DNA of 64,000 nucleotides, taken from assembly GCA_010405405.1 (NCBI GenBank), contig MU004245.1, forward strand, positions 375,256-439,255, read 5' to 3'. This DNA is from Microthyrium microscopicum. Its lineage: Eukaryota. The position numbers were made by a program, and so were the translations under genes. Below, one piece after another: positions 1-64,000 of this stretch. Each line of letters opens with the position of its first letter. Positions within the stretch are counted from its first letter, which is position 1. The notes beneath the pieces were generated by a model. It worked only from the letters and a program-made list of their open reading frames with translations. It did not search any database and was not told where the DNA came from.

Positions 1-2139
1 ATCTGAAAGGATTGATGGGGCCTTGGATGTATGGTGAAACAGACCGAAAGCGAAGACGACTCAATCATACCCAATTGAAGAGGCATCGTTCGTCAGCAAG
101 CAGACCAGACAATGATTTGCCAGGTACCGAGAATGTGGACGGTGCTGATAGCAGTGGATGGCACGGTGCCTTTCAGAAGATTGTAGAGATAGCAAAGACC
201 GACTTTCCTCTTGTTGCGGATGCTATAGATCAATGGAATGGCCCAGAGGACCTCGATTTGGGTGGCTACGTCGATTCCATCTCTTCAGATGACCAGGAAC
301 TTGCACAGAGCTACATACAAACTGCATTTGCCAGCATATATGCGTCAGAACTGGGAAGCAAACAGGCTGCTGCCATTGCTTGGAGAATTCTGGGCCGAAT
401 AGGTGCCCTAATGGACATTCACGACGAACTTCCAGACTTGGAAGACCAGGCAGAACAGCTATCTGGTCTCACGGATCCGAAGTTAGAGATCAAGGAATTA
501 CCAAATGCTATACTAGATCCCGAATCACTCTTGCGAAAGGACCATCCCCTGACCGCAGTATCTAAGAACAACCTACTCAGTGCACAGTACTTCATACTGT
601 CTACATTTCTCCTCATGCACTACGGACAATCTTTATCAGTGATTGGAACTGTGAAATGCAAGTTCCATTTGGATAAGGAGGAACAATCAATCATGTTTCA
701 GAAGCTCCTCCATCACCTTGCGACTACCTCAAATCGATCCGACTCAGAATGGATGGAGACCAGAAGGAGGCTGCTCTGGTTATGGGGATGGGGATCAGAG
801 ATCACAGACTCAGAGACTGGAAATGGAATATTTGGCAAAGCTAGTCGCAAAACCATCGAGAAAGACATCCTAGAGGCACTGGTGCAATCGGGAAGCTACT
901 CGACGGTCACCAACTTATACATCAAAGGCAGCGAAAAGTTCCTACTACCAGAAGAAGCTGAGCAAGTCATAGCCTCCACTGCTCTTCATTACTACGACAA
1001 CGCCAGCAACGGCAACCGGCACCGCGGCACCATGAAGAAAGCATCCGACATCATCGCCGCCTTTGCCAAATACTACCCCAAATCCACCACATTCCCACGC
1101 TTGCAGGCCCTCCTCGCTGCCACCCACGCCATGTCTTCCTACTCTCTCACACTCCAACACGGCGTTCCCTTCCAGCCCGTCAACATCCGCGTCTCCTCAG
1201 ACCCTCTCTCCCTTATTGAGAAAATCCTCTCCCAAAATCCAGGCTCCTACGCCAAAGCCACCGACCTCGTATCCATCGGCACCAATCTCATCGCCGCAGG
1301 CCTCACTGCCAGCGCAGATGATCCACCAATCTCCAAAGCGAGCCTCGAAACCCGGCAATCTGCCGCCCAGCGTCGCGTCATCGGCATGGCTATCGAAGCC
1401 GCGCTAGCCGAAGACGACTTTGAAACAGCATACAGCTACGTAGTCAACCGTCTCGATACTTCCTCCGCTACCATGCATGCGCCAACCACGAGCTCAGACG
1501 ACGATGACATTGCATGGCGCGCTGCATTAGCTGCTGGGAAACACAAGTCCAACTCATCTGCAGCACCGAATACGCGCCGTCTCGAGCAGCGCATGGATCT
1601 GCTTTCCCAAGCTCTCCTCCTCGCACCACCATCCGCCCTTCCTGAAATCTTGTCTGCCTGGCGTCGTTGCGAAGAAGAGATGAGCGCTGTTCTTGCTGCG
1701 GAAGCTGCCACGGAAGCGGAGTTGGACGAAGGACTTGTGCCGGGCGCGTACATAGAAAGTGCAGCGCCCGTACAGGCCCGGCGGGAAGTCGGAAGAGGCG
1801 CAAACGAGGAGGCGCCAATGGGACTATTTGACGTTGCACGTGGAGCAGCGGGCGCGTTCGCAAAGAGCGCGTTTCCATTGCGCGGTGGGCAGGGAACACA
1901 GCCGGTGCAAGTGGTGGATACGGTGGGAAGTGATGGCGAGATGGGCAGTGATGATGGAATGGGACGTGTTAGACGACGAGATATGGTTGCTAGTGCGGTG
2001 AGTGGTGGAGCGAGTGCTGTCACGGGTGGTATCGCCAGCGGGTTGGGTTGGGTGCTTGGTAAGTCGAATACTGAATGTTCCTGGTCACAACTAACATGAT
2101 ATAGGAGCAACGCCTGTGCAGAATCCGCCCAGACAGTAG
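1..2139 (+). CDS. SEC39: Sec39-domain protein (Dsl1 tethering complex), 5' part outside the window
   Basis: ORF 12-2099 has the fungal Sec39 motifs YDNASNGNR.RG.MKKA, ATHAMSSYSLTLQHGVPFQPVNIR, AL.EDDFETAYSYV and EEAPMGLFDVARGA. Predicted intron 2059-2104 (GTAAGT..CTAAC..TAG); last exon ends GATPVQNPPRQ* at 2139. Confidence 0.85.
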
Positions 2140-2346
2140 TGTTGAGAGTTGAATGAAGCACATGAGCAATATCTAGCAATCAGAACCTTTTTTTTTTACT
2201 AAAACCCGGAATCACTAAGTCCTATAAAATTACATGAATTGAAAACAGTCAGTCAGTACTCAATATTTTGGTCGCATGGGCAAGTGCATGGATCCATTCG
2301 CCTGTTCGTCAGTAACCTTTCCCTTACTTCTATCCTCGGTTTCATT

Positions 2347-4404
2347 CTATGCACCGGGTGGTGGAGGTGGTGGTACGTCGCCGCCAGGGGGCTTGATGTT
2401 ATTAGTTGAGGTCATGACACGGACTTTGTAGAGGAAACTTACCGGTGGTGGAGGTGCATCAGCAGGTGGTGGTGGAGGTGCACCCGCTGCATAACCCTGA
2501 GGCATGCCACCAGGTGCAGCAGCCGCAGCAGCGGCGTACTGAGCATACTGAGCAGCATAAGCGGCATAGTCATAGTTTCCATATGCACTTGCCGCAGCGG
2601 CTGGTTGCTGCCATGAAGCAGCACCGCCAGCTGGTGCAGCTTGTTGATTTCCATATCCGCCATAACCACCAGCACCAGCACCACCGCCATAGCTATCGTT
2701 GTTGTTGCCACGATTACCCGCAGCCCAAGGAGCAGCGCCGGAACCGCTGTCACGATCCTCACGAGGACGAGACCATGGGGCAGCTGCACCAGTTGGGCCA
2801 CGCTGCCATGGAGGAAGACTCGAATCACCTCCCGCGCCGGCAGAGCCACCATTGTCGTAGCCACCAGGTCCAGCTTCGAGGCGGGCCACTGGAGCGCCAC
2901 CGCCTCCAAGCTCTTGCATGAGAGACTCGTATTCGCGGTCGACAGCATCACCAATCTTGCCAGCAACAGGCCGAGGAGCACCAGGCGCGCCACGCTCTTC
3001 ATTACGCCAATTGGCACCACGTTGACGATCTGGACAATCTCGGGCCATATGCCCAGCGTTTCCACATACTCGACAAATGATACCTGCAGTGAAGTTACGT
3101 TGCTCAGGACAATCATACTTGCGATGTCCAATTTGACCACCTGTTATCATTAGCTTGTTGTATTTATATCCAAAGCCTGCAACTTACAGTTTTGACACGC
3201 TTGGTTCTCGTCGTCACGGAGGGTACCGTTCAGAGTGGCTAATTCGCGAAGCTGGTTACGCTTAAGCTCATTTTGTCCCTCTGGAATGGATGCCGCCTGA
3301 GTTTTGTTAGTACATGCGCGAGGATGAGCCAGATGTGACTTACTGTCTCGATGATCTTATTGATCAGCTTCTTGGCCTTGTTGACTTTTTCTTCGGTATC
3401 GGCCATGATCAAACAATGAAGGTCTTCTTCCTGGTTGCTAGTGTGAGCAGCGTCAGAACGGCCTTTGCCTTCCTTGACAGAGCCTTTGCCTCGAATGGCG
3501 ATTTTGGCGCCAGATTCTCCTTCCATCTTCTTCAAAGTATTACCACGAGGTCCAATAAGTAATCCAACTGTTAGTAGCAAAAAAAGCCAAAGATTAGTAG
3601 TGTTCATGAAATAAGAGCATTGACGGTTAGTGATAGGAATAGACTCTGGATCGCAAATAGACGAGTCCAGAGGGGGAGATAGGATAAGAATATGCGCTCA
3701 AGGGTTAGAGACTGAGGGTTAGCAATCATACTGAAGTTAATTTCCGGATAGTCATTGACCGGCACGTAGACTTTCTCTTGAGTCTTGGTGGGACGTCTAT
3801 AGTCAGACGGTGGGTGATAGTTAGGGATTGTCTTCATGGCTTTTTCGATGAGCTTATGACGCTCATCTTCCAGGCGTTTACGATAACGGGATTCACGAGT
3901 ATTGACACGGCGACCCTGGTTGTCGTACTGTGGAGGCGGCGAAGGAGAACTAGAAATTGTGAGCTAGATTGTTGTTGAAGGAGGGCAGAAGGACTTACCG
4001 ATCACCGTCAGCTGGGACAACATCGTTGATCCGCAGCTTCTGGCTAATCTCCTCAATACGCAGATGCAGAGTATAGGCCTCAAGCTGTTCGTTGGTCATG
4101 TTTGCCATGATGGCTGTGGGTAGACCCATCAACCCAGCAGCCTTGTTCTCCTGAGCATCACCCCATCTGTTTCGCTTTTTGCGCTTCTTCGTGCCGTCGG
4201 GATTCAGTTCTAGTTCACAATTAGCATCATTCAGGAGTATGCACAAGTCTAAAACTTACCTGCGATGGGACTACGTCCTCGCTTCTGGCTTGTCTCTTGG
4301 TAGACTGGTGCTGCGGGTTCAGGACCATCATCGTCGCCAAACCGTCGGCGACTACCGAGCGGAATGTTATTCGAGCCAGTCACGCCTTGATTACGCCAGG
4401 CCAT
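2347..4404 (-). CDS. MSL5: Branchpoint-bridging protein (BBP/SF1): KH-QUA2 domain, two CCHC zinc knuckles, Pro-rich tail
   Basis: Starts [17 protein letters not shown]. Contains [10 protein letters not shown] (ULM), [28 protein letters not shown], and knuckles [14 protein letters not shown] and [14 protein letters not shown]. Predicted introns 4210-4259, 3950-3998, 3568-3731, 3297-3343, 3141-3187 and 2392-2442. Confidence 0.95.
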
Positions 4405-4944
4405 GTTCGCGGTGTTTGAAGGAAAAAGAAGTATTAAAGGTGGAGGAGGTTTGTGGAAGATTAAGGAATTTATTTGTTCGAGTCGCGAGGTAAAGTAATG
4501 TTGCGCAGCTCAGTGAAAGTGGTGGCGCTAGGGTTACCGTCCCAGGGTTAATAGGCACCTTTTGGACTTCCTGCCTATTTAGGTAATGCGGGTGAGCCAT
4601 GTCATAGATTGTCTATTTTTCCATGTACAACCAGGTCGAAATGAACTTCTTGTCACTTATCAGCGTAACAGTAGGTCGTCTCAAAGCAGCAGAATGAAAT
4701 TTAGCCTTCCAATTTAGTCTTATCAAAAAGTAACCAACGCGAAAACTATGCTGTCTAAGTTATGCGATATGCAAGGTATTTCCCACCAGGCCGTAGCCAA
4801 CGCCACAAAATGCATTTAAATGCTACGACGCATTCTTCTCGAACATCATCAAAATTTGCGCCAGTGCGATGCGGAAATCAATGCAACCAATAGTAACATG
4901 GGTATGAGCGGCAATGATAAAGCAGCCGTTCGTATCTAGAAGAC

Positions 4945-7900
4945 TCATTTATATTTCTGTAAGTGATGTTAGCATTTTGTTCAACATCATGAAAGTGCGA
5001 TATCTTACGTCTTCGAGTCGCCTTCGACTCTGGCCATCCAAAGAGTTACCTACGCCTAGAAGCGCGGTACCTGTTGCGCGTAAAGTTCCGATTGCTGGTT
5101 TCAGTACGACTGCCGGCGCACTACGCCGTATCGCACCAACCAAATCTCCTGCACTTTCGCTCTCACGAATGTCCGTACCGACAGCGATTATGGCATCGCG
5201 CGCAGACATCAGATCCCGTTCCAGATGTCGAGCTGCATTTCGTAGACCCGAGGCCACAGTAAGCGGTTGATTGGCGTATGAGGATACAGCCCGCGACGCT
5301 GGACGGCGACCGGGAGAAGAGGAGAGGTAGCCATCATCGTCTTCGTGCGGATTTTCAGCAGGAGAAAGCATTGTTTCAGCACCTTGAAGAATGTTGCCGG
5401 TTCCAATTGCAACACGAGCGCCTAGTCGAGCCAATTCGCTAGTGGTTGTTTTGGCGAAAGCCAGGGCACCCTTTCTAATGCTGCGGATCAGGCGGCCGTC
5501 CTTCTGATATTCAGTCATGGGGATGAACACGAGGTTTCTAACCCCTGCGCCCACATTGACAATAGGACGAAATGGAGCAAGGCCTTGCAACACTGTGGGA
5601 AGCTGGTTGCGAGTAACATCGTTAACCCAGAGATCGTTGAGAACAGTATGCATGTTGTCAAAGCCAGAGATTCCATAGACAAGAAGCCGCTTGAGCATGA
5701 TATCAGCCCCATCCAGAATGACAAAGTTCATGAACTCTTTGGTGCGGCCAGATCGTAGACCTGCATAATCTACCTTCTTTGGCTTGTAATCGAGCTTGAT
5801 TGGAACCGCTCGGATTTCGATACGCTGAATAAAGGGTGGATTGGCAGGTCGACCAGTTGGTTCTCGGGAACTATCTTTGAATTCGAAGAATCGAGTGATG
5901 AAGTCCAGAGTGTCTTGATCAACATGGAGTCGAAGCGGAAGCACCGTTGCTCGTATGACCATTTCCGTTGCAGAAAGTTCTACCTTGGGTTTGACATTTT
6001 GTATCTCAATGTGAAACATTGGCTTTCCAGATGGTCTTGGGCCAGCATCGTGCATGTAGGTAATGAACTTTCTCCAAGTGGACGTAGGTACGTGATCAAA
6101 TATCTCCAGATTTCCAACCTTGACGTTGATGGAGCTTTGTGTCTCCACAACACTAGGAGGAAGAACCAATACGTCGACGGCAAGTTCGCGCACTTCGATA
6201 CTGACTTTGTGACGCTTACTTCGATCAAGCTTTAGACTTCGACTCCGCTTTCGTCTCAGATCAGGTCGAGTTGTAGAGTGAGAGGTTACAGTGGTAGTGG
6301 TACCCGTTTCCGAACCCAGGTCATCCATCTCTCGGTTGATGCGACGTCGAAGATCATGTTCATCTTTGTTGTTTGGAACAGCAATCCAGATGGATTGAAA
6401 AAGAAAGTCGCCAATCTCTGATTCTTCGTCGTCCACGTCAACCGAATGTCTTTGTCGCTCTGATCGTCGCTGTGCCGCACGAGCCTGGACATCTTCGACA
6501 GCTCGAGTAATTGTCTGTCTAGTTTTGTCCCAATCATACCCATCAAACATATTGAACATCAAAGTCTTGACTCGGAGCTCCAGCTTGAAAGGACAATCCC
6601 GTGTTGTGAGTCCAGGAATCATTCCATACCGATTTGTGGCGGATGTCCAGCCATGAATAGACTGGGGGGAGTATACTTGGTCTGCGTGGCCATCAATTCG
6701 CTCTAGAGGCGCGCCAGAGGGAGAATGGCGAAAGGTTAGAGAAGCCCTTGAGGAAAATGGTGGTCCAGATGGAATGGGTCGTTCTTGCGCCCGTTCTGAT
6801 TGTGCCACTGAATGTGTGTCAAACGATTCCATGGACTCTTCCATATCACTATCCATTGTGTCTCTATCACCAGCATCGTAAATGCTTCCAATCATTTCGT
6901 AACCATCGGACTCATCAGCAAGCAGGTCCTCATCATCATTCAAGTCGGTTATGTTCGTGGGGCTAGAAGGCTCTGCCTGCTCATAGGCCATTCCAGAGAA
7001 AGCAGAGATCAGATCTTCCGCGGGCATGGGATCAGTATAGTAGGCCATATCCTTTGAAGGGGGCGAGGGCGGGTTAAGACCATCCAGGATTTGGATCAGG
7101 GTCTGCGTTGAGTCTGCGCAAGTTTCCAGGACAAATAGCTCACTATTTATGGAGACGGTGACTGTCGACTTCTCGTTGGGTCCAGAGTCAGCTTGCACAA
7201 GAATGCTTGTAGCGTTCAAAGCACCAAGAGACCGATAACCTTGTCGTGAAAGATCAGTAATGGTCGGGCTTGTTATTTGTATAGACCTTGACCGAGGTGT
7301 TGGCTCAATCTCGAGGTCTAGTAACGCAGAGTCATCGATGGCATGCAGTGAAGCTCTTCGAATTTCCAATAATCCCTTCATAGGTGATTCGGATGATGCA
7401 TTGGCACTGAACTGTGCACTGCTGAGTAAAAGAATTCCTCGAGCAGGCTCTCCAGTTGGATTCAGACCAATAGCGCAATCCCGAATCAAGACTTTGACAT
7501 ACATCGGCTTTGGACGCGGTGATGTTGAATCCGACAAGTTTGATGTTTGTCTAGAAGGTGCCATAGGGGGAAATTGTGCTGTAGCTACAGACATCATACT
7601 AGCAGCCAAATCCTGGGAGCTCGCATCATCTGGCGCATCCATAAAGGCCATGAGAGTGGAAACTTTGTACTCGAGGCCAACATTGAAAAGTTTGACTTTG
7701 ATGGTAGGCTCCATTTCATCACCAATGATTTTGCCCATTAACATGGGAAGATGATCATCGAATGGCAATGGGACTACTTCCCCGACCATGACATCTTCAC
7801 CCTTGGATACCTGAATTGAACCAAGCTGGAAAGCAAGAAGAGCGGGTACTCCAACATGTGCCAGTCGAGCATTAGCAAGTTCAGCCGTTAATTTGCCCAC

Positions 7901-10900
7901 TCGGGAGTTGACACGAACGTTCGACTTGAGCTTGAGAATCGATACGAGTGTCAGAATTCCCGGTCGGTCATCCTCTGGAAGATACTTGGTGACGTTCGAG
8001 AGCTTAGATAATTCATCGCCAAGAGCCTGGAGTTTAGGGAGCGCCTCAAGGTCAGAAAGTTGAAAATCGATATCTTCCAGCGTAGCCCGAATGACAGAAC
8101 CTTTCTTGCGTTGACGAACTAGAGTATCCACTAAGATGTCATCTTCATCCTCATAAGGATCTCTGCTTGGTACTAGCAGCGACAATAGAGCAGTGATATC
8201 TTCTTCTTCTGGGGCGAACAAGAAATCGACCTTGGTGTTGAGAACAGTAATGGCCACTGGAGGTCGACGAGTTGATGGTGGATCCATAATTGGTCCTCGC
8301 ACTTTGATACGAGCGAGCGCAACGCTGATACCATTCGGTTGTAGATCCGCTTGTATAGAACTACTATGCAATGAGATACCACAGACTTTACCTTTAATAT
8401 CGACGTTCATACCGTCAAGCATCACAATAGCCTTGATTGGGAGAGTGTTTTGTGGTGTAGCTGTCGTGTCTGATGCCTCCAGTCGTTTGACCTGTGCCTT
8501 GGGCTTCGGACTCGGGGCACCCGCGAGCATGGTACTGTTCGAGGCCATTGAGCTGCTCAGATCAAGGACTCCACTTAGACCTCCATAGCACTCCAGTCTC
8601 TCGTCAATCTTTTGCATGTTCACAGATATTTGTAGTGGAGCTGTAAAAATGTGGACCTCCTGGCCTTTGCTTCGACTACGAATGTATTTTAACTCAATGT
8701 CAAAGGCTGGCGGCTCAGGTAAAACTCGAGAAGAAGTAGTATTTGGTGGTATACCAAACTTGACAATGTCCTGTCCGGGAATTCCAAGAGTGAAACGACC
8801 AATGTTTGCCCCAGCGACCACAAAGAAGCCGGTTTTTCGTATCTGAACCTCAGCGTCTAGTATAGTAAGCAGGACCAAGGCGTCTGATGTTGCATCCAGA
8901 TTGTGAGGCTCCGGTATTGACGTAAGATGCTCACGGACTCCAAGTTTAACTTGTTTAAACTGAACTGATAAGGAGAGAGAGGATTCTGAAGCTTTCTCAG
9001 CTGAGGATTGGGCGTGAAAGTCTCGGGATGTATCCGGGGCAGGTTCTGGAGGAGTAAGTACTCGCTGGGCCAGTACAAGAAGTAAACGAACAGCCGAAAG
9101 ATCCATTTGACCTTGTAGACAGCCTACTATCACATTAATGTCGTTGTCTGGTTGAATTGGTGAGTTCGAAGCTGAAGGCGCTTCATCGGACGGCGACTTT
9201 AAGGGGTCCTTCACTATCTGTGGCTTCTTTTCGCTTCGTCTATAATTTTGTCCATCATGGAAAGCGCCAGGCATTGCCGCAAAATAACTATCTTCCGAAT
9301 AGGCTTCCGAATCAGCCTCCGAAGCCGCATCGTCGGAAGTCTCGCTTTCGGCGTTTTCATCCACATTTCCAGCCCATGGAATCATTATCATAATTTCATC
9401 TAAGCTGAATAATGTTTTTGTTTCGAGGGATGTTGCTGGAGCGGGGAACTGCTTTGCGACAGGAGTATGCGCACCCGAGCCTAACTCAGTCGAGTCTGTT
9501 AGCTGTTTCTCCGATGCCTCGTCATCTGGTACAGGAGCATTTGCCGGTGAACGTGGTGTCGGAGTCTGGCATGTGGAATCGTCATCCTGTGAGGGGATAA
9601 CTGGGGGCTCAGATCGAGAGTGGCCGCTGAATTCTGTGTTGTCAACTGAGAGACTCGGTCTGCCAGCCTGAAATGTCTCGTCGCCGTGTGAGCCAGGTCT
9701 TGATAGGCTACTCATAGCACTTTCAAACATCATGCTTTCGGCTTCGTCGTGAGTGAAGAATTTCGATTCAGACATTTCATCCGGCTCACTCTGGCTTGAA
9801 TCGCTGCCCGAGCTGGGGGGCTCATCATCCTCAGCAAACGGAGCGGATCCCGGTATTTGTTGCGAGTCTCCCAAAAAACCCAACCCGAGACTCGATTGAG
9901 TTTGTGTCATCGGGTTGTATTCCACTTCTCGTTGATCTATACGTTCACTGTGTACTGAGGCCGACATGTGAGATGCATTTAGTCCAGAGACGGCCATGCG
10001 CAAAGGGAATTGCTCCGATTGTTTGAGGAACGACGATTGGCCTGAGCTCTGATGAGATTTCTTTCGACTACGTTTGGATTCTGCTCGAGGCCCACCGGGT
10101 TCAGAGATCATCATGGATTGAGCCATGTCACCCTCATCGTCAGATGCGTCAGCGAATCTATCGCTCTCATCCACAGGCATATGTTGAACAGCGTGATTGT
10201 GGTCCGAAAAACTCATAAGATCCTCAGGAACGTCGTCATCGGGCTCTACTGTGTAATGTTGCAATCCCAGCATTTGCGACTCTGAGACTGAACCCTGCAT
10301 CATTGAAGCCATCATAGATGGTGCCATAGGAAATTCATCAGAGTCAGAGGACTCGGGATGGGATCGAGTTGAGTATCTTGACATTTCGGGGCTTGCCTGG
10401 CTTTGTGGAGGACTTGAAATCGCGGACGAGTGGCTATTAACTCGCGACAAGGTTGCGAAAAATGCTTGGTTCGTTGTCAAGTCCGCCCGGATGCCACGAA
10501 ATACGGCGCGTCGCTTGTTCTTCTGCTTGGAGACCAAGCTCTGGGCCCGCTCAGGGTCGTGCCGCCGTGAAGTTATTCCAAGGACATCAACTTCATGGAC
10601 ATGAAAGCCGATTGAAGCTTCCAGGTCTTCTTGTATCTGCAAATGTGCAGGAATTTCATGCGCGGGAACATCGAACTCGATTACAAACGCGACTTTTTGA
10701 ATGGTGACCTGCAAGCGATCCACTATACCCTTCAAATAACCAGCTATCCAGTTAGGCAAGCTTATTTCTACGCCGGTTCCTTCGCCGGGCTCATCACCGT
10801 ATTGCAGATCGGAGTCCTCGAGGTTAGTGGCTGGCTGTTCTTGTATTGCTTCCTCTAGTTTGCGTAGCTCTGCCTCCGGCAATTCTGCCAGAACATTCTT

Positions 10901-11357
10901 TGCGACTTCCTTGGTCGATGGCAGATGTTGGCCATCTTCGTTTGTAGCTTCGGGCTCGTGTCCTTCTGTGGGAGATCGACTGGACCGGATACAGATCTCG
11001 ACTCCATTTACTTCAATCTGTATGCCACTCGCGAAGATATTGGCTGGTATCGTGACTCGAAGGGTTTTTATTCGACCTTTGGTAGGTATGAGGGAGTCTG
11101 GGAGGCCGGCGAGCTTGGAGATTTTCTACATGGAGTCAGCAGTTGTCCACTATCAGATGTTCCAAGCTTACATGAACATGTAAGCCGACATCTTGAAGCT
11201 CTATAGAGCTTTGTATGCCCCATTCAATCTTGAGTTGGTCTAACTTCAAGCTGTCGGTATCCAAAATCTCTAGTTGCGACAAGGCCAGAAGAAGAACTCG
11301 CTCTTGGAGTGAAGAAGGGAGAAGTTTGGAGGCAAATGAAGGGATCCATGACGCCAT
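4945..11357 (-). CDS. ATG2: Autophagy-related protein 2 (lipid-transfer protein)
   Basis: About 2100 aa. Chorein-N-like start, then FDGYDW, DHVPTSTWRKF, LPLRLHVDQDTLDFITRFFEFKD and KLDYKPKKVDYAGLRSG. Predicted introns 11126-11171 and 4957-5008; ends RRRLEDKYK*. Confidence 0.95.
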
Positions 11358-12239
11358 ATTTGTTGCTTGTGAATTGGCTCGGCCTCGCGCAGGCAGTTGC
11401 AGCGGATGGTTATGAGCAGTTTTGATTATCGGTGTCCATGGGAGAGGCGGTCGTCGCGCGGCGGACTAAGGTTTATGAGGGAAACGGGTAGTGCAGTAGG
11501 CGGCTCGCAGCAAAGCGATGTAGGTTAGAGCTACGTCGATACTACTGCTTATCGGTTATTTGGACATATGCGTTTGCGTGGGATAATTAGATCCTAGATT
11601 TACACAGTGAAGGCAACCGGGACCAGATCAGATGTGAGGACGACTAGGTAGTATGCGCTAGGCGTGGGCACAAGCAGCGGGGCTTAAGGTGATGTTTGGA
11701 TGGTGGCGAGGATAAGGCGTTGTATAGAGCATGCCAGAGTGCAGGTTGTGTAGGTGAAGAGGTTCGGGGATGAAGCGGAGGAAGGAAGAATATTAGGCGG
11801 GGGATTGTTAGCGGTTGAAGTTGCTAAGGGTACCGGTTGTGGATGTCTACTCTACAGTGTACCAGTCTATCGCCAGAAATGTCTTGGAGTGACGAGCAAA
11901 CTCCCACATCCCAGGCACGCGGGCTGATCACTGGGCTCATGCGCCACTTTTCACCATGTCACGTTTATTTTCAACTCCGTTTCTATCTTTATCTTCTCAC
12001 TTTCAGCTTTCTCATTTGATTAACTGTTCAGACTTATTGTGAACAAGCTTGAGGAAGAAGGTTTGTTTGGACACCGCTACTCTGATAGTTGCGGTAAGAA
12101 TCAAGAGCTGTCCATTCTCGGTTGTCGCGTGCCGCCAGACATCGACTCTCACTCACAAACACTTGATAAGAAAGAGCTTACCCCAGATTGCTGGATCTTT
12201 AATGGTTCACTATGCTCAACTACGGAAGCATGATAGCCA

Positions 12240-13318
12240 TCAATCTTGCCCTAGAAGGAACCGGAAGCCAGATACAGTCTCGCGCATCCGCTCCTTGCTC
12301 ATCTCCAAATCTGGATACGGTGCCCAAAAACAATGCGGCCATCCTGAATACATATGCAACCTAGTCGAAACTCCGCATTCCTGCCGCAAACCCGCTCATA
12401 GATCAAATTATCGTCGCGAGTTGGATCTAATCCACACACCTGGAAGAACGCGGGCGGCAACCCCAAATGTCCCTGCTTGACTTCCCCAGGTCCATCCTCC
12501 GGATGATGTTGATCAAAAGAGTATGCTAGCGGCGAGTCTGGGTCTTGCGCGCGCGCTTTGGACACCACATCCATAAACTTGCGATCTAGCACTGGAGCAT
12601 TCTTGTTTTGTTCCCAGGACAAGTAAAGTGGCTGATACTTGAATGGCACCTTGTCAGGCGAGATATACGAGCCGCAAGAGAGGAATTGACCAGTCAATGG
12701 AGGAGATAGCTGGTTGTCTCTGGCGAGATGGGCCAACACCGATGCAAGTTCCGCGCCAGCAGAAGTTCCGCCCACGATGAAGCCAAGTTTGGGGTTTGTA
12801 TCCTGAGTAAAGAGTGGTTTTTTCGGATCATGGGGTCTCTGGCTCTCTGCTGCAAGGTATTTGAGGACTTCCCAGGCACTATTGATGCCTCCAGGAAATG
12901 GGTGCTCGGGTGCTAGCTTGTATGAAGGCAGTACAACTGTGACTGAAAGCTTGGTGACCAACTGCCGCGCTAGGTCGAGTTCAAATTCTGGAAATCCTAG
13001 GCAATGGCCTCCGCCGTGGTACAAAACAACTAAAGGAGTTGGACCAGAGCTCTCAATGGGTTGACAAATGATGACTCGAGACTGGAAGCTGTCATCTACG
13101 GGGATGATATGCTCCCTTTCAATGATAGTCTCCGGTCTGGTGCTAGCAAAGGTTTGTTGTCTCGCTGGTAGAGACGCTTCTATGGCCTTCTTGAAGATTG
13201 TGATATCGTTGTCATACTCTGGCGGTGGTGTGTCTTGTAGGAATTTGGTAAACGCTTGGTCCGCAATGCCGGTTGCTAAAATGTCCTGAAAGGTCGCAGG
13301 TGGTGTTGAGAAAGCCAT
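12240..13318 (-). pseudogene. Alpha/beta hydrolase fold-3 (HSL-family) esterase with a 1-bp frameshift before the catalytic His (pseudogene or sequencing error)
   Basis: HGGG, YKLAPEHPFP, GGTSAG and CGLDPTRDD are present. The C-terminus LRQECGVSTRLHMYSGWPHCFW...GFRFLLGQD* lies in a different frame from about 12389. Confidence 0.8.
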
Positions 13319-14279
13319 TGTTTCTGGAACGAACTAACTTGGGACTAAAATATCGTCTGAAATGGCTAGTGAAGATTGCTTTGATGCGAGCACTCGACCA
13401 CTTATATATGCTCTCTCTGCGCCAAATCACTCACCTCATGCGCAGAGGATTATGATCGTTGACCATTTTGAGCTGACAGGTATCACAGAAATGGCCGTTA
13501 CTTCCGAGCCTAGGGTCTGCGGAATCTGTATCCAATTCGTCAAAGAACCTGGTAAACTCTTGTGGTGGGTGATACTGAGGGGATTTCGAATGCAAGATGC
13601 TTACGAAAGCTTCCAACGCCTTTTGAGCCATGATGAATCATTTTATATTGTCGGATTCTTTGCGTTACCGCTCTTTTTGTGTTTGCGCCATTCTCCTATT
13701 TCGATCTACCCTTTTTTCCATTTCATATGAGAAGACTGTTAGTACTGCAAAGATGAGTGAAACGTATGACTCTGATTATTTGTTTAGCGTAGTCGATTCT
13801 ACTCTATTCTACTCTACGTCGGGCTTCGTGGTGGTGGACAACATTGCAAAGGATCAGTTTGAGTTTTATTAGCGCATCCTTAGCATTTATTTACCCGCCT
13901 ATACCTTTATTGCTATCTAGATCCTACTATGACCAGCACTGTGTGCGTCGAGATTGATGTTGGAAACAAACCGGGCTGTGAAATTGAGTTGGTGAGTTTG
14001 ACGCAGCCCGCGTTTGCATCTGACCGGTCTAAATCTTACACTCTATGTTCATCATCCTCCGCACCTTTCAAACGTCTCGTTACACCTGTCACTTCGAACC
14101 TGCAGCGTACTTATTCGGGACTTATGACCAACAGATTCTATAAAGTTATTCAAGAGCAGAGCTTCAGGAGTCAAGGAGAGTGCTAGTAGTCGAAAACAAC
14201 TCTATATCTGGCCGGCGAACCCTTACAGACCCCGGCTATTGATCATATTGAATCAGATATCGCATCTGCTATCTCAACA

Positions 14280-16985
14280 ATGGAAGTAGTACGTGCGGTA
14301 GACTCTACGTACAGGATAGTCCGATATGTCAACACCGCTGCGGGGTTCTTATGGGCGTCTCAGACTTTGTCGAAACCAGACCATCAAGGAAATGACCAGG
14401 ATGAGGAATTCTCAAGGTGGATGAAGGCTTTAATCGCGAGCAGTAAAGAAGCTGAATTTCGAGTATCAGAGGGAGTCAGCCTGCTCTCAGAAGATGATCA
14501 GGTTCTCCTTCGTATCAGCAAGCAATGCGAAGAATTGACTTCTGAGCTCTTGAAATCGTCCACGCCGTCAAAATCAGGGTTGGAGAACAACAATGCGACA
14601 TCTCCAGCGGAAGTAGAGCAATTTCGGCAGAAGATCGAGTCAATAAAGGAAGATCTCAACCAGCATCTTGCACCACTTCAATGGTCTGCCACCACTCAAA
14701 CAATACGTGAGCTTGCAGCCAAAAACGGCCGACTTGGGGCTGGTCGAGAGGTGGCCATCAACGCTTTATCATCCTGTCTCAGCAACTCTTTCCAAAGGCT
14801 GAAGACTGGGAAGGTCAACTATGAGCAGAGTCTGGCTATCTGGAACGAAATACATGCCGCAATGCAACTGGCTGAACACTACTTGAAAGAGCAAGCTGTT
14901 CTGACCGAACTGCAATTCTGGACGATGAATCGTCGTCAAGAACTCATCTCAAAAGAGCATGAGAATACCTTCGAGTGGGTCTTGTCTTTGGCAGACCGAG
15001 ACGAGTCTGCACAGCCAGCGTCTAATTTCGTTCAATGGCTCAAATCCGATGAACCTGTGTATTGGATATCTGGCAAACCTGGCTCTGGAAAGTCGACGCT
15101 CATGAAATTCATCGCAGACAATTCCAAAACAAAAGATGCTTTAAAGCATTGGGCAGCGAACGATAGATTGATCATTGCAAGTTTCTATTTCTGGAGCTCG
15201 GCCAAAGATCCGCTTCAGAAATCCAATACGGGACTTTTGCGATCAATTCTCTTTCAAATACTTCGACAGTGTCCTGAGCTAATCGAAGCGGCTTTCTCAG
15301 AAAGATGGCTAGAGAGCCAAACGATTGGTTCACTCCAAGAAGCTAATACTGCGGACCTAATGGGTGCCTACGATCGCATCTCTGGCCTTCTTTCAAGTTT
15401 GAAAGTGAAATTTTGCTTCTTTATCGATGGCCTGGACGAGTATGAAGGCGACACCGCAGACATCATCCACCTGGTTGAATTGTTGAGCAAGACTCCGAAT
15501 CTCAAGACTTGTATTTCCAGTCGACAATGGGCCGAGTTTGAGACTAAATATGGCGGCAACAATCCATGGAAGTTGTATGTCCACCAACTGACAAAAGCCG
15601 ACATGACAAATTACGTGGAGGATCTATTAATGAAGAATGACAGCATCGCAAAACTTAGAGCGACGGATAGCAAAGAAGAATTTGGCCACTTGGTAGCACG
15701 CATCGTTGAGGCTGCGGAAGGTGTTTTCCTATGGGTATTTCTCGTCGTTCGTGCTCTGATCGAAGGGCTATCAGAAAATGATCGGATCTCTGATCTGAAG
15801 CAACGACTGGGCGCTATTCCAAGCGATCTAGATCACTATTTCGAAAATATGCTATTAGGAATTGAAGCGCGACATCAACAGCAGACTGCTCAACTGTTCT
15901 TGGTGACACTTCAAGGAGTAGAAAAGCTTCCTTTGATATGCTACTGGAATCTTCTCAATGCCGAATTTCTAACACTTAAGGGGGTAAATAAAGGTCATCT
16001 CTCAAAAGATCTGGCAGCGGAACGATTGCAAGAAATGGCCACACGGCTCAACACTCACTGCAAAGGCCTGCTCAAAGCACATAACATCGAGCAAAATCCT
16101 TTCAATCATCTCAAGGAGCATAATTGGCTCTTTGATTTTCGAGTCGACTTCTTACATAGAACCGTTGCAGACTTTCTGCGAACAGCTGACATGCAGCATT
16201 TGCTGGAGAAATGGTCCGGACCGGATTTCAATGCCGATATGGAAATATCGAAAGCATGTCTATACGATATCAAAGTCACTCCTTCGAAGCATATCATGTT
16301 CAGAGAGCCGTCTAGAATTCCGTCGATTGTCCACCTAGTTCTGTCGCACGCAAAGCTCCTAGAGCACTCGGGGCGGCAGGACATGCAATCTGGTCTAGTA
16401 GACGAGCTCTTGTCTATAATGAAGGCACACAACGACTCGTTAGAAAACCTTCAAACCATGCTGCTCGGACCTGGAAACTACTGGGTCTTCGAATCGAGCA
16501 TCAATCTAGCCTTGCTGTATCTTTGCGTTTCGTACGGTTTGGGAGACTACGTCAACCAGGCCCTCGACAGTGGAAAGTTTCCATTCCCAGAGCCACCCTA
16601 TAGTCTTCTCTCCGCCTGCATTACCTGGGATCCGCGCGTTCGAGCTGGCAGATTTACTTTGAATCTCGAAACAGTTCAATTGCTTCTACGGCGAGGACTT
16701 GATCCCAACAAGCCTTGGGGTGATCGCGGCTTCTCATTCTGGCAGCAGCTCTTGACTACGACTTACAGCGGGTATCTGAAAGGGAATCTGACTGAAGTCG
16801 ACATTGACGCCATCAAATGTGCGATAGATCATGGTGCCAACCTGCAGGCTTCTTTGGAAGTCTTTGGTGGCCGTCGAATCGAGAGCGCTAAAGCTGTGGA
16901 TGTCTTAGAAAAGATGCTTCCGCGGGAACAATTTCTTGCTTTATCTCTTTCTGATGCGAGCCCCATGAGTCACCATAGCACTTGA
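14280..16985 (+). CDS. NACHT (STAND) NTPase, fungal NLR-like protein with a helical SesA/HeLo-like N-terminus
   Basis: Intronless 901 aa ORF. Contains HENTFEW, Walker A WISGKPGSGKSTLMK, Walker B FFIDGLDE, AEGVFLWV and VDFLHRTV. The C-terminus has degenerate ankyrin-like motifs (LLLRRGLDPN, DHGANL). Confidence 0.9.
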   Translation: MEVVRAVDSTYRIVRYVNTAAGFLWASQTLSKPDHQGNDQDEEFSRWMKALIASSKEAEFRVSEGVSLLSEDDQVLLRISKQCEELTSELLKSSTPSKSGLENNNATSPAEVEQFRQKIESIKEDLNQHLAPLQWSATTQTIRELAAKNGRLGAGREVAINALSSCLSNSFQRLKTGKVNYEQSLAIWNEIHAAMQLAEHYLKEQAVLTELQFWTMNRRQELISKEHENTFEWVLSLADRDESAQPASNFVQWLKSDEPVYWISGKPGSGKSTLMKFIADNSKTKDALKHWAANDRLIIASFYFWSSAKDPLQKSNTGLLRSILFQILRQCPELIEAAFSERWLESQTIGSLQEANTADLMGAYDRISGLLSSLKVKFCFFIDGLDEYEGDTADIIHLVELLSKTPNLKTCISSRQWAEFETKYGGNNPWKLYVHQLTKADMTNYVEDLLMKNDSIAKLRATDSKEEFGHLVARIVEAAEGVFLWVFLVVRALIEGLSENDRISDLKQRLGAIPSDLDHYFENMLLGIEARHQQQTAQLFLVTLQGVEKLPLICYWNLLNAEFLTLKGVNKGHLSKDLAAERLQEMATRLNTHCKGLLKAHNIEQNPFNHLKEHNWLFDFRVDFLHRTVADFLRTADMQHLLEKWSGPDFNADMEISKACLYDIKVTPSKHIMFREPSRIPSIVHLVLSHAKLLEHSGRQDMQSGLVDELLSIMKAHNDSLENLQTMLLGPGNYWVFESSINLALLYLCVSYGLGDYVNQALDSGKFPFPEPPYSLLSACITWDPRVRAGRFTLNLETVQLLLRRGLDPNKPWGDRGFSFWQQLLTTTYSGYLKGNLTEVDIDAIKCAIDHGANLQASLEVFGGRRIESAKAVDVLEKMLPREQFLALSLSDASPMSHHST

Positions 16986-17209
16986 TTATACATCGCCTAC
17001 TCAAAAAAGAAAACGATGTACTTGCAGGCATATATCCTGTATGTAATGAGCAGAATTGGGTATCTACAAATATGTCCTGTCCTCCATACAATGATTGAAG
17101 TTTGGACACTGATCCATTAGATCTTAGCGAATAGACATTATGGTTTTTGTTTTCTGGTCTGCAATCCTTGGTGGCCGAGAAGCCAATTTATCCTACTCCT
17201 TTCGAACAC

Positions 17210-18628
17210 TTAGTTTGCAGAATAGAGACTGTGACCGGAAAACAGCTTTGTCGGAATGACTAGAACACCTCCTACCAGACAAACAACTCCAGAAAAGATG
17301 GAGACTTGTTTAATTCCGTGGTATTTCAATTCCATGGCGCCAGCACTAGGAGGTCCAATAAGCGTTGCAATGGACATGAGAGCCATACCCATGCCCATGT
17401 ACGTTCCAATGTTTCGGGCGTCCTTGGGAACCGAGATCAGAGCAACTGATGCACCAGAGATGATGGCACCAGAGCAGAAACCGAAAACGAGTGTGAACAC
17501 AATGATAGCAGCATTACTATGAACGGCCGACCAGCAAAGTATGAGGATTCCTGTGCTTATGCCGGCAACGAAGAGCATGTTGAGTCGACCAAGTTTATCA
17601 GCCAGTATGCCGGGAATAACACGGCCAGGGAAGGAGGCAGCGTTGAGAATGGCGACTAGATAGAACGCAAGGTCATCGCTCATTCCTTGGGAAATGGCAT
17701 AGGTTGGGATGAAGAATATAGGAGTGAACATGCCCATATACATGAAGAATCCGGAAAGAATAAGAAAATCGTACCCAGGTTCTTTGAATGCTCTAGGAAG
17801 GAAGAAGTTGGATTTGCGCGGTGGCAGACGAGCCTTGATGACAAAGACGGCGGGTGTAATAAGGGCGAGGACGATGAACCCAATTATCCGGACCGCCCAT
17901 CCGAATGAAAGATGTGGGTTGTGCAGCATCTTATTAAGAGCGATTGGCAGCACTACTCCTCCAATCGAGGATCCAGCGATTGCCAGTCCCATCGCAGCTC
18001 CACGTTTCTTGTTGAAGTAATGGCCAACTACAGCCATGGCTGGTGACATCGTCATACCGCATGAGACTCCTCCGAGAACACCCTGTGCTAGAATGAACTG
18101 CCAGTATTCTTTACATATGCTGGTCATCATGATTGAGAGGACATATAAGAATGCGGCGGGACGAATGACCTGATATATCTAGATTAGATGCTGGAGGGAA
18201 ACATAATTTACGATGTTCTTACCTGCTCGCCATACCGGTCGAATAGTGGCCCGCCGATTAGCGACGAAGCAAAGATGAAGAACGCTTGCAATGATCCAAT
18301 CCATGCGATATCTGAAGGACTGGTATCTTTCAGTTGATTGAGTGAATAATATGTTTGATATACACTAATCATGGTTAGGAGCTATCCAAACTCATAGCAA
18401 CAACATAACATACCCGAATGAATTAACATATCCAAGAGTGCAGAAGATGGCAGCTGAAGTGCCAAAAGCAACAGACCAAGCTCTTGTTCCTCCTTCGGGA
18501 AAGTCTTGATTAATGGCGCCGACCGCGGGCACAACAGTCTTCTCGACATCCGTTTGACTGTTCACGGATTCTGGATGATCGGTTGTAGTTCCATAGTCTA
18601 AAGACTTTCGATCCGACTCCAAAGCCAT
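17210..18628 (-). CDS. MFS transporter, monocarboxylate porter (Mch/MCT-like) family
   Basis: FPEGGTRAW, GYVNSFG, YWQFILAQGVLGG, HYFNKKRGAAMGLAIAGSSIGG and ADKLGRLN. Two predicted introns near 18365-18413 and 18170-18223. Confidence 0.9.
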
Positions 18629-18913
18629 TGCAAGTTTCCGATTGGGCGGTTAATATCGCTGTGAGCCCGTGCTGTAGCTGTCAAATGTAAACAAGCTCCA
18701 GAGCTCTGAGGCTGAAGATTTGGGTTTAGGGAGAGCAAGAAGTTGGATCTGGAGATTACAGGAAAGCACGATTTCCAACAAACTTGGCATCGTCAACCTT
18801 TATATTTCAAAATAACAGGAGCCAGGCTCGGGGGTAACGGCTTCTAGCTAAACGCCACCATCATCTTGGGCTGAAGCCTAGCTGCTGAATGCATCTCGCG
18901 ACAGCCTGGACTT

Positions 18914-19158
18914 TCCGCGGGCTCGAAGAATAGCAACAAGGAATCTCTACAATTTTGCTACTTGGCATTGAACATGATCCGCGAATCGTTTCCAAGAACA
19001 ATCGAAAGTTCGAAACACATTTGATCGGAATTCCATCTTCAAAATTGAGTCAGAAAGGCCCAACGTTCATCCGGTAACCTGTGGAAAAGGGGAGGATGTT
19101 AAGGTCATTGAGCTTTTTTATAGAGCTCGGCGCCGAAAAGCCGAGCAGGATCCGCGGA
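18914..19158. promoter_or_regulatory. Cluster of CGG-containing Zn2Cys6-type sites upstream of the MFS gene
   Basis: TCCGCGGA at 19151-19158, TCCGCGGG at 18914-18921, TCCGCGAA at 18978-18985 and the palindrome TCGGCGCCGA at 19127-19136. Confidence 0.35.
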
Positions 19159-19429
19159 ATCCCCTACTGCTCCGCACATAATCGAGTCTTTCACACTCAA
19201 CATCAAGGATGTAGCGTTTGGAATCTGCAGGACTCTGCATTGAAGATTGAAATGCCTGTCAAATCCAGCCAACCCAATAGTTATTATTCAGCCTGGCCTT
19301 CTTTGTTCTTTGTCGCGCATCTCACAGGTTCAGCAGGGGTCGTGAAGCTATTCATGTCATCCAATTGAAATATTCTATATCGGCTCCGAACCACCCGCCC
19401 ATGTCTTCAAGACTTGCGATTTCATCCAC

Positions 19430-20940
19430 GAACTACAAATGATCAGTGATGCAGTTCCAGCTGTGTTTTGTAGTTAAGAGTAAGTGATACGCCACCATGC
19501 TCTCAGGATAGTTCCTTGTGTGAGTCGGCCTTGACCTATTCCTGTTGGTGGTACTATTAGTAGTTTCAAAAGAATTGTGGTTGTACAATCTGGAAGTATT
19601 TTCGGCATTGGTTGCGAAAGCACATCGTAGCAGTACTTCGTATTGAAGACTCCTTTCAACTGCCTCCGATATAGCCGGGCCGACAGGCACTTGTCATTTC
19701 AGTGCCTCTAGTTTGGCAAGCAGAGCCCAGAAGAAAACGTAGCCTTTGACATTGGTGTCCTCATTTTTTAGTCGAACATTGAGTAAGTCTGTGAAGCTGG
19801 CTAAAGCATCGGAAAGTTGACTTCGAGATATGGTACTTGTATCCAATCCGGGTAACTCGTCATCTTTCTCAAGTTGGAAAACACATTCATTAGCTAATAT
19901 GCAGATAGCTTCCAGTGGAACACTGCGAAAGATCCCACCGCATACCCGTCTTAGTCCATCATAATCTTCAGACCCCAAGCCGTCCGTTGTTGAGAGAATC
20001 ACAACAGAAGCATCGAGAGATATCTTTCCGGAAAAATAATAAGTGGGATCCGTCTTCGCTTTCAAAATGCATATGCATAATGAAGTGCAAGAAGAAATCG
20101 AAAGATGAACAGCTCCACAATCCTCTTTTGGAGTGCTGGGTTTTATCTGGGCACTTGTTGAATTGCTGGAATTGAACCGCGTTAGTACTACAGGAAGAAT
20201 AGCAGGCTTTCTGACATCTGAAGAAGTTGACCATAACGAAAAGCGGCAGTCTCAAAAGTCATTAGCATAACGGGCGATCTCCAGTCTGACTCGCAGAGAG
20301 CTCATAAGCATAATCTGTAGTGAAGCTTGTGTAAAGAATTCTGGTGGCTTGATTGCGACGAGATCGGCTTCATCAGTTCCTGACTCCTGGGAGCCATCGA
20401 CGTTCAAGGGAGGCTTGTGATGGAACTCGTGATCAAACGACGGTCACCTGAATCGACACTGGACTGAAGATTGATTTCGAGAATAGTAGCCCATGTTTGC
20501 CTCTGGAGTTGGATATCTCGAAATGAGAACCGGGGGCCTCCGTACATTTCGGTATCTATATAAAGCCCCATGTGTATGGCCGAACGAAGCAGAGATCCTG
20601 CGGAGAGCCAAACTAGATCAGCATCGTCGTGTTGACTTGTTTGGCAACAAGAAGAAGGCTATGTATTTGAAGAGCGTCGAGTTCAAGCGAAACTTCTGCA
20701 CAGGAACAGCTAGCCAAAAATTGGTAACAAGTATCCTACAACACATTAATGTCTTTGTAATAGAGCGACGAATTCATACCATCCATTGCAAAGTAGAAAG
20801 TCTGTGGCCTAGAATTTGCGTCCACATCTGACTGCCAGACCACGCCAAAGCTGGACTCCTCCGCCTACGAATTGTTACCTTGCTCATAGCGCAAAACAAA
20901 GATATCAACCCATTCTTCAGATCAAGGAGATAGAAATCGA
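19430..20940 (-). pseudogene. Fungal-specific (Zn2Cys6-associated, Fungal_trans) transcription factor pseudogene, 5'-truncated
   Basis: Fragments in shifting frames: LQIHSLLLVAKQ, DLVWLSAGSLLRSAIHMGL, RQTWATILEINLQSSVDSG, RFLLALHYAYA/KAKTDPTYYFS and EDTNVKGY. There is a frameshift near 20065 and a stop at 19694. No Zn-cluster exon is visible before the transposon at 20964. Confidence 0.8.
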
Positions 20941-20963
20941 CTAGATCGTGGAGGATTTAGGTA

Positions 20964-22807
20964 CCGTAGCGCGCGAGGGGGAGTAAATAAAATGTACTAG
21001 TAATAATAGTATTATGCTTTTTAGGTAAAAAATGTATGTTTTTAAGAGAGGTATAAACGATGCTACTTTCTTAGAAAAGATACTTGTTTTAGAAAACCTA
21101 TATTTTTAGTTTAAAAAAGAATTTTTTATAAAAACTATGTTTTAGCTATTTTTTTACTATGTTATAGTAATAAAGAGAAGTAAAAAAAATTATAAGGTAA
21201 AGTAATAGCTACCTTAGGAGGATTCTATAAAGAATTTAGAATTAAGTTTTTTTTATAAATTAGGATTTAAACTACTAAAGAGGCTAGATTAATACGCTAC
21301 GGCTTAGTTAGGCGAGGTAGAATTACGACTATATTTTATTAGGAGTTTTATAATATTACGGATCTCTGCTAGATTACTGTCCTATAGGATTACGGGCTAC
21401 CCCTCTATAGACCCTGTAACGTTATAGTTACGTGCCTGTACGCACGGACCACCAGAGTGCCTATTTATATTTTCGCTACAAAGCTTCCTAGCTAGATTCC
21501 TCATCGTAGATCTTATAATTATAATAAGTCCTTACTACACCCCCGTAGCTCTCGCTCCCTAATACTATCTACGACCCTTAAATTTTAATTCTAGGAGCTC
21601 TAAAGAGCTTCTAGCCATTAATTTAAGTAGGCTTTAAAGCGCGCGCGCGCGCAGACCGTACGGCGCGCTGCCACTCTACTATAATAACGTAAAAATCGCT
21701 ATTTAACGCATGGATTACTAACGGGCTCCTACTTACGTGCAGCCCTACTAGAGCTTTACATTACGATAGATTAACGTAGATAATGCGTTAAAAACACGCT
21801 AAGACTACAGAGTTAATCTCTAAGGGAAGGAGCGCTACTGTACTAAAAAGTAATAGAACTAGACCTAATGTAGAAGTATAACAATAAGATTAAGATCCTA
21901 CGAAGCAGATTCAATAGTAAGACTAACGCGCGATTCGAACGCGCTACTAACACATGTATTAGCGCACGTATTATATTGTGGCCTAAGCGCAGCTTACTAT
22001 ACTAAAAACAATATACTAGACGCGTGACCCGCGCTAAGAACTAAGAACATTCGGAACTAGCGACTGCCTAAAACGGAGACGGTAAGGGGCCTAAGTACAG
22101 GAAAAGCTAAAAGACAATAAACCGGCAAGCAGCAGCTGCTACTTTGGGAAGGAACGAAGCAAAAGAAGTAAGAACGGCTTTGTTGTGACTAGATCTTTGC
22201 GCCTACATAGATAACAAACAAGACTAAGAAGGAGGGGTTTTTGCCCTATGGTTTCCCCTCCTAAAGCAATGGAATTCGACGAGATGGAATACTTAGGAGC
22301 AGTTTTAGTTCAGGAGCACTAATTTTAAAGGGAGGAGTATTGTTACGGATCTCCGCTGGATTACCGTCCTACAGGATTAAGGGCTACCCCTCCATGGACC
22401 CTGTGACGTTATAGTCACGTGCCTGTACGCACGGACCACCAGAGTGCCTATTTATATTCTTGCTGCAGAGCTTCCTAGCTAGATTCCTCGTCGTAGATCT
22501 TATAATTATAATAAGTCCTTACTACACTCCTATAGCTCTCGCTCCCTAATATATAATAATAAAGTATAAATTACTAAGCTTATGTATATAGCCCCCAATC
22601 TATTTAGCTCTTATACTTTATCCTTTTATTCTTGCTAATATCCTATCGTACCTTCTTTATCTTTAGTTATAATTACTTTTATTTATAGAACATAAGGTCT
22701 ACTCAAGACATTATCTTCTAGAGAAGAATAGACTTCTAAAAAGACTTTAAAAGATTATATAGTTTCATTAAAATATTAAGTCCTTTACTTCCTCCTCCAC
22801 GCTACGG
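20964..22807. mobile_element. Non-autonomous Tc1/mariner-type DNA transposon (MITE-like, about 640 bp without the nested element), RIP-mutated
   Basis: TA duplications at 20962-20963 and 22808-22809. Imperfect terminal inverted repeats of about 24 bp: CCGTAGCGCGCGAGGGGGAGTAAA (left) versus CCGTAGCGTGGAGGAGGAAGTAAA (reverse complement of right). The interior is very AT- and TpA-rich. Confidence 0.75.
21354..22551 (+). mobile_element. Small non-autonomous LTR retroelement (TRIM-like, 1198 bp) nested in the MITE
   Basis: 211-bp direct repeats at 21354-21564 and 22341-22551 (TGTTACGG...CCTAATA). 5-bp TSD TATAA at 21349-21353 and 22552-22556. Polypurine tract AAAGGGAGGAG before the 3' LTR. The 776-bp interior has no ORF in the track. 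Confidence 0.9.
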
Positions 22808-23234
22808 TAGTTGATGCCGCCGCTAGTTGACGTTCAGGGGACGGGGCTATAGGTGGATGAAAGGGGGCTATCTTAAGCTAGCGTCACTCATTGTGGTTGC
22901 CATGCGACTTTTATGTTGGGGAAAGTGCAGTTGGTGTTGATCCATCTGTCGACTCCACTTCCCACATCTCTACGCTGTACATCGAATTGCTCCCTCTGGA
23001 CTATATCATATCTCCCAGTCTATCAGTCTCCTCGGTTGCTTGTTCTTATACTTTGACTCTTCTAGTCTCCCAGAAGATATACAGCTCCAATCACCCCGCT
23101 AGGTGCAATTGATACCTTAACTCCTTCTTTGTTTACACTCAGGCATGCTACATTCCACCTAATCAGCAAGTCAGATGGACAAGCTAACATCAATAATAGC
23201 TCCCACAGCCTCACGTCTCCGTCGAGCTCCCATC

Positions 23235-24356
23235 ATGACCTCGTTTCTCACAACTATGTTCGTAAAATGGCTTCATTACCATCCTCTCCAGCCCAGCACG
23301 CACCCTCCTTCATAACTCCCCCAAGAATCCTCAAACCCGTCTTCTCGCCTGTAGAGTCCTCCTCTTGCACCCATCTGCCTTCTGCTGCCGAATTGCGCAA
23401 TTCGCCTGTCATGGCTACTCCGCGAACTCCAATTGCCCAGCAATCGCCATTGCAGCGCATGTTTCGAGGCGTTCTACAGAGCAGTCCGCTATTCTACAAT
23501 CTCTTCGCTTCCCCATCCACACCACCGCAAGGAGAGACCCATGATTATTCTAACGCAACTCAACACAGCAATGCACGCTCGCGAGCTCCTTTCAAACCCC
23601 AAAAAGCGGGGCGCGGAACTTCAAGCTGGCAGCTCAAAGAATTCGCTGAAGCTACGTTGGGTAGTGGGAGTCTAAGAAAAGCTGTCAAACTTCCAGAAGG
23701 CGAGGATGAGAATGAATGGCTGGCAGTAAACGGTATGGCCGCGCTCTAGGCGTACATTTCATACAACTACTGACCTCAGGCAGTGGTTGACTTTTATAAC
23801 CACATCAATCTGCTATATGGCGCAATCACTGAATTCTGCTCGCCAAAAACCTGCCCGGAAATGAAAGCAACCAACGAGTAAGAACCAAATTTAGGTTTTG
23901 GTGATTTGTCGCTTATCATGAATAGGTTCGAATACCTGTGGCAAGATAACGAAAACTACAAAAAGCCTACGAAAATGTCAGCACCGGAATATGTTGAACA
24001 CCTGATGGGATGGGTTCAAAGCAACATTGACAACGAGCAAATGTTCCCCAGTCGCATTGGTCAGTGACTCCTTACGCTTTCAGTGACAATGACTGATATA
24101 AAAAATTCTAGGCGTTCCATTTCCGCGCAACTTCCGACCTCTGATCCTGCAGATGTTCAAGCGTCTTTACCGGGTTTACGCTCATATCTACTGCCATCAC
24201 TACGAAATCGTCATCGAGCTCAACTTGGAGCCACATCTCAATACTTGCTTCAAGCACTACGTTCTATTTGTAGATGAGCACAAATTGGCCCAAGGCAGTC
24301 GGGATTTCTGGGGACCACTTGGTGATTTGGTTGATAGCATGCTGAAGAGCGAGTGA
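23235..24356 (+). CDS. MOB1: Mob1 kinase activator (SIN/MEN, Mob1/phocein family)
   Basis: [67 protein letters not shown] and [16 protein letters not shown]. Predicted introns 23258-23568, 23733-23783, 23878-23925 and 24060-24111. Confidence 0.93.
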
Positions 24357-25025
24357 TTAGTCGAATCACCAGATGTGACATGAATGATGAGGTCTCGGGA
24401 TATTATGACTGGAAATTGAGTTTCATTATGCTCACTTCAGATTCTGGATCAAGCTGGAACTCAACAACATTGGCAGCCCGGACTACACAACCTGCTTTGG
24501 TATCTAAATGCTGGCTAAGCTGGTGTTTTACTCGACCTTGACCCCGGGTGTTATGGGTATGATGGAGCTGCAGGGATGACTTAAATCATCTCTGGACGGA
24601 ACGAGGCAACATAGCCGCGGTCAAAGCTGACATGATTGAATACGATAACGGTGCAGTGTATGATTATATAGGTTGACGAAGCATATCTAGGTTTTAAAAA
24701 TGCGATGATCACGAAGCTACAATGCTACAAGGCTTGCAAATCTAGTGAAGCGACATTATCGAACCACCAAGAATTAACTCAGGCATTATTTTGCGAAGCA
24801 GAATACCATTCGCATGAACCAGGTCTGATTGTAGACTATTGAATTTATATGGCAGGTTATGGCGAATTCCCAACCTTGCTTGGCTAAATCCTTCCGTTGT
24901 TTACGAGTCAAGGTACCCGGTTTGTACAATCCTTATGGACGATATAAGAGAGGCTGAGCCACCATAAGTAGGATTGAACGACAAGACCCTACAAACACCA
25001 TACACCTATTTCATGGTTGTACACA

Positions 25026-27097
25026 ATGGATGAGGAACTTGACGGAGAACTTAAGCACAACCCAATTTCTGGCAATAAAAAAGGCATTGTCCAGCGCCAT
25101 TCATTTGTGGAGAGCACTGGTGCAATAATTTCGCTCACAGAGTTTTTTAAAAGAAGAAGAGAGGCCTGAGGGACAACAAAGAACGCTTTGGTCTATTCTT
25201 CAACCATGGCGCGCGGAAATAGGATTCATCCTATCGGCATGTAGTCTGTTGATTGGTGTTGCTGCTGTGCTCTTCGCGAAGAACAATCACCAGCAGATAC
25301 ACCTTCTAGGACGCATTAACTTGAGTACTGTGGTGGCTCTTCTATCAACTGTCATAAGGGCATTAATCGTTGCTGTAGTTGAGCAAGGTATATTGACTCC
25401 CCTCATTTATCGCGCTGCCTTGCTCACACAACGCCAGTCATCAGTCAGCTCAAATGGAACTCCTACCAAAGGCAGCGACCACTAGAACAATTGCTTTTAC
25501 ATGATCGCGCAAGTCGAGGGCCTTGGGGGTCATTGATTCTGCTCTTCAAGATAAGAAACTTGTGAGTTATAGTAGCACCGAAACAAAGAAGATATTGACT
25601 CATTCTTCCAGTTCCATTGTGCAAATAGCTTGTGTAGTCACAATTTTGTCTCTCGCTATCACTCCGTTCTCTCAGCAGGCTATTTACACCGACAAATGTG
25701 AGAGACCAGCAAAAGGGCCTCGACCAACCATCAGAGTCGCAAAATCGGTACCACCTTCGGCCTCCCAAAACACATACGCTTTGTCTAAAGGAACCATCAT
25801 GTCGAGCTTGATTGATCTTCAACAAACCAGACCTTCATTTCTCAACAATTGTACCTCTGGCTCCTGCTACTTCCAAGCGAACTCTAACAACATAACTCAT
25901 TCCTCGTTGGGTATGTGTTCAGCCTGTCGCGAAATCACGAACAGTATCCAAGAAAATGCCTCCCAAAACCTTGTACTACCGAACAACCTGACTGTATACG
26001 CCACCAATCATCTCACTAACATGACTGTTGGCGAAATGGATTGGTTTTATACCAAAGCGGACGAAGAAGTGAAACGATTGATCCCAAGTGCGTTGAATTG
26101 GACAATATTGACACAAACTACCGAGGGCTGTCATATATCAGCTCCGGAACTTCCTTTACAGTGTGATAGTAATGGCCAAGAGCTGTCTTCAAAATGGAAC
26201 AAACAGAACTTCATGGCAGCAGCCTGTTTCCTCTATCCCTGCACTAAGCACTACTACGGTGTAGTTGAAAATGGCAGATTGAACGAGGTGACTATATCCA
26301 GCGAACCTTTGCTACAACGGCCACTCAACTCCTTTTCGTCCTATGAACCATTGTTTCTGCGTCACTTCATCGGCGCTAACTGCTCCTGTATGGTCAATGG
26401 TACTCGACGAGATCTGACGTTACTGCCTACAAAACTCAAAGATAGCAGCGAGCCAGGTATATTAGTGGAATTGGAAGGTCAATGGTGGAATCTGAGCGAG
26501 GACTGTATCAACAGCGTCAATACCGAGTTTGTGAGCAATCTCTGGGGTTGGTTGAGCTACAATCTTCAAGGCTATTGCTCGGCCAATTCACTGCTAAACA
26601 GCACTTTCGAAAACATTGCTTCGCCAGACTCAGATGTCGTTTGCAACGGATTAGACGGAGGCCCAGATCACTGGTGGTTGACCAACATATACGGTCAAGG
26701 AAATGTCACCTTGAATCACCTTGCCAGAGTATTCGAGGGCATTGCGAATGCTATTACCGATGCAATGCGACAGTCTGCTAGTATGGAAGCTGGGTCGCAG
26801 GCGAATGTGTATGGCTTCATGACAGAGACTGTCATCTGCACTCATTTCCGATGGCGTTGGATGCTATTTCCAGCTTGTCTACTCCTACTTGCAGTAATAT
26901 CACTAGCTTGTACGATGGCATGTACGAGACAACCAATCTGGAAGGATTCTCTATTGCCGCTATTAACTCTTTCCCCGGCCTCTTCGACTCTAGAAGATAT
27001 GAAGACAAAATCGCAGGGCCTCACTGCAATAATTGAGAGAAATGGAGGACGTTGGGAATTCGTAGTCAATGTTGATACCCAAGAGGACACTCGATGA
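25026..27097 (+). CDS. DUF3176-family membrane protein (start uncertain)
   Basis: INLSTVVALLSTV, IISQLKW, DRASRGPWGSL, LAITPFSQQ, CTSGSCYF, HSSLGMCSAC, W.WMLFPA and PIWKDSLLPLL. The ATG at 25026 is not in frame with the domain, so an unresolved intron or frameshift is needed. Confidence 0.75.
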
Positions 27098-27297
27098 ATA
27101 TAAAAGTCCAAGCAAATTTTCGTACATTCAAAGTGGGACGCAGGTAGCCCGACTCATATTTGGACCACCACGACCTGCATGATGCAGCTATCTCTATCAA
27201 TGTAGATCTTTCTTTCTTTTTCGGCTGAGTAGCTTCAAGCTCTCTGTGCAAGAATAGAATACATTATATCCCCGCAGTATTGCTACATGTCTTCCTA

Positions 27298-27318
27298 GTT
27301 TGTTTGTTTGTTTGTTTG
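27298..27318 (+). repeat. (GTTT)5 microsatellite, the (CAAA)n 3' tail of the LINE
   Basis: gtttgtttgtttgtttgtttg immediately inside the left TSD. Confidence 0.85.
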
Positions 27319-29936
27319 GATTTAGCCTTGACTAGTTCCACCGTTACATAGTAGATACTGGCACATGTTATGCTAATACAGCTACCTCTACAACAGCTAT
27401 TTAATATATAAGATTTTGGCCCCAACCGTTAATGTCTATGTCTAACTCCAAGATTCCCAAAATGTCTAAGTTATTACGTAAGCAAGACTTAGTAGAAGAT
27501 ATATCCTAATTTAAGATACTACTAAATATAGGTCTTAAAAAAAGCCTAAAAGATAATAACGCCCCTAAATCTAAAAAGATAATATCCTTAATACCCTAAA
27601 AGATAATAATAAATACTAAATATGCTTAAGGTATAATAAGTCTTAAGTACTACTAGATTTAAGGTTATAGCCTTTCTTTTAATAAAAAAGTAAATATATA
27701 AACGCCTTCTAGCTATTTTATTAGTTTTTTCTCTTATCTTCTCTGTTATCCTTTCTTCTCCTTAATCCTCTTATAGTTCTTAGCCTCTTATTATCTCTTT
27801 ATATATATAATAATCTATTAAGTTATTATAGAATTGTTATAAGAAGTTTAAAGTAGAAAAGGCTCTCTAAAATTTAGCAATTTAGCTTTATATTTAAATT
27901 CCTCTATTATTCTATAAGGCTCTAGCCTATAAAGATAGTTCTTTTTAAGTAGTTCTAATTTTTAATAGCCTTAAGTACTCTAAAAAGATTATTAGGTAAG
28001 TAAGAATATTAACTCTCTAAGAACGTACTTAATTACCTAAGTTTTTTATTAAAGATAAAGCTTTTGCTTCTTTTCTTTCCTTTCTATAATAATTTCCCTT
28101 TCTTTAATCTTAAGTATAACTCTTACTTTAATCTTTTATTTTTTTATATACCTTATATCTTAAATAGCGTCTATTTTAATAATAAAGACTATAATAAGTT
28201 ATACCTTTATAAAATCTACTAGTAGTTTATTATAACTTACTACTTTACTTATATTAATTTATATTTAAAGTTATAGTATGTTAAAACCTAAGTAAATATA
28301 GAGAATATAATAAACTATCTAATTAATATAAATATTATAATATTAATAAAAAGTATTATCTACTACGCTAATCTTAAAAAAATAGTCTTTTAATTCTATA
28401 TAACCTAACTTTAGTCTAAAAAGTATTTTAATAACTCTAATATCTATTCTAAAGTAGAAATCTAATTTATAATAGTTAACTTATTTAATAAGAGTATATA
28501 GTTTATAACTATATTTACCCTTAGTCTACTCCTTCTACTAAGTATTATTTAAAACTCTTTTAATAAATATTTTAAGATAAGTAGTACTCTTTAATTTAAC
28601 TAATAAATTAAGGTAATTAATAAACCCTTCCTTAATACCTTACTTAATAAGCAAGTTAATATAATTATTACCTTTAATATTCTTATACCTAAGTATTTAA
28701 TAAATATAAATTAGTCTAGTAATTTACTTATAGGCCTTATAGAATATATATATAAACTATTAGGCTATCTTTACGTTAAGATTATATAAAAAAAAGTATA
28801 CTCTCTAATTATTAATCTAAATATAAGTAAAAGTAAAATCTTATAAACCTACGTCTACTTAATCTCTTAAGGCTTAGGCTACTATAAAGGCCTTAATATT
28901 ATATACTAAAGTATGCTATAGTAAGCTAAAATACTACTACTTTTTAGTTAGTATATTAATCTAATAATTTCCTTATTTTAAAGTATAATCCTTAAGTATA
29001 GGATTTTAGTAAAAAAAGGTAGCCCTAACCTTACCCTTAATATTTAAGCTATTAATAAAATAGTAAATATAATCTAAAGTATCTTAAAAAGTCTATAAAT
29101 AGAACCTCTTAGCCTTAAGGTCGCTATAAATAAGATTAAAAATAGGCATACTTTACTAAGGCTTATAAATAAATAAAGAGAGCTTTAATAAACCCTAAAA
29201 ATTAATACCTAAATATAAGGCTTAAAGCTAGAAAACGAGAAGGCGAAATAATAACTAATATAAGGCTTACTATAAAGCTTACCTTATTAATAGCTTACGT
29301 ACTTTAACTAAAAACTTTTTAAGGGCGTGTTTCTTTTAAATAATATAAAATACTACTAATTAAAAGATTTCTAAGATCCTTTATTAAACTAGGAGGAGGC
29401 CTAATTTAACGTTATATATTACTCTTATAATATTAATTTAGCCTCTACTAATAACTAATACTAAGTCTCTTTAAATCGTTTGTAGGGTAGCTACTACTTC
29501 CTTCTAATATTCTTAAATAAAATATTTATATAGAAATATTAATAATATTATAAATTTATAAATTTACCTTAAAGCTATTAAATTAGCTCTATACTTTTTT
29601 AATTTTATAAAGTAACGTAAAATTATAAGGGCCGCGTTAGCCTTTTCTTTCCTTATTACTATATATTTAGCCTAATTTAGATAATTATCTAAATAAACCT
29701 TTAAAATCTTATAAAAGTCTATAAGAAGAATATTAACTTTATTATTATACTTTAAAAAAAAAGACTTTACCTTAAAAATAATAGCGTAAGTCTATAGTTA
29801 TACTAAATAAAAGAGTAAAAACTTCTCTAATATAAACTATAATCTATAAAAAGTAATCTATTAGTAGTTAAAGGTAAGTTCCTTCTAAAGAAACTACTTC
29901 TAATAACTAGTTATTTTACCTACTATAGCTATAATA

Positions 29937-30163
29937 TGTGACGAGCTGCGGAACTCAGAGCGAGCAGATAATTAGATTGTATTCTAGAATCTACGAACGG
30001 GAGAGAGAGAGAAGAAGATCTAGAAGAGCTGCAGATCTACGAGGGATGTAAGTCCGCTTAGCAGATCCTCAGACGCGCTAACCTCCTTAGGTCTAACGCG
30101 TGATCTTGTAATAAGATCTCTCTTACAATACCGCTATAAAGTCTATAAAAAGGAATTATCACA
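29937..30163 (-). repeat. 3' LTR of the Gypsy element
   Basis: Direct repeat of 37364-37590; about 25 differences by eye, all C/T or G/A transitions. Confidence 0.95.
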
Positions 30164-33100
30164 CGACCCCCTCCTTCAGCATAGCTCTCCGGGCTATAAA
30201 TTACTAATTATAACTGCTTTCCTAATCTATTCTATTCCAATCCGGTCCAGTCTAGTCTAGTCTAGTTCAGTCTAATCCAATCTAACAAACTTTTGGTAAT
30301 AAATAATATTTCGATCCTTCTATAGTACAACACTAACCTTACTAGTCGTTTAGAGCATCTCGACCTCCGGTCTGTTAAGGTAACTGTTAAGAAGCATTAA
30401 CGAACCCTAAGATATTTTTAGAATACTCCGGTTCTCAAGTTCTAGTAGTCTAGTAGTTAGTGATCCTATTAGTATAGGGGAATTAGTAGTATAATTATTT
30501 ACTCCTCTTAATCAATAAGAACGCTGTTAGAGTCATAATTAACACCGTCGCTAGTAGGCTCTAGTATTAGTGGTATCTAGGTGGGATATAGGCTTAGCTT
30601 GTTGGGGTGCCAAGCGTGAAACTTAGTAATAAGCTCTGGCGCGTTCTTAGCAGCTGTTTAATCATACCATTTAGCTTTATCGTAACTAGTATACTTGATC
30701 TCGTATTATAGCTTTTTATATTAACCGGCGAAGCGACTGTTAACGATAGCGTTAACAAACTATTCGTTGTTGTTTATGATTTCTCTAATGACTACTAGTA
30801 GTGGATTAGTATGCCTAAGTAACTTAGCGTCGTCTATAATATAATAAAGGACCTAAGCGTGGAAGATATTATATATCTTTATAAAAGAGAAGAGATTGAG
30901 TTTATAGGTGACGGCATTAATTTTCTTAATTATATGGAAGGGACCTATATTCTTATCATCTAGAGTCTTTAAGGGATGTGAAGTAAGGTAATTTCGTGTA
31001 TCTAAGCGAACCTAGTTATCTAATAATAGGTCTAGAGCCGCGTGGTGATAGCGGTTGGCGTATTCTGCTTACTAAGCTTAGGCTTAGATTAATTGCTTTA
31101 TTAAGTAATTGTATATCTCGGCGTGACCTTTCTATATCGTATTTATATTAATAGTATCCTTATTAGCAGCTATAAAGGCATTTGTAGGTTTTGGGAGGCG
31201 ATGTAAGGACTCGAGGCCTAAATAAAAGTTAAATCCGTTTTAAGCTTTAAAGAGTATAACTCCTATGGTGGCGTTTATGGCAGAATTGACTATAAATTTA
31301 GCAAAGGGCAGAAGAGCTACTTAGTTATCTTAATCTTAGTTAATAAACGCGCGTAAGAACTACTTGAGTGTGGTGACTGAGATTTCTGTTATGCCGTTAA
31401 TTTTAGGGTGAAATGCTGTATTAAGACGAAGTATTATATTTACGCGTTTATATAAGCGCTTTTAAAACGCGGAGATAAATTAGCTACTGTGATTTGAAAG
31501 AATTATTAATAGTTAGCTAACGAGCTTCCACACGTGGTTAATGAAGGCTAGTACTATTAAGTCTATAGATAGGTCTAGTAATAGGATGAAACGTTAGGTC
31601 TATGTATATTAGTCAACGACTACTATAACGTATTAATAAATTACACCTTAGTATAAATAGTGAGGTAGTAAGATGGCAAAGTTGATAAAGATATCTAATT
31701 ATATACGCTTAAGGAGAGGGAATTGACGTAAGAAGCCTTACTTCTTTTAGTGAACGGGTTTAGTAAACACGTATTTGTAGCCTTTAACAAAGCTCTTAAC
31801 GTCCTACAATATCTTAGGCTATTAGTAATCTTCTTATAGGTAGTAGTAAGTTGTTACTGTTCCACTATAGCCTATAGCTTTATAGCTATACGCGCTTTAT
31901 ATAGCGCGATGCTGAAGCTTATCTTAAGGGATAAAGATCCGATTATAGTAGAGGATTATCTTATCAGCAGCTACTATGTAGTCTTTAAGCTCGATTTGTT
32001 CTCGTTTTGGAGTGCTAAAGGGTAAGAAGAGCTAGTAGTCGGTCTTGGTATAATAAATAGCGATCATTGTTTTATTGTGCTCCGTTACGTTTATAATATC
32101 CTATAGGAATTAGTCGCTATTAAAATTTAGGAATAGGTTATCTCCTAAGGGATTAAGTAGCTCACCCTTAGGCGTCTCGTTGTTACTAAGAGACTCTCTT
32201 ATAAGATTAAGTAGCTTACCTATAGGATTAGAAATATCTAATTCATCTTAAGTAATGGTAGCTAAGTATAGTATTAAGAGGCGGGCGAATTTAATAAGCA
32301 ATATAGCTAGCTTTATTGCGTGTTCCGTATTAAATTAGTATAGGAATAATAAAAGTCAGACTTATTAAGAGACGTAAGGGTTATCGTCACTTTGTAGAAT
32401 ATTTTATAACTGACGGGTGAGGGTATTTACCTTTCCATTAGCCGTACTTAGGCGGTACTTTATTTTGAAGTGAAACTGGGAGAGGAACTTAGCTTATTTA
32501 GCTTATTGTTAAGAGAGACGTTTTGTTATTATAAACGTCTAAAGGTTATAGTAATTAAAGAATACTTGAATAGGGTCGATGGAGCTAAATAGCTTTGGTT
32601 TCTACTCTTTAAATGCGCGAACGATAGCTAGAAGCTCTTTATCGTAAATGTCATAATTATATTCTATTAAAGTCATCTTTTTCGAGAGATACGCGACTAG
32701 ATAAAGTTTCTTATCGTTACCTTTTTAAGAGAGGACCGCGGCATAAACCCAATCCGAGGCGTCTGTCTCTAGCTATATTTCTTTTGTATAATTAAAGTGA
32801 CGTAATATCTTAGCGGATGTGAAGTCTTGCTTTAGCTTCTCGAACGCACGTTCCTTTGGCTCATTAAGGTTTTAAGGGAAGATTACCATAGCGTCCTTCT
32901 TTATAAGTGCTATTAGCGGTGCTGTAGTCTTTAAATATTTAAGAATAAATCAATAGTAGAAGTTGGCAAAGCTAAGGAAAGCTTAAATGTCTTTTATTAA
33001 AGAGGGATGTTGCTAATTAACTACGCTTTAAACCTTTTTTAAGTCTATCTCGATGCCTTTAGTAGTAATAATCAGGCTGAGGTATTTAATCCGTTAAGTA

Positions 33101-36100
33101 TTAAATTCACACTTCTGGATATCTAAGTACAATTCTACTTTACCTATTACTTTTAGAACTAAGTGGGTATAAGCGGTGTAGCCAGCTTTAGTATTACTAA
33201 AGACTAACAGATCGTCTATATAGCCTATAACGAAGTTATTTAGGTAATCGATTAGAATATAATTAAGATAAGCTTAGAAGGTCCTTAGGGCTTTGGTGAG
33301 GCTAAAGGGCATAACTTTAAATTCGTATAACTTATAACGAGTTAGGAATGCGGTTTTATATTCGTCGTTAGGTTTAATGCGGATATGTGTGAAGGCGGCG
33401 ATAATGTCGAATTTAGAGAAGTATTTTGCATAATAGATATAAGTAAGTGTTTTTAATAGCTACAAAGGAACATTACGATTCTTTTATATAATCTTATTGA
33501 GTCTATAATAATTAATATAAACTTAAATTCCTTCTTCTAGCTTATATACATATAATATTAATACGGCGTAATGTGATTTACTAGCTTAAACTTAATTTTG
33601 ACTAAGTATTTAATTAACGTATTATTTAATAACAAGGGATTCTTAATAACCTAAGCTATTATAGTGGCGTTTAGGGATCGTAGCGTCCAAAATAATATTA
33701 ATAGAGTAATCTTATTTACCACAGTATGGTGCGAGTTTATTACCCAATTTTGGGTCGAAGACGTCTATATAATGGTGATATTTCTTTAGTAGGTGTTTAA
33801 GAATCTCGTCTCGTGAGAGAGGAGGCTTATTATACTTCTCTCGTTATTTTTTAAAATCCTTAGGTAAGATTTTGCTTAAGTTGATAGCAACGTCTTCCTT
33901 TAGTATAGGATCTAGGTCTAGAGGTTTCTTTTCCTTTTTATCTTTAAAGTCGTCAGGCCAGATTTCGTTAAATTGCCAGCCTTATTCTAGTAACTTAACG
34001 AAGGCAGTAGTACTAACCATAGTGACGTTTTTAAAGCGAGGGTCTGTCAGATTAACTGAGCGGCCTTTACAATCCATTAAGATTAGGCGGCCTATTAATA
34101 AGCAGTATATAAGGTAGTGGTCTAAGTTGAAGTAGATTTGCTTCTTGCCTCCTTTAAAAGTAACCTCGTGGAGGTCGATCTAAGGGTTGCTAAGGATAAG
34201 ATTATAGCTAGCGACGTTTATAATAAAGTAGCAGATTTATTCGATATGCCTTCCTAAACGGACGTTAACTATAGCGGCTTTATCGACTTTCGTGATAGCC
34301 TTACCGTTAGCTAATTGTATGATTTAGGGGGCGGAGAGATCAATAGTAGGGATCCTGTGTTGTTTAATAAAGTTAAGATGAATGATTCCCATCGCTCCAC
34401 TGTTAATGTTTATAAGGATGTTAATTTTCGAGTAGTAGCCTTATTTTAGAAAGAATACGGTACTAGAGGTGGTCCATTAGTCACTTACTATAGGTATGGC
34501 GACTACTTCTTAAGGACGGAAATCGTATGCCATAGAGGCGAGGGATATCTTAATGACAGCTAGTTTAGTGTCGTCGAATATGATAGGCTTTAAAAATGAC
34601 GCTCGTTAAAAATCGCCTTCTAGGCGCTAAATAGTCTTATCGACCTTATATTGAATTTATTCTTTAAAGAGAACTGGCTCAGGATTAGGTTCCTCCTTCT
34701 TCCGTCGTTGATTATGCGCTTCTTGCTTATTTAGCTCCTTTGCGCGTTTCTGTAGAGGAGCTTTCAGTTTTCCACATCATTATCGTAATCGTACTTATTA
34801 TAATTATCCTCTATAGTTGGGGACTGAGGAGATTAAATAGTAATTCAATCGTAGATAGCGGTAAACTTTATAATAATAGCGGTGACCTTCAGTTAGATTT
34901 TGGTATCTAAAAGGGCGTCTTAATCTTTATATAGTGTTGAGTTATGCCAATAGCTATGGCCCTTTTCTTTATACTTTATGTAACGGTTGTTAGCCTTTAA
35001 GGCATTATAGATGTTTAAAGAGCGGTTAAACTTTAATTTCCATCCGCTACCCTCAGCTACTAGACGATTGTTATTATCGTAGCTTTGTGGATTGGTAAAA
35101 AAAACGTATTTAATATAACGAGTAATAGTATATAAGCTCTTAAGGAAGTTGGTAAATGTTTTCGATTTTATGAAGAGCACTCTTTTTACGAACTTTAGGA
35201 GTAGAAGGGAACGTATTTTGATAATCTTATCTTAATTACTAAGCTTGGCTTCTCGTAAGTTCTTTAAGAAGCGGGCTAAGAATTGTTTAAGCTTCTTAGT
35301 AGGCTTCATCATAGCTTCCTAACTTTTAAGCTAGGTTTTAGCGGTGATATAACCATCTTTAATACCATACTCACGGTTTAAATTAAACTATATCTCTATT
35401 ACGGATAAATATAGGTTAGTTAACTTATGGTCACTTCGTTTGTCGATAGTACTAAACGCTTAATCCTCTGTCGCTCCTTAGACGACTTAAATCTTAAAGG
35501 TTTTTGTAAGATAGACTTATGCGTTGTTATTAAGGTAATTTAATACTTTGCCTTTCTAAGCGCGATACTTCTACTTATCCTTTCTTAAGAAGAGTGAAGG
35601 CTTATCGCCCTATACTTTAAAAAGAGAGGCGCTACCAACCAAGTTAAGGTTAGAGAAGGAAGTAGTTCAACGCAAGTTTAGTACCCTTAAAGGTATATTT
35701 AGGTTAGGTTAATCTATGTCTCGAGCTAAGGAGGTCTAGCGAAATAGATCATTATCTACTAACTTATCGCGATCAAGATAGGGATTAGTCGCCTTAATAG
35801 CTAAGGGTTTCTTTTAGAGAGCGTTAATCTAAACTTAAAGGATGGTAGCTTTGTCTACCTTCTCTTATAGAGCCTTATAGTATTTACCAATCTTGTCAAC
35901 GTGGGTAGCAAGTGCTTCCTTAAGCAGATCGTTATTATATTATAGTTCTTGTGCCTTCTAGCGGGTGGTTACTACTTCCTTAAAGATAATAGTATTGTCT
36001 TAAATTTACGCTTTAAGGTAAGTAATCTACTTTACGCGTTTATCGTTAGTTTTAGCTAAGTCTTATATCTCTTCTTAAGCTTCTAAAGCTTCTTTCTAGA

Positions 36101-37363
36101 GAGTATAGATTAAATTTATATTGCGAGCGTTTATATTTTATTTAATTTTAAAGAGGTAGGCTATGGTTTGAGAGGCCGATAATGAGGCGTAGAGCTATAT
36201 AATTAAGTTGTCTAGTGTAATTTCTCCTTTTAATAGACGTTCCAAGTCCGCACTCGATTTGATTAAGTAGTAAGAGTGATAGCGGAGGTCTAATTACTTT
36301 TCTTTACGACGGAGGTATACTCTTATATCTTTTAGCTCGTCGCCTTCTTTACTAGGCATCTTTTGTACTTAAGTAGCTTAGAAGATCAGAAGGTTCTTAT
36401 TGACGGTTAGAGTGACTAGTCGATTAAGGTCTGTTACTATAGGGTAGTAAAATATTAATACGGGTAATACTTTAAGGCCTTCAACTTACTAGCGTAGTTC
36501 CATTAGCTATTCGTGTATTCTAAAAGAAAGTCTAGTGTTATTATTAGGTTGGAAAGGAGCTGGTAACCGGTTATCTCTTATGTTCATTTAGTTTAATAAA
36601 GTTATTCGACTAGCATTTTAAGGGGCGTCTTCTGACGCTTTAGTCTCTTTACTTTTACGGCCTCGTTCTAATAGATAATTATCTTCTAACTCGTCTTTAT
36701 CTTCTAATAACGCTCTTAAGTTTAGTTTTAGCGGTTTTAATAGTCTTAAGACGCTCTTTACCGAATCTATTACTTTCTAGGTAGTATCCGGTTATACTAG
36801 ATCCTAAGTGTTGGGTCCGCTTTAATACTTGGCACGTATAGCGGAGGGGCGACGCGATAGAGATAGGTAACGCGAGCGTATGGGAGATAAAAATAAGTAC
36901 CGATTATTAGGCTAAGTACGAGTAATTAAAGACGGCGAGCGGGCTATATAACCATTAACTTAAGTCTATTAGTTAAGAGCCTTATTAGCTATAGTTATAA
37001 ATAATGAAGAAGGGTACTAGGAGGGAACGCTTATTTATTTGGTGTGTTTTAATAGTAAATGTGTTAAGTATAATTACGGATATTTAGTAGTAGTATAGAA
37101 GATAAACTTTAGTGTTCTGTAGAACTAAGGATGAGGGGTAATTAACGCTTAGACCGTTAATAGGTCAAAGAGTGTTAGGGAATCCTAACGCTTTAATTGG
37201 ACAAGGGGTTAGTGGAGCTAATAGATTTGGTGAATCTATGAAGGATCTTTAATAGGATTTAAGATCACGCGTGCGGAATATTGATCTATACAGGCGCTTC
37301 TTTGGAAGTAAATTCTAGGGTGCGCGGTGTAAGCGCGCGGGTGGTTGAAAGGTTCGTAGATTA

Positions 37364-37590
37364 TGTGACGAGCTGCGGAACTTAGAGCGAGTAGATAATC
37401 AGATTGTATTTTAGAATCTACAAACGGGAGAGAGAGAGAAGAAGATTTAGAAGAGCTGTAGATCTGTGAGGGATGTAAGTCCGCTCGGCAGATCCTTGGG
37501 CGCGCTAACCCCCTTGGGTCTAGCGCGTGATCTTGTAACAAGATCTCTCTTACAACACCGCTGTGAAGCCTGTGAAGAGGAATTATCACA
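37364..37590 (-). repeat. 5' LTR of the Gypsy element
   Basis: Direct repeat of 29937-30163, followed on the minus strand by the putative primer-binding site AATCTACGAAC. Confidence 0.95.
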
Positions 37591-40500
37591 TAATATTATT
37601 AATCTATATAATTTTACTATTAATACTAATTTCTTCTCTCTCTGCTCTATATTCTTATTTAATAACTAAATTGGCGTTAAATAAGATATATAATAATAAT
37701 AATAAAGGTAAGCCTTATAAAATACTAATACTTATATTTTATATTTCTATATAATAATTTAGGGTCTTAAGTTAAGCCTTATACTTAATTAAGAACTTAA
37801 AGATTTAACTTACCTAAATACTTCTTAGCTTACGCCTATGTAGATTATAAATTATATAGATATATAAGATGTAGTTAAAGGCTTTACTAATATTTAAAAA
37901 TAAGATTATCGTAGTAAATCCTTAATCCTAAGCTAGGTAGATATTCTTAATTAAATAATATAATATTTTATCTATACTCTAAGCCTTTTATCCCCTAAAA
38001 TAACTACGTAGCAAAATATCGTAAGTATTAAAAATATAATATAGCCTTGTAGCTATATATAATTCTATAAGCTTCCTAATTATATTTAGTAAGGTAATTA
38101 AGTAATAAGATTTTACTTATTTTAAATTATTCTTAATATTTTTTACTAGCTTATAAAGCGCGATAATAGTCACTTCTTTAAAGTACTAAGGATAATATTC
38201 TAAGTATATAAAAGCGTTAAATAAGCCTATATACGCTTATAAAAAAGAAACTCTAACTATATTAATATATCTATCTTTGTAGAAGAATACCTTTTTAAGA
38301 GCTTCTATAGCTACTCTATCTAACTTATATACTTTACTAGACTTTATATTCTTTACTGCTTAATATACTTTCTACTCTATAAAATTATAAAATTTAATAG
38401 GCTTAGAGTATCTTAATTCTAAGTAATTAATAATATCCTCTAAGTCTATAGTAAGTAGTAGTAAAAAAAATTTTACTAAAAGAACTCTACTTTTATTCTC
38501 TAGTATAATAGTAAAGCTATTACTATTTCTAAGTTAAATAATCTTAAAGGGATCTTTCCCTTTAACGTACTTTTTTAATAAACTTAATAGTTTCTAAGCA
38601 GAGACTTAATCCTTTAATAGCTTAGTAAATACTAGTTCTTATAATAGGTTCCTCTATTATTTTATAGTTTATTAACTCTAGTTCTTTAACTAGATTTAGC
38701 GCGCTTTCTAAGCTTTTTTTTAAAGATTCTTATAATAGCAGTTTTACTTTACTTTTTATAGTATTTATCTCTAATTATTAAGTACTATAATTATCTTAAG
38801 GAATATTTAATTATATTTTCCTCTAAAAAAGTATATCCTTAAAGGTAGAGTAGCTTTCTTAGTTACTTCTTAAATTACGTAAACTATATATAAGGTATAA
38901 TTATCTAAAGCTTTGCGTAAGTTTAGATTAACTAGCTTATTAAGATAGTCCTTAATATAACTCTAAAAGGCTTCCTTATTATACTTATTCTATTTTACTT
39001 ATAATATTTAATATTTACTTCTAATACTAATTTTAAGGATTATATATAATAGCTAATAGTTACTTACTACTTATAAAGCGTAATTATAAGAAAGGAAGTA
39101 TTAAAATCCCTAAGCCTAAAGTTATACTAATACTAGCAAAAAGTCTATTATAAAACTCCTCTAATTCTAGCGAGGTAAAATCTAAATCTTTATACTAACT
39201 AAGCTAAAATTAACTAATCTAAGAGAGAATATAAGATTAAGAACTAAGATATAGTATTAGCCTTAGGTGCCTATACTACTCTATAAGTTATAATAAATAT
39301 TAAAGTCTTTAACTATGTACGTAAGTCTCTATAGTACGTTAAGAAAGGCTTAGTAGACTACTAGTAGAATGTCTACTTCTTTTTAGCTAGCGTCTAGCGT
39401 ATCTTAATATATATTAGCAAAGTATACTAGATATTACTAAGTATTAATCTTTATTAAATACTAGTCTTTCTTATTATAAAGAATTTTCTAGTTCTTAATA
39501 TAGAGGTTATGGCTAATATACGTAGCTACTCTTAGTATAGGTATATAATTAGACTATACTAAGTAGTATCCCTTAAATGCCATAGTATAAGGAGCTACTC
39601 TATATTTATTAACCCATGGTTCCTAGATAGTAATTATATTAAACTTAAGTAGCTTGTTAGTTACTATAAAGTTCTTAAGCTATTGCTAGTTTAGGTAGGT
39701 CTTATTAGCATTATATTAAAGGATATTAAGACTAGAACTCTAGACGACTATAGGAGAGTTTACTAGAAGAGGTATATTTATCTAAGAAAGAACTTCATTA
39801 TACTAAGATATAATAATGCTTAGCGTAGGTAATAAAGACTACTACGTTGCTAAAGGTAACGCTACTTATAAGGATAGAGTCTAGAATAATGAGTCTATAC
39901 TTAGTTATTTAGGTGCTTAGTTAATTAGTAGACTTTACTTACCTTTTTACTAAGCTCTACTAAGGCTTTATCTTCTTTACTTGTTATATTCTTATTACTA
40001 TCTAAGGAGGGTTTATCTAGGTCCTAATTACTAAGTTCTATAGGTAGTGCTATTAACTTAATTAGACTAGCGTAAAAGACTATAACCTTATAGTCCTTCT
40101 TAGCCTTCTCGTTTTTAATACTCTTATAGATAACTTTAGCTTCGTAAATAGTAAGGGACTTAGCTTAAGCCTATTCTTCTTTCTTTGCTAACCTAGCTTC
40201 TTTCTCTTCTACTAGACGATCTACCTTTTCTTAGTTAAGAGCTTCTTAATCTATTATCTTCTACGTCTTTATACGTTTATAACGTTTATTATTCTTACTT
40301 AAGTTAATACCTTTAGGTTCTTTACGTTTTAAAGTAGTAGACTAGATTTCATTAGAGTATAGTAAGGTTAGTATATATAGTACTTATTCTAGCTAGGTTG
40401 GTTAGATCTTTCTTAGGCGTCCTAGTCTATATTTCTAAGAATTACTAGCATTATTAGATTTATCTAAGGTAGATGCCCCTTTGCTTTTCTTTTTATAATT

Positions 40501-42810
40501 ACTATTTACTCTGTTAGCATTAGAGTTAGTTACCTTTCTCTTATTCTTTTTACTACTTATAGATTTAGAGTTACTAGATAAGGAATTCTTATAGATTTAA
40601 GGGTTTTTTAGACTTAGATATTTAGTAAAGAGGAATACCTTACGTGCTATAATCTTTTTTACTTCTTAATTAAGTTTGTAGAGCTTAGCTCTATTAACTT
40701 TAATTTAGGTAGTAGTAAAAATAACTAGGTCCTAGTCCTTTTATTCTTAGTCTTAGCTTAACGTAATATTATATCTATTACTTAGTAGCGTATAAGTTTA
40801 AGACGCGTTATTTATATTTTCCTTTCTTTTTATAAACGTATAGTCTTTAGCGTTTTTTAATAAAGAAGAATTTTTATCTTCTTCGTCTATTAGCTTATTA
40901 GCAAGTTTAGTCTTACTCTTAGACTATACTTTAGTAATTTAAAGTATTAATGTTGCCTATTAGTTAGTTTAGAGGTTTAGTAGACGCTCTAAGTCTTCTA
41001 GATTCTCTTATATACTACTTAAGTTCCTACGTATTAGCTAAAATAAGGTATTATTATCTAGATACTTATAAGGCTTATTCTTAACTCTTTTTGCTAAAGC
41101 TTTAATTGCCTTAATTTTCTTTATATAAGTATTATTATTAGACTAATAGATAATAAAGTTGTATATTATATATAAAGTAACTTTATAGGTATATACTTAT
41201 ATATTATAGTTACTTATATACTTATTATATATAGTTAGGCGCTAGTAATAAAGTCTATAGTAATAGAATTATTAGTAGTTATAGTATATCTTAGCTTTAA
41301 AGTTATTAATATAGAATTTAGCTCTTTTAGGAGCTCTCTAAACTTAGAATGTACCTTTAAGTATATAGTTAATATTTAAGGGGTTACTAAAGGCTATAAT
41401 TATAGAAGAATAAGGTTTATCTTTTTTCTTTATATTTAGCTAACGTAACTAGTAGACGTAATTAAAGGAGTCTATGTAAGGATTTTATTTAAAGATAGAA
41501 GTAGTAATTACGGTAAGGTCCCTAAGGACCTTATCTAGTTAATTAAGGAAGATATTATAGATAATAACGAAATAGATTTATATATTAAACTTAGCTCTTT
41601 TAAATACTAGTAGCTAGAGGTATTATGTTCTATTAGCTCTTGCTAAGTCTATAAAGGTATTAAACTTAAGTTTAATGTTGCCTTTATGTTTTTAAGTAAC
41701 TATATAAAGGCTAATAAGGTCTTAGTTAACCTTTATAAGCTTTTTATAAACTAAGTCGTAGAGGAAGCCTTATCTAGAAGTCTCTCTATATTTATTAGCG
41801 TTAGATAATTTTATAAATTTAAGGGTTATAAGAGGATTAACCCTCTTCTTACTATTAGATTAGTAAAGGCTATAGAAGGGTTTATTAGTATTTATTAGTT
41901 ATTATTCTAGGGGTCTAATACTAGCTACTTATATAGTGAGTTAATTAACTTAGTTTAAGATATTATTAAGCTTTTACTTATTACATAGCATTATTTAGAG
42001 GAATTTATATTGCTTATTCTTATGCTATTAAATTTTAGTTTATAAGAGTATATTAAACTCTTAGTAAAGTTTATTTAAGGTATGTAGTTTAGCATTATTA
42101 GTAAAGAAGAGTTTAGCTATTTTAGTAATTCTAATCACATTATTAATTATGCTACTAGTTTTATTAAAAGAGGGTTTAGCACTAGATGCTATGATTATTT
42201 ATCTAGTTGCTATTACTTAAGACTTAAAAGCTCTAAGGTAGTTTATTATTTCTATATCTATAGTATTATTAGGCTATGCTTTTACTCTTTAGTCTTAATC
42301 TTTACTTTACTAGCTAGGCTAGGGGGTAGAGTTTAAGATAGAGATTATTTTAACTTATTTAGCTATTTATTACTTAAATAATATGCTTATTTTAAGTATT
42401 AGATAGAGTATAGCTCTTCTTTTAAGGATATAAAGATAAATATAGAGTATATAGGTATAAGTTAAGTTATTATAATAGGGAAATTAGGGGATTTTGGGGA
42501 AAGGTATATACTTATAACCTTCTAAGGACGCGTCTAGATAAATAACGCGTAATATCTTAATAGCGCCTTAAGTTTTTAAAAATTAGAGAACGTAGAGAGT
42601 GATAGCTTAGTTAGCTAGATCTTTTAATGCAATAAAGTATTTGAGATTTTAAAAATTTGGATGATGTGTAGAATGTTGTTTTTTCATATATGTCTTCCTA
42701 AGTTGGGTTGCGATCTGTACTTCCAAGGTACAAGTATATCATTGAATTTGATCTCCAGTCCACACGCGTGATAATTTATCCTCTCACTCTCAGTCCTTCG
42801 GAAAGCTCCA

Positions 42811-44293
42811 ATGGCTACCTTCTTAGACCTTGAAACGACAATTTACGCTGGAGAGCCAGAGGACCATTGCTTTCCTGTTGTCGATGACAATATTGCCCAG
42901 GTCAGTTAGAGCTTGGGCTTTTAGGTAGCATTCTGAAGACTCACTAGATATTGAGGGCGAGACCAGTGAAGCACCAAACGGCTCCAGTAAATACAGGATA
43001 AAGCAATCTGTGGAAGACTCGATCGATTCAGTCTCCAGCGAGAAGACTGAAGCGGGCGAACGTACATATGCGGAATTCCGGAAAGGAAGTACGTGGTTTA
43101 AGTTTTGCTTGACAATTATGAATTTTTACCTCAACTGAAGTTAACGCCTAGTCTAGAATACCCCTTGCCAAATGATCTTGTAAGTCAATTGCTCATGCAG
43201 CTGGACTTCAAGAACTAACCATCATGTTGAATAGAAAGAACAACAAAGACTCAGTTTGTGTCAACCTTTTACACTTCAAGCCATTGTTATTGAATAAGAA
43301 CAGATCTTCAGCACGAGCTATTTCGAATTACTCTCGAAGGAAGAATGTTCCTTGCACCCATAACAAACCCCTCGAGTGCTCTTGATGTTGCTGCAGGTCT
43401 GTTTCTCCTCTATCAGCTCAATGTTTGCATATGGCATATCCAACCATAGTAGCTGACTCTCACTAGGTACCGGAGTTTGGGCGATCGAATTTGGTAAATA
43501 CTCTACTGAAGTGATTCTCCATAGCAATCATGAGTTGACGTGCCATTCCAGCAAATCTCTTTCCATCAACACAAGTTCTTGGAACCGATTTGAGCGCCAT
43601 TCAACCCAAAGAGTACTTCAACGCTACCGATCAATCCCGTCAGAACACTGACCTTTTCAGACTTCCTAAAAACTGCCACTTCGAACTCCACGATGCCGAA
43701 GAAGACTGGAACTTCCCCGAGAAGTTCGACTATATTCACGGCCGCGCCCTTCTATCCTGCTTCACCGACCCAGCCGCTGTCCTGAAACGTGCTTACGATT
43801 CCCTTACCCCCGGCGGCTATCTCGAGCTTCACGATGGCAAATTTCCCTTCCAATATATTGGTGAGCCGCCCAAGGACTCAGCGATGTACAAATGGAACGA
43901 GACAGTCATGGCAGGTGCAGCTAAAGCTGGGCGACCATGGACAGGTACTCCAAATTATAAACGGTGGATGGAGGAGCTTGGCTTTGAAGATGTGGTGGAA
44001 AAGCTGTATTACTGGCCGACAAGTGGTTGGGCAAAGGGAGAGTATTATAAGGCGTTGGCAGCGTATTGGCAGGTGAACTTGGTGGGTGGCTTGGAAGGGA
44101 TTAGTATGAAAGTTATGACGGGCTTAGGGTGGAAGGAGGATGATGTGAGAATTTTCTTAGAGGAGGTCAGGAAGGATGTTAAGGATACGTCTATTCATGC
44201 ATATTTGCAGATGTAAGTTCTTTTGATATGTTTGTTGTTTGGAGACACTAATTATATTTTAGTCATGTTGTATACGGCAGGAAACCAAGTTAA
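42811..44293 (+). CDS. SAM-dependent methyltransferase, LaeA/Tam-like family, multi-intron
   Basis: YPLPND, DLQHELF, LDVAA|GTGVWAIEF, GTDLSAIQP, NCHFELHDAEEDWNF, FDYIHGR, LTPGGYLE and HVVYGRKPS*. About eight short introns. Confidence 0.85.
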
Positions 44294-44701
44294 ATATCCG
44301 TTGCATAGAATGCACCTGGGCAAAGTACAGGAAGTTTTTAAGAGATTCGATAAAACGATGAGGCGATCTTTTCGAAGAACCGGATTGGTGAGTCAATATG
44401 GAATGAGCCTAGAAGCATGGTGATATGCTTAGGAGTATAAGTGCTATGATCTGGAGTACTACTCTAAATCTGAGTGATTTCATTTGTGTAGAGAAACCAG
44501 GACGCAAGGCAGACTCCAGAATGATAAAAACACGCAGCATGAATCGCTCTTAATTAGACCCGGGGTCAGCCCGGTTACTGCAGTGAATCAATTGAATCCA
44601 ACAAAAGACCCAAGTAGATTACATGTAAAGTAGGTAGTCCACTTTGCAGGAAGTCTACCTAAATCCTTCAATCCTCACACACCAGACATTCAGAAGAAAC
44701 C

Positions 44702-46963
44702 ATGAGCTCTCCAAAGCTTAATAGCGCTCTACAATCAACGCCCAGTTCACTGTCCAGCTTACCTATTGGTAGCTCCATTTGCCAAAACTGCTCAAATCTG
44801 GACGCTCAACAAGCTCTTCGTTACTCAAAAAAGGTAGCTTTCACCGTCCCTCAGGCAGTTGGATCATCAATACCCACGGAAGTGGTCCTCAATGTATCGA
44901 ATTACGCAGAATACAAACAATCACGCGACGCAGGCTGCAAATTTTGCAAACTGATCTGTAGCGCATGTCGCTTATTCAAACTGGACTCAAAGGACCATTA
45001 TTTGAGCATCAGCTTGAGGAGCGACAGAGCCCCTTTGATTGCGTGTCAATTCCAGGGGTTTGAAAAGATTCAGAGATGCTTCATTTTTGGGGCAAAGCCC
45101 AGCGAGTGGATCTGCAATGTGTTCCCACCCATGGACATACTACCGGCGCGACCTGCATCTGACGAATCATTCGACTTCTTGAAGAGTCAACTGAACGAGT
45201 GTGTACGTCAGCATCCGGAATGTACGAACAGAGAAGAATCGAGAGCCCCTAAAAGGCTTCTTTACGTGGGATCAATAGATGAACCTCCCCACCTGTTGAG
45301 ATCAGATTCGCATTCTCGGAAGCGATATGCTGCGCTCAGCTATTGCTGGGGTGGAGATCAAGCACTCAAGCTTACGAAACATACAGAGAAGGCCCTGAGT
45401 AACTCTATATCTTGGGATGATCTTCCTGTTCTACTCCGAGATGCGATTGTGGTTTGTCGGAGACTGCAGATTGACTACCTGTGGATAGATTCGCTATGTA
45501 TTACGCAAGGTGATGACGAAAGAGAGGAATGGAGAAATGAAGCTGTACATATGGCTGATATATACGGCAATGCTTTCGTGACTCTATTCTCAGCATCTTG
45601 TTCTAGCCCTCGAGAGTCATTCTTGCAGTTTGAGGGAGACTTTACTAGAAAGACTTTGGTGCTCGAGCGGGACGCATCTGGGGCACCGATGACGGGTATG
45701 TTTTCAGTGGTGGTCCAGACTTCCTATGGCAGACCCTGTAACACGATAGTGACTAACGATATCTTAGTGGCTCGTCGAAGTCATCCCAAGGGTTTGCATA
45801 CAAATATTCATTCTGAAAATAGTTTGGATCCACTGGAAGAGCGAGCTTGGGCGTTTCAAGAATTCCATCTCTCTCCGCGAGTAATTGCTTACACATCGAA
45901 CGAGATACAGTGGCATTGTCAAAGGCTAAACGCTTGTGAGCCTGGCTGTGCTGAGACAGTTTTCGAAACGGTCTCCATACAAGAATATGATGACGAGAAT
46001 AGGATGTTTTTGAGAAATCATTTGGCCCTCACTGCGCAAACACTTGATACCACCGAATTGTTCAGAATGTGGCATAGGCTAGTGGAGCGATACTCAAAGT
46101 GTCAGTTGACCTTTCCTGGCGATAGACTGGTCGCTTTGGCTGGTCTAACATCAAAATTTCACAGTCGGTCGAAATCAGAATACATCGCTGGTTTATGGAA
46201 AGACAATCTCATCGAGGACTTATTATGGGAGAACCATTTTTCGAATATGCCTAGGCCGGTGCTGCAGCAATATATCGCGCCAACGTTTTGCTGGCCTTCC
46301 GTACAGACCTCAGTTTTGTTCCAAAGGAAGTATAGAATGAAGTCCTATGTGACAATCGAAGCCATAGAATGTTTCCAGAGGACAGCAGGATCTGACAATG
46401 AAGTGTTTGGCGAAATCACAGGAGGATATCTGAGAGTAACCGGGCACCTTTTTCGTGCGATCTTGGAGCTGGAGCAGAAGCCAGAATCGACTGGTAGGAG
46501 CCATCAAGTGCGAATAGACATCCCAGAGTCTCCCTTCTCTGGGAAAAGAATGTATATGACCACAGACGCAGACTTGGAGAACACGAAGGTAGTCGTGGAT
46601 TCTGGAGAAATGATAGCCACGGCCAGACGCCGCGGCGTAGCTACCACCTCGAACGAGGATTTCTTGCCGTGCGAGGTGTGGTGTCTAAGGCTAGCAGGCG
46701 GTAAAGAACTAGATGATGATCAAGATCTCGGTCTTGACAATGTTACCCAGGAATTCCACTTGTTGCTTGTGGCCTCATCCACCGGAAAAGGCTGTTACGA
46801 GAGAATTGGCACGGCCCGTCATGGGTTTATGGATACCTGGGAAGCTCAATTCGCAGAGATTAAGGCGAAGCCGACTTCACACCATACTCTGTTCTCCGTG
46901 GATCGTGCAGGGCTGAGAGAATACCTGGCAACATATCCCAAGACAACGGTCACAATATTGTAA
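44702..46963 (+). CDS. Heterokaryon incompatibility (HET) domain protein
   Basis: Intronless 753 aa ORF with YAALSYCWG, YLWIDSLCITQ, MADIYGNA, PLEERAWAFQE, DRLVALAGL, YIAGLW and YERIG. N-terminal CxxC...GCxxC. Confidence 0.92.
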   Translation: MSSPKLNSALQSTPSSLSSLPIGSSICQNCSNLDAQQALRYSKKVAFTVPQAVGSSIPTEVVLNVSNYAEYKQSRDAGCKFCKLICSACRLFKLDSKDHYLSISLRSDRAPLIACQFQGFEKIQRCFIFGAKPSEWICNVFPPMDILPARPASDESFDFLKSQLNECVRQHPECTNREESRAPKRLLYVGSIDEPPHLLRSDSHSRKRYAALSYCWGGDQALKLTKHTEKALSNSISWDDLPVLLRDAIVVCRRLQIDYLWIDSLCITQGDDEREEWRNEAVHMADIYGNAFVTLFSASCSSPRESFLQFEGDFTRKTLVLERDASGAPMTGMFSVVVQTSYGRPCNTIVTNDILVARRSHPKGLHTNIHSENSLDPLEERAWAFQEFHLSPRVIAYTSNEIQWHCQRLNACEPGCAETVFETVSIQEYDDENRMFLRNHLALTAQTLDTTELFRMWHRLVERYSKCQLTFPGDRLVALAGLTSKFHSRSKSEYIAGLWKDNLIEDLLWENHFSNMPRPVLQQYIAPTFCWPSVQTSVLFQRKYRMKSYVTIEAIECFQRTAGSDNEVFGEITGGYLRVTGHLFRAILELEQKPESTGRSHQVRIDIPESPFSGKRMYMTTDADLENTKVVVDSGEMIATARRRGVATTSNEDFLPCEVWCLRLAGGKELDDDQDLGLDNVTQEFHLLLVASSTGKGCYERIGTARHGFMDTWEAQFAEIKAKPTSHHTLFSVDRAGLREYLATYPKTTVTIL

Positions 46964-49553
46964 GGAGCGCGGTTGACTGCCTGAGCCAATGCAATGGGCT
47001 TGATGACAATCCTGGTACCATAACTCTCCAGGCGCTCGTCCGATAGACAAAATGCCTGGCGTGCTCCCATCAGCTTTGCTGGCTCCGGTCTGCTGCTACA
47101 ATCCATTATCAAAAGCTTGGGTCCCTAGTAGCGGTGTTCAACTTTCAACGATTTGGGCACTGTGATAGGAGAAACAGCATCATTCGTTAGAGGCCCTGAT
47201 GGCAGCCATCGTCGCTGACAGTAGCATGCCATTCAATCTGTCGACTCGTCTGGCCTCTGGCGCAAGTAATAGGTCGAGTCGTGGCCAGGAACTTCGTGAT
47301 AGAATTCAAAAAAACAGTCATTATCTTCGGTGCAGGGCGCTCTAGCTCAAACTTCAAGCCCGAGACATTCCACGAGCTATCACGCTGAAGAGGAGTGGGT
47401 GGATGAACAGATACTGCAAACAACAGACCGTTGCTGCAAAATTCGCATCATCCTTCCCATCTACAAAAGAACTCACCAGCATCCAATCACCTCGTCCATA
47501 CGCGCCCAACAACATGACCATCCACAGCTCTTACGTTTCGCCAACTGGTTACTGCATGATGCATCATCACACGGCGAAGTGACCCCAGAATGTGGCGCAC
47601 TTCAACGCCCAGCCTAAGCGAAGTCTACAAAGCCAGCACTCTCACCACCAAGCAAGCATATCATGGGGTACAATCATGGCGCAACGAGGGGTATGATGTA
47701 TGAAAATTTGTTGTTATGGCATGATATCATCCAGATATGCATTTGCACCGCCACAGATGCAGTTGAGTCGGCGCGTCCGATTGGGCAATTGGCGCTGTAT
47801 CGGAAGCTGCACTGGAGCCGCAACCACGTTTTTTCCCATCGGATACAATTCCGGGATTGTGGAGAAGCTGAGCTCGCGTGCTGGTTGCTTTTGCTGTAGA
47901 TACCTTTTTAGCGAGTGTTTAATTGGCTTTATGATGTGATTCTCGTGGTGTTGATGCAGGAACTGTAGGTGTTAGGTGACGGCAATGGGAGCTGTATTTG
48001 GTAGGGCTGAGGATGTATGCGGGTATTGGGATTGTCTTGGTTTTCGCAGAACAGGAAAGAACTGAAGATGAAGAGTTGCGATCCATATGTTACTACTGGA
48101 TAATCCTGAAACTTTTGAGTTTGTCGTTGACTTTAATTGTTGTAGTTGCTCAAGTCATTCTCCCGATTCTCCAAGAAATCGATCGGGATTGAAGGATAAA
48201 ACCCGGAGATTAGACATCAAAAGGCCCGTGCGCAATATCAGATCAGATAATTTGTTGTGTGGGGGTCGGACCCTCCCGAGCTTTTGATGCAGAAGAGTTT
48301 TCACTCAAAGCATCATGAATGGAACATGGACGTTAGGAAGCATCATTATATGCAGAGTCAAGGCGATGCCGAAATTGAGAGATAGCCTCTGCCTGCTCTG
48401 TAGTCGCAAGAACTGCAGATTTGGTCACTGTTGCGATTGATTTAGAGTATAGCACGAAGTAGTAAAGTACATTGTACGTCCTACATAGTATGTATAAGTA
48501 TGTATTACAATGTTAGAATCTACAGACAACTACTAATAAAAAATGCAGTGATTGTATGAATTCTGTACTACTTCAGAAATACTCGTAGCCTTGTTCTAAC
48601 TCAAGCTTTATTGATACATACACATGCTTTTGAGCACCACACTTGTGTATAAACTTAGCCAAGAGATATTACAATTAAATCGTCATTTGATAGATCTTGT
48701 ACATGGAACCCCAGAAAAATGACACTTGAATCTGCATGAGTTGAAGCACCGCCACATATGCATGTCGGCGGAAAAGTGTCAAGCCTCACAACAACAGATC
48801 AGATCTCACCTGCACATTTTGATGTTGTTCCCAGCCACTAAACCTCATTCGCCCAATATAGTCGCAGAAAACCGTGATGGATCTTTATCCGACCTCTCCT
48901 TTGGCCGTTTCGTTGGTGTTGACAAGCTTCTTGCCTCTCCCTATATCAGGCCGGCCATCCGTCTGCTTCAAATCGCGTCCATTAGAGCAGCATACCAATG
49001 CGCTTCGATTCTTCACAACAATAATGCATTCAGCTCTTGTCATCAACATCGAAATATACGGGTGATTTGTCACCACGGCTTGCTGTCATCGGCTATTTTT
49101 ACAACATACACTGACCGGAGGACCTTCCTTCACTACTACCCCGCGTTTGCTGTTGCTACATACTTTTGCAGCTGGCAGGCCGCACAGTTAACTGCATCTC
49201 GCTCTTTCAGTCACTATTCGTGAACCTGTCTGCTTGAAATTGGTGCTAACCGAACGCTTGACATTCTGGGTCAAGGGACTTACCGGCAGCAACTGGCCCA
49301 CCTGCTTAACTTCAAGCTTTTTAGTAGCTTTTTGGAACCAGACCTCCATCCATCGCGCGCGGCTCTCACCCAGCCTAGCATACCTCGACCCACAAATCAT
49401 CTCTCTCGCAACCGCAACCGCCCTACCTAGACTGCCGCCTTCCTCCATCCTACTACTCCGCCAAATTTCGGGCAATCTCTTGGCTTATAGCTTTCTACTT
49501 TTCTTCTCCAGAATCGTACCCTCGCAATCCACCGCTTCACCTTCATCTTATCC

Positions 49554-51460
49554 ATGTCTTACTTTCCCGGCCAGCAAGGCTATCACGGCGGTGGACAACC
49601 GCCCCCAAACGGCGGATGGCAGCAACAACCACCACAGGGCTACCCGCCTCAAGGAGGCTATCCGTAAGCTTCCATACATGCCCATGTAACAACAACATCC
49701 TTTGCTAACCTAAATCTTTTCTCTAGTCCTCAAGGCTATTCGCAACCTCCTCCTCAACCCTATTACGGCAACGCCCCTCCTGCTCCTCAATACGGTGGTT
49801 ATCAACAGGTCCGACATTCGTACGACATCATACACACATTCGCTAACGTCCTTGAAGGGTCCTCCTCAACCTCAGTACGGTGGTCATTCTCCCCGCCCTT
49901 ATCCTAGTCCTGGTCCAGGTATTTATTCTTAATCTCCCAGTATGTCTAAAAGAAAACATCCTCATAGAAGTTTGCAGCCCTCCCTTCAGCACAGCACAAT
50001 GCTTATGTACAAGGAAATCATAATGCGCCCCCTCCCCCACCAAACAACGCCGTATCGTTCGGTCATGGCGCGCCGAGCGACTACAAATTCCAGTATTCCA
50101 ATTGTTCGGGTCGACGGAAAGCACTTCTTATCGGTATCAACTACTTTGGTCAGCGTGGTCAACTTCGCGGATGTATAAACGATGTCAAAAATATGAGCGG
50201 ATATCTTAACAGTCACTTTGGATACAAGAGAGAGGACATGGTACTCCTCACCGATGATCAACAGAATCCAATGAGTCAACCTACCAAAGCCAACATCCTT
50301 CGTGCCATGCACTGGCTGGTCAAAGATGCTCGACCAAACGATTCGCTCTTCTTCCACTATTCTGGTAAGGCTTCTAACAAATGGCAAAGCCACAGCTCTA
50401 ACTGTATTAGGTCACGGTGGTCAAACACCCGATCTAGATGGCGACGAAGAGGATGGTTATGATGAAGTCATCTACCCTGTGGATTTTAGAACAAATGGAC
50501 ACATTGTCGATGACGAAATGCATAAAATCATGTAGGCAAAAGCCTCGGTCTCTAAATGATCTTGCTAATCGAATTTTTAGGGTCCAAGGTCTTCAACCTG
50601 GTGTAAGGTTGACAGCAATTTTCGATTCCTGTCACTCTGGATCTGCGCTCGATCTGCCATACATCTACTCCACACAAGGCATGCTCAAAGAGCCAAACTT
50701 GGCGAAAGAAGCCGGACAAGGTCTGCTTGGTATCGTATCTTCCTATGCTCGTGGAGATTTGGCCGGAATGGCTACCAGCGCTTTCGGTTTGGCCAAGAAG
50801 GCTTTCAAAGGCGACGATGTGTATCAAAAGAACCTCCGAACAAAAACTTCTCCCGCAGATGTTATCATGTGGAGTGGCAGCAAAGACTCCCAGACCTCGT
50901 ATGTTTTCCCTGATAATCAACCCTTTCTCCCGGTGACCAGTGCGGAGGAGATGAATTTGCTCTGGCGGAATCAATATGCGCTTCAAAGAACAGCCTTCTG
51001 AACGCATATTTGATGCTTTACGGCTTCACGATTTATGATATAAAGTTCATGTACTATAGCAATTGAGTTTATACCTGCCTTGAAGGCGAATGATTTGGCT
51101 AGCAATCCTGCAGCCAGCATTCGTCTTCAGGGCAATGAGGCACGTTGGGTCTACTGGTCCAAGACGACTCACGACTGACTTCTTTCGAATTTCTGCTAAC
51201 TTTTCAACAGAGCTGATGCCTCTATTGCTGGTCAAGCTACGGGTGCCATGTCTTGGGCTTTCATTAATGCATTGAAAAAGAACCCACAGCAGAGTTATGT
51301 TCAGCTACTCAACAGCATCCGCACCGAACTTGAGGGCAAATATGACCAAAAACCACAGCTCAGCTGCAGTCATCCTCTTGGTAGGCGTTCTCATAAATTG
51401 TTTTCAGCTAGAGTAGGCAGCTAACAACGTGCAGATACCAACCTCCTTTATGTCATGTAA
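49554..51460 (+). CDS. MCA1: Type I metacaspase with a Pro/Gln/Tyr/Gly-rich prodomain
   Basis: [25 protein letters not shown] (catalytic His), AIFDSCHSG (catalytic Cys), [26 protein letters not shown] and [18 protein letters not shown]. Confidence 0.96.
50899..51210 (+). other. Long structured intron in MCA1 (candidate cis-regulatory RNA or intronic ncRNA)
   Basis: 312 nt, versus about 45-75 nt for the other MCA1 introns. Consecutive stems at 50970-51014, 51039-51073, 51076-51134 (17-bp stem plus inner stem) and 51143-51173. Confidence 0.55.
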
Positions 51461-51939
51461 ACGCCCGTCTAGACATCTTTACGACAGTTTATGCAAAGAT
51501 GGAAGAAACCAGATAACGATCTCGTTGTACATATACCCTCGGTCGCTCTCCACAATGAACGTCGTGTTCTCCTTTGGGTGGCGTTCAGGATCAGGTTCGT
51601 GGTATGGGAGGATTAATCATTATGCACCTAGGTTTTGGGATTGTTCATTCAGGCATCATGTTCGCTCCTCATGCGGCTAAAACACTTCTCATTGCTTAAA
51701 ACTATATTTTGCAACATGCGCATTGCTATTGCAGATGGTTTAGCAATTACATCTATATCCTAATACCCGCTGGCAGAGTTTGATGAGAGGTGATTGTTTC
51801 TATTCAGTGATATGCTAATGTTACAGAATGCCACTTCTACTTGTCCATCAATTATGCGAGGCAGTGGCTTCCAATGAAGGGAGTCTATCAGTCCGCAGAC
51901 GTGCCTGGAATCAGTGTCTTCTATTGTCTCCGGTTCGCA

Positions 51940-53379
51940 TCAAGCTCTCCATCTTGGCGCTCTAAGATCTACAGATTCAATCCTCACCCATAAGACAGCA
52001 ACGGCCGCACCCGCCATAAGAGTACCAACCATAGTGCTCAGCTTCTCATACCCCATCGACGCAGATCCAGGTCCATCACGCAACAATGCACCTGCCGTCG
52101 GCGTCCCAATCAAGCTTCCAAATCCTCTCAACATATACAGCACCCCATTGACGCTCGAAAAGTTCTGTACTCCAAAGAGCTCTACCAATGCAATGGGAAA
52201 CAGTGAAATGTAGGCGCCAGCGAAGATGCCGTACGTGATAGCAAACATTGCAAACAGGATTCTGGCCTTTTCCTCGCCTGCGGTCAGTGTCGAAGGCAAC
52301 CACAATCCCAGCGCCGTCACCGCACTAAGCACCGTACAAAATGCCAACGTATTCAACCGTCCAAACCGATCCGCCAAATGTCCAATCACGACCTTTCCCA
52401 CCGCACTCGCCGCATTGCTCATCGCAATGAAATTCGCCCCTGATGCCGCACTATACCCCAACACACGCGAATAAGCACTAAAGAAGTAAATCGGCGTATA
52501 ATACGCCGCCGCCTGCAACACACACCCCAACGCCTGCGCCGCAAACTTACGACTCCTCACAAGATGCCAATTCACCAACGGAATCCTCATCCTCCTTAGG
52601 CCAGTCCGCCCCGCAAGTTCAACTCTATTCCGCTGCAGCGTAGCAGCATCCCACTTCATCGCAAAACTAGCGCCCGCAATCAACACAAAGCCCACACCAG
52701 CCAGCACCCTTAACCCATTTCGAAAGCCAAAACTATCGTTCATCAGCCGTATAACCGGCGCCCAAAACACACCACCCACCCCCGTCCCCGCCAAAACCAC
52801 ACCCATCGCTAACCCCCGCCGCTGGTCAAACCAGCCCGGCGCAACAGTCACGGCGGGTATATAAGCCGCACACGTACCAATACCCAACAACACGCCCTGC
52901 GTGACCAAGAAGCCCGTCAAACTAGTCGCATAGCTGGCAAGCAATAGACCTAGCGCAAAGAGAAATGCGCCAAGCAGCGTGATAGTTCGCGGACTAAACG
53001 CCTTGCAGCCAGCGGCCGCGAGGGGCGCGAACATGGTCATTAGGGACACGCCTAAGGTGCCGATGAGGTCGATGGTGGCGGGAGAGGCATTGGCGAATGG
53101 TGATGGGTTGGATGGGGTGGAGGTGTCGGCGAGGGATTGGTAGAGTTCTTGGTAGACGCCAAAGGCAAAGTTTATGCCGCAGCCGGTGAAGGTTAGGGTG
53201 AATGAGGCTGCGACTATGAGGATTGAGTTTAGTTTTGGGGAGGGTTGGATTGCTGGGAGGATCGAGTGGATTGGTTGGGACCTTGCTCTTTCTATGTCGG
53301 TTGGGGGAGGTTGTGATGGGTAGGGTGATAGTTGGATTTCGTGATGGCTTGTTGTTTGGGTTATGGTGGTTGTCGCCAT
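51940..53379 (-). CDS. MFS transporter, monocarboxylate porter (MCT-like) family
   Basis: Intronless 479 aa ORF with GINFAFGVYQ, WFDQRRGLAMG and GHLADRFGRLN; about 12 hydrophobic segments. Confidence 0.9.
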   Translation of the reverse strand: MATTTITQTTSHHEIQLSPYPSQPPPTDIERARSQPIHSILPAIQPSPKLNSILIVAASFTLTFTGCGINFAFGVYQELYQSLADTSTPSNPSPFANASPATIDLIGTLGVSLMTMFAPLAAAGCKAFSPRTITLLGAFLFALGLLLASYATSLTGFLVTQGVLLGIGTCAAYIPAVTVAPGWFDQRRGLAMGVVLAGTGVGGVFWAPVIRLMNDSFGFRNGLRVLAGVGFVLIAGASFAMKWDAATLQRNRVELAGRTGLRRMRIPLVNWHLVRSRKFAAQALGCVLQAAAYYTPIYFFSAYSRVLGYSAASGANFIAMSNAASAVGKVVIGHLADRFGRLNTLAFCTVLSAVTALGLWLPSTLTAGEEKARILFAMFAITYGIFAGAYISLFPIALVELFGVQNFSSVNGVLYMLRGFGSLIGTPTAGALLRDGPGSASMGYEKLSTMVGTLMAGAAVAVLWVRIESVDLRAPRWRA

Positions 53380-54179
53380 TTTGGTTTTGAGTTTGATCTT
53401 TTCTTGGTATGGACCGACGTTTACAGTTCTATGTAGTAATTGTGGGACTGGCTTTCTAAGTAGTAAGTTTTATACCTTCAAATGGCACTTGATCTACGGA
53501 AAGTTAGTCATAGTCGGTTAAGTATTACCCGGCTTGATCCGAAGCAATAGAAATGTAAGAGGGGAAGTTAGGAACAAGTGGAGCTCCAAAAGTCAACACC
53601 ATCTTTCCAACTTCACGATACACTCTGTTTACTCTCCCAACAATGCATCTTCAGCATAAGGCTACCCAGCCGGACTTGACACTTGTGGCTCAAGCTTCAG
53701 GTCCAAATTGCAACTCTAAATATAGCATCTTCAGGCCTGACGATCAGAGCGTAAGCAGCCAATGACGTTGCCGTTGCTGTCATCTTTGAAAGGGACTTCA
53801 GTTCCCCTTTCGACGAGTTATGAAACCTTTGTTCAAGAATAGTTCTAGAAAGAGTAGAACATATCTATGGACTTCATAGTTCATACTGATAATCATTAAT
53901 CTTCCCAGAATGTAGAAGATTCGGGCCGCACCAGTTTTTCGGCGCAATTGCCTCTTCCAGGGTCTATAACTTTATATCGGATTTCACATATTACACAGCC
54001 CTTTGATCATTTCAATTCACCAAAGCACTGGCCTGAAATCGGCAGTGTATCTTATTTGTCCCGATATCTCAGATCACCGAGACTGGAAGATTTTATTCAA
54101 ATATAACCGACGTATTTGCACCGACACTCGCTCTCTCTACGTCCTATCCAATAAATCTCCTATAAGCGCCCACTACACC

Positions 54180-54899
54180 ATGAAGATGGGCTTCCGGACC
54201 CTCTCCCTCCTCGGTCTTCACCTTCTCTCCACCAGCGCCCTCCAAATCGCCAACATAGGCTCCTCCTACGCCGCCGGCCCCGGCATCCCTTCAAACCCAG
54301 GCAATTATGCCCACATCCTCGCATCGCGCCTCAATGCCTCCCTCGCCGACATTGCAGTCTCCGGCTCCACGCTCTCCGGCATTGCCCCACAAATCGCAAA
54401 GATCCCCACCACTTCTGACATAGTCCTCATAACATCCGGCGGCAACGATCTCAACTATGTCGGCAGTCTATCCATGGACAGCAACGCATCCAACCTAAGC
54501 GAAACTCAACTCGCAGACAGATACGCCAACGTCCTCTCCAAGATAAACGCACGCGCGCCAAAAGCCACTATCTATGTAGCAGAGTACTTGACGATACTAG
54601 GGCCGGATGCGCAGGCTGGTGCCGCGACGTTTAGTGCGAGTAGATTGAAATATCACCAAGGAACGTTTGATACGCTGGAGAAAGCGACGGCGGCTGCTGC
54701 GGCGAAGAGTAAGGCGTTTGCGGTGTTGGTGCCTGTGTCGAAGGCGAGTGAGGGCCATGGATTGGGATCGAGTGTGCCGTGGGCGAATGGACGGAGTGTT
54801 CCGGCTGGGGCGGGTGGAGTGGCGTGGCATCCTAATACGGCGGGGATGAAGGCTGTTGCGGAGATGATTTATGGGAAGGTTAAGGAGCGTTCTTCGTAG
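54180..54899 (+). CDS. Secreted SGNH/GDSL hydrolase
   Basis: Signal-peptide-like MKMGFRTLSLLGLHLLSTSA; block I IGSSYAAG, block II AVSGST, block III GGNDL, block V WHPN. Confidence 0.85.
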   Translation: MKMGFRTLSLLGLHLLSTSALQIANIGSSYAAGPGIPSNPGNYAHILASRLNASLADIAVSGSTLSGIAPQIAKIPTTSDIVLITSGGNDLNYVGSLSMDSNASNLSETQLADRYANVLSKINARAPKATIYVAEYLTILGPDAQAGAATFSASRLKYHQGTFDTLEKATAAAAAKSKAFAVLVPVSKASEGHGLGSSVPWANGRSVPAGAGGVAWHPNTAGMKAVAEMIYGKVKERSS

Positions 54900-55490
54900 A
54901 CTTGGTTTAGCCGAGTTGTCATTTTGTACAAGACGGTGTAGCTATCAGCCAATTGTAATTGGGATTATATGTAGATCCCTCCTGTAAGATTCATAATCAA
55001 ACAACTTTTTCAAAGACAGGTTGAAGGGAGGAGTACTGCCCGGCAAGGCGTGAAGAATCAATCAACAGAAACTGCTCTATATCTGCGCATACTGTACTTC
55101 CATACACGATGCCTACTCAGTGGTCTCTCGCTCACTGGTATCGTCAAAATGCTCTCCATCTATATGCTTCACTTTCAAGAGTGCGCATATTTGACCTGTG
55201 ATCCGGCGATTTCAATCACTGAAGCTAGAGAACGGTCACTGCGGATTAGCTCGACTACGCAGTCACTAGTCCGCACATATTCTATTCCAACGATTGGAAC
55301 AGTCACTTCCCTTCGTCTATTTCATGATGAATACGGCGCGAAGCATCTTTTGAGTGACAGAAATCATAGTAACTCGTGGTAGAATTTCTTCGATATCATG
55401 TAGTTGTAATTCATAGCTGGATTGTGCCTGCAAACCACATCAAACTGTCTCTCAAACAAACACATATATGTCTCGTTATTTGTCTTCCCT

Positions 55491-56087
55491 ATGACGGACC
55501 CAAAATACTGTTCCTATGAAGTACTGAGTTGTGACTGTGCCAAATTCAGGTATGCGCGCCACGATGAGACAAAACCAGATGCATGGATGCTGTACAGTTA
55601 CCGATACCCGCAAATCAAGAGACAACATATCAAAGGACGAGATGTTGATATCTTGATGGTCAGTAGAAGATGCTATTCGCAAGGGAAAAGTCACATCGAA
55701 AACAACGTTATGAGCAAACAGAGACGTCGGACTGAAGACATTGACTTACGAGACGCTGCTATTCTGGGCTCATTTCTTTCTTTGATGCAGGACACTTCTG
55801 CAATCAAAAGACCAAAAGATGATACAGTGGTTATTGAGGCTGGCGCTGGTATCCAGGACACACACTATCCCTTGGGGTTTGACGAGGATTATTTCAACGA
55901 TACTCAATTGATTATCGGTTGTGTGAGCACGGTATGTTTTCTGGCTACACCTGCTTAGAATATTGGAAACCTAACGAAGAGAAAGTATGTCAATAGAAAA
56001 TTCAATCTACACTCAGGCTCGGGGGACCAAACCATTGTTCAGATGTGGAAGGATGAACATCCTAGAGAAGCTAAATCTTCAAGATGA
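55491..56087 (+). CDS. Hypothetical protein, tandem paralog A (about 180 aa)
   Basis: ORF with one predicted intron (55932-55985); aligns over its length with the gene at 56416-56996. Confidence 0.75.
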
Positions 56088-56415
56088 TCAAACGGATTAT
56101 TTTCATCACTAAGGTTGAATGTGTTGATTGTAGGTTTGCCTGATCGTCAATTGACCAAAGTTCGCTAATTCACATATTGCCGTTCAAACGAATGGATCAA
56201 TCGCTTCAAACCCAACTGCGATTATGCTGTGAAGTAATTCCATTGATAAGTAGTATATAGAACTACGAGATCTGTCTCTATATTCCTCAATATCATGCTA
56301 CAGATATCCAAAGCCGGACTTTGTTCATATCCAATCACCAAATCACCACTTCCGAGGAGTTCTTATTTCGAGATTGCTTCTGAGCCGCCGGATATCTTCC
56401 AGATATTTTGGTATC

Positions 56416-56996
56416 ATGGGTCAGGTTCATGCTGGCTACTGCTACTACGAAGTGCTGAAGTGCGATTGTGTCAAGTTTATGAAAGCACATCCACGTCCTG
56501 GATCGAAATCCGACAGCTGGCTGTCTTACCACTACGAATTGCCTGAGATCAAACCGCTAGAAAACATGGCAATAGAAGATACCAATTTCTTGATTATCAG
56601 CAGAACGTGCAAAATGCAGGGCCGCAACCATGTGAATGACAGGATCTCGAGGATCAAGGCGGTTGAGCACTGCAATGCAGAAGACAACGCTGCACTGGGC
56701 GCTTTTCTTGGTCTGATGCAATACACCTCTGCGATTAGGAAAGGTCATACACCGTTGATCAAAGCTGGCCACAAAGTTCAAGAGACACACTACCCCTTTG
56801 GATTCGATAAAGACTACTTCGAGGACACATTTGTGATGCTGAACTGCCTACATACAGTACGTTTCGTGTCTATACAGCGAAGTCACTCTCTTTACTAATG
56901 AATGTCAAGTATGTGCCAGCAAGTATGGATCCAAACCCTGATAGCAAGACTATCTTGGATAAATGGACGGAAATGTATCCTAGAAAGGCACCATGA
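56416..56996 (+). CDS. Hypothetical protein, tandem paralog B (about 175 aa)
   Basis: Shares YC.YEVL.CDC.KF, A.LG.FL.LMQ.TSAI and Q.THYP.GFD.DYF.DT with paralog A, and the same intron position (56857-56909). Confidence 0.75.
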
Positions 56997-58654
56997 AGGT
57001 CGGTACTATTCTTCTACTGATCGCCAGTCGCACATCTGTTCAGAAATTAGACTTAATGATTCTTGGATAATTCTCATATGCAATTAAAGGTATTCGCGAG
57101 ATTTAAGATACTTGTTGAAATGGTTGAGCTTCAATCATATGAGGCTCTGGTTAGGCAAAGTTAATGCAATGGAGATTTTAGTTCTAAAATTTTCTCTGAT
57201 AATCAAGCGATCATTGAGATAAATTTGGTCAGGCGTACATGCGAAGAAAAGAACTGTCATTGATACTACCTTGAAGATGATGTAAGTATCAGATTCTTCC
57301 CAAGATAAACCGAATGTCTAGCTCGAGGTAGACCCATGTGATGATCAAGGGGTCATACATCGAAAAGAGTTTCTTCCCATCCTAAAGTGGCTGGTGATAA
57401 GGCTGTCCCATCCGTTTTTGGTCAACCTACTAGCATAGCCTTGTCAATATATGATCATGTATACCTCTACCAAGACAGGCATACCCTACATAGTTCACAA
57501 GATCCGCTAGGAAACCAGCCTTCCTTCCTACTCGTATCTCTGAGGGATGTAACATCCTGGTCTGCATATAGTGAACAGTGAAGGATGCGGTTCTTCTCAG
57601 CCTAAAAGCATACTTTTGCGGAGTGTTTGAACGCACGTTTTCCCCTCGTGTATGTTGAATGTTCAATGATAGGCTATTTGACATCATCGAGGTTCTCTTC
57701 CTTCTTCCTATCGCAAATATCTTCTGGCCCATCGCAAGACCATCCGATGTTGTTTCTAAATTGATATTTGTTCCCCATAACCAGGTTCTCAAACGGTCAT
57801 CAACTGCTGACCAGTCTTTCGGAGTTGTCTCCTTCTATATTCTATTGTTTCCCCGCAGTTCCGCAACTGCGGTGTAGGTCAAAGGTTCACGTAGTTTGTA
57901 TTGAATGGCTACAGGGCTGACAGGCCCGACACTACCGGAAAAATGTGACGGTCTCAAATGACTATGTTACGACTCGTTGCAACAGTTACTTCGCGTATCA
58001 CTATGGACCAGCCTCTTCAATTACTTCTCAAATTCCAGAATTGAATATTGTTCATTGTTTAGTCGGATTCAACATAGATTGTATCTCAAGTTTTATGTTT
58101 ATATGATATTGTGTATACATGTGAAAGGGCACTCCATTCTTTCATCACTGTTCGTCTGGATATGCCTGTACCGGCCCTTGCAGAGATTCCGAGCCATGTG
58201 CTAACATCCTATTTCCTGGAGTCGCTGTATGTGCCTCCCAATACCAAGCTTTGATCTACCAGATCTACCCATGGTCAAAACTCATCCTGCAAATCCTTGT
58301 TCCTGAAAATAGTGGCACAGCCATTGGAGGAATGGACAACTGCCCGTTATAGCTAGCACAGCCAAAAGAAACTGTCGAATAAGCTTCAGTCATACTCGCA
58401 CACGCATCAGACTGTCGCTGACTTGGAAGCTCATGCCCTTGGAGCAGGAAAAGAGGAGTCGTCACTGCTTTTCTTCACCTTGTAACCTAGTTGTAGTACA
58501 CAATTCAAGTTTAGATCTCTTGGAAGATCCTCCATGGCCAGATCGAGTTTCATGTGCGGCGCTGTTATCAGATATTAAGGTCCGGGAAGCCCAAAACCTT
58601 TTCATTAATCATAGCATCAATTTAATATACAACCATACAGCAATCGAGTTTACA

Positions 58655-60632
58655 ATGAAAGACTTCAGGGGACTATTGCTTAGCGCCATAATTGGCTTGA
58701 CGACTGCCGCTCCTACCCCATCACATTCTGGTATGTACCTCCAGGATAATATATTGCGTTAATTTCATTCTAATGGTTGATAGCTCGGTCTAGAAATGTA
58801 ACAATAGATCATGCTACAGGCCTTCCAATAGTCGACCTTGGATACCAATTACACAGAGCTTTAGTTTTCAACGTAAGTAAATACCTCGCCTACCAGGAGG
58901 AAGACATTTACTGAACTATACGCAGGAGACAGGAGATTACTATAACTTCACCAACATCAGATACGCGGCATCACCAACAGGCGACTTGCGATTTAGAGAG
59001 CCACAATCTCCAAGAGTAAACAGAACACACATCGACGATGGACATATTGAGCGCGTCTGCCCTCAAAGTTATCCTCTTTGGGAAGATACGTCAACAGAAT
59101 TCGTAATCAAATACCTCTCTGGCGGATATGCCAACGAAACGTCGGCTGCACGCTCGAAAAGACAAGCGCCGCCACTACATTCAAGAGAAACCGAAGATTG
59201 CTTATTCCTAGATATTGCTGTTCCAAAACCGGTTTTTGAAAACGCTGGCAACGATGATGGCGTTCCTGTTTTAGGTAAGTTTTTGAATCTTTGCATCTGA
59301 ATTTGTACTTACAAAGTGTTCTAGTATGGATCTTTGGTGGTGGTTACATTGGAGGAGACAAGTCAGGATCTACCAGTGGAAGCCCCGCTGGTATGCTGAA
59401 GAGAGCCGACAACGGTATCATATACGTTGCTATCAATTATCGCCTTGGTGCTTTCGGATGGTTGGGTGGAGAGACCTATGAAAACAGTGATGGAGTACCC
59501 AATCTGGGATTCTATGACCAGAGATTTGCACTCCAATGGGTTCAAGATCACATCGCCGGTATGTCAGACGTTTCCTGTAGTTGTATTTGAGACTAATCAG
59601 TGTACAGAATTCGGTGGGGACCCTGATAGAGTCACTGTCATGGGTGAATCTTCTGGAGCAAGCGGTATCTTGCACCAAATCACCGCATTTGGTGGCGATG
59701 CGGACACCTTGTTCTCTCAAGCAATCGTTCAATCGCCCGGTTTTCTCCCAATGGTGCAACCTCAAAAACTCGAAGACAACTTACAAACTTTCCTCAACCT
59801 GTCCGGCGTCTCAAGCATAGAAGAAGCTCGCAAGCTTCCTTCAGAAAAGCTCGTTGCAGCCAACTTCCAAATGGTTACATATTCATCATATGGTAGCTTC
59901 ACCTTTGGCCCAACCATTGACCACAACTTCGTGCAGACCCTACCAGCATTGGCCTTGAAGAATGGTGACTTTGATGACGATATCAGACTGCTGATCGGCC
60001 ACAACTCTGACGAAGGTCTAATATTCGCAAGCGCAAGCACAGTCAACGCCTCTGTATTCCCCATCAATGTCGTGGCGTCCGCTCCTACTCTATCCCAAGA
60101 AGACCTGGACTTTATCGACAACAAGCTATATCCTGCCGTATTCGATGGCTCAGCCGGCTGGCCAGACGACGTGATGCGCTCCGCCACCTTTGCCGCTGAC
60201 ATCGGCTTTCTCTGCAACGCCTACGCGCTAGGCAAGTACACCAAGGACGCATACATGTACGAGTTTGGCGTCTACCCAGCTCTCCACGGCACCGATATTC
60301 AATACACTTTCTACAACGGTCCTAGTACTCCTGGCAGTAATGCTGGTGCGACACCGACCAATTCAACATTAGCCAAGCGAGGGGTCAAAGAAATGACTAC
60401 GTACAACAAAGCCGCTGTCTCACTACAAGAGTGGATCACTTCATTCGCAATGACCGGCAAGCCATCCACGAGCCATCCTGAAGTGGCATTTCCATTATAT
60501 GGTGGCGACCAAAAGATCCTCAAGCTGGTAGACGATCAATCTGCGCCGGTGACGGCGAAAGACGACATTGTGGCGGACAGGTGTAATGCTTGGATAGATC
60601 GACTCTTTCCGGCATTGATCAAAGATCTTTGA
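58655..60632 (+). CDS. Secreted type-B carboxylesterase/lipase
   Basis: Signal peptide, LPIVDLGY, NIRYAA.P.GDLRF, EDCLFLDI, WIFGGGY, NYRLGAFG, FGGDPDRVTVMGESSG and HGTD; four predicted introns. Confidence 0.92.
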
Positions 60633-60873
60633 ATGCATTGATGATGGCGTTGGGACTAGGCATAGCGTTTTTTGAGATAACCATTTTAGCGAGCATATTT
60701 AACATATCATATATTAATCTTTAATTATACACTTCGCGCGTCTGTTTCCATATTTCATATCGTGTTATACAGCTTGCGGTCGTTCTCTGGGGATAGTCAG
60801 TACAATCACTTTGCGAAACTATAACGAAAAGAATTGACCAGGAAAAGTGCCCACCATTATTTTCTGCAATCAT

Positions 60874-61185
60874 TTACATGATCGTACACTGTATCTCAAA
60901 GCCACCGCCGAACAGAGCAGAAGGTCCTGCGCCAATCCTGATCCCGCTACTCTGCCCAAGAATCATCCTTGTCTGGCCTATGTCGTATGCTCCGCGCAGA
61001 TCACAGAATGGGCATATATGATTGTCTGGAACCTCGATTGTGCGAAATTTGCCATATCCAAATGTCACTGCCTGGTCTTGGAACATGGGGCAATTCATCA
61101 AGTTGTGGCCGTAGGCGCAAGGTTGTTGAAGCTGAAGCCATTGATGATTGCAGCTTTTCCGCTTAATTATGTATGCGTGGCACAT
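60874..61185 (-). CDS. Small Cys/His-rich hypothetical protein ending in a CAAX motif
   Basis: 103 aa with C..CxH..C..C..CxxC spacing; ends CTIM*. Confidence 0.65.
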   Translation of the reverse strand: MCHAYIIKRKSCNHQWLQLQQPCAYGHNLMNCPMFQDQAVTFGYGKFRTIEVPDNHICPFCDLRGAYDIGQTRMILGQSSGIRIGAGPSALFGGGFEIQCTIM

Positions 61186-61478
61186 GGCATACCGTGGATC
61201 GCAGTATAGATACTAGAGTGTCCAATAAGCAGGTAATTCGGAACGAGAGTAAAGTTTACGCACCGGTTTGTAGTAGGGGTAAGCATACTGAGGGGCCAGA
61301 ACTGCCCATTGCCCCGGTGTATACGACATTTTATCTTCTGAATATGTTGATGGTGACTGCACGCAGGCGGTGATTTGGCGATGCCTTCAATGATTCCTCT
61401 TGATGGTGATAGTGATAGTGATGGTGATGCAAACGCGGGGCCTTGCCTAAAGATTCTAGCGCTGTTGAGAGTTGGTCA

Positions 61479-61981
61479 TCACTGGGAGCCACTTCCTTCT
61501 CCCGGTGTATTCTGCTCCCCGTCTTTCTTCAGGCTATTCATAAGCTCGTATAATTGTCCGAGTTGCTCATCTGCAAATATCAGTAGTCGAACAAAGCAAC
61601 AAAGGAGTATGCAACTTACCGCTCATTTTATCCAGCTTTTGCTTATCTAGTTTGCCTTCCTTCCAGGCGTCTCCTTCAATTTGCTGAGCATACGTTTGCC
61701 ATTCGCTCAAGAAACCAATCTACATCATCAGCAACGAATCTTTAGGACATTGGCATTCAATCGCGTACTATATGTGCTGGATTGTCCACAGTCCTGTGGG
61801 CCCGGAACTCCGATTTGACATACAGATCACCCAACACTCTATGATCGTTTGGAAGCTTTCGATGTGCCCGTAAAATTCGACGATAAAGAGGAATGGCAGG
61901 AAGGAGCGCGGCAGGGCGGGAGTGCAAAAGGCTGTTGGCTGAAGAGTCCGTAGACGCTAATAGCCGTTGAATGACTCTCAT
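61479..61981 (-). CDS. SDH7: Succinate dehydrogenase assembly factor 3 (Sdh7/Acn9, LYR family)
   Basis: [35 protein letters not shown] and [11 protein letters not shown]; two predicted introns. Confidence 0.93.
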
Positions 61982-62305
61982 AATGAGTTTAGGGATATAG
62001 TAAATCAAAAGCTGGCAGTATATATATCAATTATGCATCGCAAGAAGCTCGACAGCTTGTATTATAAAAAAAAGTGTAGCCTCGGATCCTCGGATGGATG
62101 ACGCGCGCATAAATTGCAAACATTGAAATGAGGCTCTGCGGCACACGGCATGCCGATCCTGCCATCTCGGTCCGTGGCTATTTTTACTACACCCGTCGAT
62201 TCCAGAATCCTCTTCTTCCAAGCTTTATCCCGTCCTTCTATTCCTTCTGCTGAACGACTATAGACTGAGCCTCGCAAGCAAGCGAATCTATCCACCTTCG
62301 AAGAA

Positions 62306-63094
62306 ATGCTCCCAACCCCATCAACTTCGCATGTGTCGTTTGACAATGTATACGAGCCTTCAGAGGATTCATTCTTACTCCTTGATACCTTGTCAAGCGC
62401 GTCTGAAGTCGAGTTCTTGAAGACGCGTTTTCCCAAGAATGAAGCTGTACCTGTTATCGCAGAGGTAGGAGTTGGCTCTGGTGTCGTGCTGGCCTTCGCA
62501 AACGCGCACGCTACTGAAATATTTGGCAAACCTCATGTGCTTACTCTGGCCATCGACATCAATCGCCACGCTTGCGAAGCGACTCGCCAGACAGTAGAGA
62601 AAGCCAGCACTGACCTTGCTGGGTCACAAGTATCAGTGGGAACATTTCTGGGCTCGATACAAGCAGATCTTGGTTCTGCTATGCGAAGCGGCGTAGTCGA
62701 CGTGCTCATCTTCAATCCACCATACGTGCCTTCTGAGGAGTCTCTCGCTGACTTGCGTGATGTTGCACTATCAGAGCCTCAATTCAAAGCCTCGTCAAGT
62801 GCCAAATTTGAGCGTGATTCAAAACTCTTGGCTCTATCATACGCTGGCGGCGCAGATGGCATGGAAACGACAAACATACTACTCTCAGACCTCCCACGGA
62901 TTTTGAATGAACGCCGTGGGGTCGCTTATATTCTACTCTGTGCACAAAACAAGCCTGCTGCTGTCATGGAATATATCAAGAGCTGGCATGCCAACTGGAA
63001 CGTCGAAGTAGTAGGCCACAGTGGTAAGACAGCAGGCTGGGAAGTACTTCAGGTTCTTCGAGTATGGCCAGACAATCTTCCTCACTCAAAATAG
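62306..63094 (+). CDS. MTQ2: eRF1 glutamine N5-methyltransferase (HemK2/N6AMT1)
   Basis: MLPTP, VYEPSEDSFLLLD, EVGVGSG, FNPPYVP, YAGGADGME and AGWEVL. Confidence 0.93.
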   Translation: MLPTPSTSHVSFDNVYEPSEDSFLLLDTLSSASEVEFLKTRFPKNEAVPVIAEVGVGSGVVLAFANAHATEIFGKPHVLTLAIDINRHACEATRQTVEKASTDLAGSQVSVGTFLGSIQADLGSAMRSGVVDVLIFNPPYVPSEESLADLRDVALSEPQFKASSSAKFERDSKLLALSYAGGADGMETTNILLSDLPRILNERRGVAYILLCAQNKPAAVMEYIKSWHANWNVEVVGHSGKTAGWEVLQVLRVWPDNLPHSK

Positions 63095-64000
63095 CATGTG
63101 GGAATTGGGCTTTAGAGTCCTAGAAGTTGGAGATACTGTTGCCGTTGTGTCGGGATGAATATGCCACTTGTTCTCAGACCAGCTGGGCCTTCAAAGTGCA
63201 AAGCCGCGGGGAATTGTTATGCGCATGAACTGCTCGACGAGCCCGAACAGGGTCCTGCCGCGATGGGTTCAAAGACGATCTCATTGAATATGAGCAGTAA
63301 CGCTGAAATGAATTGTGCAACGGAAGTAGCACAAGAATCTTGAGCTACCAATCATACGCTTGTCAACGAGTCGGCAAAATATATGACGCGCTCCCTTCAG
63401 CCTCGTTGACTCCCAGACGCTACGCTCTCCATCAGTATCGATCCGAGCCATCAGACGACAAAAACTGCAATCCAGTATGAAACGTAGTACCTCATCTTTA
63501 CTGCTCTTTCCGTCCGGAACTGTTCGTCTTCAGTTACGAGTAACCTTGATGAACCCTAAATCCAACTGGCAAACCGCTACCTTGTTGTTGATAGTATAGT
63601 ACCAATGAGCCGTTGCTGACGATGACTACAAGCAATCAGTGGCACGTTCTCTCCTACCCGTATATCCAGTATCATCCATACAGCTTTGCTCCTATGGCCA
63701 TGGGCAATGATCGCCGAATCGAGCGTCTCTACAGACTGTTATATGCTAGTCAGTTTGAGAGCTTCCAAATTGAACGATGCCATCCATACCAACTATTTCG
63801 CACAGTCCATCGGGAAGATACATTCGATTGTCTGGTGGACAGTTGCAGCAGTTATCATCGCAGAAATGGTATGCGTCACAACTACCATCTGCTAGTCGAG
63901 GGCAGCAATCATCTTCGTCTCCAATCTGGCCCACGACCACGTTTAGTAGAAGGCCGAAAATGGATAATAGAGGTTGAAGGTGCATGATATCGAATATAAA

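Follow-up and report, generated by a model that had tools for sequence, protein, structure and literature searches.

An intron rich in branch-site motifs in the gene of a fungal branchpoint-binding protein: a conserved candidate for negative autoregulation by decoy sites

The closest described systems are those of AS-NMD and regulated intron retention, in which genes for splicing factors (SR proteins, PTB, hnRNPs, RBM39 and Rbfox2) carry the factor's own motif in conserved copies, through which its pre-mRNA is directed into a form containing a premature stop (PMC9262138, PMC3967051, PMC10477243, PMC6547761). The products of the yeast genes RPL30, RPS14B, RPS9 and YRA1 bind their own intron or 5′ splice-site region and block its splicing, and inefficient splicing is described as a required design feature of such introns (PMC11585973). 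Branch sites themselves can also be targets: in intron 10 of RAI14, where QKI is set against SF1, occupancy of tandem ACUAAC motifs near the branch site by a STAR protein leads to repression (PMC13004596), and CUGBP2 autoregulates by interfering with branch-site use in its own pre-mRNA (PMC2715136). In mammals, detained introns are those whose abundance in transcripts that are otherwise spliced far exceeds that of their neighbours (PMC4281565). The location of a branch is first decided by BBP/SF1, and control of its level is undescribed for fungi; our searches of the openly accessible literature returned no account of BBP/SF1 acting on its own intron.

The window, by which we mean the whole 64-kb stretch of DNA analysed, contains on its minus strand a coding region (2347..4404, with the ATG at 4404 and the stop at 2347) that the gene model and its translation resolve into 549 aa and six introns. 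Judged by its domains and predicted RNA contacts, the gene is a member of the SF1/BBP (Msl5) family. Pfam identifies SF1-HH, KH-I BBP and zf-CCHC matches, with the SF1 helix-hairpin domain preceding KH (PF16275 on exons 2 and 3, 2.9e-13 and 9.6e-25), the KH match in exon 4 (PF22675, 4e-20) and zinc knuckles (PF00098, 1.2e-9), and the translation has a proline-rich C-terminus. The nearest solved structures are those of Msl5 (4WAL/4WAN) and SF1 (1K1G), and alignment to 4WAL/4WAN scores 3e-20 for the KH domain and about 9e-9 for QUA2. Exon 4 (3344..3567, minus strand) encodes the KH core with its GPRG loop and aligns with Msl5 residues 166–199. Eleven of the 13 KH-side RNA contacts in this exon are the same as in yeast Msl5, the other two, L169 and R177, being conservatively replaced by I and K (PMC4338336, section 7), and all 10 of the QUA2 contacts named in that paper are identical, the Lys-Arg pair included. 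At the position of Msl5 V165, where the codon is split by intron 3, the fungal orthologue has I.

Intron 3 (3568..3731, minus strand, phase 1) lies between INF and the (I)GLLIGPRG with which exon 4 begins, and runs from GTATGA to CAG over 164 nt; the remaining five introns measure 50, 49, 47, 47 and 51 nt. A motif scan finds five CTAAY motifs on its sense strand, and all features given here are on the minus strand of the window. The donor GTATGA (3726..3731) is non-consensus, with A at +6. Close behind it are putative decoy 1, TGCTAAC (3718..3724), which starts at +8 and has its branch A 13 nt from the donor, and putative decoy 2, CTCTAAC (3704..3710), which starts at +22 and has its branch A 27 nt from the donor. 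A predicted hairpin (CUCUGGA.CUCG...CGAUCCAGAG; 3644..3672), kept in the centroid structure, stands upstream of the mid-intron motif CACTAAC (3626..3632), which aligns with a conserved ‘tcaCTAACc’ block in relatives. TACTAAT (3593..3599), with its branch A 26 nt before the intron end, is probably the branch site actually used. Direct reading places a pyrimidine-rich stretch (CTTTGGCTTTTTTTGC; 3577..3592) between this site and a final TACTAAC fused to the acceptor (TACTAACAG; 3568..3576), in which the AG at 3568–3569 follows directly on TACTAAC at 3570–3576. Intron 3 combines a poor donor and a distant acceptor with five copies of the BBP recognition core.

An earlier note on this DNA had drawn attention to the length of intron 3 relative to its neighbours of about 50 nt, to the five branch-like motifs and to a stop that retention would introduce ahead of the GPRG loop. 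The gene model and the spliced junctions described below bear out the lengths (47–51 nt for the neighbours), every motif position was reproduced from the sequence by the scan, and the first in-frame stop upon retention does fall at 3604..3606, closing an open reading frame of 3604..3963 before exon 4. Its further view that the first and last motifs are unfit as normal branch points fits 116 control introns, the neighbouring introns of the same genes in relatives, in which the branch A keeps a distance of ≥25 nt to the donor and ≥8 nt to the end of the intron.

Five motifs in one short intron are far from the chance level. At least five CTAAY occur in 0.02% of 5000 dinucleotide shuffles of intron 3 (shuffle mean 0.77), the rate over the whole window would give 0.35 in 164 nt, and the only other clusters of at least four motifs in the 64 kb are in an AT-rich block at ~28–42 kb with a GC fraction of 0.22–0.36. 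The fold of the whole intron gives z = -1.55, and a search of positions 2000–5000 against Rfam, with E allowed up to 1, matched no curated family, whether an intron-hosted snoRNA or another RNA.

Relatives of the gene were drawn from metagenomic fungal loci. The analysis covered the best 80 of 356 relatives; among these, 75 loci have both flanking exons, and 69 of these 75 carry an intron of 137–245 nt at the same position; three have an ordinary short intron and three have no intron, at least two of the latter (L014 and L052) appearing to be RNA-derived. Organism C has an intron of about 202 nt at this position and is missing intron 2; introns 2, 4 and 5 are missing in many loci that retain the long intron in the gene. 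Since diverged loci have the long intron at an orthologous position, a recent insertion of the introner type is excluded. The 61 distinct long introns, on which the statistics below are based, mostly hold 4–6 exact CTAAC at fixed positions; their donor departs from the consensus and their acceptor is often AAG. CTAAC occurs in them 281 times on the sense strand and 0 times on the antisense strand (16.5 expected from composition), all of its one-mismatch variants lie at 0.35–2.1 times expectation, and CTAAY averages 4.9 per intron vs 0.85 in shuffles. The control introns are short and unconserved with 0–2 motif copies each, and their branch motif is an exact CTAAC in only 52 of 116.

The earlier note had proposed checking whether the extra CTAAC motifs persist in orthologues, and they do, in position and exact sequence, across 38 lineage clusters defined at 90% exon identity, with 4–6 motifs in 35 of the 38 representatives. 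The commonest base at intron positions 7–24 has a frequency of 0.78 vs 0.39–0.42 in three control introns. Third-codon identity between loci has a median of 0.50–0.51, and synonymous sites are near saturation. These comparisons show that intron 3 carries BBP's own motif, conserved beyond neutral expectation, and that purifying selection has maintained its layout in many filamentous fungi that are otherwise diverged.

The conserved layout extends to the splice sites. T is found at donor +6 in two of the 61 long introns vs 91 of the 116 controls, and the acceptor is AAG in 38/61 vs 4/116. On the donor side, CTAAC lies within the first 15 nt of the intron in 57 of 61 orthologues, and at least two CTAAY are present in the first 32 nt in 53. 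The equivalent of decoy 2 is at +16..+22 in most relatives, the window having six additional bases, and in two lineage clusters comprising five loci (L005, L007–L010) a perfect TACTAAC lies over donor positions +4 to +10. The base at -1 of the 5′-side copies is T in 43%, G in 21%, A in 20% and C in 16%, and the two preceding bases are variable. On the acceptor side, 58 of 61 relatives have a CTAAY with its branch A 18–32 nt from the acceptor, CTAA falls in the last 8 nt in 48, and 41 end in CTAA(N)AG, the acceptor motif in many being ACTAA-AG and not the full TACTAAC. CTGAC tolerance at decoy positions, a would-be BBP signature, was not seen (8 observed vs 11.2 expected).

Two further elements of the relatives can be described. 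A YAG is found 5–7 nt past the main branch site in 58 of the 61 long introns and is absent from the intron of the window; a simple decoy model leaves this conserved AG unexplained. A mid-intron hairpin is found in most relatives, as in the window. RNAalifold on 14 sequences gives a weak energy, with compensatory changes at six of nine predicted hairpin pairs (modest covariation), and the mid-region folds of the 61 introns have a mean z of -1.19 against mononucleotide shuffles, 12 lying below -2; these predictions are suggestive only of a conserved hairpin. For a pairing of decoy 1 (GCUAA) with a conserved UUAGC past the main branch site, alignments judged by eye gave no covariation.

Retention of intron 3 can be followed in RNA. 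Run X5 derives from a 100%-identical organism, and its RNA nature is indicated by six spliced joints: all six junctions of the BBP gene are bridged by spliced contigs. At intron 3 the spliced joint 3567|3732 has a depth of 876.7, while a 224-nt contig spanning 3538–3761 unspliced has a depth of 875.8, and the two sum to the depth of the flanking exons (1662–1770). The other five introns are present only in spliced form, and bin depths fit no intron cover. By these contig depths from a single run, about half of BBP transcripts keep intron 3 unspliced, and in these the reading frame ends ahead of the KH loop that binds RNA. Another organism gives a similar picture: when L030, a metagenome contig that derives from the RNA of a distant relative, is compared with its 99.6% identical genomic partner L074, it is found to lack introns 1 and 2 but to have intron 3 whole. 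The unproductive isoform with a premature stop therefore exists as RNA in both organisms, splicing is incomplete for intron 3 only, as the earlier note had proposed to check, and this selective retention of one intron in otherwise spliced transcripts is the trait of a detained intron. L041 and L022 also carry only intron 3. Retention of the long intron introduces an in-frame stop in 61 of 61 orthologues. The retained form is very abundant, which argues against fast NMD. A stwintron was rejected, since X5 contains no intermediate joint beside the complete 164-nt skip and the completely retained form, and the internal GT sites of intron 3 (GTCTCT, GTCTAT and GTCAAT) are without G at +5.

We lean, with modest confidence, towards negative autoregulation, in which BBP binds putative decoy sites at both splice sites of intron 3. 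The intron would then be, by a similarly slim preference on our part, a conserved and deliberately weak one that acts as a sensor of branch-site-recognition capacity. When BBP is low, only the best-placed site would be filled, namely TACTAAT with its pyrimidine tract, and splicing would be productive. When BBP is high, the extra CUAAC sites would be filled too, probably with the U2AF65/Mud2 partner on the C/U-rich flanks. BBP bound beside the donor at +8 and +22 would hinder U1/U6 or lock a dead-end cross-intron bridge, and BBP on the AG-fused site would hide the acceptor. The unspliced RNA would be held in the nucleus or degraded, so that BBP output drops and its level stays steady. A link of BBP and Mud2 to the retention of unspliced RNA in the nucleus has been reported, as has NMD of the pre-mRNA that leaks out (PMC2377449). 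We infer which way the feedback runs by analogy with other splicing factors. The switch proposed in the earlier note stands in part: motif conservation and incomplete splicing support it, but it did not take in the weak donor and AAG acceptor, the hairpin or the YAG of relatives.

A variant of the autoregulatory reading, which we consider unlikely, makes the retained-intron transcript a working RNA: abundant, nuclear and coated with BBP/U2AF, it would be a ‘branch-site sponge’ that buffers free BBP transcriptome-wide. Each retained transcript would hold several BBP molecules and serve as a pre-made reservoir, quickly spliced when BBP is short, and the conserved hairpin and two-AG acceptor module of relatives might set the release kinetics.

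Several other explanations start from the same motifs. Intron 3 might sense how much capacity of U2 snRNP, or of the spliceosome in general, is available, with its CUAAC copies titrating the branch-recognition sequence of U2 snRNA or early-complex factors. The motifs do match the branch consensus that pairs with U2 snRNA, a weak donor and acceptor would confer sensitivity to any limiting factor, and intron-specific retention fits equally well; however, the variable bases before the 5′ copies would weaken U2 pairing more than the KH contacts of BBP, and the gene that carries the element is that of BBP itself in every lineage seen. We assign this explanation a low probability. It is distinctly unlikely, in our judgement, that the extra sites are BBP-dependent splicing enhancers that rescue the weak donor via a Prp40-U1 bridge, creating positive feedback or dependence. 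Msl5-Mud2 is described as forming cross-intron bridges to U1 snRNP (PMC4338336; PMC8624252), and a conserved weak donor may need help, but copies that begin at +8, or that lie directly over the donor as in L005 and L007–L010, should clash with U1/U6. An enhancer role is hard to see for the AG-fused copy, a core factor under positive feedback would not be kept at a steady level, and the unspliced share in X5 also speaks against such help. We hold it quite improbable that the retained mRNA exists for its product, a native N-terminal fragment of ~190 aa with an intron-coded tail, which could be a competitor, as it is predicted to keep the U2AF65-binding N-terminal region and the helix-hairpin domain without KH-QUA2. 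The placement of the intron exactly before the RNA-binding loop, the in-frame stop in all relatives and the abundance of the retained form would suit this purpose. Yet the intron-coded tails are unconserved, with the first stop at distances of 54–189 nt from the donor, the long introns fall into all three length classes modulo 3, and selection is on the CTAAC copies and not on a reading frame. Such an isoform and autoregulation may coexist.

A different reader of the motifs, either another RNA-binding protein or a DNA-level factor for telomere-like repeats, appears very improbable. CTAACCC resembles the telomeric C-strand and C often follows CTAAC (TAACC 163 and TAACCC 86 times among the 281 copies), but full telomere units are rare, all copies are on the sense strand, and a C/U-rich flank is what the U2AF65/Mud2 partner would bind. 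A telomere-repeat or Tbf1-type DNA element was rejected on the counts of CCCTAA (13) and TTAGGG (2) vs the 86 TAACCC. We know of no other STAR-family protein in these fungi. That the intron has no function, the copies being duplication leftovers in a long intron and the retention splicing noise, could describe a single long intron in one genome. It is strongly disfavoured by the motif excess and by the conservation of both position and exact sequence across loci with near-saturated synonymous sites, where neighbouring introns are unconserved and intron 3 is kept while others are lost, and we regard it as extremely improbable.

If negative autoregulation by BBP is correct, filamentous fungi use decoys that copy a core splice signal to control a core component of the spliceosome. 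Such an arrangement would amount to a compact natural concentration sensor and would offer a handle on how branch-site choice stays accurate. In the exact CTAAC copies, the specificity of BBP could be read out naturally in vivo, and genome annotators should expect an apparently mis-spliced BBP transcript.

The locus resembles the AS-NMD systems in that a splicing factor gene holds conserved copies of the factor's own motif together with a premature-stop form, but it differs from them in three respects: (i) BBP is not an auxiliary regulator but the core factor by which the early spliceosome recognises the branch site; (ii) the cis-elements, as putative decoys, are copies of a core splice signal beside both splice sites; and (iii) the outcome is retention of a whole intron and not a poison exon. 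With the yeast introns it shares the inefficiency of splicing, here that of a weak intron 3. The proteins of RPL30, RPS14B, RPS9 and YRA1, however, have other primary jobs and use special RNA structures, whereas BBP is a spliceosome component and is proposed to use an ordinary branch-site sequence; the MSL5 gene of S. cerevisiae is itself not known to contain an intron. In the RAI14 case, dimeric QKI competes with SF1 on an exon of another gene, whereas here the gene is that of the SF1 orthologue itself, with BBP as the presumed occupant. CUGBP2, unlike BBP, does not recognise the branch sequence but UG-rich motifs that flank it. Intron 3 stands out among its spliced neighbours as mammalian detained introns do; unlike them it has a defined motif architecture.

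The coding region of the branchpoint-binding protein (BBP) gene runs on the minus strand from the ATG at 4404 to the stop codon at 2347 and is interrupted in the gene model by six GT..AG introns, giving a product of 549 aa. Pfam places an SF1 helix-hairpin domain in exons 2–3, a BBP-type KH domain in exon 4 and a CCHC knuckle in exon 6 (all minus strand), and the nearest solved structures are yeast Msl5 KH–QUA2 (4WAL/4WAN) and human SF1 (1K1G). When the alignment is mapped onto the UACUAAC-contacting residues of the yeast protein named in section 7 of PMC4338336, 11 of the 13 KH-side contacts within exon 4 are identical, with conservative replacements at the remaining positions (L169 to I, R177 to K). 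The named QUA2 contacts are identical in 10 of 10 cases, among them the Lys–Arg pair which, according to the same paper, underlies how specific the yeast protein is. Given the domains, the structure matches and the kept contact residues, the gene can be assigned on sequence grounds as an orthologue of BBP/SF1, and its product should recognise sequence of the UACUAAC type. Its upstream neighbour is an ATG2 orthologue (4952–11125, minus strand; PF13329, 1313 bits), with an apparent small intron toward the 3′ end, at about 4950–5010.

Intron 3 (3731..3568, minus strand) is 164 nt long versus 50, 49, 47, 47 and 51 nt for the other introns of the gene model, and a motif scan places five branch-like motifs where the earlier note had put them: TGCTAAC (3718–3724), CTCTAAC (3704–3710), a mid copy CACTAAC (3626–3632), the presumed working branch site TACTAAT (3593–3599; main site) and TACTAAC (3570–3576), which merges with the acceptor as TACTAACAG. 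Counted from the donor, the branch adenosines of these motifs are at 13, 27, 105, 138 and 161 nt. Reading through the retained intron meets the in-frame stop at 3604–3606 that had been predicted. Five copies are attained by just 0.02% of 5000 dinucleotide shuffles of this intron, and clusters of at least four CTAAY motifs occur elsewhere in the 64 kb only inside an AT-rich block at about 28–42 kb. This block (about 28000–42600, GC 0.22–0.36) looks like degraded, repeat-mutated sequence; it holds numerous CTAAY clusters on both strands and raises the window-wide rate of the motif. Rfam gave no match for intron 3.

Relatives were sought by scanning metagenome contigs with the exon-4 peptide, and were thus picked on the KH exon and not on the intron. 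Among the 75 loci with both flanking exons (from the best 80 of 356), 69 have a long intron of 137–245 nt at the same phase-1 position, three have no intron there and three have an ordinary short one (52, 86 and 97 nt; GTAAGY donor, 0–1 motif). With the window, the long introns comprise 61 distinct sequences, which hold two (1 intron), three (1), four (18), five (26), six (14) or seven (1) CTAAY motifs. Extra motifs are kept in orthologues, the point that the earlier note had proposed to check: pooled, the 61 introns contain 281 CTAAC on the sense strand and 0 on the antisense strand, versus 16.5 expected from composition, and each one-mismatch variant occurs at 0.35–2.1 times expectation. The thing kept is the exact pentamer CTAAC. 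Neighbouring introns of the same genes, used as controls (n = 116), hold 0–2 copies each, and their branch sites are exact CTAAC in merely 52 of 116.

In 57 of the 61 long introns a CTAAC falls inside the first 15 nt, in 53 at least two copies fall inside the first 32 nt, and in 58 there is a copy 18–32 nt ahead of the acceptor; 41 of the introns end in CTAA(N)AG. Median third-codon identity is 0.50 across all pairs of loci and 0.51 when the window is compared with each other locus, the flanking exons of the window reach at best 86.5% identity to any locus, and when loci are clustered at 90% exon identity, 35 of the 38 cluster representatives have 4–6 copies. At positions 7–24 (consensus GTATGATTGCTAACCCTCTAAC) the top-base frequency is 0.78 in intron 3 versus 0.39–0.42 in introns 2, 4 and 5 of the same loci. 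These three introns are gone from many loci that still have the long intron 3, which is preferentially kept. A DNA contig of a related organism (organism C) has about 202 nt at intron 3 (187 letters for 149) with both ends alignable; this organism is without intron 2 (10 bases instead of 59 at 3945–4005) and retains the long intron 3. Two loci of a more distant lineage, L020 and L027 (donor GTACTTAC), have mid, main and acceptor copies and none beside the donor, so the 5′ copies may have arisen later than the 3′ portion of the layout.

The weak splice signals of intron 3 are also conserved. Donor position +6 is T in 2/61 long introns versus 91/116 controls, and the acceptor is AAG in 38/61 versus 4/116. 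Control branch adenosines lie 8–23 nt before the intron end and never less than 25 nt from the donor; by these limits the first copy (at +8) and the last, fused to the acceptor, are unusable as ordinary branch points, as had been proposed. The presumed working site is itself unusually distant from the AG compared with controls (26 nt in the window, 20–32 nt in most relatives and longer in three). A perfect TACTAAC covers donor positions +4 to +10 in two lineage clusters comprising five loci (L005 and L007–L010).

Evidence for retention comes from X5, a sequencing run of organism B with zero differences from the window. None of the listed runs is recorded as RNA, but the contigs of X5 span all six introns in spliced form, joined at the predicted junctions, and we therefore judge them to be RNA-derived. 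For intron 3 only, there is an additional unspliced contig of 224 nt (3538 to 3761). The depths of the unspliced contig (875.8) and the spliced joint (876.7) together reach that of the flanking exons (1662–1770), the pattern that a single assembly bubble with two branches should give, and bin depths across the other five introns amount to the exon share alone. Intron 3 is thus incompletely spliced, as the near-equal depths indicate, and these point to retention in about half of transcripts, a rough figure because it derives from contig depths in a single run.

Retention leads to an in-frame stop in 61 of 61 long introns. The metagenome loci add independent hints. L014 is a fully spliced version of genomic L033 (100% identical blocks), from which precisely the 194-nt intron 3 has been taken out using the distal AG; four more segments (121, 61, 54 and 91 nt) are removed upstream of the BBP start (L014 1–950 versus L033 185–1768), so that L014 covers either a long leader that is spliced or a spliced gene lying upstream. 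In the RNA-derived L030 (1068 nt), introns 1 and 2 are missing relative to 99.6%-identical genomic L074 and the whole 193-nt intron 3 is present. L030 shows a circular permutation (exon 3, intron 3, exon 4, partial exon 1, exon 2, exon 3), with a non-canonical join at the exon 4 end that is probably an assembly artefact. Intron 3 is the sole intron in L041 and L022, which are either intron-3-retaining transcripts or lineages with this intron alone left. Without it the entire coding frame of L041 is open, and that of L022 is open until the frame shifts by 1 nt at the position of intron 5, where the gap at the exon 5/6 junction is 2 nt rather than 3, through use of an alternative junction or through misassembly.

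A BBP gene accordingly carries a conserved, weak intron in which the BBP core sequence is repeated exactly at the donor and at the acceptor; this intron specifically is retained, and retention truncates BBP ahead of its RNA-binding loop. We lean, by a small measure, toward intron 3 acting through the copies as negative feedback on BBP. The main site, ACUAAC-type, followed by pyrimidines and best placed, would be occupied first and support splicing. The base at −1 is A in 20% of 5′ copies versus 87% of main sites, and because their two upstream bases are off the optimum the 5′ copies should fill only at higher BBP. Once occupied, they would block U1/U6 or lock an unproductive BBP–Mud2–U1 bridge (such bridging is described in PMC4338336 and PMC8624252), and an occupied acceptor copy would mask the AG. 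The C/U-rich flanks of the copies (+1 is C in 66–75%) would fit co-binding of the U2AF65/Mud2 partner. According to PMC2377449, BBP and Mud2 are linked to keeping unspliced RNA in the nucleus, and RNA that leaks out goes to NMD; a stable, abundant retained form would follow from this.

In its simple form this decoy model fails to cover two features. A YAG follows the main branch adenosine by 5–7 nt (ACTAACACTTAGCT) in 58 of 61 long introns (e.g. L012:2318–2498), a spacing tighter than in any of 100 control introns with a recognisable branch motif; the window (CTAATCTTTGG, 3577–3599) and L007 are without it. In 46 of 59 cases the segment separating this upstream AG from the productive one is out of frame, so its use would be unproductive. 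Its role may be that of a hidden AG, of an AG for early recognition or of an alternative, unproductive acceptor; Drosophila Sxl exon 3 is a reported example of two-AG logic. The other feature is a putative hairpin directly upstream of the mid CACTAAC (3644–3672, minus strand, in the window; L006:2365–2433 among relatives). It recurs with differing sequences, and 6 of 9 pairs are compensatory in 14 sequences; with modest fold z-scores, this gives modest support for a recurring mid-intron hairpin.

The retention confined to intron 3 could also be read as sensing of U2 or general capacity, which we consider improbable, and the fixed copies as a BBP-dependent enhancer, to which we give slightly less weight again. 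That the truncated isoform is functional is unlikely, and would be compatible with the other readings. A different reader of the copies is more doubtful still, and with 281 CTAAC versus 16.5 expected an absence of function is hardly credible.

Autoregulation of splicing factors through unproductive splicing is well known. In searches of openly available full text, no BBP/SF1 self-regulation via branch-site copies in its own intron was found. Among related systems, intron-based autoregulation is described for yeast RPL30, YRA1 and others in PMC11585973, and PMC13004596 describes repression by QKI through tandem ACUAAC elements, in competition with SF1.

Follow-up and report, generated by a model that had tools for sequence, protein, structure and literature searches.

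A conserved intronic hairpin and a candidate alternative C-terminus in a metacaspase gene of Microthyrium microscopicum

The metacaspase locus and its sixth intron

The window analysed here, 64,000 nucleotides of contig MU004245.1 of Microthyrium microscopicum, contains a Yca1-like metacaspase gene (Peptidase_C14) at 49554..51460 on the plus strand. The gene runs from its ATG to a canonical TAA across seven introns, matches Pfam PF00656, and has homologues named metacaspase. Exon 6 (50581..50898, +) contains the DSCHSG motif and ends with the residues SGSKDSQT-S. The 312-nt intron 6 that follows (50899..51210, +) has a GTATGT donor, a GCTAAC branch site at 51195-51200 and a CAG acceptor, and its position is conserved in orthologs. 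An earlier sequence-only reading of this DNA had placed a 312-nt intron after SGSKDSQTS. That intron is genuine: it has GT..AG ends, and a single contig from run X1 (presumed RNA) skips all seven introns of the gene, this one included. A DNA search finds intron 6 as a single copy in the 37-Mb genome of 58 contigs.

Among named sequences, those most closely related to exon 6 are metacaspases of Dothideomycetes. In an exon-6 tree of 102 columns and 89 rows, the window falls near Venturia, Verruconis, Trichodelitschia and Lineolata, and long and short versions of the intron are scattered; with 16/80 branches well supported, the tree is too weak for counting losses. The genome holds a weak second exon-6 match, L083 (G000:C1:2296410-2296496; 55% over 29 residues), perhaps a distant metacaspase paralogue, at which the RNA element described below was not found. 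Other features of the window are: a convergent MFS_1 transporter gene downstream (51940-53469, -); a stop-free open frame of 2058 codons (4949-11125, -); and an AT-rich block (28000-44000; GC 0.22-0.39 as against about 0.48 elsewhere), probably repeats that have decayed through repeat-induced point mutation.

Intron 6 had been described as a run of consecutive structured hairpins, and all four are present at the positions given: hp1 (50970-51014), hp2 (51039-51073), hp3 (51076-51134) and hp4 (51143-51173). As had also been noted, they end just before the branch site, with 21 nt between hp4 and GCTAAC. Comparison with dinucleotide shuffles divides the run. Both hp1 (z -4.2) and hp3 (z -7.3) beat the shuffles, with 0/500 as good in each case; hp2 (z -0.4, 159/500 as good) and hp4 (z -0.6, 130/500) are at chance. 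The entire intron folds with z -2.7 and -2.9 in two runs, and its core, 50965-51180, with z -6.2 on the plus strand and -3.3 on the minus strand. The use of G-U pairs, which had been taken to indicate pairing at the RNA level, is true of hp2 (2/13 pairs), hp3 (3/26) and hp4 (1/10) and not of hp1 (0/18).

The stable hp1 (50970..51014, +), which covers part of the read-through tail and its stop discussed below, folds better on the minus strand (-16.1 kcal/mol) than on the plus strand (-13.6 kcal/mol). In 11/11 orthologs, the corresponding 55 nt about the stop score z between -1.1 and +1.1, so that hp1 is particular to this species. Among the four hairpins, only hp3 recurs in orthologs; it both beats the shuffles and shows ortholog covariation. 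The structure is a single extended hairpin flanked by two conserved motifs, rather than four consecutive hairpins.

A conserved RNA element in the long introns

The element of which hp3 forms part spans about 95 nt, 51050-51148, and comprises: the sequence UGUA-N2-4-UA; a long covarying stem; and the sequence AYGRG..RCGUU. In the window, the first of these is UGUA-CUA-UA(G) (51050..51059, +), a putative site of PUF or CFIm type lying at the base of the conserved hairpin. It is followed by the 5' strand of a lower stem and an internal loop (51060..51075, +; CAAU against GUUG at 51144-51147, and UUUAU against AUGAG), as seen in the fold shared by orthologs and in local folding. The conserved upper stem, hp3 (51076..51134, +), has 26 pairs and carries compensatory changes among orthologs. 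The 3' motif, AYGRG-(U/G)Y-RCGUU(GG) (51135..51148, +), is the conserved side of the internal loop, the 5' side of which is unconserved.

Orthologs came from a scan of metagenome contigs. The best 80 of 366 confirmed relatives comprise 51 loci whose intron is complete and sits at the same codon, 24 intronless loci and 5 that are cut off. The complete introns are bimodal in length, at 50-113 nt (n=37) or 318-475 nt (n=14), and the 3' motif, written A[CT]G[AG]G..[AG]CGTT[AG], lies right after the long stem in 14/14 long and 0/37 short introns. Among the cut-off loci it is present in 1/5 (L002), and the other four stop short of its position. The 64-kb window has one site that fits this pattern; 263,511 bases of loci contain 18, and 15 of those 18 are element sites. 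With the near-duplicates L005, L016 and L043 removed, 13 elements are left, and UGUA-N2-4-UA stands 73-109 nt before the 3' motif in 13/13 of them as compared to 1/37 short introns; both this pattern and that of the 3' motif were defined from the very sequences counted. The chance rate of UGUA-N2-4-UA is 0.017-0.038 per 40-nt slice of shuffled intron. The UGUA is unpaired in 12/13 local folds, a result favoured by the folded fragment starting there.

When the stem is walked up from the 3' motif in the 13 elements, 143/156 cells are paired, compared with 54-82 when slid; the first figure is inflated, since the 5' register was picked as the best-pairing one. In a MAFFT alignment of 11 loci, from which the window and L002 are excluded, 90.3% of stem cells are paired, and 5/15 pairs and 18 cells have changed on both sides. 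The double-sided cell count is matched by 0/500 shuffles. The double-sided pair count is reached by 131/500, hence it is not above chance, and most double-sided changes separate two clades of 5 and 6 sequences. The stem in the window has additional changes that preserve pairing. Model R2 (92 positions), built from the 11 loci without the window, matches 51048-51151 at 38 bits (E 2.8e-8 in a search space of 330,598 bases), its only match within the window. It matches L002 weakly (16.6 bits) and finds no match in any short-intron locus.

These comparisons bear on whether the hairpins could be the remnant of a MITE or chance inverted repeats. The lack of G-U pairs in hp1, its folding on both strands and its restriction to this species would suit such an origin, as would the shuffle-level scores of hp2 and hp4. 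A single genomic copy argues against a MITE, and the presence of this element at the corresponding position in distant orthologs, where it shows compensatory changes and a preference for the sense strand, argues against either source. A motif pattern search gave 2 matches as compared to 2 for its control, and the second match is without a hairpin. For hp3 and its motifs, both sources are refuted. As an account of the hairpins generally this origin is highly improbable; for hp1 alone it is possible.

From UGUA to motif end, the element measures 87-123 nt (mean 96), and most elements fold locally as one extended hairpin. In the window, the fold containing hp2, hp3 and hp4 is predicted at -51.8 kcal/mol and the extended fold at -41.7 kcal/mol. 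The hp2/hp4 arrangement would bury both flanking motifs and compete with the lower stem. Because it is predicted to be 10 kcal/mol more stable, the lower stem is uncertain in the window.

Two further features were seen in related introns. In L013 (1250-1430) and L016, about ten tandem units of 16-17 nt directly follow the 3' motif and extend the intron to 451 nt, with the element intact. In L003, L004, L029, L039, L040, L056 and L057, a second conserved block, approximately CAGCGAGGCGTTGGCGG, lies shortly after the tail stop; as part of it is complementary to the conserved stem's 5' arm, alternative pairing is possible.

The sequence-only reading had called the structured RNA undescribed and proposed comparison with Rfam. 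No family reaches its gathering score in the window, a local Rfam search of the intron gives chance-level matches only (E 7-10), and Rfam 15 matches neither the window nor any of 9 ortholog loci. The RNA has nevertheless very probably been published already. Structure #12 of Gao, Jones and Rivas 2021 (PMC8216456), called 'metacaspase 1B intron', is found in Pezizomycotina, was seeded in N. crassa, and comprises 257 sequences from 247 genomes, with 16 significant pairs and an average length of 87 nt. Like the element here, it is a covarying structure of similar size in a Pezizomycotina metacaspase intron, at about one per genome. Because the element agrees in gene, size, copy number and range of taxa with what the available part of that paper reports, we think it very probable that 51050-51148 is structure #12. 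The table there includes N. crassa, which has two metacaspases according to the accessible text of PMC7849911, and A. fumigatus is absent from it; in our exon-6 tree, the loci nearest Penicillium have a short intron or none. In the available text of PMC8216456, structure #12 is given no mechanism beyond the possibility that an RNA-binding protein recognises it, and no intron number, motif, coding tail, retention or UGUA site is mentioned.

A read-through tail and a probable short form of the protein

If intron 6 is not removed, the frame of exon 6 continues through the donor for a 33-residue tail (YVFPDNQPF...YALQRTAF) and ends at a TGA at 50999-51001 (50899..51001, +). The stop predicted earlier for intron retention is thus correct. 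The accompanying view that retention gives a plain truncation is not upheld, as the retained segment reads as a conserved alternative C-terminus with coding selection in relatives.

Unspliced gene calls among homologues read through the intron 6 donor, and 40/111 tails starting SY end in [DE][MIL]xGxxx(x)-stop, compared with 3/5220 stop-bounded control peptides. In tails bearing F[PSA]DEP close to their start, this ending is in frame in 33/39 despite unequal lengths. Purifying selection on the read-through frame is detected in four of five pairs of relatives: L003/L004, with tail pN/pS 0.17 as compared to 1.1 and 1.8 in the other frames; L023/L014, at 0.32; L008/L013, at 0.40; and L023/L026, in which 5/5 changes are synonymous. 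The fifth pair, L007/L008, gives no coding signal (pN/pS 0.75, with frame 2 lower at 0.49). Three tail pairs that share no sequence give a pooled p of 1e-8. Exon 6 (0.01-0.06) evolves far more slowly than the tails, which are about 30-125 residues long and fall into several unrelated families between lineages; this wide variation fits a loose function.

The donor keeps the frame open in 12/12 distinct long introns as against 8/28 distinct short ones, raw counts uncorrected for kinship. Open-frame length by itself is insignificant in 11/11 (P 0.05-0.35), and L040/L043 keep the RNA element and have lost the stop (149-residue read-through). Compared with 123 tails, that of the window is best matched by P0164 (z 8.6), a sequence that came from a search whose query included the window tail. 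The window tail also begins with the FPD..PF of the commonest tail family. When one tail was used by itself as a query for homologues, no candidate appeared among longer proteins. Within M. microscopicum, protein similarity is the one direct indication that the tail is coding. Taken together, the comparisons suggest that the 5' part of the long intron is an alternative C-terminus under coding selection in relatives, and by extension probably one in this species.

Public models P0018, P0028, P0055 and P0232 splice from within the tail to the next exon. Their part-tail, part-canonical ends could be gene-calling artefacts or a third isoform.

Several short contigs of relatives, which we infer to be transcripts, keep the tail. 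P0005 (a 1651-nt contig) equals P0233 (a 32.5-kb contig) minus the upstream intron, with the entire tail kept. The Venturia-like P0105/L044, P0078 and P0242 have their upstream junctions joined and the tail retained; in the genomic relatives P0086, P0043, P0239, P0241 and P0243, the frames begin inside the upstream intron. The Hortaea-like P0045 shows the same joined-junction pattern as compared to P0226-P0228 and P0230. Such contigs could also be partly spliced pre-mRNA. The genomic loci L014, L023 and L026 are without the last intron and the remaining introns of the catalytic domain, and keep the long intron, tail and hairpin; because they lack upstream introns, a missing junction counts only where a close genomic relative bears the intron. 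In Verruconis gallopava, both KIW02895.1 (tail) and KIW02896.1 (spliced) are annotated, with identical N-termini. The retained form was not seen in M. microscopicum among the contigs of one run, in which intron 6 has no coverage and rare variants are dropped.

The tail forms cover positions 1-176 of the 233 in the Pfam caspase domain, and the spliced form covers 1-228. In an alignment with Yca1, the short form is without Pfam positions 177-233, including the DA..G..TGAMS segment, two helices and the terminal stretch. Because positions 177-233 are missing, the short protein is probably inactive as a protease. AlphaFold2 gives a pTM of 0.28 for the tail form P0100 and 0.43 for the spliced control P0093, both from shallow alignments.

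A stop far upstream of the last exon junction can trigger nonsense-mediated decay, and on retention of intron 6 the stop lies 378 nt upstream of that junction. This distance would suit a mechanism in which the element either helps splicing or switches the transcript to unproductive retention, by shortening or blocking an unusually long intron, the retained messages being degraded and the tail never becoming a stable protein. The confinement of the element to long introns, its persistence without a stop in L040/L043, and the fact that only the spliced form was seen in this species fit the same account. Purifying selection on tail codons and a C-terminal motif would not be expected of a message that is never productively translated, and the 3' motif pairs with its own donor no better than with those of other species (-11.0 as against -11.1 kcal/mol over 13 elements). 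We regard this account as rather unlikely. Pairing of the 3' motif with the 5' splice site was itself a candidate that had looked attractive in L023/L026; it was rejected as a general mechanism on these energies, and the donor-motif pairing has near-zero probability in 12/13 whole-intron folds.

Proposed role of the element and comparison with known systems

The element begins 48 nt past the tail stop and ends 62 nt before the acceptor. Because it lies between tail stop and acceptor, it is both part of the pre-mRNA intron and part of the 3' UTR of a short message. We consider it somewhat better than an even chance that retaining the intron, or polyadenylation within it, gives rise to a truncated metacaspase, the level of which is set by a UGUA-reading protein at the hairpin. 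Of the two parts of this proposal, it is likely that the gene makes a second, shortened protein, and the hairpin may control its production. The proposed link between tail and hairpin rests on their co-occurrence.

The mechanism would involve alternative fates of one transcript. When intron 6 is spliced, as shown in this species, the full metacaspase is made. When it is left in place, either because the whole intron is retained or because the transcript is cleaved and polyadenylated within it, ribosomes would enter the tail through the GTATGT donor, which reads without a stop as Ser-Tyr-Val, and would add a short alternative C-terminus before terminating. This protein would retain both catalytic motifs and an N-terminal region rich in Q and P, without the last quarter of the caspase domain. 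A UGUA-reading protein, of the PUF4/5 type or CFIm25, could bind the foot of the hairpin and, with the 3' motif, tune the amount of the short isoform or the stability or translation of its message. A downstream alternative donor after the stop occurs in 1/13 elements and A-rich poly(A) hexamers in 2/13, and on these counts neither of these two routes has sequence support. By analogy, the short protein would most likely act as a protease-dead scaffold, an aggregate binder or a brake on the full enzyme.

The sequence-only reading had offered either a splicing-control element or a hosted non-coding RNA. A conserved, covarying structure is indeed present, and a cis role for it in isoform control is the best reading; a hosted snoRNA is unsupported. 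In the latter scheme the tail could be real and the hairpin a passenger, a stable RNA, snoRNA-like or other, released after splicing. Long fungal introns with conserved hairpins can host snoRNAs, as exemplified by the intronic H/ACA candidate #04 in the available text of PMC8216456, and the 3' motif here is conserved in sequence along one side of an internal loop. The other side of that loop is not conserved, Rfam is silent as described above, and the absence of convincing C/D or H/ACA boxes noted earlier is borne out by low box counts in the 13 elements. An H box (ANANNA) follows the hairpin in 0/13 and ACA lies within 12 nt in 3/13, with a single conserved hairpin only; an exact C box (RUGAUGA) occurs anywhere in the intron in 2/13, and D boxes (CUGA) are scattered. 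We consider a passenger RNA unlikely.

The position of the element also admits a purely cytoplasmic function, in which it would serve after export as a 3' UTR signal that localises the short message or controls its translation, with no part in the choice between splicing and retention. In every locus with an intronic stop, the motif starts 110-274 nt past the tail stop, and PUF sites work in 3' UTRs (PMC4654594, from the text available). We think this very unlikely as the whole explanation.

A bolder extension of isoform control would be an old RNA switch in the main metacaspase gene of filamentous ascomycetes, in which UGUA and hairpin choose between the full death protease and a conserved protease-dead isoform with a C-terminus of its own. 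We hold this tentatively and think it more probably wrong than right. If true, it would place at the level of splicing a split between the cell-death and protein-quality roles of one metacaspase gene. Fungal metacaspases have roles in death and in aggregate clearance according to the consulted portion of a 2026 review (PMC13304501), in the text of which the word 'isoform' is absent. Literature searches, covering few subscription journals, found neither the tail, the two-isoform reading nor the UGUA site, and no short splice forms of fungal metacaspases. The coding tail and UGUA site offer direct tests for an orphan published structure, and several public gene models ending in the tail may be real isoforms rather than annotation errors.

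Two RNA systems resemble the proposed site. In the accessible text of PMC4654594, PUF consensus sequences include the UGUA-N2-UA of Puf3 and a nine-base form of Pezizomycotina Puf4, and act in 3' UTRs. The candidate site here is like them in having UGUA, 2-4 bases and UA, 3' of a stop codon; it is unlike them in having a fixed place at the base of a long hairpin within an intron, with a spacer that varies between species. Retention of the detained intron of MAT2A is regulated via CFIm25, which reads a UGUA-type site adjacent to a hairpin (PMC8139829). The likeness lies in a UGUA next to a hairpin in a retainable intron; MAT2A is mammalian and unrelated in sequence, and the available text does not present its retained form as giving a second protein.

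A conserved truncated isoform, if true, would provide a new way to separate the death and aggregate-clearance roles, and past knockouts would have eliminated the two products together without this being noticed. Short inactive splice forms are made from caspase-family genes in animals: caspase-2S, caspase-9b and the short forms of c-FLIP. These have no homology to the tail or the RNA element here; likewise by alternative processing, they lose the C-terminal part of the caspase fold.
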